Shown here in pieces: positions 1 through 63,432 of a DNA stretch of 63,432 nucleotides (positions are counted from its first letter, which is position 1; each line of letters opens with the position of its first letter). The DNA is from an uncultured bacterium (GTDB taxonomy: Bacteria > CAYUVA01). The position numbers and the translations under genes are program-made. Location of the stretch: contig CAYUVA010000021.1 in NCBI GenBank assembly GCA_964448115.1, positions 1-63,432 on the forward strand. The letters are read 5' to 3'. The notes beneath the pieces were generated by a model, which did no database searches, was not told the origin of the DNA, and saw only the letters and a list, made by a program, of their open reading frames with translations.

Positions 1-3000
1 CACCCGCAGCCGGTATCGATCACCTGTAACCTGGCTGTGTAAGTGCCGATGCCCTCGCTGGCGTAGTTGTAAGTCGGATTGCGCAACTGGGAGTCGAAAA
101 CGCCATCATTGGTGAAGTCCCAGTTGTAGTCATATACCCCAGTTCCGCCGCTAGCGTTGCCCTGGAAGTGGATATACTGGCCGTAAGGTTGTGGGCTATC
201 GCTGCTGGCAGATGCCACCGGCACCGTAACCATCTCGACCAGAGAGATAGTCGTGTCGGAGCAGGTGGTCTCCTCATCGATTATCTCCATAACAGCCGTA
301 TAGGTGCCCTCGCCATAAGGTGTGTAATCGAAGATAGGATTCTGCTCGGTGCTATCCCAGGTGCCATCATTGGTAAAGTCCCAACGGTAGGTATAAGGAG
401 CCTTGCCTCCCTTGCTTCCAGCAGAGCCATAAAACTGTACCGTATTCCCTAGGCATTGGGGACTATCATTGGTAGCCTGTGCATCCGGAGGATCCTTAAT
501 CTCGATTATCATGGTGGTTGTGCCGCTGCAATTGGTGCCGGTGTCGGTAGCCGTTAATCGGCAGGTATAGATGCCAGTGCTTGTATAGGTATGCTGTGGA
601 TTCTGCAGACTGGAATCGGAGTTTCCATCATCGGTGAAGTCCCATGACCAGGTGTAGCTTCCTGTACCCCCAGTCGCCGAGCCTTGGAAGTAGATCGTAT
701 TGTTCACACAGTTGGGTGCCTGGGCGTTTATATCCGGCTGGGGAAGCTCGATGATATATACATCAACGAATTCCTCCTCGTAGCAGCCGGTCTCCCACTC
801 CGCAGCCCTCAACCTGGTCGTGTAGTTACCAGGTCCATCAACCGCAAAGTTGTAATCCACGCTCTGCTCGAAGGCATCGAAGATATCATCATTGGTGAAG
901 TCCCAGAAATAATCGTACCCGGATGCACCGCCGCTGGCAAGCCCAATATAATTTACATTATCCAGCCAACACTTGGGTGAGTTCTCGAAGATCTCGATGC
1001 TCATCGGGTATCCGATGTCGATATTGAGAGTCTCCTCACCGGAGCAGCCGGTCTCCAGATCGACCACCGTAACATGGGCGATATAATGTCCAACTCCCTC
1101 CTGCAGGTAATCATAGGTCGGGCTTTGCTCCGTAGAGTCAATGGTGCCGTCGCTGGTATAGTCCCAAGCATAGCTATAGTTGCTGTCCCCGCCGATAACC
1201 TCAACATAGAAGGTAACCAGGTTCTCCAGGCACTGCGGCGAGTTGCTGTCCGTGTAGAGCGGAAGCTGGGCTGCAATATATACTGTAAATATTTCTTCAT
1301 CTATACAACCAGTATCAGCATCTCGCACCCGGAAACGAACCTCATACTCACCCTCGCCCATTGGCGTATAGTCAAAGGTTGGATTCTGCTGGGTTGAATC
1401 AATAGAACCATCATTAGTGAAATCCCACATGTACTGGTAGTTGCCTCCCGGCGGATCTGCCGAGCCATAGAACTGTACCGGTATCCCTAGGCAGACCGGG
1501 CTGTTGCTGCTCGGATTCGCCTCCGGCTGCTCGTAGATAACGACAGCCGTTGAGGTCTCGGTGGATTTACAGCCGGTATCTACATCCAATACCTCCATAG
1601 TAGCATAATAGGTGCCCGGTCCCTCCAGAAAGTAGTCGTAAGATGGATCTTTCTCGAAGACATCCCAGTTGCCGTCGCTGGTAAAGTCCCACCTGTACTC
1701 GAAGTTTCCGCTACCCCCCTGCACGACGCCGACGAAGTTCACTGTGCTCCCGTAACAGACCGGGGCATTGTGGAATATAGAGGTAGGCAGCGAGGAGACG
1801 ACTCTGACCGCAGTGGTAGCATCGGCAAAGCAGCCGTTGACCGCATCGGTAACCCTTAACCGCGCAGTATAGGAGCCAATGCCATAGCCCGCATAATCGT
1901 AGGTAGTGTTCTTGTCAAAGGCATCAAAAGTGCCATCATCGGTGAAGTCCCAAGCCCAATTATAGCTCCCTGAGCCACCGGTGGCATTGCCGTAAAACTT
2001 GATATCGCCGCCAGCGCACTGCGGGGAGTTGTTGCGAGCAGACGGGAAGGGCGTCTCTCTGATGGTTACCTCAAATGTATGCTCATCCCAGCAGTTACTG
2101 TTGCGATCAGCCACTCGCAATCTCACGGTATAGGTTCCCGGTCCCTCGGCAGAATAGTCGTAAGTGGGATCCTTCTGGGTGGAGTCAAATGTGCCGTCAT
2201 TGGTGAAGTCCCAATAATACAGATAAGAGCCGGTTCCGCCAGATCCCTCGCCATGGAATTGAACATCATCCCCGGAGCAATTGGGATCTGAAGCCCAGCC
2301 AAAGGCATTAGGTGCTGGCAAGACCTCTATGTTTAAGGTATCCTCGCCAACGCAACTCGAGGTCGGAGACCATACAAAGAGCTTTGCCACATAAGAGCCG
2401 GGTCCCTCGGCTGCATAATCATAAACCGGGTTTTGCTCGAAGCTGTCCCAGATGCCATCATTGGTGAAGTCCCACTGGTAGTTGTAGTTCCCGCTGCCAC
2501 CGCCGGTAACCAAGCCAAAGAAGGTTACATTATTCCCGAAGCAGACCGGTGAGTTGGATAACGCCACTGCCGGCAGGTTCAAAACAATATTAACCTGGAT
2601 AACCACCTGGTCGGTACAGCCGGTAACATTATCGGTTACATGCAGCCGAGCATCATAAATACCAATGCCCTCAACCAGATAATCATACACCGGGTTTTGC
2701 TGAGTGCTGTCCCAGATGCCATCATCGGTGAAGTCCCATAAAAATGAGTAATCACCGCTCCCTTGCGAGGCGGTACCGCTGAAATAGACTAGATCGCCAT
2801 AACAGACCGGGCTATTGCTACCAGCGAGTGCGACCACAGTATCCTCGAGGATATGGACGGTGGTGTTATGGTCCCTATAGCAGCCAGTACTCAGGTCGGT
2901 AACCCGTAAAGTTGCATTGTAGTATCCATAAGTGGGATACTCGTATTGAGGATTCTGCTCGTAGGTGTCAAAGGTTCCATCTGTCGTATAGTCCCACTTA

Positions 3001-6000
3001 TACTCATAAACACCGCTGCCACCGAACGCATTACCAGTGAATTGAACCGTCTCTCCATCGCACTTGGGAGAGTCATTGGATGCCTCTGCATAAACGGTAT
3101 TGACCACGACCTCTGCGGTGATCTCATCGTAGCAGACCAGGATATCCTTTCCTTGGAGCTTTTCTCCACCCACCTGTCGATCTACCACACGGACGCGCAT
3201 GGTATAAGTGCCCACGCCCTCAGCATCGTATCCATAGCAGGGAGATGGATCATCGATCACATCCCAAGCGCCGTCATTGGTCCAATCCCAGAGGAACTTG
3301 AAGTCGCCGCTGCCACCGCTGACCGACGGAATAAAGCAAGCCTCTTCGTAAGGCAAGCAGATCGGATTGTTATAATTCAAACTAAGTATCGGCTGTTCAA
3401 ACACTTGTATGGTTAGATTGCGATCCACAACGCACCCGGAGACCAGGTCGGTAACCGTAATAACTGCATTATACGTACCCGGACCCTCCTGGTGATATCC
3501 ATAATCAGTGGTTTGCAGGTAACTATCAACGATGCCATCATCGGTGAAGTCCCACTCGAACTGGAAGTAGCCGGTGCCTCCGCTCACCTGTGCAGAGAAG
3601 GTCATGTTAAGATCCGGGTCGTAGCACATGGGCGCATTGCTAGAGGCGCTAAGCTCGAATCCCTCATATACATTAACCGAGATATACTCCAAAGACTCGC
3701 AAGCCGTATCCTGATCCAACACGCTCAACACGCAGACATAAGCGCCCGGTCCCTCATCCGCATAGTCGTACTGAACGGTTTGACCGGTCGCATCGTAAGT
3801 GCCGTCATTGGTGAAATCCCAGCGGAATGTATAGGTTCCCGAGCCTCCAGAAGCTGACGCGGTAAAGGTGATCGGATTGCCATAGCATCCATCAAGATCC
3901 TCCTTGCCGCCAAGCAGCTTTCTGAGATCGATGATCGGGGACTCGATGATGTTGACATAGACCTGCGTCTCAGCAGAACATTGCCAATCATTATCAAGGA
4001 CGCGAAGGGTTACCAGGTATGTACCGGGTCCCTCGACCTCATAGTTATAAGTAGGATTCTGCAAGGTGGAATCTACCACCTCATCGCTCTGGAAGTCCCA
4101 TTCATAGCTGTAATTGCCAGAGCCAGCAGTTACGATAGCCTGGAATTGAACCGGATCCGGATAACAAACATTGTTATCCGCATGAGCCTCAATGTTCAGC
4201 TCTGGATTTACGATCACCTGGTCGGTGTATGTATCGCTGCAAACGATAAGGTCATAGTCTATTGATACGGTAAGGCTTACCGTGTAGGTACCTACACCCT
4301 CGCTCTGATAGTCATAAGAGGGATCCACCTCATTGGAATCGATTGTTCCATCGCCATCGAAGTCCCACTCGTACAGCCATGTTCCCTCTCCGCCGGTAAC
4401 GGTTGAATTGAAGTCAACCGTCTGCCCCAGGCAGATCGGTCCATTATGAGTGAAACGAACCACTGGCGACTCGAAGACCATGATTGTATGATAGATGTCA
4501 TCATAGCAGTATGGACTGGTGCCCAGGTCTGTGATCCTGAGCCTTACCGTATATGTGCCCGCACCGACATCCATAAAGTCATAGGCTGGATCCTCTTGGT
4601 TGGAATCCCAGGCTCCATCATTGGTGAAGTCCCAAAGATACTGGTATGGACCCGTGCCCTCCTGGGTAAGGTAAGAATCGAACTGCACAACCTGTCCAAG
4701 ACATATTATGGCGGTATAGTTGAAATCCCCCTCCACCTTTGGCTGGATGACTACGGTAAGATTTTGATCCACCGCACACAAGGAGACGACATCCTCAACC
4801 CTGACTTGGGCGGTGTATGTGCCCGGTCCCTCTGCGAGGTAGCCGTATTCGGGATCTTCTATGAAAGCATCCCAAACGCCATCGTTGGTGAAGTCCCAGA
4901 ACCAGTTATAACTTCCCGTTCCTTCTGAGGCTTCGGCATCGAAGTGAACCACATGACCATAGCACTTTGGCGAGTCGCTGGTGGCGGTCAACAATGGCGC
5001 CGGATCGATGGTTATTACATGTGTATCCTCGGAGATGCAGTGATTATTGTTATCCTCCACCTGGAGAAGGATGGTGTATGCCCCGTAGTTCTGATAGGTA
5101 TGCAGCGGATTCGCCTCGAAGGAGTCCCAGGTCGGTGTCATACCATCATACTCAAAGTCCCATCGATAGGTGAAGTCGCCGGTACCATGCTGGACATCGC
5201 TTTGCAGTTGCAGCTCATCGCGCTGGCACCAGTTGTCAGGGGCGATGATGGAAGCAACCGGAGCATCATAGATCTCCACTTGGGCGGTGAAGTCCACCTC
5301 ACAATGCGTCTCGTTTTGCTTGCCAGCCGGTTTGCCGGCAACATCGCCATCTAGCTTCTTCCCTATGTCGGAGTGATCGATCACCCGCAGCAGAACTGTA
5401 TATACACCAGGTCCCTCTGGTAGATAATCATAACTGGGATTTTCATCGTATGAGTCCCAGGTTGGAGTAGATCCATTGTAGTTGAAGTCCCAGTAGTAAT
5501 CGTAGTTCTCGAAGCCACCGTTCACATCGCTTACGAAGTTGACCGTCTCGCCGTAGCACTTGGGAGCATCGTGAGTGAAGGAAACCGTGGGGATAGGATT
5601 AACATAGACGATGATAATGTTCTGATCGAAGCAGTAGTCATCGGCTTTACCGCCACCTAGCTTCTCACCGGTGCGGTTTTCCACCCTGAAGAGCACCTGG
5701 TAAACGCCTGGTCCCTCGACCGTATAGGCATAAGAGGGATCTTTAATGAAAGAGTCCCATTCGGGAGTCCCGCCCTGATAGTCGAAATCCCAGTAATAAT
5801 TATAGCCGGGTATCCAAGGATCAACATTGCCCTGGAACTGCACCGTCTCCAGCGAATAGCAGATAGGTGAGTTGCTGCTCGGAGAGACGACCGGTTGCGT
5901 CATCACTTTGACCACCAGAATATCGGTGTCTGTCTCCATCGTATCCAGGTCGGTTACTTGTCCCCAGCAGTGATAGATGCCCGCTCCCTCCGTGGCATAG

Positions 6001-6230
6001 TCGTAAGCCGGAGCATCACCTGTATAATCAATGGTGCCATCATTAGTATAGTCCCACTCGAATTGAAGGTTCTCCCCTCCGCCGGTTACATGCGGGATAA
6101 AGTGGAAGATGGTTCCGAAGCAGCCCGGATTCTCCTCGCTTGTTATATCCAAGGTTATCGCATAAGCATGCGAGAGACCTGCCAAAAGTAGGCATAAAAA
6201 GAGATAGAGATGTCTATTTGCTGGTTTCAT
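1..6230 (-). CDS. Giant secreted PKD-repeat surface protein (>=2076 aa, truncated by the left window edge)
   Basis: Not in the ORF track because it has no stop in the window. ATG at 6230 with AGGGGG SD; N-terminus MKPANRHLYLFLCLLLAGLSHAYA is signal-peptide-like. The same frame is read at positions 3-5. 23 repeats of ~87 aa, each with a W-D-F/Y/W core (mostly WDFTNDG-like) plus NP/DP-x-Y-x-Y and G-x-Y-x-x-x-L-x-V, typical of PKD domains. Confidence 0.9.
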   Translation of the reverse strand, partial: MKPANRHLYLFLCLLLAGLSHAYAITLDITSEENPGCFGTIFHFIPHVTGGGENLQFEWDYTNDGTIDYTGDAPAYDYATEGAGIYHCWGQVTDLDTMETDTDILVVKVMTQPVVSPSSNSPICYSLETVQFQGNVDPWIPGYNYYWDFDYQGGTPEWDSFIKDPSYAYTVEGPGVYQVLFRVENRTGEKLGGGKADDYCFDQNIIIVYVNPIPTVSFTHDAPKCYGETVNFVSDVNGGFENYDYYWDFNYNGSTPTWDSYDENPSYDYLPEGPGVYTVLLRVIDHSDIGKKLDGDVAGKPAGKQNETHCEVDFTAQVEIYDAPVASIIAPDNWCQRDELQLQSDVQHGTGDFTYRWDFEYDGMTPTWDSFEANPLHTYQNYGAYTILLQVEDNNNHCISEDTHVITIDPAPLLTATSDSPKCYGHVVHFDAEASEGTGSYNWFWDFTNDGVWDAFIEDPEYGYLAEGPGTYTAQVRVEDVVSLCAVDQNLTVVIQPKVEGDFNYTAIICLGQVVQFDSYLTQEGTGPYQYLWDFTNDGAWDSNQEDPAYDFMDVGAGTYTVRLRITDLGTSPYCYDDIYHTIMVFESPVVRFTHNGPICLGQTVDFNSTVTGGEGTWLYEWDFDGDGTIDSNEVDPSYDYQSEGVGTYTVSLTVSIDYDLIVCSDTYTDQVIVNPELNIEAHADNNVCYPDPVQFQAIVTAGSGNYSYEWDFQSDEVVDSTLQNPTYNYEVEGPGTYLVTLRVLDNDWQCSAETQVYVNIIESPIIDLRKLLGGKEDLDGCYGNPITFTASASGGSGTYTFRWDFTNDGTYDATGQTVQYDYADEGPGAYVCVLSVLDQDTACESLEYISVNVYEGFELSASSNAPMCYDPDLNMTFSAQVSGGTGYFQFEWDFTDDGIVDSYLQTTDYGYHQEGPGTYNAVITVTDLVSGCVVDRNLTIQVFEQPILSLNYNNPICLPYEEACFIPSVSGGSGDFKFLWDWTNDGAWDVIDDPSPCYGYDAEGVGTYTMRVRVVDRQVGGEKLQGKDILVCYDEITAEVVVNTVYAEASNDSPKCDGETVQFTGNAFGGSGVYEYKWDYTTDGTFDTYEQNPQYEYPTYGYYNATLRVTDLSTGCYRDHNTTVHILEDTVVALAGSNSPVCYGDLVYFSGTASQGSGDYSFLWDFTDDGIWDSTQQNPVYDYLVEGIGIYDARLHVTDNVTGCTDQVVIQVNIVLNLPAVALSNSPVCFGNNVTFFGLVTGGGSGNYNYQWDFTNDGIWDSFEQNPVYDYAAEGPGSYVAKLFVWSPTSSCVGEDTLNIEVLPAPNAFGWASDPNCSGDDVQFHGEGSGGTGSYLYYWDFTNDGTFDSTQKDPTYDYSAEGPGTYTVRLRVADRNSNCWDEHTFEVTIRETPFPSARNNSPQCAGGDIKFYGNATGGSGSYNWAWDFTDDGTFDAFDKNTTYDYAGYGIGSYTARLRVTDAVNGCFADATTAVRVVSSLPTSIFHNAPVCYGSTVNFVGVVQGGSGNFEYRWDFTSDGNWDVFEKDPSYDYFLEGPGTYYATMEVLDVDTGCKSTETSTAVVIYEQPEANPSSNSPVCLGIPVQFYGSADPPGGNYQYMWDFTNDGSIDSTQQNPTFDYTPMGEGEYEVRFRVRDADTGCIDEEIFTVYIAAQLPLYTDSNSPQCLENLVTFYVEVIGGDSNYSYAWDYTSDGTIDSTEQSPTYDYLQEGVGHYIAHVTVVDLETGCSGEETLNIDIGYPMSIEIFENSPKCWLDNVNYIGLASGGASGYDYFWDFTNDDIFDAFEQSVDYNFAVDGPGNYTTRLRAAEWETGCYEEEFVDVYIIELPQPDINAQAPNCVNNTIYFQGSATGGTGSYTWSWDFTDDGNSDSSLQNPQHTYTSTGIYTCRLTATDTGTNCSGTTTMIIEIKDPPDAQATNDSPQCLGNTVQFYGSAGSKGGKAPYTYRWDFTNDGTWDSTEQNPIFDYTPYGEGTYTAVMEIIDEETTCSDTTISLVEMVTVPVASASSDSPQPYGQYIHFQGNASGGTGVYDYNWDFTNDGVFDSQLRNPTYNYASEGIGTYTARLQVIDTGCG

Positions 6231-6326
6231 TTTCGTAAACCCCCTGCGGTTTTTTTCAATTTCGCCTTTGTTCCTTTACATTTAACTTATGATAGCCTGA
6301 ACCTCCCCTTGGTTAAGTCTAATTAT

Positions 6327-6355
6327 AATATACATCCAATTTGGAATTTTCGCAA
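6327..6355 (-). promoter_or_regulatory. Putative sigma70 promoter of the PKD-repeat gene
   Basis: Minus strand TTGCGA-17 nt-TATATT about 100 nt upstream of the ATG. Confidence 0.4.
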
Positions 6356-6608
6356 GTGAAAAAGCGACTTTTTTATCAAAAACTTAAAAGATCTCTTCAT
6401 AACCAGAGACTCTCACCTTCTATTTTGCCGATTTATTTTCCAATTGAAGGGCTAAAATGACCCTCTAAAGTATAGAAAATCCCCCTAAAACGAACATCTG
6501 AACCCAATTACATTGAAAGTAGGCTTTCAAATGTAAAGGTGAGACAAGGTCTAATGATGATTCCCGCATACCCCTCCCTGTCAGAGTCTGTCTCAAACCC
6601 CACACCGG

Positions 6609-6756
6609 GTCATCCCGAGTGCAGTCCCGATTTTTGAAAAAATAGGAACCAAGTCGAGGGATCTCCCCCCCCTATATTCCTCCAAACCTTGGGGGGAGAA
6701 GAGGTGGGGAGAGATCCCTCGAATTCGCTCCGATATGTCGCTCCGCCCAGGATGAC
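6609..6756. repeat. REP-like nested palindrome (GTCATCC...GGATGAC family)
   Basis: Outer arms GTCATCC/GGATGAC; inner perfect 12-bp inverted repeat TCGAGGGATCTC/GAGATCCCTCGA. Confidence 0.6.
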
Positions 6757-7045
6757 AGGGAGTATTGGTCGCGGCTTCGTTGCTTTAATCTTTAGTCTTT
6801 GGACTTTAGTGGCTTTGTGGTGAAAAGTTTTCCTTGCACCTCGCAACTTTTTCTCTTGGCGTTCTTTGCGTTTGGTATCGTGATTTGGATCAGTTGCTGG
6901 TAACTATCTAAGCAAGCCTGGTGGGTTGAATGGGATTGCTCCAGGAACTGGTTCACATAAGAACCAGTTAAATGCCTACCGAGCCACTTTCAACTGTTGC
7001 GACGCCGCAACAGTTATCAACTTGGCGGTTAGGACATTCTGATCC

Positions 7046-7105
7046 CAAGCCGTGAGCGTGAGCGAGCGGTCATTTCTTAACCACTCCCTAACCGTCGTGG
7101 CTCGG
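7046..7105. repeat. REP-like imperfect hairpin; one arm recurs inverted at 27397-27419
   Basis: CCGTGAGCGTGAGCGAGCGGTCA (7050-7072) pairs imperfectly with ACCACTCCCTAACCGTCGTGGCTCGG and matches the reverse complement of 27397-27419 at 23/23 nt. Confidence 0.65.
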
Positions 7106-7386
7106 ATAATGTATCGCCACTTCGGGGCAAGGACTGGATTCTCGTTCACCCGTGTTTGTATAAGGCAAGCTAATAATATTCGTGTAACATTCGTGAGAGT
7201 GGCTCTAGGAATTTAGAACCACCACGACATCTCGACATTGTCGGGAACACGAAGAAATAACACTATTTCTTTGCGACCTTGCGCTTTTGCTACTTAGCGT
7301 GAATATAGAAATTGAATGTGTGTTGATTTTTATTTAAAGTTAAGTTAATGTAGATTACGAACAACTTTATTCCAAAGGAGGAAAAG

Positions 7387-9774
7387 GTGAAAAAGTACAG
7401 TTTTTTTTATTATATGTTAGGGCTGTTGTTCCTGATTAGCATCTGCTGGGGCGCGACCTGGGAGTGGCGTAATCCATACCCGACAGCCAATAATTTCTAC
7501 GCCACCTTTACTATGGGGTCTGATGATGTATATGTTGTCGGCAGTGCGGGGAGCTTTTATCGATACAACAACGATGAATGGAGCAAGATCCCGACTGGCA
7601 TCCAGTTCGATCTGCGCGGAATAACCACCATCGATGGACAATTAACCCTCTATGGCGATAACGGCACTATCATGAAGTATGATGGCTCTAGCTGGACTGA
7701 CTATTCGGTGCCGTTTGAGCGTCGAGTCGATGATATGGTCGCCTTCGGCACCGAGGATATCTATGCCATAGAAGGTGGAACTAACAAGTTGTGGCATCGC
7801 ACCGGGGGAGTCTGGACATCTTACGAATATGGTTCGCTTGAGTTAACTACTATCACCGGATCTAATCCGGGCGAGATCTTCATTGCAGGACATGCTGGCA
7901 AGGTGGGAAGGCTTTTGGGGATGGCATATAGTGCACTCGATGTTGTATATGATGAGCCTGAGAAGGTTAACTTCAAGCAATTTTTGCAGATTAACGAGGA
8001 TTTGATTTTCCTGTTCGGTCCCAAGAGCGACGAGGATATAACATTAGTCTTTATATACAATATAGACTTCGAGTACTGGTATCTACACAGCACCATTCCA
8101 ACCCAGGGCTTTCGAGCTGCAGCCTCGGCGGGGACCGGCATGGTCATTGCCATCACCGATGATGGCATCTATCGGTTGAATACAGATATCTGGGTGTTAG
8201 AGGATATCCCGGTGCAGGATATGTATAACGCAGCGGTTTACTCCCCGACCAATTATTGGGTTTGTGGCGACAGGGGGCAACTGCTTAATGTTCGTGAGGG
8301 CTTTGCATTATGGAAATCTACTAATCTCACCCCTACAGGCGCCCTATACAAGCTGCACGGAACCGACTTCAACAATATCTGGTCGGTAGGGAGTGGAGAT
8401 AACATACTGCGCGGTTTATCAGGCTTATGGACAAAGATGTACACCGAGATACCATCGGTTTATCATGGGGTTCACTCCACCTCGGAGAGCAATACCTGGA
8501 TAGTCGGCGAGGGTGGCGCTGCATATCGTTTTAATGGAATGACCATGGTATATACACCTTATGAGGAGACGGTCAGGGATCTACTGATAGATGAGACTGG
8601 CATAACTCGAGCCGTGGAGCCGGTGCTTAAATCGGTATCATCGGTCTCTTCAAATGATACTTATGCGATCACCAGCGATAAGGTGCTAAAATTCGATGGT
8701 GTTGAATGGACAATCTTCTACCAGCCTTCCAGCCAAGTCAACTTCAGCGGCATCCACGCCTTCAATACAACCAACATCTGGGTTTGGGGCGATTATACAG
8801 GAGATCAAAAGAGCCTCCTGCGCTATAACGGAACTACCTGGGAGGATATCGTTGTGCCTTATGCCAAGGATAAGGCGAGGGATCTATTAGATATGACTCC
8901 ACTGACAGTAAATGACCTTCTTTTCTTAACCAAGCAGAACGATATCCTGAGGTACTCGACCAGTGGCTGGACTAGGCTGCCCATGCCTATAATCTCAAAA
9001 AGCCCTGCCAAGGATCTCCTCATCGATGAGACCGCGGTCATTCGTCATGGCAACCTTCATGGCATAACCGCGGTTGATGAATCGAATATTTGGGCTGTTG
9101 GAGACTATGGTAATGTTTACTACTTTGATGGCGAGTCCTGGGCATCGGTTAATCTGGAGATAAATCTTCCTCTCTATGATGTTTTCGCTGCCTCCTATTC
9201 TGATGTTTGGGTTGCCGGTAGTAATGGAGCGCTCTTATATTCTAGCGATGCGGCGGTTATTCCTACTCCGACTCCGACACCCTCCATGACTCCAACTATT
9301 TCTCCGACACCAACTAACACATCGCCAACTACTGACACCCCGACACCAACCAGGACGCCGACCAGGACACGCACACCGACCAGGACTCCCTCAAGAACCC
9401 CCACCAATACACCAACACCTACTCCCAATGAGAAACCTGAGATAATGCTTGCCGGTTACATGGGTCCTTCCACTAACTATACCTCTGCCGGGGGAGGAGA
9501 TATTTACCTATTGGCTTATGCGATGGATGATTATGGGTTCGAGAGCATCGATAATATCGAGATGTATCTCAGCCAGGGCACCGTGCCTCTGGGAGTATAT
9601 CTTTATGATGATGGCAACCATAATGACTTTGGAGCACACGATGGCTTGTTCGCCTTCTATGCTTCAGGTGTTGCGCCCGGTGCACCGGTTGGCATGTATC
9701 TAATAGAGCTTATCGCTACTGATTCGGGGGGGCTTAAATCACTGATCTGGCCATACCTAGATGTAACACAATAA
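7387..9774 (+). CDS. Secreted beta-propeller-like repeat protein with Thr/Pro linker and conserved C-terminal domain
   Basis: GTG start with AAGGAGG SD; signal peptide; repeats of the type N/D-I-W-x-V-G-x-x-G...Y/F-D/N-G-x-x-W; TPTP linker; C-terminal PEIMLAGY...WPYLDV domain. Confidence 0.8.
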   Translation: MKKYSFFYYMLGLLFLISICWGATWEWRNPYPTANNFYATFTMGSDDVYVVGSAGSFYRYNNDEWSKIPTGIQFDLRGITTIDGQLTLYGDNGTIMKYDGSSWTDYSVPFERRVDDMVAFGTEDIYAIEGGTNKLWHRTGGVWTSYEYGSLELTTITGSNPGEIFIAGHAGKVGRLLGMAYSALDVVYDEPEKVNFKQFLQINEDLIFLFGPKSDEDITLVFIYNIDFEYWYLHSTIPTQGFRAAASAGTGMVIAITDDGIYRLNTDIWVLEDIPVQDMYNAAVYSPTNYWVCGDRGQLLNVREGFALWKSTNLTPTGALYKLHGTDFNNIWSVGSGDNILRGLSGLWTKMYTEIPSVYHGVHSTSESNTWIVGEGGAAYRFNGMTMVYTPYEETVRDLLIDETGITRAVEPVLKSVSSVSSNDTYAITSDKVLKFDGVEWTIFYQPSSQVNFSGIHAFNTTNIWVWGDYTGDQKSLLRYNGTTWEDIVVPYAKDKARDLLDMTPLTVNDLLFLTKQNDILRYSTSGWTRLPMPIISKSPAKDLLIDETAVIRHGNLHGITAVDESNIWAVGDYGNVYYFDGESWASVNLEINLPLYDVFAASYSDVWVAGSNGALLYSSDAAVIPTPTPTPSMTPTISPTPTNTSPTTDTPTPTRTPTRTRTPTRTPSRTPTNTPTPTPNEKPEIMLAGYMGPSTNYTSAGGGDIYLLAYAMDDYGFESIDNIEMYLSQGTVPLGVYLYDDGNHNDFGAHDGLFAFYASGVAPGAPVGMYLIELIATDSGGLKSLIWPYLDVTQ

Positions 9775-9862
9775 TAATCACCCGAGCGCCTTAACGACAA
9801 AGACAAGCCAAACATCAATATAGTGATGGCTGTATGCAGTGCCTGCCTGGTGAAGTTATAAT

Positions 9863-11272
9863 TTATTTATTGAGTATATGAATCGCGGCGCCGTGAATTG
9901 CCTTTGCTGCCTCCATCAGAGTCTCCGAGAAGGTTGGGTGTGGATGTATGAGATCAGCCAAATCGGAGACAGTGGCATTGCACTCAATGGCAAGGGATAC
10001 CTCGCTAATCATCTCGGAAGCCCCTGCTCCTACGATACGGGCGCCGATTATTCGCTGGCTTGATTTCTCGGCTAGCAAAAGTGCGTATCCTTTGACCTCG
10101 CCGGTTGTAAGCGCCCTTCCCGAGGCAGCATAGGGGAACTTGCCGACCTGGTAATCGATACCAGCCTCCTTAGCCTGGGACCCTGAGATGCCAACCACAG
10201 CGATCTCTGGATCGGTGAAGCAGACCGCCGGCACCACCTTTGGATCATATCTCGAATCCAGACCGGCGATGGCTTCGGCAGCGACCTCCCCCTCCTTGGA
10301 AGCCTTGTGGGCAAGCATCGGCTGTCCGGTGATATCGCCGATGGCGTAGATGTGCTTGATATTGCTCTGTCGCCTGCTGTCAACTTGTATGAAGCCTTTG
10401 TCATCGGTTGATAGTCCGATGGTCTCCAGCCCCAATTCGTCTATATATGGTACTCTCCCCACCGCAATCAACATCTTGGAGCATTGGATCTTTTCGATTC
10501 CCTTAGTCGTCTCTATATCGACATAGAGTCGGTCATCCTTTATATAATAAGCGGATACTTTCGAATCGGTGAGTACCTTGACCCCAAGTTTCTTCAAGGA
10601 AAGGGCGATCATTCTAGCTACATCCTTCTCGAAGCCGGGAAGCAGTTGTGGCATAAGCTCAATGACGGTAACCTTGCTCCCCATCTTGGCAAAGTAAGTC
10701 CCCAGCTCAAGCCCGATATATCCTCCGCCGATGATAGCGATGGAATCGGGGATCAGTGTTAGGGATAGTGCGTCCGTCGAGTCAATGATGAACTTGTGAT
10801 CCACCGGCAGATTGCTAAGCTGGGCTGAGCGGCTGCCGCTGGCGATGATGAGATTGTCTGCGGCAAGCTCAGTCTTGTTACCAGATAATTCTACCAGGAT
10901 TTTATGCGGCTCGATGAATCGAGCGTTACCCTTTACAACCCTGACTCCGTTGTCTTTGAGCAGCTTGGATACACCGCTGGTCAGCCTGGAGACTATTTTA
11001 TCCTTCCATTCGATCAGTCTTGGGCAATCGATCTTCGGTTCGCCGAATTCGATACCCATGTTTTGGAAGTGTTTTGCCTGATGGACCATCTTGGCTGCAT
11101 TAAGCAGCGCCTTTGAGGGTATGCAGCCGACATTAAGGCATGTGCCACCGATATTATCCTTTTCAACAAGGGTAACCTTGACTCCAAGCTGTGCCAGCCT
11201 GATAGCAGCGGTGTAACCGCCAGGTCCCCCGCCGATGACGATGGTGGTATAACTTACAGGGTTTTTATCCAT
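9863..11272 (-). CDS. lpdA: Dihydrolipoyl dehydrogenase
   Basis: GGGPGG FAD motif, GGTCLNVGCIPSK redox disulfide, GGGYIGLE NAD motif, LAHKA, HPHPTFSE. Confidence 0.95.
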   Translation of the reverse strand: MDKNPVSYTTIVIGGGPGGYTAAIRLAQLGVKVTLVEKDNIGGTCLNVGCIPSKALLNAAKMVHQAKHFQNMGIEFGEPKIDCPRLIEWKDKIVSRLTSGVSKLLKDNGVRVVKGNARFIEPHKILVELSGNKTELAADNLIIASGSRSAQLSNLPVDHKFIIDSTDALSLTLIPDSIAIIGGGYIGLELGTYFAKMGSKVTVIELMPQLLPGFEKDVARMIALSLKKLGVKVLTDSKVSAYYIKDDRLYVDIETTKGIEKIQCSKMLIAVGRVPYIDELGLETIGLSTDDKGFIQVDSRRQSNIKHIYAIGDITGQPMLAHKASKEGEVAAEAIAGLDSRYDPKVVPAVCFTDPEIAVVGISGSQAKEAGIDYQVGKFPYAASGRALTTGEVKGYALLLAEKSSQRIIGARIVGAGASEMISEVSLAIECNATVSDLADLIHPHPTFSETLMEAAKAIHGAAIHILNK

Positions 11273-11279
11273 TTTGCTT

Positions 11280-12812
11280 TTAACTAATCACTTCACCATT
11301 ACAATCTTCATGTTGAGATGGAAACCTTCTCATGGCAAAGATTCTATCCATCTCGTAAGCATAACCGGCAAGGTAAATAGTGGTAATGGAGATAGCATTG
11401 AGTGCTTTTCTGCGATACTCCTCTTCATCACATTCATATCTTAAGCTCATGATGTAAAAAAACAATTCGTGTAATAGTAATGGAATATTGTTATTAAGAT
11501 TTTCAGGAAGAGTATCTAGTTCAGCCTTAAAAAAGCTTATAATATTCTTATAGAATTCTTTATTAGTTTGTTGTTCCTTAAAGCTACTAACTTCTGCTTC
11601 ACCTGCCACTTTATAAATATTTGATTCATTAAACACATCGAATATTTTTTTCAATAGTTCATTGAAATTCTTTATTTCATTATTTTCACTAATATATTTA
11701 AAATGTTTTTTTATAATTTCAATTTTACTTTTAATCATAGAAAAAGAGCAAAAGCAAATAACATTTCCATAATCCTTCATTTCATTATCTGTTAATAAAC
11801 TCTTTAGATTATTTATGTAGTCATCGAAACTTGAAAAAGACGAAGGATTTTTATTATTTAATTTATTTATTATTGTCTCTGGTATGCGACAATTTGTTAG
11901 TTTTCTTTTTAATGAGGAAATATCATCCTCCAGTACCATCTCTTCAGCAATATCTTGTGGATTGTCTATGTTATTTATCAACCATCTCAAGCCATAATCT
12001 TCAAGCCATTTTCTAAATAATACATGATTATCTTTATCTGATTTTAGAAAATAATTTATATCATATTCAATCCCCTTTTGAGAAAAATATTCCTTTACCG
12101 CATACAATCTCAACGAAAGTTGGTACAATAATTCATCATCAGCAATTTTTATTCCGCGTAAATTCCTAAAATATTCATAAAACATAATTGTAAAAAATTT
12201 ATAATAATCATCAAAGAAAAAGAAAGTCAAATTGAAAAGATCTGCCAGAAAATCTTCAGTAATTTCTTCTATATGATCTGACATAAATATCTCATTAATG
12301 GAAAAATTATCGAAATCAATATTTCCTCTAACCCTTTCCCAATCATACACACTAGAGAAATACCAATGGCCAAATTCATGGAAAATTATAGGAACAATTT
12401 CGTGAATATCGTAAATATCCCTTGCAGGAATAAATATTATACCGTATGCAGGATTGATTCTATGGGTAGAATCATTAGTAACCTTTACAACTACCTTTTT
12501 TGAGTAATCCCATGCCTCATTAGATCTTTGATTGAATTCTGAAATCTCATATAAGGAAGGTTCAAATCTATTGGTAAGAAAATGTATAATTCCGTCTATG
12601 GCTTTGATCAGTATTTGAAGTGATCCGCGGAATTCATTTATACCAGGTGAAAACTCGAAGATCTCTAGATAGTTGCCCTGTCGTCGCTGTGACACCATAT
12701 CATCGAAATGTTCTATGGCAGTCTTCATAAAATCAATAAGTGCCTCATAATAGCTTATGATATAAGTGGTGAGTTGGATGTTTATCTTCATATTCGAGAA
12801 TAGGTCTTTCAA
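11280..12812 (-). CDS. AT-rich hypothetical protein with HExxH metallopeptidase-like motif (start uncertain)
   Basis: 510-aa ORF with TTG start; FHEFGHW followed ~35 aa later by EDFLAD; markedly AT-rich relative to its flanks. Confidence 0.65.
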   Translation of the reverse strand: MKDLFSNMKINIQLTTYIISYYEALIDFMKTAIEHFDDMVSQRRQGNYLEIFEFSPGINEFRGSLQILIKAIDGIIHFLTNRFEPSLYEISEFNQRSNEAWDYSKKVVVKVTNDSTHRINPAYGIIFIPARDIYDIHEIVPIIFHEFGHWYFSSVYDWERVRGNIDFDNFSINEIFMSDHIEEITEDFLADLFNLTFFFFDDYYKFFTIMFYEYFRNLRGIKIADDELLYQLSLRLYAVKEYFSQKGIEYDINYFLKSDKDNHVLFRKWLEDYGLRWLINNIDNPQDIAEEMVLEDDISSLKRKLTNCRIPETIINKLNNKNPSSFSSFDDYINNLKSLLTDNEMKDYGNVICFCSFSMIKSKIEIIKKHFKYISENNEIKNFNELLKKIFDVFNESNIYKVAGEAEVSSFKEQQTNKEFYKNIISFFKAELDTLPENLNNNIPLLLHELFFYIMSLRYECDEEEYRRKALNAISITTIYLAGYAYEMDRIFAMRRFPSQHEDCNGEVIS

Positions 12813-13273
12813 TATGTTTCTTATGGTTATTTAGATAGCTGTTGAAATCGTTACATCGCGTGGGCATGCTGTAATAAAATAATGAAATACATCTTCCTCC
12901 AAGAAATTCCATAGTAGAATCCTCCTTCGCAGAGATATTAATATGGAAAAGAGATTATATAGGAGTTCAAGCCTTCTTTTTACGCTTGAGTTCTTTTACT
13001 GCTTTGAATCTATCAGGCAAATAATCCTCAAACATCCCTCTAGTGGTGTGGCGCTTGTCCACGAAGCACTTATCCTTCTCGAAGGATCTTCGTTCCTGTG
13101 GGCAACGAACTTTCTTCATAGCTTAACTCCTAGCTTCTTTAACAATGTATGAAACCGTATGTTCCAGTTTATCTTCAATATAATGTAAACAATTTTTAAA
13201 TACAACAAGAGAATGAACAACGGTTTTTGGGAATTATTTTTTATTTATCTTAGCTATTCCTGCAAAGACCCAG

Positions 13274-13879
13274 CTATATATACCCCAGTGCCTTTAGCCT
13301 TTGTTTGATGGTCTCCTCTTCTTCGGGGTTATAGTCCTCATTCTCGAGCTCTACTTTGGGGATATATCCGAGGATCTCAAGGGTTTTTAGGATCTTTGCA
13401 ATGCTCTCGTCAACCGTTTCCTTGTCGGTCTCGCAGACGATCTCGGCGTCCTCTGGTTCCTCGTATGGGTCCGATATGCCGGTGAAATTTTCGATCTCGC
13501 CTTTTATCGCCTTTGCATATAAGCCCTTGGGATCTCGATTTATGAGTACCTCGATAGGGCACTTGCAGTAAACCTCGACATACTTGCCGATCAGCTTCCG
13601 ATTTTCATTTCGGATCGCCCTATATGGCGAGATGGCGGCTCCAATGGCACAGACATCGTTGCGAGTCAGCAGGTTGCACACGAAGCCGATGCGCCTTATG
13701 TTGATGTCCCTATCCTCCTTGGAGAATCCGAGTCCCTTGGAGAGATTTTCCCTGACCACATCGCCATCCAGAACTTCAACCTTCAAACCTCTTTCCAGCA
13801 ATTCTTCAGCAACGCTCCTGGAAAGCGTGGTCTTGCCTGAGCCAGATAGTCCGGTGAACCAGATCGTGAAACCCTTCAT
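13274..13879 (-). CDS. cysC: Adenylyl-sulfate (APS) kinase with a C-terminal LGY extension
   Basis: [13 protein letters not shown]-loop, [43 protein letters not shown]. Confidence 0.93.
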
Positions 13880-13907
13880 TAGTGAACTCCTTTCGTTGTT
13901 CAGTTGG

Positions 13908-15293
13908 TTAGTTCTTAATAATCGATCGCCCTATCATGTCTTCGGGCACATCGATTCCAAAGTAGGTCAGCACGGTGGGTGCGATGTCGTATATTGAAAA
14001 TGTCTCCTTGACTTGAGCAAAGCGCTCCTTCGGCATATCAGTGATGAAGATGCCATCCTCTGCGTGATTGGCATCGTCGGGACCGGTGTCGTTCTCGTAC
14101 ATCCAGATTTTTCCGTTGCCGACGGTTGCAGCCGATCTCCAATCGAGATTTCCGAGATAAACGACCAGGTCAGGGGGTATTCGTTTGCACTCACGATATA
14201 TCTGTTCGGGTATGAGTGCCTTGGTGTTGATCCTGTTTCCATGCTCATCGGTCATTGCTTCCAGGTCAGCTATGATCCTTGCCCTGAATTCCTCATACTC
14301 GGCTTGCGGTATTATGCCCTGCGGCTCTCGTTCCTGCACATTGAAAAAGATACGGCTGTAGTAGCCACCCTCGCCCCATGCGTAAGTTTTCGACCAGTCG
14401 ATCATCTCCATCTTGAGCCTGGTTGGCTCTGCCGGCTCCTCTTTAAGGGTTAGGTATCCTTTCTTGATGAGCCATTCGTTTATGCATATAGCCCCGATCA
14501 TGGTCTTGGCGCCGTGATCCGAGACCACCATGACATTACAGTCATCGCCTAATACTTTAAGCGTTTTGCCGATCTCCTGGTCTAGCAGAACATAATAATC
14601 ATGGATAACCGACTCGTAAGGGTTCCCCGGCTCGTAGAGTCGATGGTTCTTATCCATGTATCGCCAGAAGCCGTGGTGTATGCGATCCGGACCCATCTCC
14701 ACCATCATTGCAAAGTCGAAACTATCGTTTGCCAACAGGTAGCGCAGCGCCATAAATCTCCTTCGGGTCATCACGATGATATCATCGAGCAGCTTCTCCT
14801 TGTTGTCGGTGCGGAAGTTCTTTACATCGATTATATAATCGTCCTCTGCTGCTCGATCCAGCGCATGTTTAATCTCATCAGGATATGTATATTGGACGCT
14901 CTTGTCGGGGGTGAGGAAGCTGGCCACCATAACGCCGTTCAGTGGTTTAGGTGGATAAGTCTGTGGCACGCCCAGAATTAGCGATCTCAGGCGGTTGCGC
15001 GACAGGTAGTTCCAGACCGTCTTCTCCTTGACATACTTGGCATTGGCGAAATAAAGCGCTTCGTAGTCGTAGCTCTTGCGGTTTCTGAAGCCATAGAATC
15101 CGAGTTGACCCGGATCCTTGGATGTCATCATCGCCGTCCAGGCGGGGACGGTGATGGGGGGGATGGTCGATCTCAGCCTGGCATAGACTCCCTTTTGGCA
15201 AAGCGCCTTTAGATTAGGGAGATCATCCAACCAGGCATCGAAGGTTAACTGCGGGGTCATGCAGTCCATGCCGAATATGATAAGTTTTGTCAT
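13908..15293 (-). CDS. Alkaline phosphatase superfamily protein, nucleotide pyrophosphatase/phosphodiesterase type (cytoplasmic)
   Basis: GMD metal ligand, [11 protein letters not shown] Thr nucleophile motif, DRIHH, VSDHG, late NH and DIAPT; no signal peptide. Confidence 0.88.
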
Positions 15294-15311
15294 CTTGACT
15301 CCTTTAGTATT

Positions 15312-15536
15312 CTATAGATAACCGAGGTTTTTCAGCTTTTTCTTTATAACCCTTAGCTCCTCTGGGGTAAAGCTCTTTTCTTGTTGTTCATTTTCAGTTT
15401 CATGCTCACTCAGGATATCCCTTAGCACATAGACTATGAATTCCGTAGGTGAACTGAATCCAGAGTCCTCGATAAGTGCTTGTATTTTCTTGTATAATAT
15501 CGTAGGTATCTTGATGGTTACTCTTTTGTCTTTCAT
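15312..15536 (-). CDS. Ribbon-helix-helix (CopG-like) regulator with a C-terminal LGY tail
   Basis: RVTIKIP beta-strand, helix LYKKIQALIE, GFSSPTEFIVYVLR helix; tail PEELRVIKKKLKNLGYL. Confidence 0.82.
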   Translation of the reverse strand: MKDKRVTIKIPTILYKKIQALIEDSGFSSPTEFIVYVLRDILSEHETENEQQEKSFTPEELRVIKKKLKNLGYL

Positions 15537-15560
15537 TTGTTTCTGCCTTTTCTGCCAACG

Positions 15561-15613
15561 ACACTCATATTGTACTCTAATTTGAGTGTATCACCAGGTA
15601 AATATCTTGTCAA
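15561..15613 (-). promoter_or_regulatory. Near-consensus sigma70 promoter with overlapping palindromic operator
   Basis: Minus strand TTGACA (15613-15608)-17 nt-TACACT (15590-15585) with extended TG. Inverted repeat ACACTCAtATT-N7-AATtTGAGTGT at 15561-15589 covers the -10/+1 region. Confidence 0.65.
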
Positions 15614-15701
15614 GTGGCAGGAAGGATCGTATTGTCTCATTTTTTACTTTGTGTTAAATTTAAAATTGACTATACTTATATTGACCAAGAGGGGAAGTTC
15701 C

Positions 15702-18089
15702 TTGGACGAGCAGGATATTAAGAAACACATCAAGAAGGCAAAGGAATACCTCGATAAAGGCGATTACGAGCTAAGCATCGAGGAACTAGACCTAGTGCTG
15801 CGCGAGGATCCCAATCACAAGCTCGCTCAGGCACTAATGCAAAAAGCCCTTGAGATGATGGAGCAAGCTGAACCAGAGGACATGGAATTCGACGAGGACT
15901 TCTTTGAGAAGCAACAGCTCGACCAGGATCTTGAAAGCCCGGATATTGATGATGAACTTAAGGCTGAGCCATTCGAGGAACCCTTTGATGAGCTGGATAC
16001 ACCCCTGCCGGATGAAGCTGATTTCAAGTTCGATGAACACGGGGATGACATGAAGCCGCCAAGCTCAACCGATATGGATCTGAGGGACCTATTCGAGGGG
16101 GAAGGCGAAAGAGATATATTCGAGAAAGAAACCCCAAAAGACACCGAGGATGGGGGGGAGGAATTCTCCTTTGATGATCTCGAAGAAGAACACAAAATTG
16201 ACCAACGGGACGAGGATCTCATCGAGGATGATCTCTTCAAGGAAGGCTCTGCATTCACCAAGTATGACAGCGGTTTGGATGAGGAGTATGAACAAGAGGG
16301 GAAAGAGGAGATCTTCGAGGATATCGAACAAAGCGAGTTAGATAAACTGGCTGAGGAAACCGAGGATATCTTTGAGGAATCGAGCGAACAGCTTGATGAA
16401 GAATCCGAGGAGGAACTTCTTGAGCAAGAAAGCTCTGAAGACCAAAGCTCCCTGGAGGATATTGAAAGGATAAGGAAATACTGGATCGAGGGCGCGGAGT
16501 GCTTCCGAAACAAGGACTACCACGGATGCATCCAGAAGATGCAGCAACTACTCAAAATCGATCCCAATAACGAGGGAGCACTTGGATATATCGATATGGC
16601 CAAGGAAAAACTGGAGCTACAAAAATCTGCCAAGAAACCACCACCAAAGCAAAAAGAGAAACTCGATGCACAAGCCATACCTCAAGAGGGAACGGTCGAT
16701 CTGAGACAGGAGCTTGCAAATGAGGGCTTTGCAGACGACCTTCAAGCCGAGGAGGGGGCATCCGAGGAGTCCGCTCCCGAACAAGAGGAATTCCCCTTCA
16801 CTGATGATGAACAAGCCGAAATCGAAGATCCCTATACGGCGCCCTGGGACACAGAGGAAAAAGAATCCTACGAGTTCGAGGATCTCGAACAAATGCCCGA
16901 TGAACAACAGAAGGTACAGGCGAGCTATGATGCTATCATCGACTCGGGTGAAGAGGATTCAGACTTGATCGGTAAACTGGAGATGCCTATCGACGAAACC
17001 GAGATCGAACCAGAAGCAGAGGAAGAGGAGGAATTCCCCACCGAGACGCCCACGACCTTTGGACTGCCGCTTAAAGGAGTCTCCAAGATTGCCTTATATG
17101 TAGGGATTATAGCTGTTGTGATTATAGTTATTGGAGTCTCGGTGTATTTCTATATCTCATTCAGCTCGACCGAGGGACTTAGACAGGGTACCGAAACCGT
17201 GCAACCGACATCGACTCCTTTGCCAAAGGAACAGATGATCGAGGAAGCCAAGATAATCGAGGAAAATATCAACAAGGTTAAAGAACTCTTCAACGCCGGA
17301 CAGTACGAGAAGTGTCTCGAGCTTGCTGGAACATACCTGCAGATCTATCCGGGAAACGAGACCCTGAAGGAATATGTAGATAAATCGTCTGCCATCATCG
17401 AGAAAATAAAGGCTGATCAGAAGGAAAGGCAAAGGGTTCAAAGCATAAGAAACTACTATGCAAAGGGAAAAGAATACTTCCAGCAAGGGAAATATGGCTC
17501 TGCAATATCCACCCTGAAAAAAGTGCTAGCGCTTGATCCCAATAATCAAGGAGCTAAGAAATATATCGCTGAAGCAGAAAAGAAGCTGGAGGAGATCAGG
17601 ATTGAACGGGAAAAACTGGCTAAGAAAAACAGGTACATGAGCAAGGCTCGAGAACTGACCCTCGCCGAGAAATATAACAATGCAATCGACCAATTAAACA
17701 AAGCGCTCGAGCTTTTCCCCGGCGACCAGGAGGTGCTCGACCAGATACAGGCAGTCGAGAAGGCTAGAGAACAAGCCAAGAAAGAGCGCATCGGTGAGCT
17801 TCTTAGTCAAGGAGAAAAGCATTATTCACAGAAGGAATATGAGAAATGCATCCAGGTAATGGATGCTGTATTGCAGATCGATCCGGAAAATATTAGTGCA
17901 AAGAACTTCATATCCATTGCCAGGTTTGAGATAGATATAAGAGAACACTTCCAGAAGGGGAAACAAGCCTTCGATGAGGGAAGGTACGAGGATTGCATAA
18001 AGAATATGGACTATATCATCTCAAAGAAGCCAGAGGATGAGGAGGCAAAAAGGCTAAAAAACCTGGCTATTTACGCCCTGGAAGAGTAG
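15702..18089 (+). CDS. Bitopic TPR protein with long Asp/Glu-rich regions
   Basis: Likely start TTG 15702 after GAGGGG SD (the track start 15537 overlaps the divergent promoter). Order: TPR, acidic tract, TPR, acidic tract, one TM helix (IALYVGIIAVVIIVIGVSVYFYI), multiple TPRs. Confidence 0.82.
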   Translation: MDEQDIKKHIKKAKEYLDKGDYELSIEELDLVLREDPNHKLAQALMQKALEMMEQAEPEDMEFDEDFFEKQQLDQDLESPDIDDELKAEPFEEPFDELDTPLPDEADFKFDEHGDDMKPPSSTDMDLRDLFEGEGERDIFEKETPKDTEDGGEEFSFDDLEEEHKIDQRDEDLIEDDLFKEGSAFTKYDSGLDEEYEQEGKEEIFEDIEQSELDKLAEETEDIFEESSEQLDEESEEELLEQESSEDQSSLEDIERIRKYWIEGAECFRNKDYHGCIQKMQQLLKIDPNNEGALGYIDMAKEKLELQKSAKKPPPKQKEKLDAQAIPQEGTVDLRQELANEGFADDLQAEEGASEESAPEQEEFPFTDDEQAEIEDPYTAPWDTEEKESYEFEDLEQMPDEQQKVQASYDAIIDSGEEDSDLIGKLEMPIDETEIEPEAEEEEEFPTETPTTFGLPLKGVSKIALYVGIIAVVIIVIGVSVYFYISFSSTEGLRQGTETVQPTSTPLPKEQMIEEAKIIEENINKVKELFNAGQYEKCLELAGTYLQIYPGNETLKEYVDKSSAIIEKIKADQKERQRVQSIRNYYAKGKEYFQQGKYGSAISTLKKVLALDPNNQGAKKYIAEAEKKLEEIRIEREKLAKKNRYMSKARELTLAEKYNNAIDQLNKALELFPGDQEVLDQIQAVEKAREQAKKERIGELLSQGEKHYSQKEYEKCIQVMDAVLQIDPENISAKNFISIARFEIDIREHFQKGKQAFDEGRYEDCIKNMDYIISKKPEDEEAKRLKNLAIYALEE

Positions 18090-18219
18090 CTCAAAAGCAC
18101 TTGCGACTTTGATATAATTACCAGTGTGTATAATCGCACCGATCTGAGGATAGATCATGGAAATATGAAGGTAATTACAATATACTAGCCTCCAATATGG
18201 ATAGCATGGAGTTGCGATT

Positions 18220-19023
18220 TTGAGGATACTGCTGATAAACGATGATGGCTTCTGGGCTCCGGGGTTGCAGCAGCTATACAGTACCTTATGCATCTCTCAT
18301 GAGGTTTTTATAGTTGCTCCTAAACATGAACAAAGCGGCTGTGCGCACGCCTGCACCCTTGATAAGCCTATCAGAACCGAGAAGATGTATCTTGATGGTG
18401 CATTGATAGGGTATGCTGTTGATGGCAAGCCTGCCGACTGCGTCAAGTATGCACTTTCTATGGTATATAAAGAACCTCCTGACTTGATAATATCAGGGAT
18501 AAACAGCGGTTGTAACACTGGTATCAATATCCTTTATAGCGGCACAGTCGCCGCAGCACTAGAGGGAGCCATTTATGGCTTTCCTTCCATGGCGGTGAGC
18601 CATTGCACATCTCGGCGCCAACACCTTAAGGCGGCTGTCAAGATAACTGAGCGACTTGCTGAGAATTACTTTGATCTTAATATTGCTAAGAATATTGTTC
18701 TGAATGTCAATATACCAGCTATCCCCCTGGAAGAGATGAAAGGGATTATGATAACCAGGCAAGGAATGTATCGCTACCTGGACCGCTTCGATAGGAGAAC
18801 AGATCCCAAGCAGAGGGAGTACTTTTGGCTTGTCGGCGAGGATGAATTCAAGACAAACGATCCCAGGGACGACGAGATGGCGGTTAGAAATGGATTCATA
18901 TCCGTTACACCCATATCTTACGAGCTTACCGCTTTTAACACCTTTGAAGATATGAAAGATATGGAGGCTGATATGAGAGGTAGTTTCCTAGATCTTCTGA
19001 AGGAAACTCCAAGCACTAGTTGA
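18220..19023 (+). CDS. surE: 5'/3'-nucleotidase SurE
   Basis: NDDG, VAP..EQSG, G.PADCV, PDLIISGIN.G.N.G..ILYSGTVAAA.EG, LNVNIP, ISVTP. Confidence 0.93.
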   Translation: MRILLINDDGFWAPGLQQLYSTLCISHEVFIVAPKHEQSGCAHACTLDKPIRTEKMYLDGALIGYAVDGKPADCVKYALSMVYKEPPDLIISGINSGCNTGINILYSGTVAAALEGAIYGFPSMAVSHCTSRRQHLKAAVKITERLAENYFDLNIAKNIVLNVNIPAIPLEEMKGIMITRQGMYRYLDRFDRRTDPKQREYFWLVGEDEFKTNDPRDDEMAVRNGFISVTPISYELTAFNTFEDMKDMEADMRGSFLDLLKETPSTS

Positions 19024-19054
19024 AGAATTTTCACTTAATTATGTAGTAATAGCT

Positions 19055-20038
19055 ATGTCCATAAAACAGGAAATGATACCGGATTCCACTGAGCCAACAC
19101 TTGATCTGAGCGTGGTTATTCCCATATTCAACGAAGAGGAAAACCTCGCTTGGCTCATGGATGAGCTTTATAAAGTGCTCAAGGAGAACGAGTATAGCTA
19201 CGAGGTCATCGCGGTGGATGACGGCAGCACAGATAGCTCGTACAACCAACTTATAAAACTTAAGGAGCGTTACCAGAACCTGATTATAATAAGACTTCGG
19301 CGCAATTTCGGTCAGACACCAGCGCTTTCCGCAGGCTTTCATAATGCCAGAGGTAGGATAATCGTTACCATCGATGCGGATATGCAAAATGATCCCCAAG
19401 ATATTCCAGCTTTGATCGAAAAGCTCAAACAAGGATATGATCTAGTCTCCGGGTGGCGTGCACACCGCAAGGATCCAGCATTAACTCGAATTTTGCCATC
19501 AAGGTTTGCAAACTGGCTGATAAGCAAGATTACCGGTGTAAAACTTCACGATCACGGCTGCACGCTCAAGGCTTACCACAACGAGGTCATCGCTAACATA
19601 CCCCTCTATGGCGAGATGCATCGCTTTTTGCCTCCATTAGCGCAATGGGTTGGAGCCAAGATAGCAGAGCTTCCAGTTAATCATCATCCAAGAAGATATG
19701 GCAAATCGAAGTATGGACTGAAAAGGACTTTGGGAGTTATATTAGATCTAATAACCGTAAAATTCCTTATGAGCTACAGCACCAGCCCGATCCGAATATT
19801 TGGCGCCTGGGGTTTGTACTCTATCATCCTGGGGATAATAAGCGGGATCGCAACCGTAGTAATGCGCATATTGGAGATTCGTACAATGACGCGAAATCCC
19901 CTGCTCACAGTTACAGCTATACTTATTATCGTCGGCTTTCAGTTCATTGTTTTGGGGCTGCTCGGCGAGATCAACATACGCACCTACTTTGAATCCCAGC
20001 GAAAACCTATATATATAATTAGAAACATAGTCCGATAA
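19055..20038 (+). CDS. GT2 glycosyltransferase, polyprenol-phosphate glycosyltransferase (ArnC/GtrB/DPM-like)
   Basis: SVVIPIFNEEEN, VDDGSTD, RNFGQTPA, DADMQNDP, two C-terminal TM helices. Confidence 0.88.
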   Translation: MSIKQEMIPDSTEPTLDLSVVIPIFNEEENLAWLMDELYKVLKENEYSYEVIAVDDGSTDSSYNQLIKLKERYQNLIIIRLRRNFGQTPALSAGFHNARGRIIVTIDADMQNDPQDIPALIEKLKQGYDLVSGWRAHRKDPALTRILPSRFANWLISKITGVKLHDHGCTLKAYHNEVIANIPLYGEMHRFLPPLAQWVGAKIAELPVNHHPRRYGKSKYGLKRTLGVILDLITVKFLMSYSTSPIRIFGAWGLYSIILGIISGIATVVMRILEIRTMTRNPLLTVTAILIIVGFQFIVLGLLGEINIRTYFESQRKPIYIIRNIVR

Positions 20039-20340
20039 AACTCAAAAAGCGGAATTCACCACAGAGACCAAGTTATCGAGTTCTTGCTGTAGCGATAATC
20101 TGTGCATTTTACAAATAGAGAATTCATATTTTTTAATAACTTACAGCTCTCAACTGTCAAACCCAGGAGGGAACTAAAGGAGTGTATTAACCTTGTAGTT
20201 TTGTATCCGAAAAGGGCTTTGAGAGCTGGCTGAGAACAAAGGATTAGAGCATGAGAAGATGAAAGAGGAGTTCAAGGAATGGCTTACCGTTAGATCCTTA
20301 CGATTAGATCCTAAAATCTTCGGCAGATCACCTTCCCCCG

Positions 20341-21024
20341 CTAGTGGATGACGAAGACCTCCGGCTGGGAGATCGTCCAGGAATAGCCGATCGGCTGCGT
20401 GAAGTCGCTGGCGTAAAGATAGACATCCTTGATTATCTTCCAGTCCCTGGAATCATCGACCAGGATCAGCACCAGAGTATTGATCCCCTCGCTGAGGACA
20501 CCCGCCTTGCCATCTATATCAACATTCAGGTCATGCTTCGTGGAGTGTTCGCCAAGGTCTCGATAGCCTATTATGTGCCGGTTGCATAGGATCGCCAAGC
20601 CGTCATCGACCCTGCCGACATTGAGATAAACCGTGCCCTCAAATTCGCCGGGGAGCTTGAACCGGGTCAAGGCATAAGTATAGGTCGCCTCGTTGAAGGT
20701 TGATAGATCGGTGTCATAGTCGATGAAGAACTCGTCCTGGTTGAAGTTCTCGGTAATATTGCCAAGGATGAAATCGACCAACTGTCCCCAGAGCGCCTCT
20801 TTATCGGAGCCATCGCCGATCATAAGCCCCTGCGTGCCGGATGGCTCGTACCTGAACAGGATGGGATCTCCGTGTCGGCTTATCTTCCACTCCTCGTTAT
20901 CGGTCTTATATACATAAGGGTCCTCGTAGATCTGCCATTTTACAGGGATCACTTCCTGGCAGAGTGACCAGGCTGCCGTCATCACGGTTAGCATGGTTGC
21001 TATAAAGAAGGCTTTTTTAATCAT
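20341..21024 (-). CDS. Secreted hypothetical protein (beta-rich; possibly C-terminally truncated)
   Basis: AAGGAG SD and signal peptide; VDDG...N and L.EG.N.L segments resemble jelly-roll sugar-binding domains. Confidence 0.6.
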   Translation of the reverse strand: MIKKAFFIATMLTVMTAAWSLCQEVIPVKWQIYEDPYVYKTDNEEWKISRHGDPILFRYEPSGTQGLMIGDGSDKEALWGQLVDFILGNITENFNQDEFFIDYDTDLSTFNEATYTYALTRFKLPGEFEGTVYLNVGRVDDGLAILCNRHIIGYRDLGEHSTKHDLNVDIDGKAGVLSEGINTLVLILVDDSRDWKIIKDVYLYASDFTQPIGYSWTISQPEVFVIH

Positions 21025-21148
21025 CGTTAGCTCCTTTCATCTTTAATAAGCATGATAGCGCACAAATTCTGCCATGTAAAGTAAGTTCAATGCACAACTA
21101 ATCTGTTTTCCACCAACCGGTCAAATCTGGGTACGCTTTATTATTTCT

Positions 21149-21754
21149 TCAGCAATTGAAGTCGCATTCGTGGCTTATCCAGTTGCCATCGAGCAAGCCG
21201 TTGCACCAGCAGTCCATATTGTAGCCTAAAGCCTCGCCCCAGCCATGAAATTCAACTGTTCCGCTCATATTGCCTTGTTCATCAATGGTGATGTCTGCTG
21301 AAAGATATACAGTTACTCCCTCGAATTCATCAGGCTCGAGGGTCAGCTCGATGTGTATTACATCGCCTGTGTAGGTAGTCTGGTATGGGAAACGGTAGCA
21401 GAATCCCATGGACTGGACCTCGATGAAGCCGTATAGTCTTTCACTATCCAGGTTGACCTGCACTAATCCGTGGATGGTTCTCACAATGTTTAATATTGTT
21501 TCGCAATCGTAAGAACCACCTGCTCCCCAACAGCCATCAAGATTGATCAGCAAAGAATAACAACCCTCGATCCCCTCGTGAGGTATGGTGGGGGTCGGGA
21601 TAGGCGAAGGATTCGGGGTTTGCGTCCCTTCGGGGGAGTTTTGACTGCTATAGCTATCGCTGTCATTATCCTCGCATGAGATGATCAAGAAAAATGACAT
21701 TGATACAGCCAGGGCTATCGCTATAGTAAGTATCTTGTTCTTATTCATGTTCAT
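21149..21754 (-). CDS. Hypothetical lipoprotein
   Basis: Lipobox-like FLIISC after a hydrophobic stretch; Pro/Thr linker; Cys-rich mature domain. Confidence 0.65.
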   Translation of the reverse strand: MNMNKNKILTIAIALAVSMSFFLIISCEDNDSDSYSSQNSPEGTQTPNPSPIPTPTIPHEGIEGCYSLLINLDGCWGAGGSYDCETILNIVRTIHGLVQVNLDSERLYGFIEVQSMGFCYRFPYQTTYTGDVIHIELTLEPDEFEGVTVYLSADITIDEQGNMSGTVEFHGWGEALGYNMDCWCNGLLDGNWISHECDFNC

Positions 21755-21787
21755 CCATTCCTCGCGTATTATTATTGTCTTTCTGAA

Positions 21788-21860
<73 letters not shown>

Positions 21861-21940
21861 AAGTATCTAAAATCAAGTATTTTTACTTGTTTTATCTTTT
21901 CTTTTTTCCTCTTGTTGTCCCAATAGCGTCCAAACCTTAT

Positions 21941-22108
21941 CTAAACTCCTTCATAAACTCCCAGGCACTCACCCTTGACTATCTTAGTCTGTACATCCGA
22001 TAATACCTGCTCTGCAAGTTTCTTTGAGGGACAAACCGTCTTGCGTTTCCGTTTACCCTTGTAGTAATAGTCGATGTACCAGTTATTTCCCTTCATATAT
22101 ACACCCAT
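21941..22108 (-). pseudogene. Truncated tyrosine integrase (N-terminal arm-binding part only)
   Basis: MGVYMKGNNWYIDYYYKGKRKRKTVCPSKKLAEQVLSDVQTKIVKG resembles phage integrase N-termini; stops after 55 aa; lies next to the tRNA. Confidence 0.7.
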
Positions 22109-22199
22109 TGCAATGAAGAAGTATAATAGATTCCAATTCAAAAAGCAACTTCACTTTAGATTTTTTTAAGAGAAACTCTCTCTTATCTAAGCCTTTCCT

Positions 22200-22280
22200 T
22201 TGTCCTTCCAGCCACTTGTCCAGCTTGCCGACTTTGACTACCGGTACCTTGCCCATGCTAACCCATTCATACAAGGCGAT
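22200..22280 (-). pseudogene. Degenerate excisionase-type HTH
   Basis: LYEWVSMGKVPVVKVGKL...DKWLE resembles the excisionase HTH consensus with the central RF segment missing; directly upstream of the integrase fragment. Confidence 0.55.
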
Positions 22281-22432
22281 CCATACCTTCGGAATATAAA
22301 AGCAATATAGACGATGGAAAGTTTCTCGTTTTTTAATTTCTTGTTTCTTGTTTCAGTTATGGCATGCCTAACCCCCAAAGAAATTAAGGTTTTGAGAATG
22401 GATCGCCGGCTTTTGAAGTGGTTCAATACGCC

Positions 22433-22483
22433 TTTATCACTTTATCACGGTATCACTTCTTCTTTGTGCCTTTGTGCCTTTGT
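22433..22483. repeat. Short dispersed repeat (8-mer plus 9-mer units) also at 61337-61384
   Basis: CACGGTATCACTTCTTCTTTGTGCCTTTGTG here versus CATGGTATCACTTCCTCTTCGTGCCTTTGTG near 61353; related 9-mer runs at 6790-6825. Confidence 0.55.
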
Positions 22484-22571
22484 AGCTCAATAACCTTCAA
22501 CCACCACTAAGCTCATTTGTCTTTTATGGCTTTGTATATTAAGATATCTCCGCTAAAAAGCGAGATGTTCG

Positions 22572-23255
22572 ATGTTTACAGGATTGATAGAAGAATTAGG
22601 CAGGCTTGAGAAGCTTGAAGCCGCAAAGGATGGCAAGGTCATCCGCATCGCCTGCCAGAAAGTGATTAAGGGCAGCAAGGTCGGCGATAGCATAGCTGTA
22701 AATGGGGTCTGCCTTACTATAACCAGGTTGCTTGCAAATGGCTTCGAGGCTTATGTATCATCGGAGAGCATGAAGGTGAGCGTCCTGGGTAAGCTTCCCA
22801 TCGGCGCTAGGGCCAACCTGGAACGGGCAATTATGTCGAACACTCGCATGGGGGGGCACATGGTGCTGGGACATGTCGATGGCATTGGTTTCATTGAAGA
22901 GCTGAGCCAATTGGGCGAGTCGCACAAGCTGGTAGTGCGATATCCTTTGCACCTGGGCAGATACCTTGTAAGTAAAGGCTCGGTTTGTATCGATGGCATC
23001 AGCCTCACCTTGAATGCCATAAATGATGCCACCATGGAAATAAATATCATCCCTCAGACATTCAATGCGACCAATCTACAGTATGTTAAGCCTGGTTGCC
23101 CGGTTAATATCGAGGTCGATATAATTGCAAAGTATGTAGAGAGATTGCTTTTAGCTGGCTTGGAGCCATCTTCCACTGGTGATGTAGAAGATGCCTACCA
23201 GGCGAGAAAAACGGTTACCTACGACCTGTTGAAACGATATGGATATGTGAAATGA
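22572..23255 (+). CDS. ribE: Riboflavin synthase
   Basis: MFTGLIEE N-terminus, GDSIAVNGVCLT, NLERA, GGHMVLGHVDG, KGSVCIDGISLT. Confidence 0.95.
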   Translation: MFTGLIEELGRLEKLEAAKDGKVIRIACQKVIKGSKVGDSIAVNGVCLTITRLLANGFEAYVSSESMKVSVLGKLPIGARANLERAIMSNTRMGGHMVLGHVDGIGFIEELSQLGESHKLVVRYPLHLGRYLVSKGSVCIDGISLTLNAINDATMEINIIPQTFNATNLQYVKPGCPVNIEVDIIAKYVERLLLAGLEPSSTGDVEDAYQARKTVTYDLLKRYGYVK

Positions 23256-24502
23256 GCTTCAAGGAACACTTTGCGAGCATAGAGGAGGCGCTGGAAGACT
23301 TCAAACAAGGGAAGTTCTTGATCGTGGTCGATGACCCGGATCGCGAGAACGAGGGTGATCTTACCATCGCAGCCGAGAAGGTTACCCCAGAGGCGATCAA
23401 CTTCATGGCAAAGTACGGCAGGGGTCTGATCTGCCTCCCCATGACACGCCAACGATTGGAAGAGCTGGAGATTCCACTAATGGTACGGGATAATACCGCG
23501 CCGTTCAATACCGCATTCACCGTCTCCATCGAGGCTAAATGCGGTGTCAGCACCGGCATCTCGGCAGCGGATCGAGCCTGCACGGTAAAGGTAGCGATCG
23601 ATCCCAAGACCAAGCCCTCGGATATCGCTCGCCCTGGACACATGTTTCCCTTGATGGCAAAGGATGGGGGAGTTTTGAAGCGTGCCGGTCAGACCGAGGC
23701 GGCGGTGGACCTGGCAAGGCTTGCCGGGCTATATCCGGCTGGGGTTATCTGCGAGATCATGAATGAAGACGGCACCATGGCTAGGGTTCCAGACTTGATT
23801 GAATTCTCCAAGAAACATGGCATCAAGATCATAGCCGTTGAGGACTTAATCGCCTATCGCCTAAAGACCGAGCGCTTTGTCAATTGCATCGCTACTGCAA
23901 AACTGCCAACCAAGTTCGGTGATTTCAAGGTCAGATGCTATGAGAACACGCTTGATGGCGAGGTGCATGTCGCGATATTCAAGGGCGATCTGAAGAAGGA
24001 TGGGGTGCTGGTGCGAGTACATTCCCAGTGCCTGACCGGAGATGTATTCCATAGCGCTCGCTGCGACTGTGGCGAGCAGCTTACCAGAGCCATGCAGCTC
24101 ATCGAGAAGGAGGGAGCAGGGGCTGTGGTTTACCTGATGCAGGAAGGAAGGGGAATCGGCTTGGCAAACAAGCTGAAGGCTTATGTTCTCCAGGACAACG
24201 GCAGGGATACGGTGGAGGCGAACCTGGCCTTGGGGTTCAAGGCTGATGAGAGGGATTACGGTGTAGGTGCCCAGATACTTCATGACCTTGGGGTAAGGAA
24301 GATCAGGCTGCTGACCAACAATCCCAAAAAATATGTTAGCATAAGGGGGTATGGTATAGATATCATCGAGCGAGTGCCCTTGGAGACACCACCAAGCAAG
24401 CATAATATAAAATACTTGATTACTAAGAAGGACAAGCTGGGACACCTGCTTCTCAATCTACCCGAGGGGGTTAACCATAATGACGAAGATAAAAAGGATT
24501 GA
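23252..24502 (+). CDS. ribBA: Bifunctional DHBP synthase / GTP cyclohydrolase II
   Basis: [55 protein letters not shown]. Confidence 0.95.
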
Positions 24503-24950
24503 AGGGATAATCAGCGCCGAGGGGAAGCGCATCGGCATAGTTGCCAGTCGCTTCAACGATTTCATCACAGAGCGGCTGATCGAAGGATGCCTGGATGCCT
24601 TGCTCAGGCACAATGCTGACCCGCAGAATATAACTGTAGTCAAGGTACCTGGCGCCTTTGAGATACCATCGGTAGCGAAACGGATGGCACTAAGCGGCAA
24701 TTATGATGCGGTGATATGCCTTGGATGTGTTATTCGCGGGGATACTCCCCATTTTGAATATGTAGCTGCCGAGGTTGCCAAGGGGGTAGCCCTGGTCAAC
24801 CTGGAGGCTTCGCTGCCGGTCATCTTCGGAGTGATCACCGCGGATACAATCGAGCAGGCTATCGAGCGTGCGGGGACAAAGGCAGGCAACAAAGGAGCTG
24901 ATGCTGCCATTTCAGCCATGGAGACGATAAGCATCTATCATCAGATATAG
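24480..24950 (+). CDS. ribH: 6,7-dimethyl-8-ribityllumazine synthase
   Basis: [39 protein letters not shown]. Confidence 0.95.
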
Positions 24951-25080
24951 TGATTCAAAGTGCCTGATATGACTGTAACCTGATTCGGATTTAGTTAAGT
25001 ATCATATTATTGTCTTTATCTATTAGCAAGACTTACTTATAATCTAATGATAGATAATCACAAAAAAGTGGGATAGTTCC

Positions 25081-25503
25081 TTGGGTAAACGAAGAAAAGC
25101 CAGAGAGTTTGCCGTGCAGATACTCTACATGATCGAGGTGGGCGGCAACCATAATCTGAGCCAAGCCTTCGAGGACTTCTACACGCTAAAAAAAGCAGAG
25201 CCTGAAGAGAAGAAATATACTAAAAAACTGGTGCTTAGCGTATATGAGAACCTGCCCAGGATAGATGAAATAATAAAGAAGCATATCGAAAACTGGCGAT
25301 TGGAAAGGTTATCCATTGTCGATAAAAATATCCTCAGGATCGCTATCCAGGAGATGATATCTGGGGATGATATACCTATGACCGTCTCCATAAATGAGGC
25401 GATAGAGATCGCAAAGAAGTTCGGCGATACAAAGTCTGGAATGTTCGTCAACGGAGTTCTGGACTCGATAAAAAAGGATCTGAGACAAAGAAAAGGCTCT
25501 TAA
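25081..25503 (+). CDS. nusB: Transcription antitermination factor NusB
   Basis: RRKARE.A.Q.LY, W.LERL..VD..ILR, INEAIEIAKKFG, FVNGVLD; follows ribH. Confidence 0.93.
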   Translation: MGKRRKAREFAVQILYMIEVGGNHNLSQAFEDFYTLKKAEPEEKKYTKKLVLSVYENLPRIDEIIKKHIENWRLERLSIVDKNILRIAIQEMISGDDIPMTVSINEAIEIAKKFGDTKSGMFVNGVLDSIKKDLRQRKGS

Positions 25504-25568
25504 TTTTTATTGAATTTTCTTTGTGATTTATGGATAATTAACCATTCAGTGTTAAAGAACAACGCAGT

Positions 25569-26294
25569 ATGAGATATTATATAATCTCTGACATCCACGG
25601 CAACCTGGAGGGGCTTGAAAGAGCCTTGCAGGATATAGAGTCCGACCTGCCCGGAGAAGTCATATGCCTCGGTGATGTTGTCGGCTACGGTCCGGATCCC
25701 AACGAATGCTGCCGGGTTATAAAGGAGAAAGCCTCGGTTACAATACTTGGTAACCACGATGAATCGGTGATAGAGGATGTGGATCTCTCCTATTTCAATC
25801 CCTTTGCCAGGGAGGCGATCCTGTGGACTAAGCAGAGCCTGACCGAGGAAAGCCTTGATTTTTTACGCAGCCTCCCCCTCATGCATAACACTGAGCACGC
25901 ATGTTTCGTCCATGCAACTCCCTTGCAGCCCGAAGAGTGGAACTATATCTTCAACTTCGAGGAGGCATTAGCCAACTTCCGCATGATACAGCAAAAGGTC
26001 TGCTTCATCGGGCACTCGCACCAGCCGATGCTGCTCGGATACGATGGCAGGCAGATAATTATCCACAAGTCAAATACGCTAGAGCCAAAGGATAGCCTTA
26101 AATATATAATCAATGTCGGCTCCGTGGGACAGCCGAGGGATGGAGATCCAAGGCTATCTTATGCCGTCTATGACTCGGACTCGAAGAGCTGTCAGATTCG
26201 ACGCCTCGCTTACGATATACAAAAAACTCAGGATAAGATGCGAAAGGCGGGTCTGAACGAGTTCTTGATCGAAAGATTATCCATTGGTAGATAG
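25569..26294 (+). CDS. Calcineurin-like metallophosphoesterase
   Basis: SDIHGN, LGDVVGYG, GNHD, H, GHSH, NVGSVGQPRDG. Confidence 0.9.
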   Translation: MRYYIISDIHGNLEGLERALQDIESDLPGEVICLGDVVGYGPDPNECCRVIKEKASVTILGNHDESVIEDVDLSYFNPFAREAILWTKQSLTEESLDFLRSLPLMHNTEHACFVHATPLQPEEWNYIFNFEEALANFRMIQQKVCFIGHSHQPMLLGYDGRQIIIHKSNTLEPKDSLKYIINVGSVGQPRDGDPRLSYAVYDSDSKSCQIRRLAYDIQKTQDKMRKAGLNEFLIERLSIGR

Positions 26295-26305
26295 CACTAC
26301 CATAC

Positions 26306-27145
26306 ATGAAACCACCTGTTTCGATACAGCATTGCACCTTAGCAAATGGCGCTGCAACACCCTTTCTCAGTATCTTATTTCTTATTATGCCCTGCCAACT
26401 CTGCGCTGATACATTTATCGTGTGCGGAATCCAGGAGGCAAGATTCGTTTTAGCTGGGCAACCAGCAAAAGTATTTGACTATCAAAATAGAGTCTTCAGC
26501 CAAAGGGTCAATATATTGAATGATCGAAGATCGGTCGCCATCACTATCAATGCTAACCCAATAAAATCAAGAGCCGTGCTCGATGCTTCAGTTAAAAATC
26601 CTAAGAAGGAATATCCTTCGCTAGTTCGTAAAGTGGCGAGCAATTTTGCTGAACAATCTTATTATAAGGTCGATTATATCCATAAGGCTTTCAACTGGAT
26701 CGCTGCCAACTTTAGCTATCAAAACACCATCCTGGACGATGGTCAACAGCTTTCCAATGTAATTGCTACAAGAAGGGGCAACTGTGTGGGACTGTCCAAA
26801 CTCTTCGAGGCTCTGCTGGAATATGTTGGCATAAAGACCAGAGGTGTACACGGCGCGCTTTATATCCCGAATGGAGAGGAAGGAAAACTGGTATTGCACC
26901 GCTTCAGCGAGGTATTCATCGAGGATATCGGATGGATATTCTATGACATCCAGAGCCAGCGAGGTTTTGTCGATGCCAATCACCTGGTATTCTTCATCGA
27001 GAGTACGCAGTTGGAGAAAGAATATATCATTGACCAGGGATCCAAGCTGACAGGGAAAAGGCTTCTATTCAAGGATAATCTAGAACTGATACAGAGGCTT
27101 AAGGGAATGGATCCCCTGATTATCAGCCTGGCGGTTAATCTGTAA
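26306..27145 (+). CDS. Transglutaminase-like domain protein (start uncertain)
   Basis: RRGNCVGLS catalytic Cys, LHRFSEV His, GWIFYD Asp; hydrophobic N-terminal segment. Confidence 0.72.
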   Translation: MKPPVSIQHCTLANGAATPFLSILFLIMPCQLCADTFIVCGIQEARFVLAGQPAKVFDYQNRVFSQRVNILNDRRSVAITINANPIKSRAVLDASVKNPKKEYPSLVRKVASNFAEQSYYKVDYIHKAFNWIAANFSYQNTILDDGQQLSNVIATRRGNCVGLSKLFEALLEYVGIKTRGVHGALYIPNGEEGKLVLHRFSEVFIEDIGWIFYDIQSQRGFVDANHLVFFIESTQLEKEYIIDQGSKLTGKRLLFKDNLELIQRLKGMDPLIISLAVNL

Positions 27146-27427
27146 AAGAGTAAATCTCATAAGAAAAAGACAATAGATGTGCAAGGTGTGTGGTTTCCTT
27201 TTGATAGAGGGGACATTCTGAACATCCCTTCTATAAGAGGGGTGCTCCACCAAGGGGGGCGGGGTGTTAATGGACTTGGGGCTTAAGAAGTGAGAGAGCA
27301 GGGGAAAGTGATAGGTGATAGGTGATAAAGGATCGACAGATAACAATGCTCAACACCCGAACAGGTGGGGACGATTCCTCGCTATAGGCGAGTCACTGAC
27401 CGCTCGCTCACGCTCACGGATCGGGAA

Positions 27428-27640
27428 ATGGGGAAGTCCCCCCTCGGATATCATGGAGCGCTATTTATGCCAAACGATGGGGCTGCACACCCGGTCAAGC
27501 TGCCCAGGGCTATCGCTTCGGTGGCTGAATCGCAGGGGTTACTCGTATTCGAGAACACGATGGTCAGCAGCTTCGAGAATACAAGAGATGGGGTCGTCTT
27601 ATGCTGCAATGATAAGAAGATGGTTGCCGAGCGGCTCGGC
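27428..27640 (+). pseudogene. Internal fragment of a DAO-family FAD-dependent oxidoreductase
   Basis: GALFMPNDGAAHPVKL.RAIA..AE..G..VFENT.V resembles the middle of glycine/D-amino acid oxidase-family proteins; no GxGxxG N-terminus; preceded by a REP-like arm. Confidence 0.55.
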
Positions 27641-27656
27641 AACGCTTGTTTATTGC

Positions 27657-29471
27657 TTAGGGCACGGTTACCGACTTGGCTAGCGCGCGCGGCTTGTCGA
27701 TATCGCGTTTAAGGTGGCTGGCTGTGTAATAGGCGACCAACTGCCCGGTTACCATCTGAATCAGGGGGGCGACTATGCACGGAACACGCGGAAGCATGAT
27801 CGCCTCATCGACCTGGTCTGCATCATCTCCCTCATGCAGCACCCCGATGACCTTTCCCCCGCGGGTCCTTATCTCCTGCACATTGTTCATTGTATCAGTA
27901 TATAGCTGTGCTTCCTCGCCGGGCGGGATGAAGGCAAGGGTGTTGATATCGGGATCGATAAGAGAGATGGTGCCGTGTTTCAAAAAGCCCCCTGACATCC
28001 CCTCGGCGTGAAGGTAGGTAACCTCCTTCATCTTCAGCGATGATTCGAGCGCTATGGCGTGATATATGCCCCTGCCGATATAAAGCCAGTTCTTTATATG
28101 CGCGTTAGCCTGGGCGATGCGGCTGATGATGCCCTTGGTCTCGTTGATGAAACGCTCCAGTGTAATGGCGAAGCTGCGAATATCAGCGATGTAATTGCCA
28201 AACTCCTTTTGGCTGATAAGACCGCGCATCCTGCCCATCTGAAGCACCAGGCGAAGGAGGATAACCACCTGTGCAAAGGCTGCCTTGGTGGAAAGGACGC
28301 ATATCTCGGGACCGCTTCCTTGATAGATAGCAAGATCAACCGTTCGTGCGATCTCCGAGGTAGGTACATTAACTATCGCAGCGGTTTTGCTATTCGCCTG
28401 GCGGGCGTATTTAAGCGCTCGCTTGGTATCATGGGTCTCCCCGGACTGCGATACCGCTATGACCAGGTCATCCTTGCCCAGCACTGCAAGTTCGGGCAGT
28501 ACATCGGAGCTTATTGCGCTGGCGTTCACCTTGGCATAGCGTGCGAAGTAATACTGGGCGGTCAAGCTCACATAGTAGGTTGTTCCAATGCCGGTAAGTA
28601 TGGTTTGCCTGGCGCTTGATATCGATTCAGCCAGCTTGCTTACCAGGTTGTCATCGATTGCCATTGCGGTCAGAAGCGCCTGGGGCTGCTCGTGGATCTC
28701 CTTGAGCATGTAGTGGGGGAAGCCGCCTTTCTTGCTCTCCTCCTTGTCCCAAGGTATATGGGTGATTTCCCTTTTCACCTCGGTATTGTTTCTGTGATCC
28801 TTTATAATGAATCCCGCTTTATCGATGATGGCATACTCGCCATCGTTGAGCACCACCGTGCGCTTGGTGTAGTCGATGACCGCGTTGATATCTGAGCCGA
28901 TGAACATCTCCCCCTCGCCGATGCCTAGAATCAGCGGGCTTTCGTTCTTGACGCCGTAGATGCAATCCGGCTCATCGAGGCTAATCAATACAAAGGCAAA
29001 CGGTCCCACCAGGTGCTTGAACACCTCGCCAACTGCCCGCTCCAGGTCGCCGTATTGATTGCGCAGATCCTCTATGAGCACTACGATCACCTCGGAGTCG
29101 GTCTGGCTGTCGAATTTGTAACCTTTGTTGAGCAAACTTTGTTTGAGCGTGCGATAGTTGTGGATCACGCCGTTGTGCGCCAATGCCAGCCTTTTATCGT
29201 TGCTTAAATGTGGATGCGAGTTGATCTTGTTAACCCCGCCGTGAGTCGCCCAGCGGGTGTGTGCGATGCCTATGGTCGCCTTGTGCCCTGCAAGGTTAAG
29301 CTTGCGGTTGACCCTATCTATATGCCCGACATCCTTTTTTACTTTAATCGCACCATCCTCTATGTAAGCAACTCCACAGGAGTCATAGCCCCTGTATTCG
29401 AGGTTCTTTATGCTCTGAAGCAGCTTGTCCTTGATGGGATGCTTGCTTATTATACCGCTAATGCCGCACAT
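27657..29471 (-). CDS. glmS: Glutamine--fructose-6-phosphate aminotransferase
   Basis: MCGI, LEYRGYDS, HTRWATHG, HNG, SQSGET, STKA, LKMKE, KHG, DKPRALAKSVT. Confidence 0.95.
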   Translation of the reverse strand: MCGISGIISKHPIKDKLLQSIKNLEYRGYDSCGVAYIEDGAIKVKKDVGHIDRVNRKLNLAGHKATIGIAHTRWATHGGVNKINSHPHLSNDKRLALAHNGVIHNYRTLKQSLLNKGYKFDSQTDSEVIVVLIEDLRNQYGDLERAVGEVFKHLVGPFAFVLISLDEPDCIYGVKNESPLILGIGEGEMFIGSDINAVIDYTKRTVVLNDGEYAIIDKAGFIIKDHRNNTEVKREITHIPWDKEESKKGGFPHYMLKEIHEQPQALLTAMAIDDNLVSKLAESISSARQTILTGIGTTYYVSLTAQYYFARYAKVNASAISSDVLPELAVLGKDDLVIAVSQSGETHDTKRALKYARQANSKTAAIVNVPTSEIARTVDLAIYQGSGPEICVLSTKAAFAQVVILLRLVLQMGRMRGLISQKEFGNYIADIRSFAITLERFINETKGIISRIAQANAHIKNWLYIGRGIYHAIALESSLKMKEVTYLHAEGMSGGFLKHGTISLIDPDINTLAFIPPGEEAQLYTDTMNNVQEIRTRGGKVIGVLHEGDDADQVDEAIMLPRVPCIVAPLIQMVTGQLVAYYTASHLKRDIDKPRALAKSVTVP

Positions 29472-29486
29472 TGGCTTATATATATT

Positions 29487-30713
29487 TTATTTTATCTTTT
29501 TTTTCGGTCGTTTTAATGGGACATCGAGGTTATGGGGGATTATGCTGTTTGCATCGACAAGCGCGCCTGGCTTGATGGTATTAGCTGCCCCGATGCGCGA
29601 GTAATCCCCGATGAAGGCGCCGAGCTTTTTCAGCCTCGAATCAATAAGTTCCCCGCGCACATCGACTGATACTGTCTGTCCATCGATGTTCTCGTTTATG
29701 GTCATAACCCCGGAGCCGATGTTGGTGTATTCGCCGATAACGCTGTCGCCGATGAAGGATAGGCGACCGACCTTGGAGTTGCCGAACAAGATGCAATTCT
29801 TTAGCTCCACGCCATAGCCGATGACCGAGTTGGGACCGATGCAAGTGCCCTTGCGCACCAGCACATTGTTGCCGATATAGCTCCCCTCGCCGATGAAACA
29901 GGGACCCTCCACGACCGAACCGGAGTTTATCTCCACATCCTTCTCTATATAGACCGGACCCCGCAAAGTAACCATACCATTGAGCTTAACGGTCTCATGG
30001 ATGACCGCCTGAGCCATCGTTGACATGGCGAGCTTGTTAGCTCTCAGGATCTCCCAGGGGTACTGGGTATCTATCCAATCCTCGTCCCAGATAGCTGCGT
30101 AGAAGCCCGGCTCCGAGCACAGCGTCTCGAAGGCTTGGATCACATTATTATCGCTCTTTTTCAGGATACCGAAAAAGCCCTGGGGTAGAACAAAAGCGCC
30201 GACCAGCACATAGTTGCCTAATCCCTTTTGTTTTGGCTTCTCGACGATTCTTGTAATCCTCCCCTCGCTGTCCATATAGATATTTCCGTAGATGGAGGTA
30301 TCCGCGGTCAAAGATACCGCTGCCACCGGCGCCTTGTAGTTATGAAATGCCCTCACCAGCGTGGAGAAGAGTCCCGGCGTAGTCAATGTATCTCCGTAGG
30401 CGAGGATGAAGTGCTCCCCTGGCGTAAAGCGGTCGCATGCCAGGCTTATCGCATCGCCGATGCCGGTTGGCTCCGGCTGGTTGTGGTAGGTGATCTGCAC
30501 ATCGAAGTCGGAGCCATCCTGGAAGTACTCGTTGATCTTCTCGCCGTTTAGCCCGATGACCAGGTCAATCCCGGTAACCCCCACCTTGACCAAGCCGTTT
30601 ATGATGCTTTCCAGCATGGGGCGACCGCCGACTCGTATCATCGCCTTGGGACGAGTCTGAGTGATCGGGTGCAGATCCAGTGCCCTGCCGGCTGCCAGAA
30701 CCAGTGCTCTCAT
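29487..30713 (-). CDS. Archaeal-type GlmU-like sugar-phosphate nucleotidyltransferase/acetyltransferase with a divergent signature
   Basis: NTP-transferase N-domain (RPKAM, YGD, IVEKP) plus left-handed beta-helix with ELKN, LSFIGDSVIG, KLGAFIGD; adjacent to glmS. Confidence 0.82.
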   Translation of the reverse strand: MRALVLAAGRALDLHPITQTRPKAMIRVGGRPMLESIINGLVKVGVTGIDLVIGLNGEKINEYFQDGSDFDVQITYHNQPEPTGIGDAISLACDRFTPGEHFILAYGDTLTTPGLFSTLVRAFHNYKAPVAAVSLTADTSIYGNIYMDSEGRITRIVEKPKQKGLGNYVLVGAFVLPQGFFGILKKSDNNVIQAFETLCSEPGFYAAIWDEDWIDTQYPWEILRANKLAMSTMAQAVIHETVKLNGMVTLRGPVYIEKDVEINSGSVVEGPCFIGEGSYIGNNVLVRKGTCIGPNSVIGYGVELKNCILFGNSKVGRLSFIGDSVIGEYTNIGSGVMTINENIDGQTVSVDVRGELIDSRLKKLGAFIGDYSRIGAANTIKPGALVDANSIIPHNLDVPLKRPKKKIK

Positions 30714-30836
30714 GCCTTGATACCCCCTATCTACATTCTTTCCCTTGTCATGGCATAAGCGATAGGGATCAACTGTTCAGGCACCTGAACAATCAATCTT
30801 CAATCCTTTATCGCTTTATCACTCTGTCACTTTCCT

Positions 30837-32285
30837 CTAATACGCCAGTGCGACATAGACCAGCTTACCCTTTTCTTTCCCGCAGACCAGGCACGGCTCG
30901 GCATGGGGCTGATCTAGGGGAATAGCCCGGATGGTTGCCTTGGTATCCTCTTTGATCTTAGCCTCGCACTCTGCGGAGCCGCACCAGAAGATGCGTGCGA
31001 ATCCACGTATGCTATCCATCTGCTGGACAAGCTCATCATAGCTTGTGGGTGTCTTGGTCATCGCCTCCAGGTTTCTCTTTGCCCTGTCATATATTGTGCG
31101 CTGAAAGTGATCGAGCTGCTCGTTTAAGTATGATTCTAGGCTGTCCAGTGCGACGGCGATCTTCTTTCGATCATCGCGCCTGACCACAACCGCCTGGTTT
31201 TTCTCGATATCTTTAGGTCCAAGCTCAATGCGAATTGGTACTCCCTTCAGCTCGTACTCGTTGAACTTCCAGCCCGGCTGCTTGGTGTCGCGCAGGTCTG
31301 CCTCGATGCGCAGCTTGCCCGACAGCTCATCGAGGAGGCGCTGCGCCTTGGATAGCACAAGCTCACGGCTCTTCTCGTAGATGATCGGGATCAGTATAGC
31401 TTGTATTGGAGCCACCTTGGGGGGCATGACCAGCCCGTAGTCATCCCCGTGCACCATGACAATACCGCCGACAGAGCGGGTGCTTATCCCCCATGAGGTC
31501 TGCCAGGCATACTTAACGACACCATCCTCGTCGAGGAATTTTATGTCGAAGACCTTGGCGAAGTGTTGCCCCAGATTGTGCGAGGTACCGGCTTGCAGCG
31601 CCTTGCCATCGGACATCATCGCCTCCACCGTGTATGTCTTCAACGCGCCAGCAAAGCGCTCGGATTCGGACTTCTCGCCATCTATGACCGGTATTGCAAG
31701 ATCTTGCTCATAGAAGTCCTTATAGACTTGAAGCATTTTCATTGTCTCTTTTTGGGCATCCTCGTAAGTGCGATGCACCGTATGCCCTTCCTGCCAGAGG
31801 AACTCGGTGGTGCGCAAGAATAGGCGGGTTACCTTCTCCCAGCGAACAACATTAGCCCATTGGTTTATAAGGATAGGGAGGTCGCGATATGACTGCACCC
31901 AGTTGGAGTAGATGCTGCAAATTATGGCTTCCGATGTCGGTCTTATGGCTAGTCTCTCTTCGAGCACCTCGTCTCCGCCCTGCGTAACCCAGGCGACCTG
32001 GGGAGCAAAGCCCTCGACATGATCAGCCTCTTTTTGTAGTAGGCTTTCCGGGACGAACAGCGGGAAATAAGCGTTTTTATGCCCTGTTGCCTTTATGCGT
32101 CTGTCCAGGTGATCGCGCACATTCTCCCAGAGACCAAAGCCATAGGGCTTGATCACCATGCACCCCTTAAGCGTGGTGTAGTCAGCCATGCCAGCCTTTC
32201 TTATGACATCGACATACCACTGGGAGAAGTTCTCCGACTTGCTGGTAAGCTCTTGTACGAAGTCCTTGTCCTCTCCTTTTTTCAT
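30837..32285 (-). CDS. proS: Proline--tRNA ligase (archaeal/eukaryotic type)
   Basis: HVEGFAP, RPTSE, QWANVVRWE, FLRTTEFLWQEGHT, QAGTSHNLG, C-terminal Cys domain ending in Tyr. Confidence 0.95.
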   Translation of the reverse strand: MKKGEDKDFVQELTSKSENFSQWYVDVIRKAGMADYTTLKGCMVIKPYGFGLWENVRDHLDRRIKATGHKNAYFPLFVPESLLQKEADHVEGFAPQVAWVTQGGDEVLEERLAIRPTSEAIICSIYSNWVQSYRDLPILINQWANVVRWEKVTRLFLRTTEFLWQEGHTVHRTYEDAQKETMKMLQVYKDFYEQDLAIPVIDGEKSESERFAGALKTYTVEAMMSDGKALQAGTSHNLGQHFAKVFDIKFLDEDGVVKYAWQTSWGISTRSVGGIVMVHGDDYGLVMPPKVAPIQAILIPIIYEKSRELVLSKAQRLLDELSGKLRIEADLRDTKQPGWKFNEYELKGVPIRIELGPKDIEKNQAVVVRRDDRKKIAVALDSLESYLNEQLDHFQRTIYDRAKRNLEAMTKTPTSYDELVQQMDSIRGFARIFWCGSAECEAKIKEDTKATIRAIPLDQPHAEPCLVCGKEKGKLVYVALAY

Positions 32286-32402
32286 AATCTCTATCCTTGT
32301 TACTAGCTTATGAAGTCAAAGGTACTAGTATATCATAATAATCCAAAAATGTTGAAGAGGAGTTGACAGCTTTTAAGTAAAACTGCAAACTGCCAATGGA
32401 TA

Positions 32403-33668
32403 CTACTCGACATTCCCCTGCTGGTCGGTTTTTATTACATAAATATCCTTGCCTCCAGCGCCGAATGATTCGGTATATCCGACGATTATGTATCCACTTC
32501 CATGGGCAGGTTTGACGCAGCGACCCTCATCATTGCCCGCGCCCCCGTAGGTCTTCTCCCACTGGAGCTCCCCATTGGCAGATGTCTTTATCAAATAGAC
32601 ATCAGCAAGACCTGAGGCTGTGGTGGAGCCGACCACTACATATCCTCCATCATCAGCGGCACATAATGCATAAGCCTTTTCGTCAGCGGCACTGCCGTAG
32701 ATGTGTTGCCATTGCTGGTTCCCCTCGGCATCGACCTTGAGCAGCCAGAAATCTTGAACCGAGTCGTTTGCTGGATCAGTATATCCCACTGCGATGAATC
32801 CTTCATCGCTAGCCGGAATGATGTCAACCAGGTGGCAGTGAGGGTTAGGTGAAAAGTCTTTTTTCCACAAAAATCCAGCAGAGGCATGTATCTTTGCCAA
32901 CCAGCTACTTGTATTTCCGGTCATAATATCAACCGTGTAACCGCAGACTATGTATCGACCTTCCTGGGATAAACAAGCGCCGGTGGCATACTCATGGAGT
33001 CCTTCTTCTCCCATGGTAAGCTCCCATTCCTGGTTGCCCTGGATGTTAGTTTTTATAAATCCTGCATCCATGTTATCCGGGCTACGCCCCACAATGCCTG
33101 CAAGGAAAAAGCCATTGTCAGTCGCTTGGGCTAATCCATAACCCTCATCATAATATGCCCCTCCATGGCTCCTTTCCCACATCTTGCCGCCGTTATTGGC
33201 AAGCTTTATCAGAAAAATATCGCTGAATCCGACGCCAAGAGAACTGCCCCCAACCAGCACAAAACATTCATCAAAGGTGCTTATCATCGCATTGGCAAGG
33301 ATTGTGCTATCATAACCGTATTGCTTCTCCCATAGCACTTTTCCAGTCGCATCGACCTTTATGACCACGATATCGTTACTATTGCTGTAGGAGGTAGAAT
33401 TTCCGGCAATCACGTAACCGAGGTCCGAGGTAGTAATCACGGACACTCCCTGGTCATCGTGTTCAAGCCCGAAGGCAGCGCTCCAACTGGCAGGCAGGGG
33501 AGTGCTTGAGGGCGTGGGTGTAGCAGTTGATGGCGGAGAGGTCGGCGTCGGCGTATGCTCCGGAGTTCCATTGGAAGAGCCGTCTCCGCTGCATGAAAGA
33601 AGGAAAACGGCTGCTACCAACGCAGCCAGGGTTACGGTTAACAGCATCGGTTGGATATTCTTTCTCAT
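32403..33668 (-). CDS. Lipoprotein with Thr/Pro linker and beta-propeller-like repeats
   Basis: Lipobox LLSC; ~50-aa repeats W.K.YG...D.G......DGGY...G.T......D.YL.K.D..G. Confidence 0.8.
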   Translation of the reverse strand: MRKNIQPMLLTVTLAALVAAVFLLSCSGDGSSNGTPEHTPTPTSPPSTATPTPSSTPLPASWSAAFGLEHDDQGVSVITTSDLGYVIAGNSTSYSNSNDIVVIKVDATGKVLWEKQYGYDSTILANAMISTFDECFVLVGGSSLGVGFSDIFLIKLANNGGKMWERSHGGAYYDEGYGLAQATDNGFFLAGIVGRSPDNMDAGFIKTNIQGNQEWELTMGEEGLHEYATGACLSQEGRYIVCGYTVDIMTGNTSSWLAKIHASAGFLWKKDFSPNPHCHLVDIIPASDEGFIAVGYTDPANDSVQDFWLLKVDAEGNQQWQHIYGSAADEKAYALCAADDGGYVVVGSTTASGLADVYLIKTSANGELQWEKTYGGAGNDEGRCVKPAHGSGYIIVGYTESFGAGGKDIYVIKTDQQGNVE

Positions 33669-33823
33669 CGATGGTTCTCCTTGTTCGAGGCCTTAGCCCT
33701 TGGGCTATACTACATTTTCAGTATATCAGAAGTTTCGACAAAGATGGAATGCTGTGCCCGCCCAAAAAAGCAGGGGAGAAGCTAGCAGCCCAAGCGGGAT
33801 CTACTTCTCGTGTAATATGCAGA

Positions 33824-36800
33824 TCAGTATATGCTTATGTTCAGATAGGGCCAGAATTGACTCACCTGTCCATTGTCACACCTTGCCACAATCTCCAATA
33901 GGTCTTGAATCGGCGGTATGCCCCCTTGCACCGGGCTATCTTGTAGCCAGTAGATGCCTGCCGACGGGTCAACGACCGGCAGCACTACGCCGGTGGGAAC
34001 ACCCATGTAGTAAAGCTCGACCCCTTCGATGGAGCCTTGCGGACTTGAAGCGACCATGGCGAAGATATCCATCGATCCGCCGTCTGCGCTGGTGATGTAA
34101 GTATCCCAGTACCCCGCAAGCATTATCCTGGGATCGCACGGCGTGTAGGTCGGGTTGGAAGATACGATGAATGAATCCTGCGCGCTCGCCTCGAACATAT
34201 CGGACATCGGATCCCAGGCGCTGACATGGGCGGTGTTTATCAGATGGTCTGAATTGCCGATCTGCCAGACCGATGTATCATAGATGCCTGCCGAGTAGGC
34301 TATGCTCCATTTCCCAGGCTCGGCGGGCAGTTCATCGTAAGCCCACGAACAGCTCGTTGTCGTGCCTCTCGATGTGTTGATGCCGTCAGGATAGATATAA
34401 TCGAACCTTGCCGGACCGATGTCTGTGTCGTAATTGCCAACGAAGAATGTCTCCTCAGTCGAACCCGATAGTGTGAAATCAAACAGTTTCTCACCGGTGG
34501 TGTTGATGTTGATACAGACCATCCCCTTGGGGATGATCTCGGCGCCCTCGGTGATCCTGAGTTGATAGCCGTTCTCGTCGTTACCGGTGGTAGTTTTCAC
34601 CCTGAGCACATAGAAACCCGGCTGCTCGATCTCGAAGGCTGGCACCCAGGTCTCATCAAGTGCCGGATCGCTGCCGAAACAGACCTGGTCTATCAACTCA
34701 TACTTGGAGTATAGGTAAAAACAGGTGTTGGTGTCCCAGGGAGAGCTGTTGTTCTCGTCGTATGCGTTGTAGGTATCCGGGTCGAAGACCTGTAGTGATT
34801 TCAAGCCCGGCTCGATCACCTCGACCAGGTACTCGTATTGATGAATCGGATCGCCGAGGCAACTGCTCGCCCGGGGACCGAATATGGAAAGAGTGAGACC
34901 AGAGACATTTGGGTACAGCTCGTAGAAACCATCCCTGATCACGCCTTTCTGCCAGTAGGCTGCCTTGTCCAGGCTGACCATGGCGTCAAAGCTGATATTC
35001 ATATCGGCACCCGGCGAAAGCTGATCCAGCTTCCATCTTATCCAGGTGTCATTATCGCTGGTAACATAATAGGAATCCGCAACCGGATCAGCCGTATCGG
35101 GCAGGAACTGGAGACCCTCCGGCAGGATATCGGTGATATTGAGATCGTAAAGCAGCACATTGCCATCATTGTAAACCTTGATATTCACGGAGACTATATC
35201 TCCTATATCGCCGTATTCGCTAGAGAATTGCTTGCTGATACCAATAGATGGCAGGTATTGCGGCGTTCCCGTGGCAGTGGGAGTGTGGCTCGGAAGAGCC
35301 GTATGCGTGCTTGTTGGCATGTCGGTAGGGGTGCCGGTGGGGCTTTCGGTGGGGATAGATGTAGCCGTCGAGGTCGGTAGGTCGGTCGGGGTCATGCTCG
35401 GAGTATCTGTGGGAATAGCGGTAGCTGTCGCAGTGGGTGTGGCCGAGGGTATAGCGGTTGGGGTGTCGGTAGGAGTCATGGTCGGTGAGTCGGTCGGGGT
35501 TGCTGTCGATGTCGGCACCACATAGACCAGCATGAAAGCCATGTCCAGGGTCTGGTTGTAATCGGGATGACTCTGTCCATATTCCAGTCGCGTTTCCCAA
35601 TTATCCCCCTCGTCACCGGATTGCACAGCCGATGCCAGGTTGTGCGAGCTAGCCGTATGCCAGCCCCATAAATCATGACCGTTCTTGGCATCTGCCTTGG
35701 CGTCGAAATGCGCGCTTATGCCCAGCCAATAGGTGGTGTTGATATCCTGATCCCAGGGAACGGTGAGGTTGCATTCGTATTGGAAGATATGCTCGTATTG
35801 CGTTGGATAGAACCAATCTGGCATGGTGCAATAGTATGTCTGCCGGTAATCAAACACTTGTTCGTAGGCGATCATCATACCGGGCTGCGGGAAGCCAAGC
35901 GGTCCCTGGGGAACATGTTCAAACCATTTCAGCTCGAACCATACAGGCAGGTATAATGGCGTTGGAACCGGTCCCGGATCATAGCTCATGTAGTCGAAAT
36001 AGGAACCCCACCACCTGATCTTGACGATCGGATAACCGTTCTCGCACAACCAGTCATCGGCAAGTAAGGACATATCGAAGTTGTTGCTGCGGATATCGTA
36101 TCCATCGATTATATCAGGGGGCTGTAACCATTTATACTGTTCTGAGAAGGTAGGCGTAACTGTGGGCGTATAGGTTGGAACCTCGGTCGGAGTATCGGTG
36201 GGGGTCACGGTCGGAGTATCGGTGGGAATAGTGGTAGCTGTCGCAGTGGAAGTCGCCGTCGGTGTAGCGGTAGGAATCTCCGTAGGAGTCGTGGTCGGAG
36301 TACCAGTGGGAATAGCGGTAGCGGTCGCAGTGGGGGTCGCAGAGGGTGTCGTGGTCGGCGTGTCTGTCGGGGTCATGGTCGGCGTAAAAGTGGAAATAGC
36401 GGTAGTTGTCATCGTGGGAGTCATGGTTGGTGAGTTGGTCGGGGTTGCTGTCGATGTCGGCACCACATAGACCAGCATGAAAGCCATGTCCAGGGTCTGG
36501 TTGTAATCGGGATGACTCTGTCCATATTCCAGTCGCGTTTCCCAATTATCCCCCTCGTCACCGGATTGCACAGCCGATGCCAGGTTGTGCGAGCTAGCCG
36601 TATGCCAGCCCCATAAATCATGACCGTTCTTGGCATCTGCCTTGGCGTCGAAATGCGCGCTTATGCCCAGCCAATAGGTGGTGTTGATATCCTGATCCCA
36701 GGGAACGGTGAGGTTGCATTCGTATTGGAAGATATGCTCGTATTGCGTTGGATAGAACCAATCTGGCATGGTGCAATAGTATGTCTGCCGGTAATCAAAC

Positions 36801-38176
36801 ACTTGTTCGTAGGCGATCATCATACCGGGCTGCGGGAAGCCAAGCGGTCCCTGGGGAACATGTTCAAACCATTTCAGCTCGAACCATACAGGCAGGTATA
36901 ATGGCGTTGGAACCGGTCCCGGATCATAGCTCATGTAGTCGAAATAGGAACCCCACCACCTGATCTTGACGATCGGATAACCGTTCTCGCACAACCAGTC
37001 ATCGGCAAGTAAGGACATATCGAAGTTGTTGCTGCGGATATCGTATCCATAGAATATATCAGGGGGTTGTACCCATTTGTATTGCTCTGAGTAAGTAGGC
37101 GTAGCCGTGGGGGTATCGGTTGGAAGCTCGGTCGGCGTATCGGTTGGAATGGTGGTCGCTGTCGCCGTGGGAGTTGCCGAGGGTATAGTGGTCGGCGTGT
37201 AGGTAGATGTCATGGTCGGGGTCGTGGTCGGTATCCCCGTGGCGGTGTGGGTCGGCGTGTAGGTAGGGGTCATGGTTACTGTCCCGGTGGGAACGGTAGT
37301 TGCTGTCATGGTGGGTGTCCCTGTGTGCGTTGCCGTTGGTATATTGGTCGGGGTCATGGTTGGGGTTGAAGTAGGTGTTGCCGTGGAAGTGGCTGTTGGT
37401 GTCGAGGTTGGAGTACTGGTCGTGGTGTTGGTTGGCGTTGCCGTGGGAGTCGCCGTCGGGGTAGCGGTGTCAGCAAAGCAATCTATGACTGAGTAAAACG
37501 ATAGATCGTATTGGTGAGATAATATGGGACATAAATCTATCCAGCTTGAACCCGGATTCAGGTAAACAGTGCAATCAGAACATGGGATATCATTTAGTAC
37601 TAAATCTATATTGCAGTTGTCAGGCTCATGGTATTTGATGGCTGCAAAATAGATCTCTCCAGGCTGCGGGCTAAAGCAGCAGTCAAAACCTTGCAGATCA
37701 AAACCGATCCACCATAATCCGATACTGTCTAAAGAAAAACTGACCTTATAAACATCACACAGTATTGTACCAGGTCGATAACACCCCGGATTGCCCGGAT
37801 CTTCATAAGCACTGTAGAGATAGAATGTCATATTCAGATCACAGGGAGCATTATTTACGGAAAGGAGTTGAGCTATGCTATAAACACAGAAGTTGTCACA
37901 TGAACTACAATAGTCGGGATTCAGCATCAATGCATAGGTCTCGTTGCCATCAAAGCTGTTGCTCCAATAAAACATGTAATCCTGTTTGCCAAACAGGCAC
38001 AAGTCCTTAGACTTATAGTCTGTCTGGTTCTGGGTGATGTAATTGATTGGCTGATCATCAGGCAGGGCAGTCACGCCTGTTTTACCGAGCGATTGCTTGC
38101 CTTCACCGTGCACCATTCCCAGTAATAAGATCATAAGAATGCTTATAGCTAGAATGGAGAAATATCTTTTTCTCAT
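33824..38176 (-). CDS. Large secreted modular protein (Cys-rich N-domain, Thr/Pro linkers, duplicated domain, DUF11-like domain, conserved C-terminal domain)
   Basis: AGGGAG SD and signal peptide; two KW.QPPD...ADDWLC...WWGSY domains; ISKQ...GD.V...I.V.N.G...L....ITD.LP.GL DUF11-like motif; C-terminal PRIMLAGY...WPYLNI. Confidence 0.85.
35492..37050. repeat. Direct repeat: 35492-36105 and 36437-37050 (614 bp, offset 945)
   Basis: Protein copies are identical and shadow ORFs in other frames are also identical (35675-35956 vs 36620-36901; 35803-36018 vs 36748-36963). Confidence 0.92.
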
Positions 38177-38357
38177 ATCAAACTCCCTATCATAATGCGC
38201 TTGGTTAAGGTAAATCCTTAAACTTCATTATTTCCCGATGGAACTGTATCATATTTATATCACCTATGCAATATTTTTATTTCTTGCCAAGAGTTTAAGG
38301 AGAACTGGTACCTGAATGATAAAGATAATAAATCAATTGCTCGCTGTAATGATGATC

Positions 38358-39077
38358 TCAGGGAATCATATTCGGTTCATCTCTTCGGCTTGCCATTCTT
38401 TCCTCTATATTGCGCAGTCGCCTTACTAGGACTTCCTGCCTGTATGCGATTATTATCAATGTTACCGCGAGCGATATGAACCCAGCCAGTGTAACCAGGA
38501 AGGTATGTAACATCCGTGGATGCAAGCTGCTCTCCCCAACCTTGAAAACAGCCGGATGCACGGATCTCCATAATCTTACCGACAGATAGACGATGGGGAC
38601 ATCGATAAAGGCGATGATTCCGTAAACTGCGCAGAACCTGGCACGGGCACCCTCATCCTCTATTGAGCTATGAAGTATTAAGTAAGCCAAATACATGAAC
38701 CAGAGCACCATTGTTGTAGTTAACCGTGGATCCCATGTCCACCAGACTCCCCATGCTGCCTTTGCCCACAGCGGTCCGGTAATGAAGACCAAAGTACAGA
38801 ATAGTAGTCCTACCTTTGCGCTAGCATAGCCAAGCAGGTTACTTCTGATATCCCTTTTCACAAGGTATGCAATGCTGGCGACAAACACTATACCGAAGCC
38901 TAGAAAGCTCGCCATGGCTGATGAGACATGGAAGTAGAATATCTTCTGGATCACCCCCATTGTCCTCTCGATGGGTGCATAAAAGCCGAGCATGGCTATG
39001 GATGCGAGTATGAGTAGGGAAGCTACTGCAAGCAGCCACATTACCCATTGCTTTTTTTGATATTTAGAGGTTTGCAT
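38358..39077 (-). CDS. ccmC: Heme exporter / cytochrome c biogenesis protein CcmC-like
   Basis: IFYFHV, TGPLWAK.AWGVWWTWDPRLT WWD motif, WRSVHP; six TM helices. Confidence 0.85.
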   Translation of the reverse strand: MQTSKYQKKQWVMWLLAVASLLILASIAMLGFYAPIERTMGVIQKIFYFHVSSAMASFLGFGIVFVASIAYLVKRDIRSNLLGYASAKVGLLFCTLVFITGPLWAKAAWGVWWTWDPRLTTTMVLWFMYLAYLILHSSIEDEGARARFCAVYGIIAFIDVPIVYLSVRLWRSVHPAVFKVGESSLHPRMLHTFLVTLAGFISLAVTLIIIAYRQEVLVRRLRNIEERMASRRDEPNMIP

Positions 39078-39111
39078 CTTGTCATCTTCAAAGATTTATT
39101 TGCTCTGGAGC

Positions 39112-41637
39112 TTATCTTCTCCTTCTCTTTGCCGTGCGCCCAATCGATGATTTCTTTTCAGGGAGCTTGTCGCCCTTGATCCATAGCACAAAGGGAGCGG
39201 CGATGAAGCAGGTAGAATAAGTACCGGCAACAACACCGATCAGCATTGCAAACGAGAAGACCTTGATCACTGGACCGCCAAAGAGAAAGAGGCACAAAAC
39301 AACTACGAAGGTGGTTAGAGATGTCATTACGGTGCGGCTCAAGACCTGGTTGATGCTGTCGTTCAGCAAGCCGGCAAAGGAGACATTCTTTGTCCTTCTT
39401 ACATTACGCAGGTTTTCTCTAACTCTGTCGAAGATAACGATGGTATCATTAAGCGAGTAACCTACGATGGTCAGCATAGCTGCGACCACCGGCAGCGATA
39501 TCTCCATCTTGAATAACAGCAAGAATGTAAGTGCTACGGCAACATCATGGATTATTGCGACCACAGCGCCTAAGCCCCAGATAAACTCAAAGCGGATGGC
39601 AATGTAAATGATCATGCAGATCATAGCGAAGACGATGGCGATGATGGCAGATTTTTTCAACTCAGAACCCACCTGGGGTCCGACCATCTCCTCCTGTCGT
39701 AACTCAATATTCTCCTTTCCAAAGGTATCGTGCAATTTGGTTAGTATCTTTCTAGCAATATCCTCGTCTTCATGGAGCATCTGTGCGCGGATCATGATCT
39801 CGCTTGTCTCTTGGTCTTTCTGGATCACGCTTTGTTGAAGACCTATCTCACCGAGTGCATCGCGCACCTGTTGAACCGATGTATCCTGCTTGAATTTAAG
39901 TAGTAGTAGTACACCACCGCTGAAGTCTATGCCAAAGTTGAAGCTACCGATAATAAAATATGCTATCAGCCCGATGATTATGAAGATGGACGATGCAGTT
40001 ACCGAGATCTTGCCGTACTTGAGGAAGGGTATGTTCGGATTGGTGAAAAACCTCATGAAGTTGAGCTTCTGCAAGCCACCCTTATAGGCGAGAAGATCGA
40101 AGATGACCCAGGAGATGACCATTGCAGCGAAAACAGAAGCGAAGATACCGATAGAAAGGGTTACCGCAAAGCCCCTTACGGGTCCGGCACCGAAGTGAAG
40201 CAGCACAAAGGCTGCTATGAGCGTAGTTACATTAGCATCCAAGATGGTTAGAAATGCTCGCCTGAAGCCTAGCTCAATGGCTGATCTTAGGGTGCTTGCT
40301 CCGGTGAGCTTATCTGCCCTTTTCTTTGCATACTCCTCTCTTATTCGCTCGAAGATGAGCACATTGGCATCCACTGCCATGCCCACTGTGAGGATGATAC
40401 CAGCAATGCCTGGAAGGGTTAGCACCGCCTTGAACATGGATAGTATGCCAAGGATGATGAAGATATTGCATATAAGGCTTATATTGGCAATAAGTCCACC
40501 TAGTCGGTAGGTAACCAGCATCAAGATGATCACCGCAACTCCACCTAATATAAATGATCTCACACCTTGCCTGATCGAGTCTGCCCCAAGTGATGGACCT
40601 ACGGTCCTTTCTTCGAGGTAATCGATCGGTGCCGGTAGCGCGCCAGCTCTTAGTATGAGCGCCAAGTCCTTTGCCTCTTGGATGGTGAAGTTGCCGGTGA
40701 TCTGGATATCTCTATACAGCTTGGATTGTATAACCGGGGCGGACATGACCTTGTTATCGAGCACGATAGCCATCTGGTCGCGGATGTGATCCTTGGTCAA
40801 GCGAGACATCCTGGTGCCGCCTTGCCTAGAGAGCTGGAAGTTGACCGCTGGTAAGCCATACTCATCCTGCCCGACCATTGCATTCTCCAGGTCCCTGCCG
40901 GTTACAGGAGCATTGCGATCCAGCAGGTACCATTCCGGTATGATGTTATTGTTCTTATCTTTCCTGCCTCCCTTCAATATCTCCGTGTTTGGCGGGAGTC
41001 TATTATTATACTTGGAAAGCAGATCCTCCCTGGTCGGATAGGGACCGTCCTTTACTATCTGGAACTCAAGGAAAGCCTGGGTGCCGATGATCTCCTTGGC
41101 TCGATTCACATCCTGGTATCCGGGGAGCTGTATGAGTATGCGGTCTCCGGCTAATCCCTGTCTTTGTATGACCGGCTCGGAGACACCAAAGGCATCGACC
41201 CGGTTTCGTATGGTCTCCAGCGCCTGAGTAACCGTCTCCTCACGCATCTTCCTCAGATCGCCCTCCCGCAAGGTGATCTTGAAGTAGCCCTGGTCCCTGT
41301 CCTTATGTAATCCCAGGTAGTTGTATGCCCGGTAGATGACATCATCGACCTTATCGAAATCCCTGGCGTCTGAGATCCAGACCTCGACCGAGTCATTGGT
41401 TATCTTTGTATCCTTGATGAAGATCCCCTCATCGGCGCAGGTCTCGATGATATCGGAGCTAATTCGTTGCAGCTCGTTGCGTAGCACTTCATCCATATCG
41501 ACCTGCAAGACGAGGTGTACGCCACCTTGCAGATCCAAGCCGAGATTGATCTTCTCACTCCAGGGAAACTGGTAGAAGGCTGATATTATCAAGATTGCAA
41601 GTATGATCAGCAATCTGTAGGTAATGTCTTTTTTCAT
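39112..41637 (-). CDS. secDF: Fused protein translocase subunit SecDF
   Basis: LGLDLQGG, RNRVDAFGVSEP, VGPSLG, GMAVDANVLIFERIREE, GIDFSGG, GYSLNDTIVIFDRVRE. Confidence 0.95.
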   Translation of the reverse strand: MKKDITYRLLIILAILIISAFYQFPWSEKINLGLDLQGGVHLVLQVDMDEVLRNELQRISSDIIETCADEGIFIKDTKITNDSVEVWISDARDFDKVDDVIYRAYNYLGLHKDRDQGYFKITLREGDLRKMREETVTQALETIRNRVDAFGVSEPVIQRQGLAGDRILIQLPGYQDVNRAKEIIGTQAFLEFQIVKDGPYPTREDLLSKYNNRLPPNTEILKGGRKDKNNNIIPEWYLLDRNAPVTGRDLENAMVGQDEYGLPAVNFQLSRQGGTRMSRLTKDHIRDQMAIVLDNKVMSAPVIQSKLYRDIQITGNFTIQEAKDLALILRAGALPAPIDYLEERTVGPSLGADSIRQGVRSFILGGVAVIILMLVTYRLGGLIANISLICNIFIILGILSMFKAVLTLPGIAGIILTVGMAVDANVLIFERIREEYAKKRADKLTGASTLRSAIELGFRRAFLTILDANVTTLIAAFVLLHFGAGPVRGFAVTLSIGIFASVFAAMVISWVIFDLLAYKGGLQKLNFMRFFTNPNIPFLKYGKISVTASSIFIIIGLIAYFIIGSFNFGIDFSGGVLLLLKFKQDTSVQQVRDALGEIGLQQSVIQKDQETSEIMIRAQMLHEDEDIARKILTKLHDTFGKENIELRQEEMVGPQVGSELKKSAIIAIVFAMICMIIYIAIRFEFIWGLGAVVAIIHDVAVALTFLLLFKMEISLPVVAAMLTIVGYSLNDTIVIFDRVRENLRNVRRTKNVSFAGLLNDSINQVLSRTVMTSLTTFVVVLCLFLFGGPVIKVFSFAMLIGVVAGTYSTCFIAAPFVLWIKGDKLPEKKSSIGRTAKRRRR

Positions 41638-41723
41638 ACTGTTATATACTCCCTATTGCAGATGATGGTGCGTATATCAATAAAGCTAGTATTAGCTTGT
41701 TATATATTGTTGTTTATAGTTTT

Positions 41724-43188
<1,465 letters not shown>

Positions 43189-43203
43189 CTAAAAGGCGCT
43201 TGG

Positions 43204-43232
43204 ATAATAGCAGACCATTTCTCAATGTACAA
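43204..43232 (-). promoter_or_regulatory. Putative sigma70 promoter of the tgt-yajC-secDF operon
   Basis: Minus strand TTGTAC-17 nt-TATTAT with extended TG. Confidence 0.5.
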
Positions 43233-43441
43233 AGGAAGGCTTTAGACTAATACTGTTCACTTAGGATATTTTGATCAAAATTCCTGGATTCCCGTCCCCG
43301 GCTCGCAATATCGGGAGGGGACGGAATAAACTCCAGCTATCATCCAGCTCATATCAATACTGACCTTGTAATCAAAATCATTTCCCCAGTTACGCTTCAT
43401 TCACCTGCTCCCTTGACTTTGCAAGGGCAAACTGCCATAAG

Positions 43442-44881
43442 ATGATGGTCATGAACGATAGTCTCCATGTACTTTTGATCCTCCCTTCATTCAGTTCCAC
43501 CATGCACTATGGAAAGCTGAGCAAGGCTGCCCCGTCATTGATACCGGTAAGCCTGGTCTATCTGGCTGCTATGCTTAAACGGGAAGGGATTAAGGTCGCT
43601 ATTATCGATGGTCAGGTCGAATCCTATACCGAGCAGGAACTAAGCAAGCGTTTGCAAGCGATGAATCCAAGAATAGTCGGCATTACCTGCATGACACCGA
43701 TATACTACGAGGCGGTCAAGACCGCTCAGGTGGTCAAGGAAACGCTACCTGAAGCCATCACGGTTGTCGGTGGAGTGCACGCAACCTTACTCCCTGAAGG
43801 TGTCATGGAAAACGAGTGCTTCGACCTCCTGATGCGAAACGAAGCTGAATATACATTTACCCGGCTCTGCAAGGCGATACTCGGCGGCGGGGATTTCCTT
43901 AGTATCGAGGGATTGACCCATCGGCAAGATGGAAGGCTGGTGCATAATCCGGATGCGCCCTTTATCACCGACCTCGATGCAATCCCCTTTCCGGCGAGGG
44001 AGCTGGTGAATATGGATCTATACCACCAGATCCCTGATGCAGTCTTTCAGCGCCCGGTGCGTTGCATCCTGACCTCGCGTGGCTGTCCGTTTCGCTGCAT
44101 ATTCTGCTCGGCAAGGCAGATGAGCGGCTTCAAGTATCGCTACCGCAGCGCCAAGAATGTGCTCGAGGAATGGGATCTGCTCGCCGAGCGCTATGGCGCC
44201 AGGCAGGTGCTTATTCTCGATGATAACTTCCTGGTCAACAGGCAGCGCACCATCGATATCTGCAACGGGCTTATCGAACGCGGTTACCATAAGCGGATCG
44301 TCTGGACGGCAGCCGGCAGGGCTGACCAGGTTGACCAGGAGTTATGTAACCTGATGAAGGAAGCTGGCTGTGTGCTTCTGTCCTTTGGTGTTGAGTCCGG
44401 CAGCGAGCGCCTGCTTGAGCTTATAAACAAGGGCTTGAAGAAGGAACGCATCATTCGGGCGGTTAAGATGGCAAAAAAAGCGGGGCTGTTGGTGCGAGGG
44501 ACCCTGATACTCGGACTCCCCACCGAGACATACCAGGAGAGCATCGAAACCATAGAGTTTGCCAAGTCACTGGGATTAGATGTGGCAAAGTTTAGCCTGG
44601 CGACCCCGTACCCGGGCACCGAGCTTTATAATATAGCAAAAAAGGAGGGGCAGCTTAGGGATGATGACTGGAGCAGATTCAGCTCAATGGCTGGATTCTC
44701 CGACTATGACCCGTCTTATGTGCCTATGGGGAGGGATCCTGCTGAGATGAAAAGGCTGCAAAAGCTGGCCACTAGGCAGTTTTACTTGCGCCCGAAGCAG
44801 ATAATGAGACTGCTTGCAAATACGCGATCCACCAAGGATCTGAAGCTGTACTTCGAGGCAGCCAGGAGCCTGTTCAAGTAA
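43442..44881 (+). CDS. Cobalamin-binding radical SAM protein
   Basis: N-terminal B12-binding domain (VGIT, VVGGVHAT), TSRGCPFRCIFC, DDNF, FGVESGS, ILGLPTET, TPYPGT. Confidence 0.9.
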   Translation: MMVMNDSLHVLLILPSFSSTMHYGKLSKAAPSLIPVSLVYLAAMLKREGIKVAIIDGQVESYTEQELSKRLQAMNPRIVGITCMTPIYYEAVKTAQVVKETLPEAITVVGGVHATLLPEGVMENECFDLLMRNEAEYTFTRLCKAILGGGDFLSIEGLTHRQDGRLVHNPDAPFITDLDAIPFPARELVNMDLYHQIPDAVFQRPVRCILTSRGCPFRCIFCSARQMSGFKYRYRSAKNVLEEWDLLAERYGARQVLILDDNFLVNRQRTIDICNGLIERGYHKRIVWTAAGRADQVDQELCNLMKEAGCVLLSFGVESGSERLLELINKGLKKERIIRAVKMAKKAGLLVRGTLILGLPTETYQESIETIEFAKSLGLDVAKFSLATPYPGTELYNIAKKEGQLRDDDWSRFSSMAGFSDYDPSYVPMGRDPAEMKRLQKLATRQFYLRPKQIMRLLANTRSTKDLKLYFEAARSLFK

Positions 44882-44911
44882 TCTTTGATCACCTAAGATT
44901 ATCAAGGAAAA

Positions 44912-45910
44912 TTGGTAAGTACAAAAACAAGGATTCCTTTAGTCTCGGTAATAATCCCAGCCTGTAACGCTGAGAACACGATATCTCAAGCCATCAAAGC
45001 CGTGAAAGCACAGGACTACCCGAGCGATAGCTTCGAGGTAATCGTGGTCGATGATGGATCCTCGGATGCAACCGCTCTAATCGCAGAAGCAGAGGGCGTA
45101 AAGGTCATCAAGCAATCGAACCAGGGAGCAGCGGCAGCGAGAAACCGGGGAGCCAAGGTAGCTAAAGGAAAGCTAATCCTTTTCACCGACGCTGACTGCG
45201 AGCCGGTGCCTAACTGGATAGCTACAATGGTTACTCGGTTCGAGGATGCAAAGGTCGCCGCCGTAAAAGGGGCTTATCTAACCAGGCAAACTAAACTGAC
45301 CCCCAGATTCGTGCAACTGGAGTATGAGGATAAGTATCAACGAATGCGAAGGTTCGAGACCATCGACTTCATCGACACTTACTCGGCTGGGTTCAGACAT
45401 GATGTCTTCATCAACGAAGGTGGCTACGATACAAGCTTCCCCAGTGCATCGGTCGAAGACCAGGAGTTCTCCTTCAGGCTGGCGAAGAAGGGCTACCGGA
45501 TGGTCTTTGAGCCTGGGGCTATAGTATTTCATCGCCATGCACAATCGCTATCTGATTATTTCAAAAAGAAGTTCAAGATCGGCTACTGGAAGGTCTTTTT
45601 GCTGCTTAAGCACCCGGAAAAGGTGGTCGCAGACTCTCATACCCCGCAAACGCTCAAGATACAGATGCTCATTGCATGTATCATCATTGCTACCGCTATC
45701 ATACTGGCAGCCTTCGGCGTTGGCTTATGGTTGATTTTAGCATCGATGCTGATATACCTAGTGCTGGATCTTCCGCTGGTGTCAGCATCGGTAAAGAAGG
45801 ATCCCCTGCCTGCGCTACTGGCACCTGTTTATACTTTCGTCCGCTCGGTCGCGCTAGGGGCAGGGATGCTGAAGGGATTGCTCGATTTCGTGATCTTAAA
45901 AAAGAGATGA
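44912..45910 (+). CDS. GT2 glycosyltransferase with C-terminal TM helices
   Basis: SVIIPACN, VVDDGSSD, AAARNRG, FTDADC, EDQEF. Confidence 0.88.
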   Translation: MVSTKTRIPLVSVIIPACNAENTISQAIKAVKAQDYPSDSFEVIVVDDGSSDATALIAEAEGVKVIKQSNQGAAAARNRGAKVAKGKLILFTDADCEPVPNWIATMVTRFEDAKVAAVKGAYLTRQTKLTPRFVQLEYEDKYQRMRRFETIDFIDTYSAGFRHDVFINEGGYDTSFPSASVEDQEFSFRLAKKGYRMVFEPGAIVFHRHAQSLSDYFKKKFKIGYWKVFLLLKHPEKVVADSHTPQTLKIQMLIACIIIATAIILAAFGVGLWLILASMLIYLVLDLPLVSASVKKDPLPALLAPVYTFVRSVALGAGMLKGLLDFVILKKR

Positions 45911-47322
45911 ATAAGCGCCAACAAATATTTCCGAGCATTGTTATCGGCTTATGCGACTTGCTAATTGTAAATGCAGCCTTTGTTATCAGCTATTACCTGC
46001 GTTTCGTGATGGAGCTTTCCCCGCTCGAATACCCCAAGGCGCCCTTTGAGGAGTATGTCAAGGCGCTGTTATTGGTGAACTATATTTATCTTTTCCTGTT
46101 TACCGTTTTCGGCTTTTACAAGAAAGAGCCATCAACGGAGAGCATAGTCATCATAAACCGTATCGTGAAGGCGGTATCCATCGGCACTGTATTTTTGGTC
46201 TCGCTAACCTTCTTTTACAGGGAGTTCTCTTATTCTAGACTGGTGGTTCTTTATTCATGGGCGATAAGCATCATCGGGATTTCCCTGTACCGCATCCTGC
46301 TTGGTAGGCTCGAACGCTTCTTGATGCGCAAGGGCAAGTATAGCAAGCAAAGCCTCATAATCGGCAGCGGGCAGATGGCGAATATGCTCGTTGAGAAGCT
46401 GAAAAGCCAGCCGGAGCTTGGCTTCAGAATCGTTGATACCATTGCAGTCGAGAAAGCTGGCGACCACCAAGGCGAGGGTATGAAAAAACAACCTTTAGAG
46501 CAACTCAAGGCATTGATGGAAAAACATCAAATCAACACGGTTTTCATCGCCGAGCCATCGCTTTCTCACTTCGATCTACTTGAGATCATAAATACCTGCG
46601 AGGAGCATGATCTGAACATAATTCTAGTGCCCGCTATTTACGATCTTTTGATAAATTACAGCGATCTATCGACCTTGAACGGCATCCCGCTGGTGAGCCT
46701 CAGTGAGCGCCCTTTATCGACCTTTTCGCTCATCGTAAAGAGGGTATTCGACATTTTATTCTCGCTTGGAGTCATCATCTTGACCCTGCCCTTTTACCCT
46801 CTGATTGCGCTTGCCATAAGTCTCGACTCCAAGGGACCGGTATTCTTCAGGCAGCGTCGCGCCGGACTAGACGGCAAGGAGTTCACCATGATCAAGTTCA
46901 GGACCATGGTTGTCGATGCCGAGAAGCGGCTCAGGGAGCTGGTGGATATGGACAACCTGCCTGAGCCAGTCTTCAAGCTCAAGGAGGATCCACGAATTAC
47001 CAGGGTGGGACGCTTTCTTCGCCGTTTCAGCCTCGATGAGCTTCCCCAGTTCTTCAATGTTCTGATTGGTGAGATGAGCGTTGTAGGTCCGCGCCCCGAG
47101 GAGACCGAGCTAGTCAAGCAGTACAATGTCTGGCAGAAAAGAAGGCTCAAGATTCGTCCCGGAATTACCGGCTTGCAGCAGATAACCTGCCGGGGCACCA
47201 CCAGCCTTGCTGAGCGCGTCAAGTACGATGTTTACTACATCCGCAGGCAATCCTTGGTGCTTGATTTATATATCATCCTAAAGACATTGTTGGTGATTAT
47301 CTCCGGCAAGGGGTATCTGTAA
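45907..47322 (+). CDS. Priming polyprenyl-phosphate glycosyl-1-phosphate transferase (WcaJ/WbaP family)
   Basis: Likely start ATG 45907 overlapping the upstream TGA; four TM helices, nucleotide-binding-like domain, KRVFD, KFRTM, DPRITRVGRFLRRFSLDELPQ, MSVVGPRPE, PGITG. Confidence 0.92.
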   Translation: MNKRQQIFPSIVIGLCDLLIVNAAFVISYYLRFVMELSPLEYPKAPFEEYVKALLLVNYIYLFLFTVFGFYKKEPSTESIVIINRIVKAVSIGTVFLVSLTFFYREFSYSRLVVLYSWAISIIGISLYRILLGRLERFLMRKGKYSKQSLIIGSGQMANMLVEKLKSQPELGFRIVDTIAVEKAGDHQGEGMKKQPLEQLKALMEKHQINTVFIAEPSLSHFDLLEIINTCEEHDLNIILVPAIYDLLINYSDLSTLNGIPLVSLSERPLSTFSLIVKRVFDILFSLGVIILTLPFYPLIALAISLDSKGPVFFRQRRAGLDGKEFTMIKFRTMVVDAEKRLRELVDMDNLPEPVFKLKEDPRITRVGRFLRRFSLDELPQFFNVLIGEMSVVGPRPEETELVKQYNVWQKRRLKIRPGITGLQQITCRGTTSLAERVKYDVYYIRRQSLVLDLYIILKTLLVIISGKGYL

Positions 47323-47324
47323 CC

Positions 47325-47437
47325 CCAGATTCTCGGTTCGAAATCTAGGGTGCCGGAATGACAAGGAAAGGGTGTTATCCCATCTCTGTCATTCCCGCCC
47401 TGCATCAAGGGTGGGGTAAACTCCGGCGGGAATCCAG
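47325..47437. repeat. REP-like GTCATTCCCG...CGGGAATCCAG element; related copies near 43285-43330 and 61175-61258
   Basis: GGAATGACA/TGTCATTCC and TTCCCGCC/GGCGGGAA inverted pairs; GGGAATCC or its complement recurs in the other two intergenic regions. Confidence 0.6.
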
Positions 47438-47560
47438 TAATCACGGGCAGTGATAGAGGAGAGGAAAAGCCCCGCTCCCCTCGGCACTCTCATAAGGGGC
47501 TTGAATAAGAATTGGGTTTGTTATATACAGGCAAGGAAAAGATAAGCATCATCAAGGAAT

Positions 47561-49297
47561 ATGATTATGGATTATAGAAAACGCGGACTTTTCATGTTAA
47601 CGGCATTCAGCCTATTATTATCGTGTTACTGTACCTGCGGTGCATCGATGTTCTCCTTTGCTATCGAGACTGAGACGGCTACCCAGACGCCGACAGGGAT
47701 GCCTAGCAATACTCCAACGCCGACAGCGACCGAGGAACCGACATCCACCCCTACGCCAACGCCTATGGACCCGCCAGGTCTTTTGGTGCCCGAAGACGAG
47801 GCTCGCTTCGGTTACAATAGTGTACCACCCTTATTCGAGTGGGAACAATCGAGCAATGCAGCCTACTATGTTATTCAGATATCAGCCAGTGAAACCTTCG
47901 ATATCAATGCAAGCGCCAGTTTCTACACCGAGGCAACCAGTCTCGACCTCGGCTTCTTCATTCCCCGAGGAGCCTGGAGCAATATTGCCATAACCTTATA
48001 CTGGCGGGTTGCTTATGTGGATGCTCAGGACAACACCAGCGATTACAGCCCAAGCAGGGTACTATACAAGACCGATATCATCCCTCCTGAGCCTCTGAAG
48101 CCTGCCGACGATGCACGCTATGGCGCCCCTAGCGTGCCGGCTGTTCTCTCCTGGAGCCAAGGAGTTGGAAGCATCGCTAACTACATGGTTCAGGTGAGCA
48201 TCGACGAGGACTTTGCTTCAGAATCGAGCGGAACGCTGATTGCAATGGAAAATTGGCTCGACCTGGCAACGGTCATCGACCAGCAGACCTGGGACGCACT
48301 TAAACTCAAGCTCTATTGGCGGGTCTGTGCCATTGATTTCCAAGCACGACCAAGCCCTTGGAGCCATGCTAACTATTTCTACAAATCGACCCTGCCAAGC
48401 CCCAATCTTCTGATGCCAAGCAATGCCTATCGTTTCGGCGCAAGGGAAGAGCCGATGACCAGGCTGCAATGGGGAGAGGTGGATGGTGCGCAGTCGTACA
48501 TGGTCGAGTTTGCACGAGATGAGCGATTCAAACACCCGCTCGGTTCGATCATCGTCTCTGGTACCGAGCTTGACTTTACCCCTTATTTTGACCTGAATAG
48601 CTGGTATATTTTCCATGGGAGGTATTACTGGCGGGTCTGTGCAATAGATAATGACTGGCTTTATGGTCCCTACAGTTCAGCCTGGGAGTTTAGCAAAAAT
48701 CGCTGGCAGAGGTACGCTGCCTACGGCGACAGCATTACCATGGGATATGGGGTGGAATACTACGAGATGGGCTGTTTCTGCGGATACCCGCCGCTGCTAC
48801 TGGCTGAGCTTAGGGAACATTATGGCTCGCAGGTTCAGATTGTGCTGTGGGGACTGGGGGGCGCAAAAAGCAAGGATGGATATGATACAGCAGAATTATT
48901 GTTGAAGAACGACTTTGTCAGCCACATACTTATCCTGTTCGGCATAAACGATATTGTTGATTCCGGCAACTGCGATCCCCCATTCGAATGTCGCACCGTT
49001 GAACACCTCAATAACATAATAAAGCTTGCTCGAAGCTATAAGGCACAGCCGTATGTTGGACAGCTCATACCTGTAAATCCAGAGGGCGGACAGGCGATAC
49101 ACCAGGATAATGTGGATGCGATGAACCGCCAGATCAGGGTATTGGCTACCCTTTCCGATACTCCCTGCGCGGATCTAAATACCCCCTTCTGGGAGGCTGC
49201 AAGCGATATATCGATCTTCTTCAAGGACTGGGGACATCCCAACGACATGGGATATGCTATCATGACCATCGGATGGCTGAGCGTGCTAGCTCCATGA
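47561..49297 (+). CDS. Secreted SGNH/GDSL hydrolase with three FN3/Ig-like repeats
   Basis: Signal peptide, TPTP linker, three ~100-aa repeats ending YWRV.A.D, then YGDSIT, GIND, DWGHP. Confidence 0.85.
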   Translation: MIMDYRKRGLFMLTAFSLLLSCYCTCGASMFSFAIETETATQTPTGMPSNTPTPTATEEPTSTPTPTPMDPPGLLVPEDEARFGYNSVPPLFEWEQSSNAAYYVIQISASETFDINASASFYTEATSLDLGFFIPRGAWSNIAITLYWRVAYVDAQDNTSDYSPSRVLYKTDIIPPEPLKPADDARYGAPSVPAVLSWSQGVGSIANYMVQVSIDEDFASESSGTLIAMENWLDLATVIDQQTWDALKLKLYWRVCAIDFQARPSPWSHANYFYKSTLPSPNLLMPSNAYRFGAREEPMTRLQWGEVDGAQSYMVEFARDERFKHPLGSIIVSGTELDFTPYFDLNSWYIFHGRYYWRVCAIDNDWLYGPYSSAWEFSKNRWQRYAAYGDSITMGYGVEYYEMGCFCGYPPLLLAELREHYGSQVQIVLWGLGGAKSKDGYDTAELLLKNDFVSHILILFGINDIVDSGNCDPPFECRTVEHLNNIIKLARSYKAQPYVGQLIPVNPEGGQAIHQDNVDAMNRQIRVLATLSDTPCADLNTPFWEAASDISIFFKDWGHPNDMGYAIMTIGWLSVLAP

Positions 49298-49308
49298 TCT
49301 AAATAAAT

Positions 49309-50271
49309 ATGCAAAACGAGCAGAAGCTTCCCGAAGTCTCAATTATTATCTGTACCCATAACCGAAGCGAGTTATGTCACCAGGCGGTAATGAACGTAAT
49401 TGAAAGATGTCCGCCAGCAATAATCCCTTACGAAGTGATCATAGTGGATAACTTCTCCACCGACAATACGAAGGTGATGGCTTGCCAGTTGGAAAGTCAA
49501 TTTAGGGGTATAGTTCGCTATATATACGAACCGAAGCTCGGATTATCCAATGCAAGGAATCGAGGGATATCTGAAGCGAAGGCAACTAAGCTGATCGTCT
49601 TTCTGGACGATGATGCACAGGTTACGCAAGGATGGCTTCAGGGATTGGTTGCGGTCTTCGAGCAACATGATGATGCAGTCGCCTGCGGTGGAAGGGTGGA
49701 ACCGCTATTCGCCCAATACCCACCGCCCAGTTACATTGAGGGTAAGGCTTATGAGTACCTGGGCAAATATGATCTCGGCGACGAGATAACTCCCTGCCAG
49801 TGGATACCGGGAGGCAACTGTGCATTTCGCAAGGAATTGCTTTTGGAGGTGGATGGGTTCGATGAGCGGCTGGGGAGGAGGGGAAGCAAGCCTACCTTAA
49901 GCGGTGAGGAGACATACCTGCTCAAACAGCTCATCCAGAAAACAGGCGGTAGGTTGTATTATACGCCTAAAGCCAAGATCTATCACCATATATCCCCCGA
50001 ACGCACCAGAATACGCAATATGTGCCTGCTCTATTATGGGCAGGGGAGAAGCAAGTTTACCCTGGAAGCCTTGGAGTTTCCAATAAACCGCGTTATTTGT
50101 AGAAACCTGCTGATAATTTCGCTGCTAAGAGTAATTAAAAGAGCTATAAAAATTACCTTTAATATTCTTCTTTTAAGCAAGGACAAAGCAATCAAGGATC
50201 TCTTTCATGCCTGCTTTCATCTTGGATACGCTATTTCAGCCATGAGATGGGAATCGCCAGAGTGCTCATAA
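49309..50271 (+). CDS. GT2 glycosyltransferase
   Basis: SIIICTHNR, IVDNFSTD, GLSNARNRG, FLDDD, GEE. Confidence 0.88.
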   Translation: MQNEQKLPEVSIIICTHNRSELCHQAVMNVIERCPPAIIPYEVIIVDNFSTDNTKVMACQLESQFRGIVRYIYEPKLGLSNARNRGISEAKATKLIVFLDDDAQVTQGWLQGLVAVFEQHDDAVACGGRVEPLFAQYPPPSYIEGKAYEYLGKYDLGDEITPCQWIPGGNCAFRKELLLEVDGFDERLGRRGSKPTLSGEETYLLKQLIQKTGGRLYYTPKAKIYHHISPERTRIRNMCLLYYGQGRSKFTLEALEFPINRVICRNLLIISLLRVIKRAIKITFNILLLSKDKAIKDLFHACFHLGYAISAMRWESPECS

Positions 50272-50286
50272 TAACTTGCAGGTTAG

Positions 50287-51270
50287 CTAGCGTGGATCGA
50301 CAAGTATCGATTGTCTTATGAAATGAACCAAAAAGACAATGAGGATCGACACCATCAGCCCGCTCAAAGCTATTACCACGCCCCATTGAAGCCTTGCCGG
50401 CGTATGTTTTTTTATGCTGATTGTGCCGATATTGCTCGACTCTTTTGCACTCAACTTCGCTTGATCGACATAAGCCTGGAAGCGAAAATAGTCTCTTTGC
50501 TCGACTGAGATCACGGAGAGCAGCGCCTCCCACTCGCTTAGCTTCTCCGAGTATTGCTCAGCCAGCGATAAGATAGATTTATGCTGCTCTATTTCTCTTT
50601 GAAGCTCGGCAAGCCTTTTTTCGATATTTTGTCTTTCTTTGGATGAGACATCCTCTGTCAGGCGCACAAGCAGCTCTCCCTTCAGTTCGAGGAGGCTTTC
50701 GTACTCGATACTCCAAGCTTGGGGAGTGTATCTATCTCTTAGCTTATTGAGCTGCGATGAAAGCTCGGTCTTTGTATTTTGCAAGGAATTAAGCCGTTGA
50801 GCGCTGGCAGCAGCCAGTTCTTCATATACGGTAACTATGTAGTTTCCAGTCTTTTGGGCGATAGTTTCGGCAAATATCTTGGCTTGTCGTTCGACAGGGA
50901 GGTTCGCTCGTATGATATATTTGTTTATGTTTCCGTCGAATTTCGCTTGGATAGTCTCTGCAATCATCAAAGGATTGAGCTGCAATGATGGATCTTTAGA
51001 TTTTAACTCCTCAGCAAGGGAGTTAATAAACTCCAGCCCCTGTACATATTCATCGAAGAAATAGAACCTCCAGGGCGAGTCCTCCCTTATTTTATCGAGA
51101 TCGACTGCTATCTCTGCCGTATAGTAGGTATCCATCATGGCAGATAATATCGTTGCGCATAAGATGCTGAACAAGACCAAGACAACTAACAGCCAACGGT
51201 AGTTCAGAAGCACATTAAGATAATCACCAAGCGTCGGGTATTTTTGATCCATTTCGGGCATATCGCTCAT
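50287..51270 (-). CDS. Wzz/polysaccharide co-polymerase-like protein
   Basis: TM helices near both termini, L.DYL.VL..Y.W and Y.A motifs, central coiled coil. Confidence 0.7.
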   Translation of the reverse strand: MSDMPEMDQKYPTLGDYLNVLLNYRWLLVVLVLFSILCATILSAMMDTYYTAEIAVDLDKIREDSPWRFYFFDEYVQGLEFINSLAEELKSKDPSLQLNPLMIAETIQAKFDGNINKYIIRANLPVERQAKIFAETIAQKTGNYIVTVYEELAAASAQRLNSLQNTKTELSSQLNKLRDRYTPQAWSIEYESLLELKGELLVRLTEDVSSKERQNIEKRLAELQREIEQHKSILSLAEQYSEKLSEWEALLSVISVEQRDYFRFQAYVDQAKLSAKESSNIGTISIKKHTPARLQWGVVIALSGLMVSILIVFLVHFIRQSILVDPR

Positions 51271-51390
51271 ATTTTATGTTATCACCCTTTTTTAAAATAA
51301 TGCAAGAACATTGAAGGATATGGTGTTATCCTTCATATAAATCGTAATATCGATTGTGTCCCTGGTGCCAGCCTGAGCGTAGATCGAAAC

Positions 51391-51945
51391 CTACCTCCCG
51401 AAGACGAGCTTGCCGCCTAGGTATCCGAGGACTCCGACCATGCCGCTCGCACAACCTAATATAACCAGGTATATATAGCTCAGGAAGCCCTTGTTTATGA
51501 CGATATTCGGGGATACCGAGTGAAGGAATATCAACACGAGACCTACCACGGTCAAGGCGATGCCCAGCTTGATCTTCAGCGGAAAGATGCTGCTTGTACC
51601 CTTTTTATACAAGATTATCCAATCGAGCATCCCGGATAGAAGCGTCAGCGGCGCAGCTATTGTCCCTGCGATGACCATATAAAATGATACGCACTCGAAC
51701 TTGGGATTGCCATAGAGCATGTACAGAATGAGAAACAACAGCGACACTGGGAATAGAGCGTTGGGCAGATGGGACATTATGGGGTGCAGGTGAAAACGGC
51801 TTAACAGGTACTCCAAGCCGAAGCTCTCTTGCTTTTCTTCCAAAAGGACAAATTTGGACTTATCAGCCTTGCATACCGGGCAGATCTCAGGCGGCTCATC
51901 GCCGACATGGATGTAACCGCAAACCGTGCATTTCCATTTCTTCAT
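51391..51945 (-). CDS. Rubredoxin-like domain fused to a DUF2231-like membrane domain
   Basis: Start at MKKWKC after AAGGAG; CTVCGY...CPVC; HPIMSHLP, SG..DW, four TM helices, GYLGGKLVF. Confidence 0.8.
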   Translation of the reverse strand: MKKWKCTVCGYIHVGDEPPEICPVCKADKSKFVLLEEKQESFGLEYLLSRFHLHPIMSHLPNALFPVSLLFLILYMLYGNPKFECVSFYMVIAGTIAAPLTLLSGMLDWIILYKKGTSSIFPLKIKLGIALTVVGLVLIFLHSVSPNIVINKGFLSYIYLVILGCASGMVGVLGYLGGKLVFGR

Positions 51946-52066
51946 AAGAAATTGCTCCTTTACCAAGTAATTCTATTGGCTTTTATTGAAAACAGGTATC
52001 ATTGTCAATGTCAGCAGGTGTGATATAATAAGATAGATTAACACTAGAAATCTCAAGGAGAATACC

Positions 52067-52939
52067 ATGACAGCAAAGTCTATCAGCCTGCTTGGCATCA
52101 TGGTACTTGCAGCGGCGCTTGTGGGTTGCGAGTCCGGCAGCGATTCCAATAACGGCAACGGGGATGAGGTCTCCTATACGGTGAATATTCAGGCTTCAGC
52201 TACATATATAGAGGGACCTCCCCAGAATGTGCACCTGACCGCTATTGTTTATGACCAGGATAACAACGAGGTTACCGAGTGGACGCCAACCTGGACGGCA
52301 GACGGCGGCACACTAAGCTCCGAGGCTGGCTTCGAGGTCGATTGGCTTTCGCCCGAGCTTATGGGGTCTTATCGGATCACAGCAAAGATTACCGATGACA
52401 AGGGACGAACAGCCGAGGGCTTTGTGATCATCGATGTTTACAATGTGATCTGGCCTCTCAAGGAGGGCAACTTCTGGCGATACTTCTGCGCCGAGGTTGA
52501 AAGGGAAAACTACACCATGGAGGTGGTCGGCTTCGAGACGGTGCACGATACCTATTGCGCTGTGGTCTATTACCAGTACCCGACGCCGGATCAGTATCCC
52601 TACAAGTACTTCATCAACTTCACCACCGGTTTGTGGTTCTACGGCGAGCGAGATAATCCCCGCTACGAGCCTGGATTGCGCTATATGTTCCCTGGCCCAG
52701 TGGGCGCTGAGTGGTACTATGGCGAGTACCGCTTCAAGATTGTGGGAAAGGACCTGACCGTGGTTACCCCTGCTGGTGTCTTTGAGGGATGTTATCAGTA
52801 CAAGAGAACCTATCACGAGTTCGAGGAGAGCTGGGAGGATCACTATCTATGCCCCAATGTCGGCATTGTGAAGATAGATCGCTATGTCTATTACAACTTC
52901 GTCTCCAGCAGCCAGTTGTTAACCTATACGCTTAATTAA
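52067..52939 (+). CDS. Lipoprotein (Ig-like domain plus a beta-rich domain with a TPAG.F motif)
   Basis: AAGGAG SD, lipobox LVGC, WPL..GN.W.Y, VVTPAGVFEGC, PNVGIVK. Confidence 0.75.
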   Translation: MTAKSISLLGIMVLAAALVGCESGSDSNNGNGDEVSYTVNIQASATYIEGPPQNVHLTAIVYDQDNNEVTEWTPTWTADGGTLSSEAGFEVDWLSPELMGSYRITAKITDDKGRTAEGFVIIDVYNVIWPLKEGNFWRYFCAEVERENYTMEVVGFETVHDTYCAVVYYQYPTPDQYPYKYFINFTTGLWFYGERDNPRYEPGLRYMFPGPVGAEWYYGEYRFKIVGKDLTVVTPAGVFEGCYQYKRTYHEFEESWEDHYLCPNVGIVKIDRYVYYNFVSSSQLLTYTLN

Positions 52940-53088
52940 GTTAGGCGGTAGAGCGGTTGGTACACGATCTCCCGACAAGGTCGGGGATTTTATAGGGGCT
53001 AAGAATAAATTTACTCCCTCATGGCAAGGAAAATCTGCAGGCTGATCCAAGGGTTCAATGCCCTCGCAGATGATGTATAATTCAAGCC

Positions 53089-55059
53089 ATGAGCTTTGTT
53101 TCATTGTTCAAGCGGAATCTTCTCCTTGCGATGATTATTGTACTAGTCGCCCTATGCTTCCGAGGACTTCTTTATTTTGAGATAAAGGATGTGGCATTCA
53201 TCAAGGCTCCCATACTCGACAGCCATTTCTATCAAGAGCAGGCAAAACAGATACTCGGGGAAGATATCGATCCCCGTTTGTCATACAAGCACAAGCCATT
53301 CTTCATGTCCCCCGGCTACCCTTATTTTCTGGCGCTCACCTCGCTTATCCCGGCTGTTTCCGACCTCGAGGCAGCCATATTTACCCAGTATCTTATAGGG
53401 GCTGCACTTGCCGTGTTGTTATTCTTAATAACAGCCAGGTTCACCACCCTGAAAATCGCCTTTATCACTGGCATGTTGGCTGCCATCTATCGGCCGCTGG
53501 CTTTCTATGAGAGCCACCTGCTGGCTGATGCACTGGCATGTTTTTTCGTTGTCCTTATGCTGCACCTGCTATATATCGCCCTAGATTTCGCCAAGCCTGG
53601 AATAGGTCTTTTTTTTCTCTCCGGCGTAATCGGTGGTGTAAGCGTGCTGATGCGCACTAATTATTTGCTTTTTTGCCTGCTGGTGCCCCTGGGGGTGTGG
53701 CTCAGTTCTAACCGCTTCAATGCTAGGGAGAGCATTGCCCGCTCGCTTCTAGTGTTGGCCGGAGTGTTGTCGGTTATCATGCCGGTTATCATCCGTAATG
53801 CGCTGCTCCCAGGTGGCGCGCCACTGATCACTAATAATTTGGGTATAAATCTCTATATCGGCAACAACCCGCGAGCTAACGGCTCATACAAGCCTCTAAT
53901 GGAGGCGGTTGCGTCTTATGATCCCGAGGCTGCCGACTATGCTCAACAGCAAGCCGGCAAGAAGATGACCAGTATAGAGGTTTCAGCTTTTTACAGGAAC
54001 AAGGCGCTCGAATTCATCGCAACTCATCCGCTGAAGGCACTCAAGCTCACCGCAAGGAAGGCGCTGATGCTCTTTAACGACTACGAGATCCCGCAGATAT
54101 ATAATATCCATTATTATGCTCGTATAAGTCGGCTGATTTCCGCACCCTGGCTACCTACATTTGGGTGGATATTCGTGCCCGGAGCGGTGGGCATGGTAAC
54201 CGGATTAAGAAACTGGCGCAGATACATCTTGATATACCTGCTAATTCTTTCCGTGAGCGCCTCGGTGATACCTTTTTTCATCACCGCCCGTTTTCGGCTT
54301 GCTATAGCTGTTTCGCTGATGATATTCAGTGGCATCGCAATTCAAAGGATGCTCGATCTGGCGCGCTATGGAAGGATTAAGGAGTTATCCTTGAGCCTGC
54401 TTGTAGCTGTGGTCGCCTTGATAATATGCTTACTGCCTCTGCCGGTAGATTTCACCGAGTCCGGCATGGTCTATGCGCACGCTCAGCTCGCCTCCGCCTA
54501 CCGCAAGCTGGGCGATGATGAGGCAGCCCTGGCTGAGATGCTCAAATTCCTTGAGCATGAGCCGAATAACTCTCGGATGTTGTATAATGTAGGCTATCTG
54601 AACCTGGTTTTGGGCAGGCTATCGGAGGCGGAGCGCTATCTTGAGCGGGCAGTATCAGCAGATGCCGATTTCGCCAACGCCTGGGGGCTTTTATTCGAGG
54701 TTAGATATCGGCTGGGCAAAAAATTGGAGGCTAAGAGCGCACTTACGAAGTTAAAAGCCATAATGCCCCAACATCCCAAGATAGATTACAACCTGGGCGT
54801 GTTGTGCATGGAATTGGGGGATCTACACTGTGCAATGCAAGCTATGCAACGCTCTTTGGTGCAAAGCCCTGATGACCCGCTTGCCATAAGCAACCTGGCT
54901 ACTCTATATGCCAATATCGGGGAGTTGAAACGAGCCAGGGAGCTATACCAACGAGCGCTTGAGCTGGTGCCTGAGCTATCACAGGCAAAAAACAACCTGG
55001 CAAGGCTAGAGAAGATCATGGACACGCAGACCACGATTCAATATGGGAATGATAGGTGA
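53089..55059 (+). CDS. GT-C fold membrane glycosyltransferase (ArnT/PMT-like) with C-terminal TPRs
   Basis: D..FY...A and PGYPYFL in the first loop, ~11 TM helices, GINLYIGNNP, RFR; several TPRs. Confidence 0.82.
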   Translation: MSFVSLFKRNLLLAMIIVLVALCFRGLLYFEIKDVAFIKAPILDSHFYQEQAKQILGEDIDPRLSYKHKPFFMSPGYPYFLALTSLIPAVSDLEAAIFTQYLIGAALAVLLFLITARFTTLKIAFITGMLAAIYRPLAFYESHLLADALACFFVVLMLHLLYIALDFAKPGIGLFFLSGVIGGVSVLMRTNYLLFCLLVPLGVWLSSNRFNARESIARSLLVLAGVLSVIMPVIIRNALLPGGAPLITNNLGINLYIGNNPRANGSYKPLMEAVASYDPEAADYAQQQAGKKMTSIEVSAFYRNKALEFIATHPLKALKLTARKALMLFNDYEIPQIYNIHYYARISRLISAPWLPTFGWIFVPGAVGMVTGLRNWRRYILIYLLILSVSASVIPFFITARFRLAIAVSLMIFSGIAIQRMLDLARYGRIKELSLSLLVAVVALIICLLPLPVDFTESGMVYAHAQLASAYRKLGDDEAALAEMLKFLEHEPNNSRMLYNVGYLNLVLGRLSEAERYLERAVSADADFANAWGLLFEVRYRLGKKLEAKSALTKLKAIMPQHPKIDYNLGVLCMELGDLHCAMQAMQRSLVQSPDDPLAISNLATLYANIGELKRARELYQRALELVPELSQAKNNLARLEKIMDTQTTIQYGNDR

Positions 55060-57425
55060 AGCGATACCTTTATGAACATCTCGGCGTGTTTTTATTTCTA
55101 AGCCTGGCTCTTTATCTATCCATGCAGCTAAGTTTCATGGGGATTTTATTGCATCCAGAACATTGGTGTGCTCGCTTCATGGATGGCTGGCTGCCCTGGT
55201 ATGATGGTAAAGCCGAGCCGGTCGGGTATCCAGGGGACTTACTCAGCGAATTCTATGTATTCAAGTACCTGGGTAAGCAATTTTTCAGCCGGGGTATATT
55301 GCCCTTGTGGAATCCTTATGCTTTTTGCGGCACGCCGTTGGCTGCCAATGGATTATCGGGGCTATTCTCTCCATTGCAGGTTTTTTATCTTGTATTCCCT
55401 ATATTTGCTGCAATGAGGCTATCCAGCTTTATTGTGATACTTGTCGGTGCATATAGTCTTTATCTGCTTCTGCGGGATTATGGATTATCGATAATTCCTT
55501 CCCTGTTTGGTGCTCTATTTTACATGATCAACCCGCGTGTTGCCTTTAACTTCTGGTTCCCGACTATGGGGGCAAGCTGGTACCTGCTCCCTTTGATACT
55601 GCTATTTTTCCATCGCGGGATAGCTCGCAGCAGCGGAATCTACCTATCTTTAGCAGGAGGGATGCTAGGCTTCAGTATTCTAAATGGCTACCTTCAGATG
55701 AGTATTTATGTGCTGCTCGCGGTAATCATTTATCCGATATTTATCCCCCCAGCAAAACAATGCGCTCGAATAAAAGCACTTATCATCGTATTAGCACTCG
55801 GCTTGATGATATCAAACATCCAGATAATCCCCTCCTTAGAGCTTGCCAGCCTTTCTCAGCGCCAGCCGATACCGCATCAGGGCATAACCTTGTCGCCGAC
55901 ATGGCATCTGCTGACCGCTTTTTTCCCAAGTCTATTCGGTGCTTATGGTGATAGCTGGCTGGGAGCCGTAAGCCTTGAAATACCCAACTGGGGATTTCAT
56001 TTCTCCGAGATGGTCATATTCATCGGGATGGTGCCTATGGTATTGGCATTGTATTCGATATGTGGCGGAATATCTCGCATAAAGGAGTATTATTTGATCT
56101 TGGCTGCCCTGGCGCTTTTATGCAGCTACGGTGGCGAGCTTATCGTGTGGATTGGAAGCAGCCTTCCCTTGCTGGATACGATCAAGATTGTGCCCCGCAT
56201 CCTTTGCTTGTATTACCTGTCGGTTGCGGTGCTCGCTGGGTTCGGTTTGCAGAGATTGCTTGATTCAAGGCGCAAATTCCCCAGATATATAGCTCTTGTT
56301 TTTGCCATAGCCTCTGCGCTTCCTGCTTATCTGTGGTTGCTCGGATATTGGGGGCTATGGACGCCATGGTACCGGGCAAGCGAGGCATTCTTCCAGCACT
56401 TTGACTGCCTGGGCTATACATACATACTTCCGTTGCTCATCCTTTTGGCTGTGTTTCTCTCACTATGGCTATATGCCAAGGCAAGGATCGGCTTCGTGGC
56501 GCTGGTACTGGTTTTATCGATATGTTGGACTGTGGAGATGCTATCCTTCCCCTCCCCTTCCCAACCACGGCTATCAGGGGATCTTCGCCCTCCTGAAGCG
56601 AGGACTCCCGCCCAAATTAGGTTTCTCAAGGCAGACGATGAGCTTTACCGCATAGTAGCAATCGATGCTCCGGGGGATATCCCGGTTCTGCCCCCCAACA
56701 CGGCGAGCCTTTATGGGATCTATGACCTGGAGGGATATGATTCCATGTTCACCGCCCGTATTCAGCATCTATTGAACCTTATAGCACACGGGAATCCGTA
56801 TCAACCGCTCCCTGAGGGCTTCATCAACCTGTCCATCCTGAACCATCCCAACCATCCATTTTATGACATTCTCAATGTCAAGTACCTGCTATGTCCCCCG
56901 CAGCTTGAGGTTGCTGATTACAGGCTTGTCTATGATGGCAATACAAGGATATTCCTCAATCCCTATGCACTTGCCAGGATCTATTCGCCGATCATGTTAT
57001 TCAAGGTCAAGGACGAGGCGCACGAGCTGGCGCGGATGTTTTTGCCACAGGCACTCGGCGGAGAGATGGCAGTAACCTCGCAAACGGGTTTGAAGAGCAT
57101 CTTCGAGCTGGAGAGCCTGTACCCTGAGATCATCGATATAAGCCCCACTCATAAGAGCATTGAAATCAGAGAGCCGGGCAAGGGTATGATAGTCATCTCG
57201 GATCAGTACTATCCTGGCTGGCGCGCCACGAGCGATGGGAGAGAGCTTCATCTTTACAGGGTAAATGGCATCATGCAGGGGATCATGGTCAGCGAACAGG
57301 ATACCCTAATCCACCTAAGCTACCAGCCGATGTCCTACAGATTGGGGATATATCTAAGCCTGCTTGGCATATCAATATTTGTTTTCATTTTATGGATTTT
57401 CAAAGATGCAAGCCAAACAAGATAA
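55056..57425 (+). CDS. YfhO-family membrane protein (GT-C-like)
   Basis: D....FY, LPLWNPYAFCGTP, many TM helices, GYDS, NVKY, YYPGWRA..DG, Y.P and terminal TM helix. Confidence 0.85.
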   Translation: MKRYLYEHLGVFLFLSLALYLSMQLSFMGILLHPEHWCARFMDGWLPWYDGKAEPVGYPGDLLSEFYVFKYLGKQFFSRGILPLWNPYAFCGTPLAANGLSGLFSPLQVFYLVFPIFAAMRLSSFIVILVGAYSLYLLLRDYGLSIIPSLFGALFYMINPRVAFNFWFPTMGASWYLLPLILLFFHRGIARSSGIYLSLAGGMLGFSILNGYLQMSIYVLLAVIIYPIFIPPAKQCARIKALIIVLALGLMISNIQIIPSLELASLSQRQPIPHQGITLSPTWHLLTAFFPSLFGAYGDSWLGAVSLEIPNWGFHFSEMVIFIGMVPMVLALYSICGGISRIKEYYLILAALALLCSYGGELIVWIGSSLPLLDTIKIVPRILCLYYLSVAVLAGFGLQRLLDSRRKFPRYIALVFAIASALPAYLWLLGYWGLWTPWYRASEAFFQHFDCLGYTYILPLLILLAVFLSLWLYAKARIGFVALVLVLSICWTVEMLSFPSPSQPRLSGDLRPPEARTPAQIRFLKADDELYRIVAIDAPGDIPVLPPNTASLYGIYDLEGYDSMFTARIQHLLNLIAHGNPYQPLPEGFINLSILNHPNHPFYDILNVKYLLCPPQLEVADYRLVYDGNTRIFLNPYALARIYSPIMLFKVKDEAHELARMFLPQALGGEMAVTSQTGLKSIFELESLYPEIIDISPTHKSIEIREPGKGMIVISDQYYPGWRATSDGRELHLYRVNGIMQGIMVSEQDTLIHLSYQPMSYRLGIYLSLLGISIFVFILWIFKDASQTR

Positions 57426-57449
57426 CCTCTTGACAATGAGAAATCGGAT

Positions 57450-58118
57450 TTAAGAGATGATCTCATTGGTAAGCCAATATTCCAGGAATATTTTTTCTTC
57501 TTCTAACAAATGACTTTCAGAGCTTGTATTTGCCCAGCTATATTCGGTCGAGAATCTATAGGCAGAAATTAAAGCCATTCTTAGATCCGACGGTTTGTTC
57601 AATATGCCATCTTTTAGTAATGTTATTTTCTGTGAATATGTTACAATTATTTTGAAATTAGGAAGGTGCACTAATTTTTCTCTAATATTATTGAAATAAG
57701 GGTGATAATGAACCCAGTAAAAATTATATCCTTTCTTATTCCATTTATTTATTAAATTCATTATATCTTTAAGATTTCCACCATTGATTACTGTTGATTC
57801 AGGTTCTCTTAGATAATATTTCAAGCAATCTGTATATGTACCAGGTGAAACAAGAATAATTGCTGGTCGATCAATGGAATACATTTCATTGATTATGATT
57901 TTAGATATTTCTTTCCAAGGGGTCTTTTTCCCATAAGGTGTAAATGCTTTTGGATTTAACGAAAGAAGCAATATAAAAGCCAATAAAATTAAAAATAATA
58001 TTCTTTTAATAATTAAAGATTGTAATCGTTTTAAGATCTCATTAAATGTTATCATAAATAAAATAATCCATGGTACTATTAAAAATAAAGCATGTCTTAT
58101 ATTGAAAAAATAATTTTG
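57450..58118 (-). pseudogene. AT-rich 5'-truncated membrane protein remnant (GT-C C-terminal-like)
   Basis: Frame stays open upstream of the track start (QNYFFNIRHALFLIVPWIILF) without a start codon; followed by a TM helix and K.PWKEI; strongly AT-rich. Confidence 0.5.
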
Positions 58119-58447
58119 AAAAAAAAAGCCTGAGAATTGCTGCTAGAACTATTAAAAAAATGAGACATAGGCTGATCGATTGTTTTGCTCGACATTTCAT
58201 AACTAACTCTATAAAGCCCGTTATTTTATATCAAAATCTCAACCCTTTTTCCAGAAAAGTAGGAACTGGATACTCGCTTTCAAGAGCATAATAATGGGTG
58301 GAGCATGACATATTGGGGTATAAATTAACTGTTTATTTTGGGCTGACAACTCGAACCATTTTCAAACCGGCGGAATTGTCAAAGAACTACTGGTGTGCTA
58401 ATCAATATCGATAGGTGAACTACTGCTAAATATAAGGGGTACATCGG

Positions 58448-61171
58448 ATCGATCAAAGGACGAAACGGCTGGTAAACTGGGCGCTCGGCGGTCGAGAGGG
58501 ACCCTATCGCATCGATGCCGGGCTTACCGATAGGTGCAACCTGCGCTGCCTGTTTTGCTATCAGATAGAGCAGGGACGACCAACACGCTTTGACCCCGAT
58601 ATTGAGCTTAGCGACCAAAGATGGCTCGATCTGGTCGATGAGAGCGCACAGCTAGGAGTCAAAGAGTGGAGACTGGCGGGAATCGGCGAGCCGTTGCTCA
58701 GAAAAACACTGGCGCCGAACCTTTGCAGAAAGATCAAGCAATACGATATGTGGGGGGTCATCACCACCAACGGCACCTTGTTCAGCCCGCAACTGGTGGA
58801 TATGCTGGTCGATATCGGCTGGGATCAGATCGAGTTCAGCCTCGATGGACCAAACGCCCAGGTTCACGATATGCTGCGTGGAAGAAAAGGCTCGCTCGAT
58901 AAAGCATTGCAGGCGATGGAGCGCTTCAAGCAAAAGAAGATGCAGCGATCATCGCACCTGCCCGTGATAGCAATAAACATGGTTCTCACCAACCAGAACT
59001 ACCGCCTGCTGCCTGATATGCTCGACCTTGCCGATAAGTACGGGGCAAGGGAGATAAACCTCAATCCGCTGACCATATTCACCGAGCAGGCTAAGCCGCT
59101 CAAGCTCAGCGACGCACAGCGCAGCGAGTTCACCGAGATCGCCTCCCAGGCTCAAGAAAAGGCGGAGAAGCTGGGCATCGGCAATAACCTTTATTCGTTT
59201 ATCGATTTCTCCCTCGTACAAAGCACTGGCAACATGGAAGCGCGCATCATCGAGGATAGCCAGCGCTACGAGGGGCAGAATCCCTTCCTGGGACTCCCCT
59301 GCTTCGAGCCTTGGTACATGATGGCGTTTCGGGGCAACAGTGTCGGTCCCTGCTGCGCCTACAAGGGCAAGGGAGAGAGCATCAGCGATAAAACATTAGA
59401 ACAGGTCTGGTATGGCAAGTACTTTAACGATATCAGGCAACGCCTTTACGAGCACAACCTCCCCGATTTCTGCGCCCAGTGCAGCGCAAACATGGTCTAT
59501 GGACACCGCAAGATCCGCGATGAGCTTAAGAAATACCTGGCAGAGGCTGATGTAAGAGAATTTAAGCACCACGAACCAGATATGATTCAAGTCAGCGCCG
59601 ATACTGAGAAATCCCAGATGGAAAACTTGAAACAGAGGCTGATTACCCTCGAGGTAGCCCTGCGCGAGCTGCAAAGAGACCATGTGCGCATAAGCTCCTT
59701 CAGGTATTCCATCCCCTACAAGCTGCTCAAGATAGCCTATTCATCGAGGCTGGAAGCAGCGTTAGGCGATGGCGCTGAGCTTGAAGGCAAGTCATTGGAT
59801 TTCACAACTTCCGATGAAACGCAAACCAAGCCAATGAAATCCACTACACCATATCCGATCCACAGCACCGAGGCAAAGGTGGAGAGGCTGCTTCGCTGGT
59901 ATGCCGGCGAACCACAACCGCCATATCGCGCGGAGCTTCACCTGACCAATCGCTGCAATTTGAAGTGCTTATCCTGCTGGCATCGGGGCACGGATAGCGA
60001 GATCATAAACGCTCGCTTCGAGCCAGGGGTTGCCAGGCGACTGGTCGAGGAAGCCTCCGCTATGGGTGTCAGGGAGTGGATGGTCTCCGGCGGCGGCGAG
60101 CCGTTGTTCTACGAGAATCGGGCACTCGATATCCTACGCATAATCAAGAGCCGCCGTTCATTCGGGCAACTGACCACAAATGGCATCCTGATCGATGATG
60201 ATGTGGCAAAGCAGCTCGTAGGAATGGGCTGGGACCGGGTGCAGTTCAGCATCGATGGCGCCGAGGCTGCCACCCATGATCGCCTGCGTGCCAAGCCGGG
60301 AGCGTTCTTCGAGGCTGTCCAGGCAGCAAGGCGGTTGGTCCAAGCAAAAAAAGAAGCTCGAAGCGATGTGCCCGAACTGGTCATCACCATGGTTATCTCA
60401 AGGGATAACTACCGCCAGGTCCCGGCAATGTTCGAGTTGGCTCATGATTTGGGCATCCAGGGGGTCTTCTTCGAGCCGTTGACTGTCTTTACTGAATCGC
60501 AGCGGGATATGAAGCTGAGCGACGATGACCTGGCAGCCCTGGCAGAGCTATACGAACCTTCGCGGGAACTCGCGGAGAGGTACCACCTGATAACCGACCT
60601 GGAAATGATGAAGGATGCGCAAATAGTCGGCTCAACCGGCGAGATGACAGCCAGAGTGCTCTCTAGCAGACCGCAGCTTAGCGATGATCCATTTCTGGCA
60701 GTCCCCTGCTATGAGCCTTGGTATAGCATGATCATAAGACCTGCCGGTGGCATCGCTGCTTGTTGCGTTGCCTGGAGCCATGGAATGACAATAATCGAGA
60801 AAGATTCACTGGCATATACCTGGTACAAAGGATTCTTCGCTGAGTTCAGGCAACGGATGCTGGCTGGCGAGCTGCCGGAGTATTGTCGAAGATGCACTAC
60901 CGGACATGCCAAGGAGACCAACAAGCTGCGCAAAATGCTTTCAGAGAGGATAAAAAACGAGGGAATAGAGCCTGGCTATAATCTCGCATCGGCTAGGCAT
61001 GGTGTAGCACAAAAAGAGGCATCAGCAAGGGAAAGGGAGCTGCTTGCTGCAATCAAGGAGAAGGAAACTTTATTGAGTGAATATCTTCGCGACCGCAAGG
61101 AGCTTGATTTTTGGCGCACCACCTTCTGGCACAAGGCTTTTGTCAAAGCAAAGAACCTGTTGGGCATCTGA
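58448..61171 (+). CDS. Tandem (two-module) radical SAM protein with SPASM/Twitch-like Cys domains and coiled-coil tails
   Basis: Frame is open upstream of track start 58694 and contains LTDRCNLRCLFC; second module has LTNRCNLKCLSC. Each has GEPL, TTNG, S.DG...HD.LRG/A and PC.EPW...CC...CxxC. Confidence 0.85.
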   Translation: MDQRTKRLVNWALGGREGPYRIDAGLTDRCNLRCLFCYQIEQGRPTRFDPDIELSDQRWLDLVDESAQLGVKEWRLAGIGEPLLRKTLAPNLCRKIKQYDMWGVITTNGTLFSPQLVDMLVDIGWDQIEFSLDGPNAQVHDMLRGRKGSLDKALQAMERFKQKKMQRSSHLPVIAINMVLTNQNYRLLPDMLDLADKYGAREINLNPLTIFTEQAKPLKLSDAQRSEFTEIASQAQEKAEKLGIGNNLYSFIDFSLVQSTGNMEARIIEDSQRYEGQNPFLGLPCFEPWYMMAFRGNSVGPCCAYKGKGESISDKTLEQVWYGKYFNDIRQRLYEHNLPDFCAQCSANMVYGHRKIRDELKKYLAEADVREFKHHEPDMIQVSADTEKSQMENLKQRLITLEVALRELQRDHVRISSFRYSIPYKLLKIAYSSRLEAALGDGAELEGKSLDFTTSDETQTKPMKSTTPYPIHSTEAKVERLLRWYAGEPQPPYRAELHLTNRCNLKCLSCWHRGTDSEIINARFEPGVARRLVEEASAMGVREWMVSGGGEPLFYENRALDILRIIKSRRSFGQLTTNGILIDDDVAKQLVGMGWDRVQFSIDGAEAATHDRLRAKPGAFFEAVQAARRLVQAKKEARSDVPELVITMVISRDNYRQVPAMFELAHDLGIQGVFFEPLTVFTESQRDMKLSDDDLAALAELYEPSRELAERYHLITDLEMMKDAQIVGSTGEMTARVLSSRPQLSDDPFLAVPCYEPWYSMIIRPAGGIAACCVAWSHGMTIIEKDSLAYTWYKGFFAEFRQRMLAGELPEYCRRCTTGHAKETNKLRKMLSERIKNEGIEPGYNLASARHGVAQKEASARERELLAAIKEKETLLSEYLRDRKELDFWRTTFWHKAFVKAKNLLGI

Positions 61172-61418
61172 GACGCCCCGCATCAGGTGCAGGATAAACC
61201 CCGGTGGGAATCCCGCCTAACCACTTCTCTGTAATTCTCCCCCCAGGCGGGAATCCAGTAACTTTGTAAAGTGATGGAGTGACATGCATACTGTCTCAGC
61301 GCTGAAACAGTTAACTTTGCATCACCATCCTCTATTCACGGTACCACGGTACCATGGTATCACTTCCTCTTCGTGCCTTTGTGGCTAAAAACCCGAGCCT
61401 TACGCTTCAAGCATCCAA

Positions 61419-63432
61419 TTACTCCCACTCGCCGTGCATAACAAACGCGCCCCAGAAATACGGATGCGGATACTTAGCTCTGATCGCATCAATGGCGCCA
61501 CGAAATGAATCATATCTCGGCTTGCCAGAGCCTAGATCAGAGTAAAGACCGCTCATGAACTCGGTTGTGGTAACCGAGACGACATCCCAAAGCGATACCA
61601 GCACCGACTCTGCACCTGCATACTGAAACGCTCGCGCCAGGTTAGCAACTCCCTCGCCGCTAACCTGCTTGCCCAAGCCGGTCTTGCACGCTGAAAGAGC
61701 GACCATCTCAGAATTCAGCTTTAAGCCCAAGACCTCGCTCAGCGCCAGGAAGCCGTCATGATCGCCATTTTCTACCTGTGCCAGAATGAGCGCCGGCTCC
61801 TTGATGCCAGCAATCTCATCGCTCAGAACGCCGTGGGTGGCAAAGTGCAAGAAGCGATAGTCCGAATGATGACGGCTGCGAAAGGTGCTCTCGTTGGCAT
61901 GAACGCAGAGAAGGATATCAGGTGAACTAGGGTTCACACCCAATGAACTCGCTATCTTGAGCACCTCCTCCTTGGTGTCGGGCAGCGGGGGTAAAATGAC
62001 GGTTTCCAGCGAGCGGGTGGTGCGCAGCGGGACGCCGTACTTGGCAGACGCCACCTGGACACCGCTCTCTTTGTTGCGCTTGTAGGCGATGTAGCGCTTA
62101 TCTGTCTCGTTGAAGACCGGGTCGCCAAGCGCCAGCAGCGGCTTGCTCGCCTTGGATGCGTCCTTTGCATTGCGGGAAAGGGCGAGCACCGTACCAGACT
62201 GGTAATAGCTGATATGGCGCAACTGATACAGGTACTTGATATCCGTATAGCCAGTGAAGGTGTCATCGCCAAGCTTGAAGCTCGTCTGCTTAGCTCCACT
62301 GGCATCGACAACCAGTATCTCGAACGGCAGGGAGCCTAAGACCCCGGATGGCACGATGATCAGGTGCTTGTCAGAAGGGATGCCCTTGAGCGCATCGCCT
62401 AGAAGCAGCTTATACAGATCCTCGCCGAGCTTAGGGGAGTATTTAGCCAGCCGCGCCGGCACCAGGTAGCCCTGGTCATTTGTGCTGTCTCGCATCGGTT
62501 CCAGGTATGTCTCGACCTTCTCGGTCAGTGCCTTCTCGCCGAGCGGAATCTCGTATAGTTGAAGCGCCTTGCCCTTTTGCACTACGAAAAGGTAGGTCGC
62601 ATCCTTAGTTGTTTGGTATTCGAGCAGCACCTCGTTCTTTTTAAGTGGTATCTCGCTCAGCTTGTATGGCTGGGGATACTTGAGCGAGGCGTATTCGGGA
62701 TAATTGGCTCGCAGCTCGGCGATAAGCTTGTTCAACTCCGCCTTTTTCTTTTCGTATTGTGCTTTGTGATTCTTGAAGGTCTCCTTGCCCTTGTTGTAGG
62801 CATCCATCAGCCCGGATTCGAGGGCGGCGACCTCACCAAGCAGAGCCTGCTCCTTTTTGCGCAGCGATGAGGGGATGGCGGCATCATCCGCATAATGGAT
62901 GACTGCCTGCACCATGCCCTCTGCCATTGTGCGAGCCTTGGTTGACTCGGCGAAGAAGAAGGCGACCTCGCCGTTGGTGCTGCCCAAGACGGAAAGCTCA
63001 CTGGCAGCCTCGTCATCGCGCTGGTGGTACAGAGAGGCGACTATACCGTAGTAGGGCTGAATGCGATGCTCTGCACCGAAAAAGCCTATCTTGGCTTCCT
63101 GCTTGACCAGGCTGCGCGTGTCCTCGACAATTTTGATCGCCTTGTAGTAGGCATCCACAGCCTCTTTGTGCTTGCCCAAGCCCTGGTTCGCCCAGCCGAG
63201 CTGATAGTTGTACTGGATGTGGTATTCCGGGGCATACATGATCCCCGCCTCCATATCGGACAGCAATGTTAGAGCCTTCTTGTAATCCCCGCGATGGAGA
63301 TGGAGATGGACCATTTCAGGCTCTGATCCCGTCTCCTTGAAGCACTCCTCAGCCTTGTCGTACTTTCCTTGGGCAAGATAGACCAAGCCGATGTTGTTGA
63401 GGCTGGTGGCGATATCCTGTGGTATATCTAGC
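61419..63432 (-). CDS. TPR + CHAT (caspase-like protease) protein, truncated by the right window edge
   Basis: Frame open to the edge (ATSLNNIGLVY TPR); L.IVP.G.L..LPFE, HFATHG catalytic His, LSACKTG catalytic Cys, SLWDV, HPYFWGAF. Confidence 0.92.
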   Translation of the reverse strand, partial: LDIPQDIATSLNNIGLVYLAQGKYDKAEECFKETGSEPEMVHLHLHRGDYKKALTLLSDMEAGIMYAPEYHIQYNYQLGWANQGLGKHKEAVDAYYKAIKIVEDTRSLVKQEAKIGFFGAEHRIQPYYGIVASLYHQRDDEAASELSVLGSTNGEVAFFFAESTKARTMAEGMVQAVIHYADDAAIPSSLRKKEQALLGEVAALESGLMDAYNKGKETFKNHKAQYEKKKAELNKLIAELRANYPEYASLKYPQPYKLSEIPLKKNEVLLEYQTTKDATYLFVVQKGKALQLYEIPLGEKALTEKVETYLEPMRDSTNDQGYLVPARLAKYSPKLGEDLYKLLLGDALKGIPSDKHLIIVPSGVLGSLPFEILVVDASGAKQTSFKLGDDTFTGYTDIKYLYQLRHISYYQSGTVLALSRNAKDASKASKPLLALGDPVFNETDKRYIAYKRNKESGVQVASAKYGVPLRTTRSLETVILPPLPDTKEEVLKIASSLGVNPSSPDILLCVHANESTFRSRHHSDYRFLHFATHGVLSDEIAGIKEPALILAQVENGDHDGFLALSEVLGLKLNSEMVALSACKTGLGKQVSGEGVANLARAFQYAGAESVLVSLWDVVSVTTTEFMSGLYSDLGSGKPRYDSFRGAIDAIRAKYPHPYFWGAFVMHGEWE

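What the first reader, a model, noticed from the sequence alone, without database searches (positions are those of the whole stretch)
9436..9774. Shared C-terminal domain (P-x-IMLAGY ... S-x-x-WPYL) on two unrelated large secreted proteins: candidate sorting/anchoring system
Seen: the last ~105-113 aa of the 795-aa protein (PEIMLAGY-TSAGGG-IEMY-PLGVYL-GAP-LIELIA-GLKSLIWPYLDV) align along their length with the end of the 1450-aa protein at 33824-34132 ([45 protein letters not shown]). The rest of the two proteins is unrelated. Both have Sec signal peptides and Thr/Pro linkers; the three lipoproteins lack the domain. The first copy carries an LYDDG..D...DG insert resembling the choice-of-anchor X motif. 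Known: T9SS CTDs, PEP-CTERM, SLH and dockerin domains show this pattern of diverse cargo plus a common terminal module. Inference: a lineage-specific export or surface-attachment signal that I cannot match to those families.
Basis: partly seen in the sequence, partly recalled or inferred. Interest (0 to 1): 0.85.

Follow-up and report, generated by a model that had tools for sequence, protein, structure and literature searches.

The report
Shared end-domain on 160 exported proteins
Two unrelated secreted proteins in this window end in the same small acidic Ig-like domain, which this uncultured bacterium puts on about one gene in eighteen, probably to pair or dock its exported proteins, by a route that is not any known sorting system.

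Summary
The last ~110 residues of the 795-aa and 1450-aa proteins align (35% identity, E 1e-10); nothing else does except low-complexity Pro/Thr linkers. The domain is not a private pair. A profile finds 202 copies in 166 reading frames of this 4-Mb genome (about 5.5% of genes, 12% of coded residues). 145 of the 166 frames end in a copy. Most carriers have signal-peptide-like starts and very diverse cargo.

The domain folds as a confident 7-strand Ig-like sandwich, is strongly acidic (pI ~4.2) and has no Pfam family. Only its central Asp-rich loop matches NCBIfam "choice-of-anchor X" (18 of 42 copies over cut-off; neither window copy).

The genome shows no T9SS tails, SprA, PorV or sortase. 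Its one exosortase (XrtH) has its own IPTL-CTERM substrate. Neighbouring T9SS-type genomes put T9SS tails on the same cargo family (C25 peptidases).

The family's two signature edge strands (P-x-I-x-x-G-Y and W-P-Y-L) form a predicted homodimer interface (0.68 against 0.00 in controls), and tandem copies fold as one packed unit.

Best reading (about 0.4): a docking or pairing end-module that organises the exoproteome, not a classical export signal. No machinery was identified. The scan had already noted this family on another contig of this genome (e1-1378486).

The parts
7387..9774 (+). Gene for the 795-aa carrier 1: signal peptide, beta-propeller-like body, Pro/Thr linker, end-domain
   Evidence: ORF list. 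Pfam gives only sub-threshold propeller-type hits on the body.
7387..7452 (+). Predicted Sec signal peptide of carrier 1 (first 22 residues)
   Evidence: Read from the translation. Passes the crude signal-peptide heuristic. No dedicated predictor was available.
9256..9432 (+). Pro/Thr-rich linker, residues 624-682, directly upstream of the end-domain
   Evidence: Composition scan. The same arrangement precedes 92 of 200 copies genome-wide.
9436..9771 (+). End-domain copy 1 (112 aa), followed by the stop codon at 9772-9774
   Evidence: BLASTP to copy 2. Profile E 2.6e-69. AlphaFold2 model pLDDT 93.2, pTM 0.83, 7 strands.
9439..9465 (+). N-terminal signature strand (E-I-M-L-A-G-Y-M-G; family motif P-x-I-x-x-G-Y), part of the predicted dimer interface
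   Evidence: P1 and G7 invariant, Y8 in at least 90% of 42 copies. Residues 2-10 lie in the predicted interface.
9601..9666 (+). Asp-rich loop LYDDGNHNDFGAHDG..., the only part that resembles NCBIfam choice-of-anchor X; probable Ca2+ site (inferred)
   Evidence: NF041940 match at residues 56-73, 16 bits against a cut-off of 25. Coordinates.
9745..9771 (+). C-terminal signature strand (..I-W-P-Y-L-D-V-T-Q), part of the predicted dimer interface
   Evidence: P106 and L108 in at least 90% of copies. Residues 104-112 lie in the interface. The motif is in the last 14 aa of 120 of 162 carriers.
33824..38176 (-). Gene for the 1450-aa carrier 2: signal peptide, two near-identical DUF7901 modules between Pro/Thr stretches, unassigned region, end-domain
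   Evidence: ORF list. Pfam DUF7901 209.9 bits, 2 stretches. Internal repeat 224/230 aa identical.
38105..38176 (-). Predicted Sec signal peptide of carrier 2 (first 24 residues)
   Evidence: Read from the translation. Passes the crude heuristic.
33827..34132 (-). End-domain copy 2 (102 aa), lacking the Asp-rich loop; stop codon at 33824-33826
   Evidence: BLASTP. Profile E 1e-60. No NF041940 match. Gap at the loop in the alignment.
32403..33668 (-). Neighbouring 421-aa lipoprotein: lipobox, then a Pro/Thr stretch, then a propeller-like body, with no end-domain. It shows the alternative N-terminal anchor-plus-tether layout.
   Evidence: Translation. Pro/Thr segment at residues 34-63 right after the lipobox. 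Its family is the one most enriched beside carriers, 6 of 8 members, uncorrected p 8e-4.

Best explanation
The ~110-residue piece is a lineage-specific, strongly acidic Ig-like end-module. This uncultured diderm bacterium attaches it to most of its large exported proteins, usually behind a flexible Pro/Thr tether. The proposed mechanism has three steps. (1) Carriers cross the inner membrane by Sec; this is inferred from the signal peptides. (2) They cross the outer membrane by a route that is not T9SS; secretin-type systems are present, but a link to them is not shown. (3) Outside, the module's two conserved edge strands (P-x-I-x-x-G-Y at its start, W-P-Y-L at its end) pair with the same strands of another copy. 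The pairing is within one chain in tandem-copy proteins. In single-copy proteins it is between chains, or with a conserved small stand-alone copy. The Asp-rich loop probably binds Ca2+. The result would be exoproteins held together, or docked near the cell, on tethers. That is dockerin-like logic with a self-pairing module, not a signal read by a translocon. Shown here: the family, its position, its cargo diversity, its fold, and that no known sorting machinery was found. Predicted: the pairing. Inferred: surface retention, the Ca2+ site and the export route.
For: Family size and position:
- 202 copies in 166 frames; 141 copies end within 5 aa of the stop; 145 of 166 frames end in a copy.
- 162 of 2938 crude genes (5.5%) and 12.4% of coded residues; the genes are scattered, not clustered.
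- Copies are old: median pairwise identity 31%.
- 139 of 166 carriers have a signal-peptide-like start, against 572 of 1715 background frames.
- Cargo is diverse: C25, S8, M14 and C14 peptidases, GH31, PLD, purple acid phosphatase, FG-GAP, Kelch, BNR and PQQ propellers, beta-helices.

Position-independent use, as expected of a docking module:
- 5 proteins carry the domain just after the signal peptide, one as signal peptide, domain, Pro/Thr linker, cargo.
- 33 frames have two copies.
- First and last copies of a pair are separate conserved subtypes. First copies are nearest to other first copies in 15 of 31 cases, last to last in 21 of 31, and to the same protein's other copy in only 1.

Tether beside the anchored end:
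- 128 of the 171 genes with Pro/Thr stretches are carriers.
- 8 non-carriers have a lipobox-like motif with the Pro/Thr stretch starting within the first 70 residues.

Pairing:
- Homodimer model ipSAE 0.68 (three runs 0.67-0.69), best of 3 controls 0.00. The runs agree in at least 98% of contacts and partner pLDDT is at least 81. The mark was reached by 20 of 30 proteins solved as pairs of one chain and by 1 of 23 solved as single chains. These counts hold only roughly, because my own paralogue alignment was used.
- The interface is residues 2-10, 83-90 and 104-112, which includes the family-defining, most conserved columns.
- A natural tandem pair folds with pTM 0.82 although its linker has pLDDT ~57.
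- The best Foldseek rows are the Ig-like C-terminal domain of sulfite dehydrogenases, but weakly (E 4.7e-3).

Acidity: median net charge -8 to -10 and pI ~4.2, against a proteome median of 7.04.

The same module ends proteins in another phylum: 17 of 20 sampled frames in CSSED10-310 genomes stop 0-3 residues after it.
Against: - The pairing is a prediction only. Edge-strand dimers of Ig-like domains are a known modelling artefact, and the alignment consisted of paralogues.
- The contacts of the tandem model were not available to me. Packing is inferred from pTM alone.
- No anchored receptor was identified. The conserved small stand-alone copy has no lipobox in this genome, although a Cys at that position is the majority residue among the 7 aligned orthologues.
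- Nothing shows that carriers stay cell-associated.
- The share of the proteome tagged (5.5%) and the cargo type match what T9SS tails do in neighbouring genomes, which fits an export tag equally well.
- The conserved edge strands could be conserved for folding or for recognition by an unknown machine.
Confidence: 0.4

Rival explanations
1. Export tag. The folded domain is the recognition signal for an outer-membrane translocon or attachment complex that replaces T9SS in this lineage. The machine would be unrecognised, or one of the secretin-type systems.
For: - The domain sits at the extreme C-terminus of 145 of 166 frames, with a fixed 3-4 residue tail after W-P-Y-L in 105 of 120 carriers.
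- It tags 5.5% of genes. T9SS-rich neighbour genomes have 74 (G004, 2.6 Mb) and 122 (G035, 3.4 Mb) Por_Secre_tail matches.
- Homologous cargo carries different tags. All 6 C25 peptidases of this genome end in the new domain. In G004, 5 of 6 C25 frames, and in G035 at least 12 of 17, show a Por_Secre_tail or FlgD_ig match in the same frame (my cross-reading of truncated lists).
- This genome and G022 have no T9SS tails.
- There are six secretin genes here, against 2 in G004.
Against: - No machinery was found. SprA_N and PorV models, and a closer SprA-like query from G035, hit T9SS-type genomes but not this one or CSSED10-310 genomes.
- There is no clear PorU orthologue.
- The FadL-like barrels here do not match Pfam PorV.
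- The domain also occurs N-terminally, in tandem, and followed by PKD domains, which a C-terminal signal would not tolerate.
- W-P-Y-L is equally conserved in internal first copies.
- Carrier genes are not clustered with any conserved gene.
Confidence: 0.25
2. Passive structural module. It is an ordinary Ig-like spacer, stabilising or solubilising domain that spread by domain shuffling in one lineage, with no sorting, docking or binding role.
For: - The fold is generic. The best VIA Z is 6.9 (rmsd 2.9, 86 aligned), tied with many Ig and FnIII domains; 0 of 48,161 chains reach Z 8.
- Related Asp-loop Ig repeats occur as plain tandem repeats in Zixibacteria, KSB1 and other proteins.
- No partner or machinery was found.
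- Some copies are internal.
Against: - Spacers are not normally confined to the last position of 145 frames.
- They do not normally keep lineage-specific end motifs invariant across paralogues that are only 31% identical.
- The repeats outside the lineage lack exactly these end strands; they match profile positions ~35-113 only.
- A stand-alone copy is conserved as the best match in each of the 11 positive CSSED10-310 genomes.
Confidence: 0.2
3. Binding module for a polymer. It would be a CBM-like domain that ties exoenzymes to an external substrate, or to the organism's own matrix glycan or LPS, perhaps through Ca2+.
For: - The layout of catalytic body, Pro/Thr linker and ~100-aa C-terminal beta-sandwich is the classical CBM layout (established knowledge of cellulases; recalled).
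- There are conserved aromatic residues and an Asp-rich loop.
- CBM and glucan-binding domains are among the tied structural rows (2c4x Z 6.1, 3ie4 Z 5.8).
- Tandem copies would add avidity.
Against: - No CBM family matched.
- Most cargo is not carbohydrate-active: propellers, peptidases, FG-GAP proteins.
- The conserved aromatics lie in the predicted protein-protein interface, not on an open face.
- A strongly acidic domain is a poor direct binder of anionic envelope polymers unless bridged by cations.
Confidence: 0.15

Closest known systems
NCBIfam NF041940, choice-of-anchor X domain (37-position model)
   Same: The Asp/Gly-rich loop L-x-D-D-G-x-x-G-D-x-x-A-G-D-G-x-Y in the middle of the domain. 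40 of 42 copies match at E<=1 and 18 of 42 reach the 25-bit cut-off.
   Different: The model covers about a quarter of the domain, mostly model positions 1-25, and neither window copy passes it (16 bits; none). The family-specific end strands are outside it. By its name (recalled meaning) the model marks a domain that sits before alternative C-terminal anchors; here nothing follows the domain. No paper holds the phrase.
T9SS C-terminal domains (Pfam Por_Secre_tail PF18962; FlgD_ig-type tails)
   Same: An Ig-like sandwich of about 7 strands at the extreme C-terminus of signal-peptide proteins with very diverse cargo. A similar share of the proteome is tagged. The same cargo family (C25 peptidases) carries one tag or the other in different genomes.
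   Different: There is no sequence match. SprA and PorV were not found, although both are detected in T9SS-type control genomes. The new domain is longer (~110 aa), acidic, occurs in tandem or N-terminally, and is predicted to self-pair.
Dockerin modules of cellulosomal enzymes
   Same: The logic: diverse secreted enzymes, a flexible linker, a small terminal Ca2+-type module that docks the enzyme; occasional tandem or non-terminal placement.
   Different: The fold differs: dockerin is a helical EF-hand-like pair (recalled), whereas this is a beta-sandwich. No dockerin or cohesin match appeared on the domain at E<=10. The predicted partner is another copy of the same module, not a cohesin.
C-terminal Ig-like dimerisation domain of sulfite oxidase / SorT (Pfam Mo-co_dimer)
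   Same: It gives the top Foldseek rows (5k3x_A, E 4.7e-3, TM 0.45 on the query). It is an Ig-like C-terminal domain whose known role is homodimerisation (established knowledge).
   Different: The match is weak, with 18% identity. There is no Mo-co_dimer hit on the domain itself. The cargo and cellular context are unrelated.
Lysine-rich choice-of-anchor-D end-domains of Binatia
   Same: A lineage puts one Ig-like domain at the very end of dozens of unrelated exported proteins, behind Pro/Thr linkers.
   Different: A different domain family and the opposite charge (basic there, pI ~4.2 here).

Membership tests
NCBIfam NF041940 choice-of-anchor X | Score at or above the curated 25-bit cut-off of the 37-position model | tested here: not met
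   Window copy 1 scores 16 bits; copy 2 has no match. Across the family, 18 of 42 copies pass and 37 of 42 match at E<=0.05.
NCBIfam NF041940 choice-of-anchor X | Sits upstream of one of several alternative C-terminal anchor signals (meaning of the name, recalled) | tested here: not met
   141 of 202 copies end within 5 aa of the stop. The tail after W-P-Y-L is 3-4 residues. There is no hydrophobic helix or sorting motif after it.
T9SS C-terminal domain (PF18962 / FlgD_ig-type) | Match to the CTD profile | tested here: not met
   No Pfam hit on either copy at E<=10, and none among 42 copies. There are 0 Por_Secre_tail matches in the whole genome, while G004, G035 and G039 give 74, 122 and 20.
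T9SS C-terminal domain (PF18962 / FlgD_ig-type) | Extreme C-terminal position on signal-peptide proteins with diverse cargo | tested here: met
T9SS C-terminal domain (PF18962 / FlgD_ig-type) | Genome encodes the T9SS core (SprA translocon, PorV shuttle, PorU sortase) | tested here: not met
   SprA_N: none here or in G022, but found in G004 and G035. PorV model: none here or in G022, but found in G004, G035 and G039. The G035 SprA-like protein finds G004 at 1e-91 and finds nothing in this genome, G022, G045 or G050. There is no clear PorU orthologue. GldM and PorP models hit nothing anywhere and are uninformative. Genome completeness is 94.45%.
T9SS C-terminal domain (PF18962 / FlgD_ig-type) | Structural likeness to solved T9SS CTDs | tested here: inconclusive
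   The model is a generic Ig-like sandwich. The rows are tied at Z 5.7-6.9 and no row stands out.
Sortase / LPXTG | Sortase gene, and an LPXTG motif plus hydrophobic tail | tested here: not met
   There are 0 sortase matches here, while the control rings in 3 Gram-positive genomes. The domain ends in acidic residues (last residue E or D in 74 of 162).
Exosortase / PEP-CTERM-type signals | C-terminal motif, transmembrane helix and basic cluster, with a matching exosortase | tested here: not met
   The genome has one exosortase H (TIGR04177, 96.8 bits against cut-off 86). Another protein has an IPTL-CTERM tail (TIGR04174, 21.9 against 20.5). The end-domain carriers have no such helix or basic tail.
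Dockerin / SLH | Match to the dockerin or SLH profiles on the domain | tested here: not met
   No Pfam family at E<=10 on the two copies. Only weak Ig-type hits appear among 42 copies. The genome was not searched for cohesin or SLH proteins.

The most novel reading that the evidence does not exclude
The domain is the address tag of an undescribed outer-membrane export or attachment system that does for this lineage what the T9SS does for Bacteroidota-like bacteria. A folded, acidic, self-pairing Ig-like module would direct about 160 proteins through a non-T9SS route, possibly one of the six secretin systems. That would make it the first modular, transferable secretion signal for a secretin-type pathway. 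It would then dock them on the surface by CTD-CTD pairing.
Probability: 0.2. Interest if true: 0.85.

Novelty: new variant of a known kind. Interest (0 to 1): 0.63.

Why it matters
One bacterium spends about an eighth of its coding capacity on proteins that carry this tag, yet no database family describes the domain and none of the known sorting machines that I searched for was found to serve it. If the tag is a docking module, it offers a small self-pairing unit that could be borrowed to assemble enzymes. If it is an export tag, it points to an unknown outer-membrane pathway in rare, uncultured phyla (this lineage, CSSED10-310, and at least one Coatesbacteria contig). Either way it gives a simple rule for recognising the exported proteome of these organisms in metagenomes. 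It also gives a concrete, cheap experiment: does the isolated domain dimerise through G-Y and W-P-Y-L, and does Ca2+ matter?

Tried and rejected
- The 42-copy alignment was too diverse for the search for related loci (error). I used the 7-sequence alignment of the small stand-alone protein instead.
- GldM and PorP/SprF models hit nothing in any genome, T9SS-type ones included, so they say nothing.
- PorV lead: a PorV-like protein of G035 weakly hits a 13-member barrel family here. Of the 12 members scanned, Pfam FadL/TodX and 2 TraF_2; none matches Pfam PorV, which the G035 protein does match. Seven of the 13 have a carrier within 3 genes, which is weak. Dropped.
- PorU lead: the G035 PorU-like protein finds only one weak C25 match here (23% identity over 393 aa).
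- Exosortase lead: a short exosortase occurs in all four end-domain genomes tested and not in G004. It is XrtH, and a neighbouring 958-aa protein ends in a hydrophobic helix plus basic tail, so it is a separate small system.
- Synteny of the small stand-alone copy is conserved only within CSSED10-310, and the neighbours are housekeeping genes (FabF, KhpA, SelA and others).
- Neighbour enrichment around carriers gave only a lipoprotein propeller family (6 of 8, uncorrected p 8e-4) and nothing that looks like machinery.
- There is no complementary T9SS-tail distribution within CSSED10-310: 0 of 5 genomes have Por_Secre_tail, including three that lack the new domain.
- No solved T9SS CTD appeared among the listed structural rows. 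That is an absence from a list, not a test.
- The word-index protein search gave 36 hits, named only 'hypothetical protein'.
- No 5'-truncated carrier frame matches the window's PKD protein.
- Literature. 'choice-of-anchor': 33 papers, listing only, none on this domain. 'choice-of-anchor X': 0 papers. 'CSSED10-310': 7 papers; PMC8248873 was read through its text, table and part of its reference list (part 1 of 2) and says nothing on sorting. 'Coatesbacteria' plus 'secretion': 0. A four-term search on new sorting domains gave 21 papers, listing only, none relevant.
Full report
**What is there.** The window is the whole of contig C21 of a 3.98-Mb, 86-contig draft genome (94.45% complete, 0.46% contamination). 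The 795-aa protein (7387-9774, plus strand) and the 1450-aa protein (33824-38176, minus strand) both start with signal-peptide-like sequences. Their C-terminal pieces align at 43/123 identities, E 1e-10. Over the full lengths, only this piece and low-complexity Pro/Thr stretches align. The bodies are unrelated: sub-threshold propeller-type hits in one, two DUF7901 modules in the other.

**Two details need correcting.**
- The LYDDG..D..DG loop of copy 1 is the family norm, and copy 2 has lost it.
- In the 1450-aa protein the last Pro/Thr stretch that my scan marks ends about 390 residues before the domain.

**Size of the family in this genome.** A profile built from the two copies alone finds 185 domains in 153 of 30,492 stop-to-stop frames. 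A refined profile finds 202 domains in 166 frames.
- 141 domains end within 5 residues of the stop.
- 145 of 166 frames end in a copy.
- 132 frames have one copy, 33 have two and 1 has four.

On a crude gene call, carriers are 162 of 2938 genes (5.5%) and 12.4% of coded residues. Their median length is 834 aa, against 352 aa for all genes. They are scattered along the contigs: 10 adjacent pairs, against 8.6 expected. The copies are old, with a median pairwise identity of 31% and a range of 11-72%. A crude signal-peptide heuristic is positive for 139 of 166 carriers (10 more are cut by contig ends), against 572 of 1715 other long frames.

**Cargo.** Cargo is highly diverse, here and in database relatives. 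It includes C25, S8, M14 and C14 peptidases, GH31, PLD, purple acid phosphatase, FG-GAP, Kelch, BNR and PQQ propellers, beta-helices and lamin-tail domains.

**What the domain is.** AlphaFold2 on a 42-copy alignment gives a confident 7-strand sandwich (pLDDT 93.2, pTM 0.83). The structural matches are generic.
- Foldseek finds nothing at E<=1e-3. The best rows are the Ig-like C-terminal domain of sulfite dehydrogenase SorT (E 4.7e-3).
- VIA-align finds 0 of 48,161 chains at Z>=8. The best is Z 6.9 (rmsd 2.9, 86 aligned), tied with many Ig and FnIII domains.

Pfam has no family for it. NCBIfam's 37-position choice-of-anchor X model matches only the central Asp/Gly loop. 40 of 42 copies match at E<=1 and 18 of 42 reach the 25-bit cut-off. 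Window copy 1 scores 16 bits and copy 2 has no match.

The domain is strongly acidic, with a median net charge of -8 to -10 and a pI of ~4.2, against a proteome median of 7.04. It ends in a fixed way. A W-P-Y-L-type motif lies in the last 14 residues of 120 of 162 carriers, with 3-4 residues after it in 105 of those 120.

**Distribution.**
- Among 1.84 billion cluster representatives, the profile finds 2182 proteins at E<=1e-3 and 832 at E<=1e-10. Of the best 150, 110 end in a copy.
- All 40 genomes offered as relatives are related only at domain level. Only one of them, G022, has many full-length copies (26 matches).
- G022's phylum holds 14 genomes, and 11 have matches at E<=1e-10, with 4-49 matches each. 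Record titles name that phylum candidate division CSSED10-310; one further contig is labelled Coatesbacteria.
- In 20 sampled CSSED10-310 frames, 17 stop 0-3 residues after the domain.
- In each of the 11 positive CSSED10-310 genomes the best-scoring copy belongs to a small protein of 171-264 aa, made of a signal peptide, a short stretch (44-109 residues) and the domain. The orthologue here is 186 aa, at C4:99847-100404.
- Outside these lineages (Zixibacteria, KSB1 and others) only partial, tandemly repeated Ig repeats match. They cover profile positions ~35-113 and lack the P-x-I-x-x-G-Y start and the W-P-Y-L end.

The family is therefore a specialised branch of a wider Asp-loop Ig superfamily.

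**Known sorting systems.** The organism is a diderm (4 Omp85 genes).
- No sortase was found, and the control rings in 3 Gram-positive genomes.
- No T9SS tails were found.
- No SprA_N and no PorV were found. The same searches do find these in T9SS-type genomes of the comparison set: G004 and G035 for both, and G039 for PorV.
- A SprA-like protein from G035 finds G004 at 1e-91, but finds nothing in this genome or in three CSSED10-310 genomes.
- The one exosortase is XrtH, and another protein carries an IPTL-CTERM tail. This is a separate small system.
- Six secretin genes are present, against 2 in G004. No link to the domain was shown.

**Tag swap on shared cargo.** All six C25 peptidases of this genome lie in carrier frames. 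In the T9SS-rich genomes the C25 frames carry Por_Secre_tail or FlgD_ig matches downstream in the same frame: 5 of 6 in G004 and at least 12 of 17 in G035. This is my cross-reading of lists that were cut, so both are lower bounds. G004 and G035 have 74 and 122 Por_Secre_tail matches and none of the new domain. This genome and G022 show the reverse. The new domain therefore occupies the place that T9SS tails hold elsewhere. Within CSSED10-310, however, the three genomes without the domain do not have T9SS tails either. In G022 I could tie the domain to only 2 of its 14 C25 frames.

**Export signal or docking module?** Several features fit a module better than a signal read at the chain end.
- Five proteins carry the domain directly after the signal peptide. 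One has the mirrored order: domain, Pro/Thr linker, cargo.
- 33 frames have tandem copies. First and last copies form separate conserved subtypes: first nearest to first in 15 of 31, last nearest to last in 21 of 31, and nearest to the same protein's other copy in only 1.
- W-P-Y-L is kept in internal first copies.
- Some copies are followed by PKD domains.
- Pro/Thr stretches occur in 171 genes, of which 128 are carriers. 92 of 200 copies have such a stretch directly upstream. 8 non-carriers have a lipobox-like motif with the stretch starting within the first 70 residues. So the tether often sits next to the end that would be held.

**Pairing.** A homodimer prediction of window copy 1, run with the 42-copy alignment, scored ipSAE 0.68 (three runs, 0.67-0.69), against 0.00 for the best of 3 controls. 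The runs agree in at least 98% of contacts and partner pLDDT is at least 81. That mark was reached by 20 of 30 proteins solved as pairs of one chain and by 1 of 23 solved as single chains. These counts hold only roughly, because my own alignment was used.

The interface is residues 2-10, 13-18, 83-90 and 104-112. It therefore contains the two lineage-specific signature strands and most of the most conserved columns (P1 and G7 invariant; Y8, P106 and L108 in at least 90% of copies). Interface residues that stay fixed across paralogues only 31% identical suggest a shared partner or cross-pairing, rather than many private homodimers. That step is inference.

A natural tandem pair (264 aa) folds with pTM 0.82 although its linker has pLDDT ~57. 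This suggests the two copies pack against each other, but I could not inspect the contacts. All of this is prediction, and edge-strand pairing of Ig domains can be an artefact.

**Verdict.** The family is real, large, exported and mostly terminal. It is outside Pfam and only partly touched by one uncharacterised NCBIfam motif model.
- The most likely mechanism (about 0.4) is a self-pairing, probably Ca2+-binding docking module. It would hold or organise the exoproteome on Pro/Thr tethers.
- An export tag for an unidentified outer-membrane route remains a serious rival (0.25).
- Further rivals are a passive Ig spacer (0.2) and a polymer-binding module (0.15).
- No machinery was found by marker searches, synteny or neighbour enrichment.

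The scan had already noted this family on another contig of the same genome (e1-1378486).

Noticed in passing
window 3-6230 (-): A giant PKD-repeat protein (14 PKD_4 stretches in 2076 aa) runs off the start of the contig, so its C-terminus is not in the assembly. No 5'-truncated carrier frame elsewhere matches it.
   Followed up: partly
window 33824-38176 (-), residues 363-592 and 678-907: The 1450-aa carrier holds a very recent internal tandem duplication of its DUF7901 module plus linker: 224/230 aa and 673/690 nt identical.
   Followed up: partly
G000 C2:144711-148799 (L097); C6:11000-11704 (L098): A complete small exosortase H system. XrtH (184 aa, 96.8 bits against cut-off 86) lies beside a 958-aa choice-of-anchor J protein that ends in a hydrophobic helix plus basic tail. 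A separate 1826-aa protein carries an IPTL-CTERM tail. A short exosortase of the same size is also present in three CSSED10-310 genomes and was not found in G004.
   Followed up: partly
G000, 13 loci (12 of them L084-L095): Twelve members of a 13-member barrel family were scanned: ten are FadL/TodX-type outer-membrane barrels and two are TraF_2-type. The same 4-Mb genome has six secretin genes. Both counts are high. Seven of the 13 barrels have an end-domain carrier within 3 genes.
   Followed up: partly
G000 C4:99847-100404 (L067:7848-8405) and L061-L066: A small stand-alone copy of the domain (signal peptide, a short stretch, then the domain) is the best profile match in each of the 11 positive CSSED10-310 genomes. 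It has conserved housekeeping neighbours there. A Cys that could be a lipobox is the majority residue at its position among the 7 aligned orthologues, but it is not present in this genome's copy.
   Followed up: partly
window 53089-57425 (+): A PMT_2-type membrane glycosyltransferase fused to TPR repeats is followed by a YfhO-like membrane protein. With 171 genes carrying Pro/Thr stretches, O-glycosylation of the tethers is an obvious possibility. It was not tested.
   Followed up: no
window 32403-33668 (-), 21152-21829 (-), 47561-49297 (+): Three lipoproteins have a Pro/Thr stretch directly after the lipobox. The 421-aa one belongs to a propeller-like lipoprotein family of which 6 of 8 members lie within 2 genes of a carrier (uncorrected p 8e-4).
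   Followed up: partly
window 58694-61171 (+) and 61419-63386 (-): An 825-aa radical SAM/SPASM protein with a long N-terminal extension lies next to a TPR-CHAT protein at the contig end.
   Followed up: no
P0045, P0061, P0080, P0139 and others (alignment A3): In many two-copy database relatives the inter-copy linker is not Pro/Thr-rich. It holds a short conserved Trp-containing helix (H138-147 in the P0009 model).
   Followed up: no
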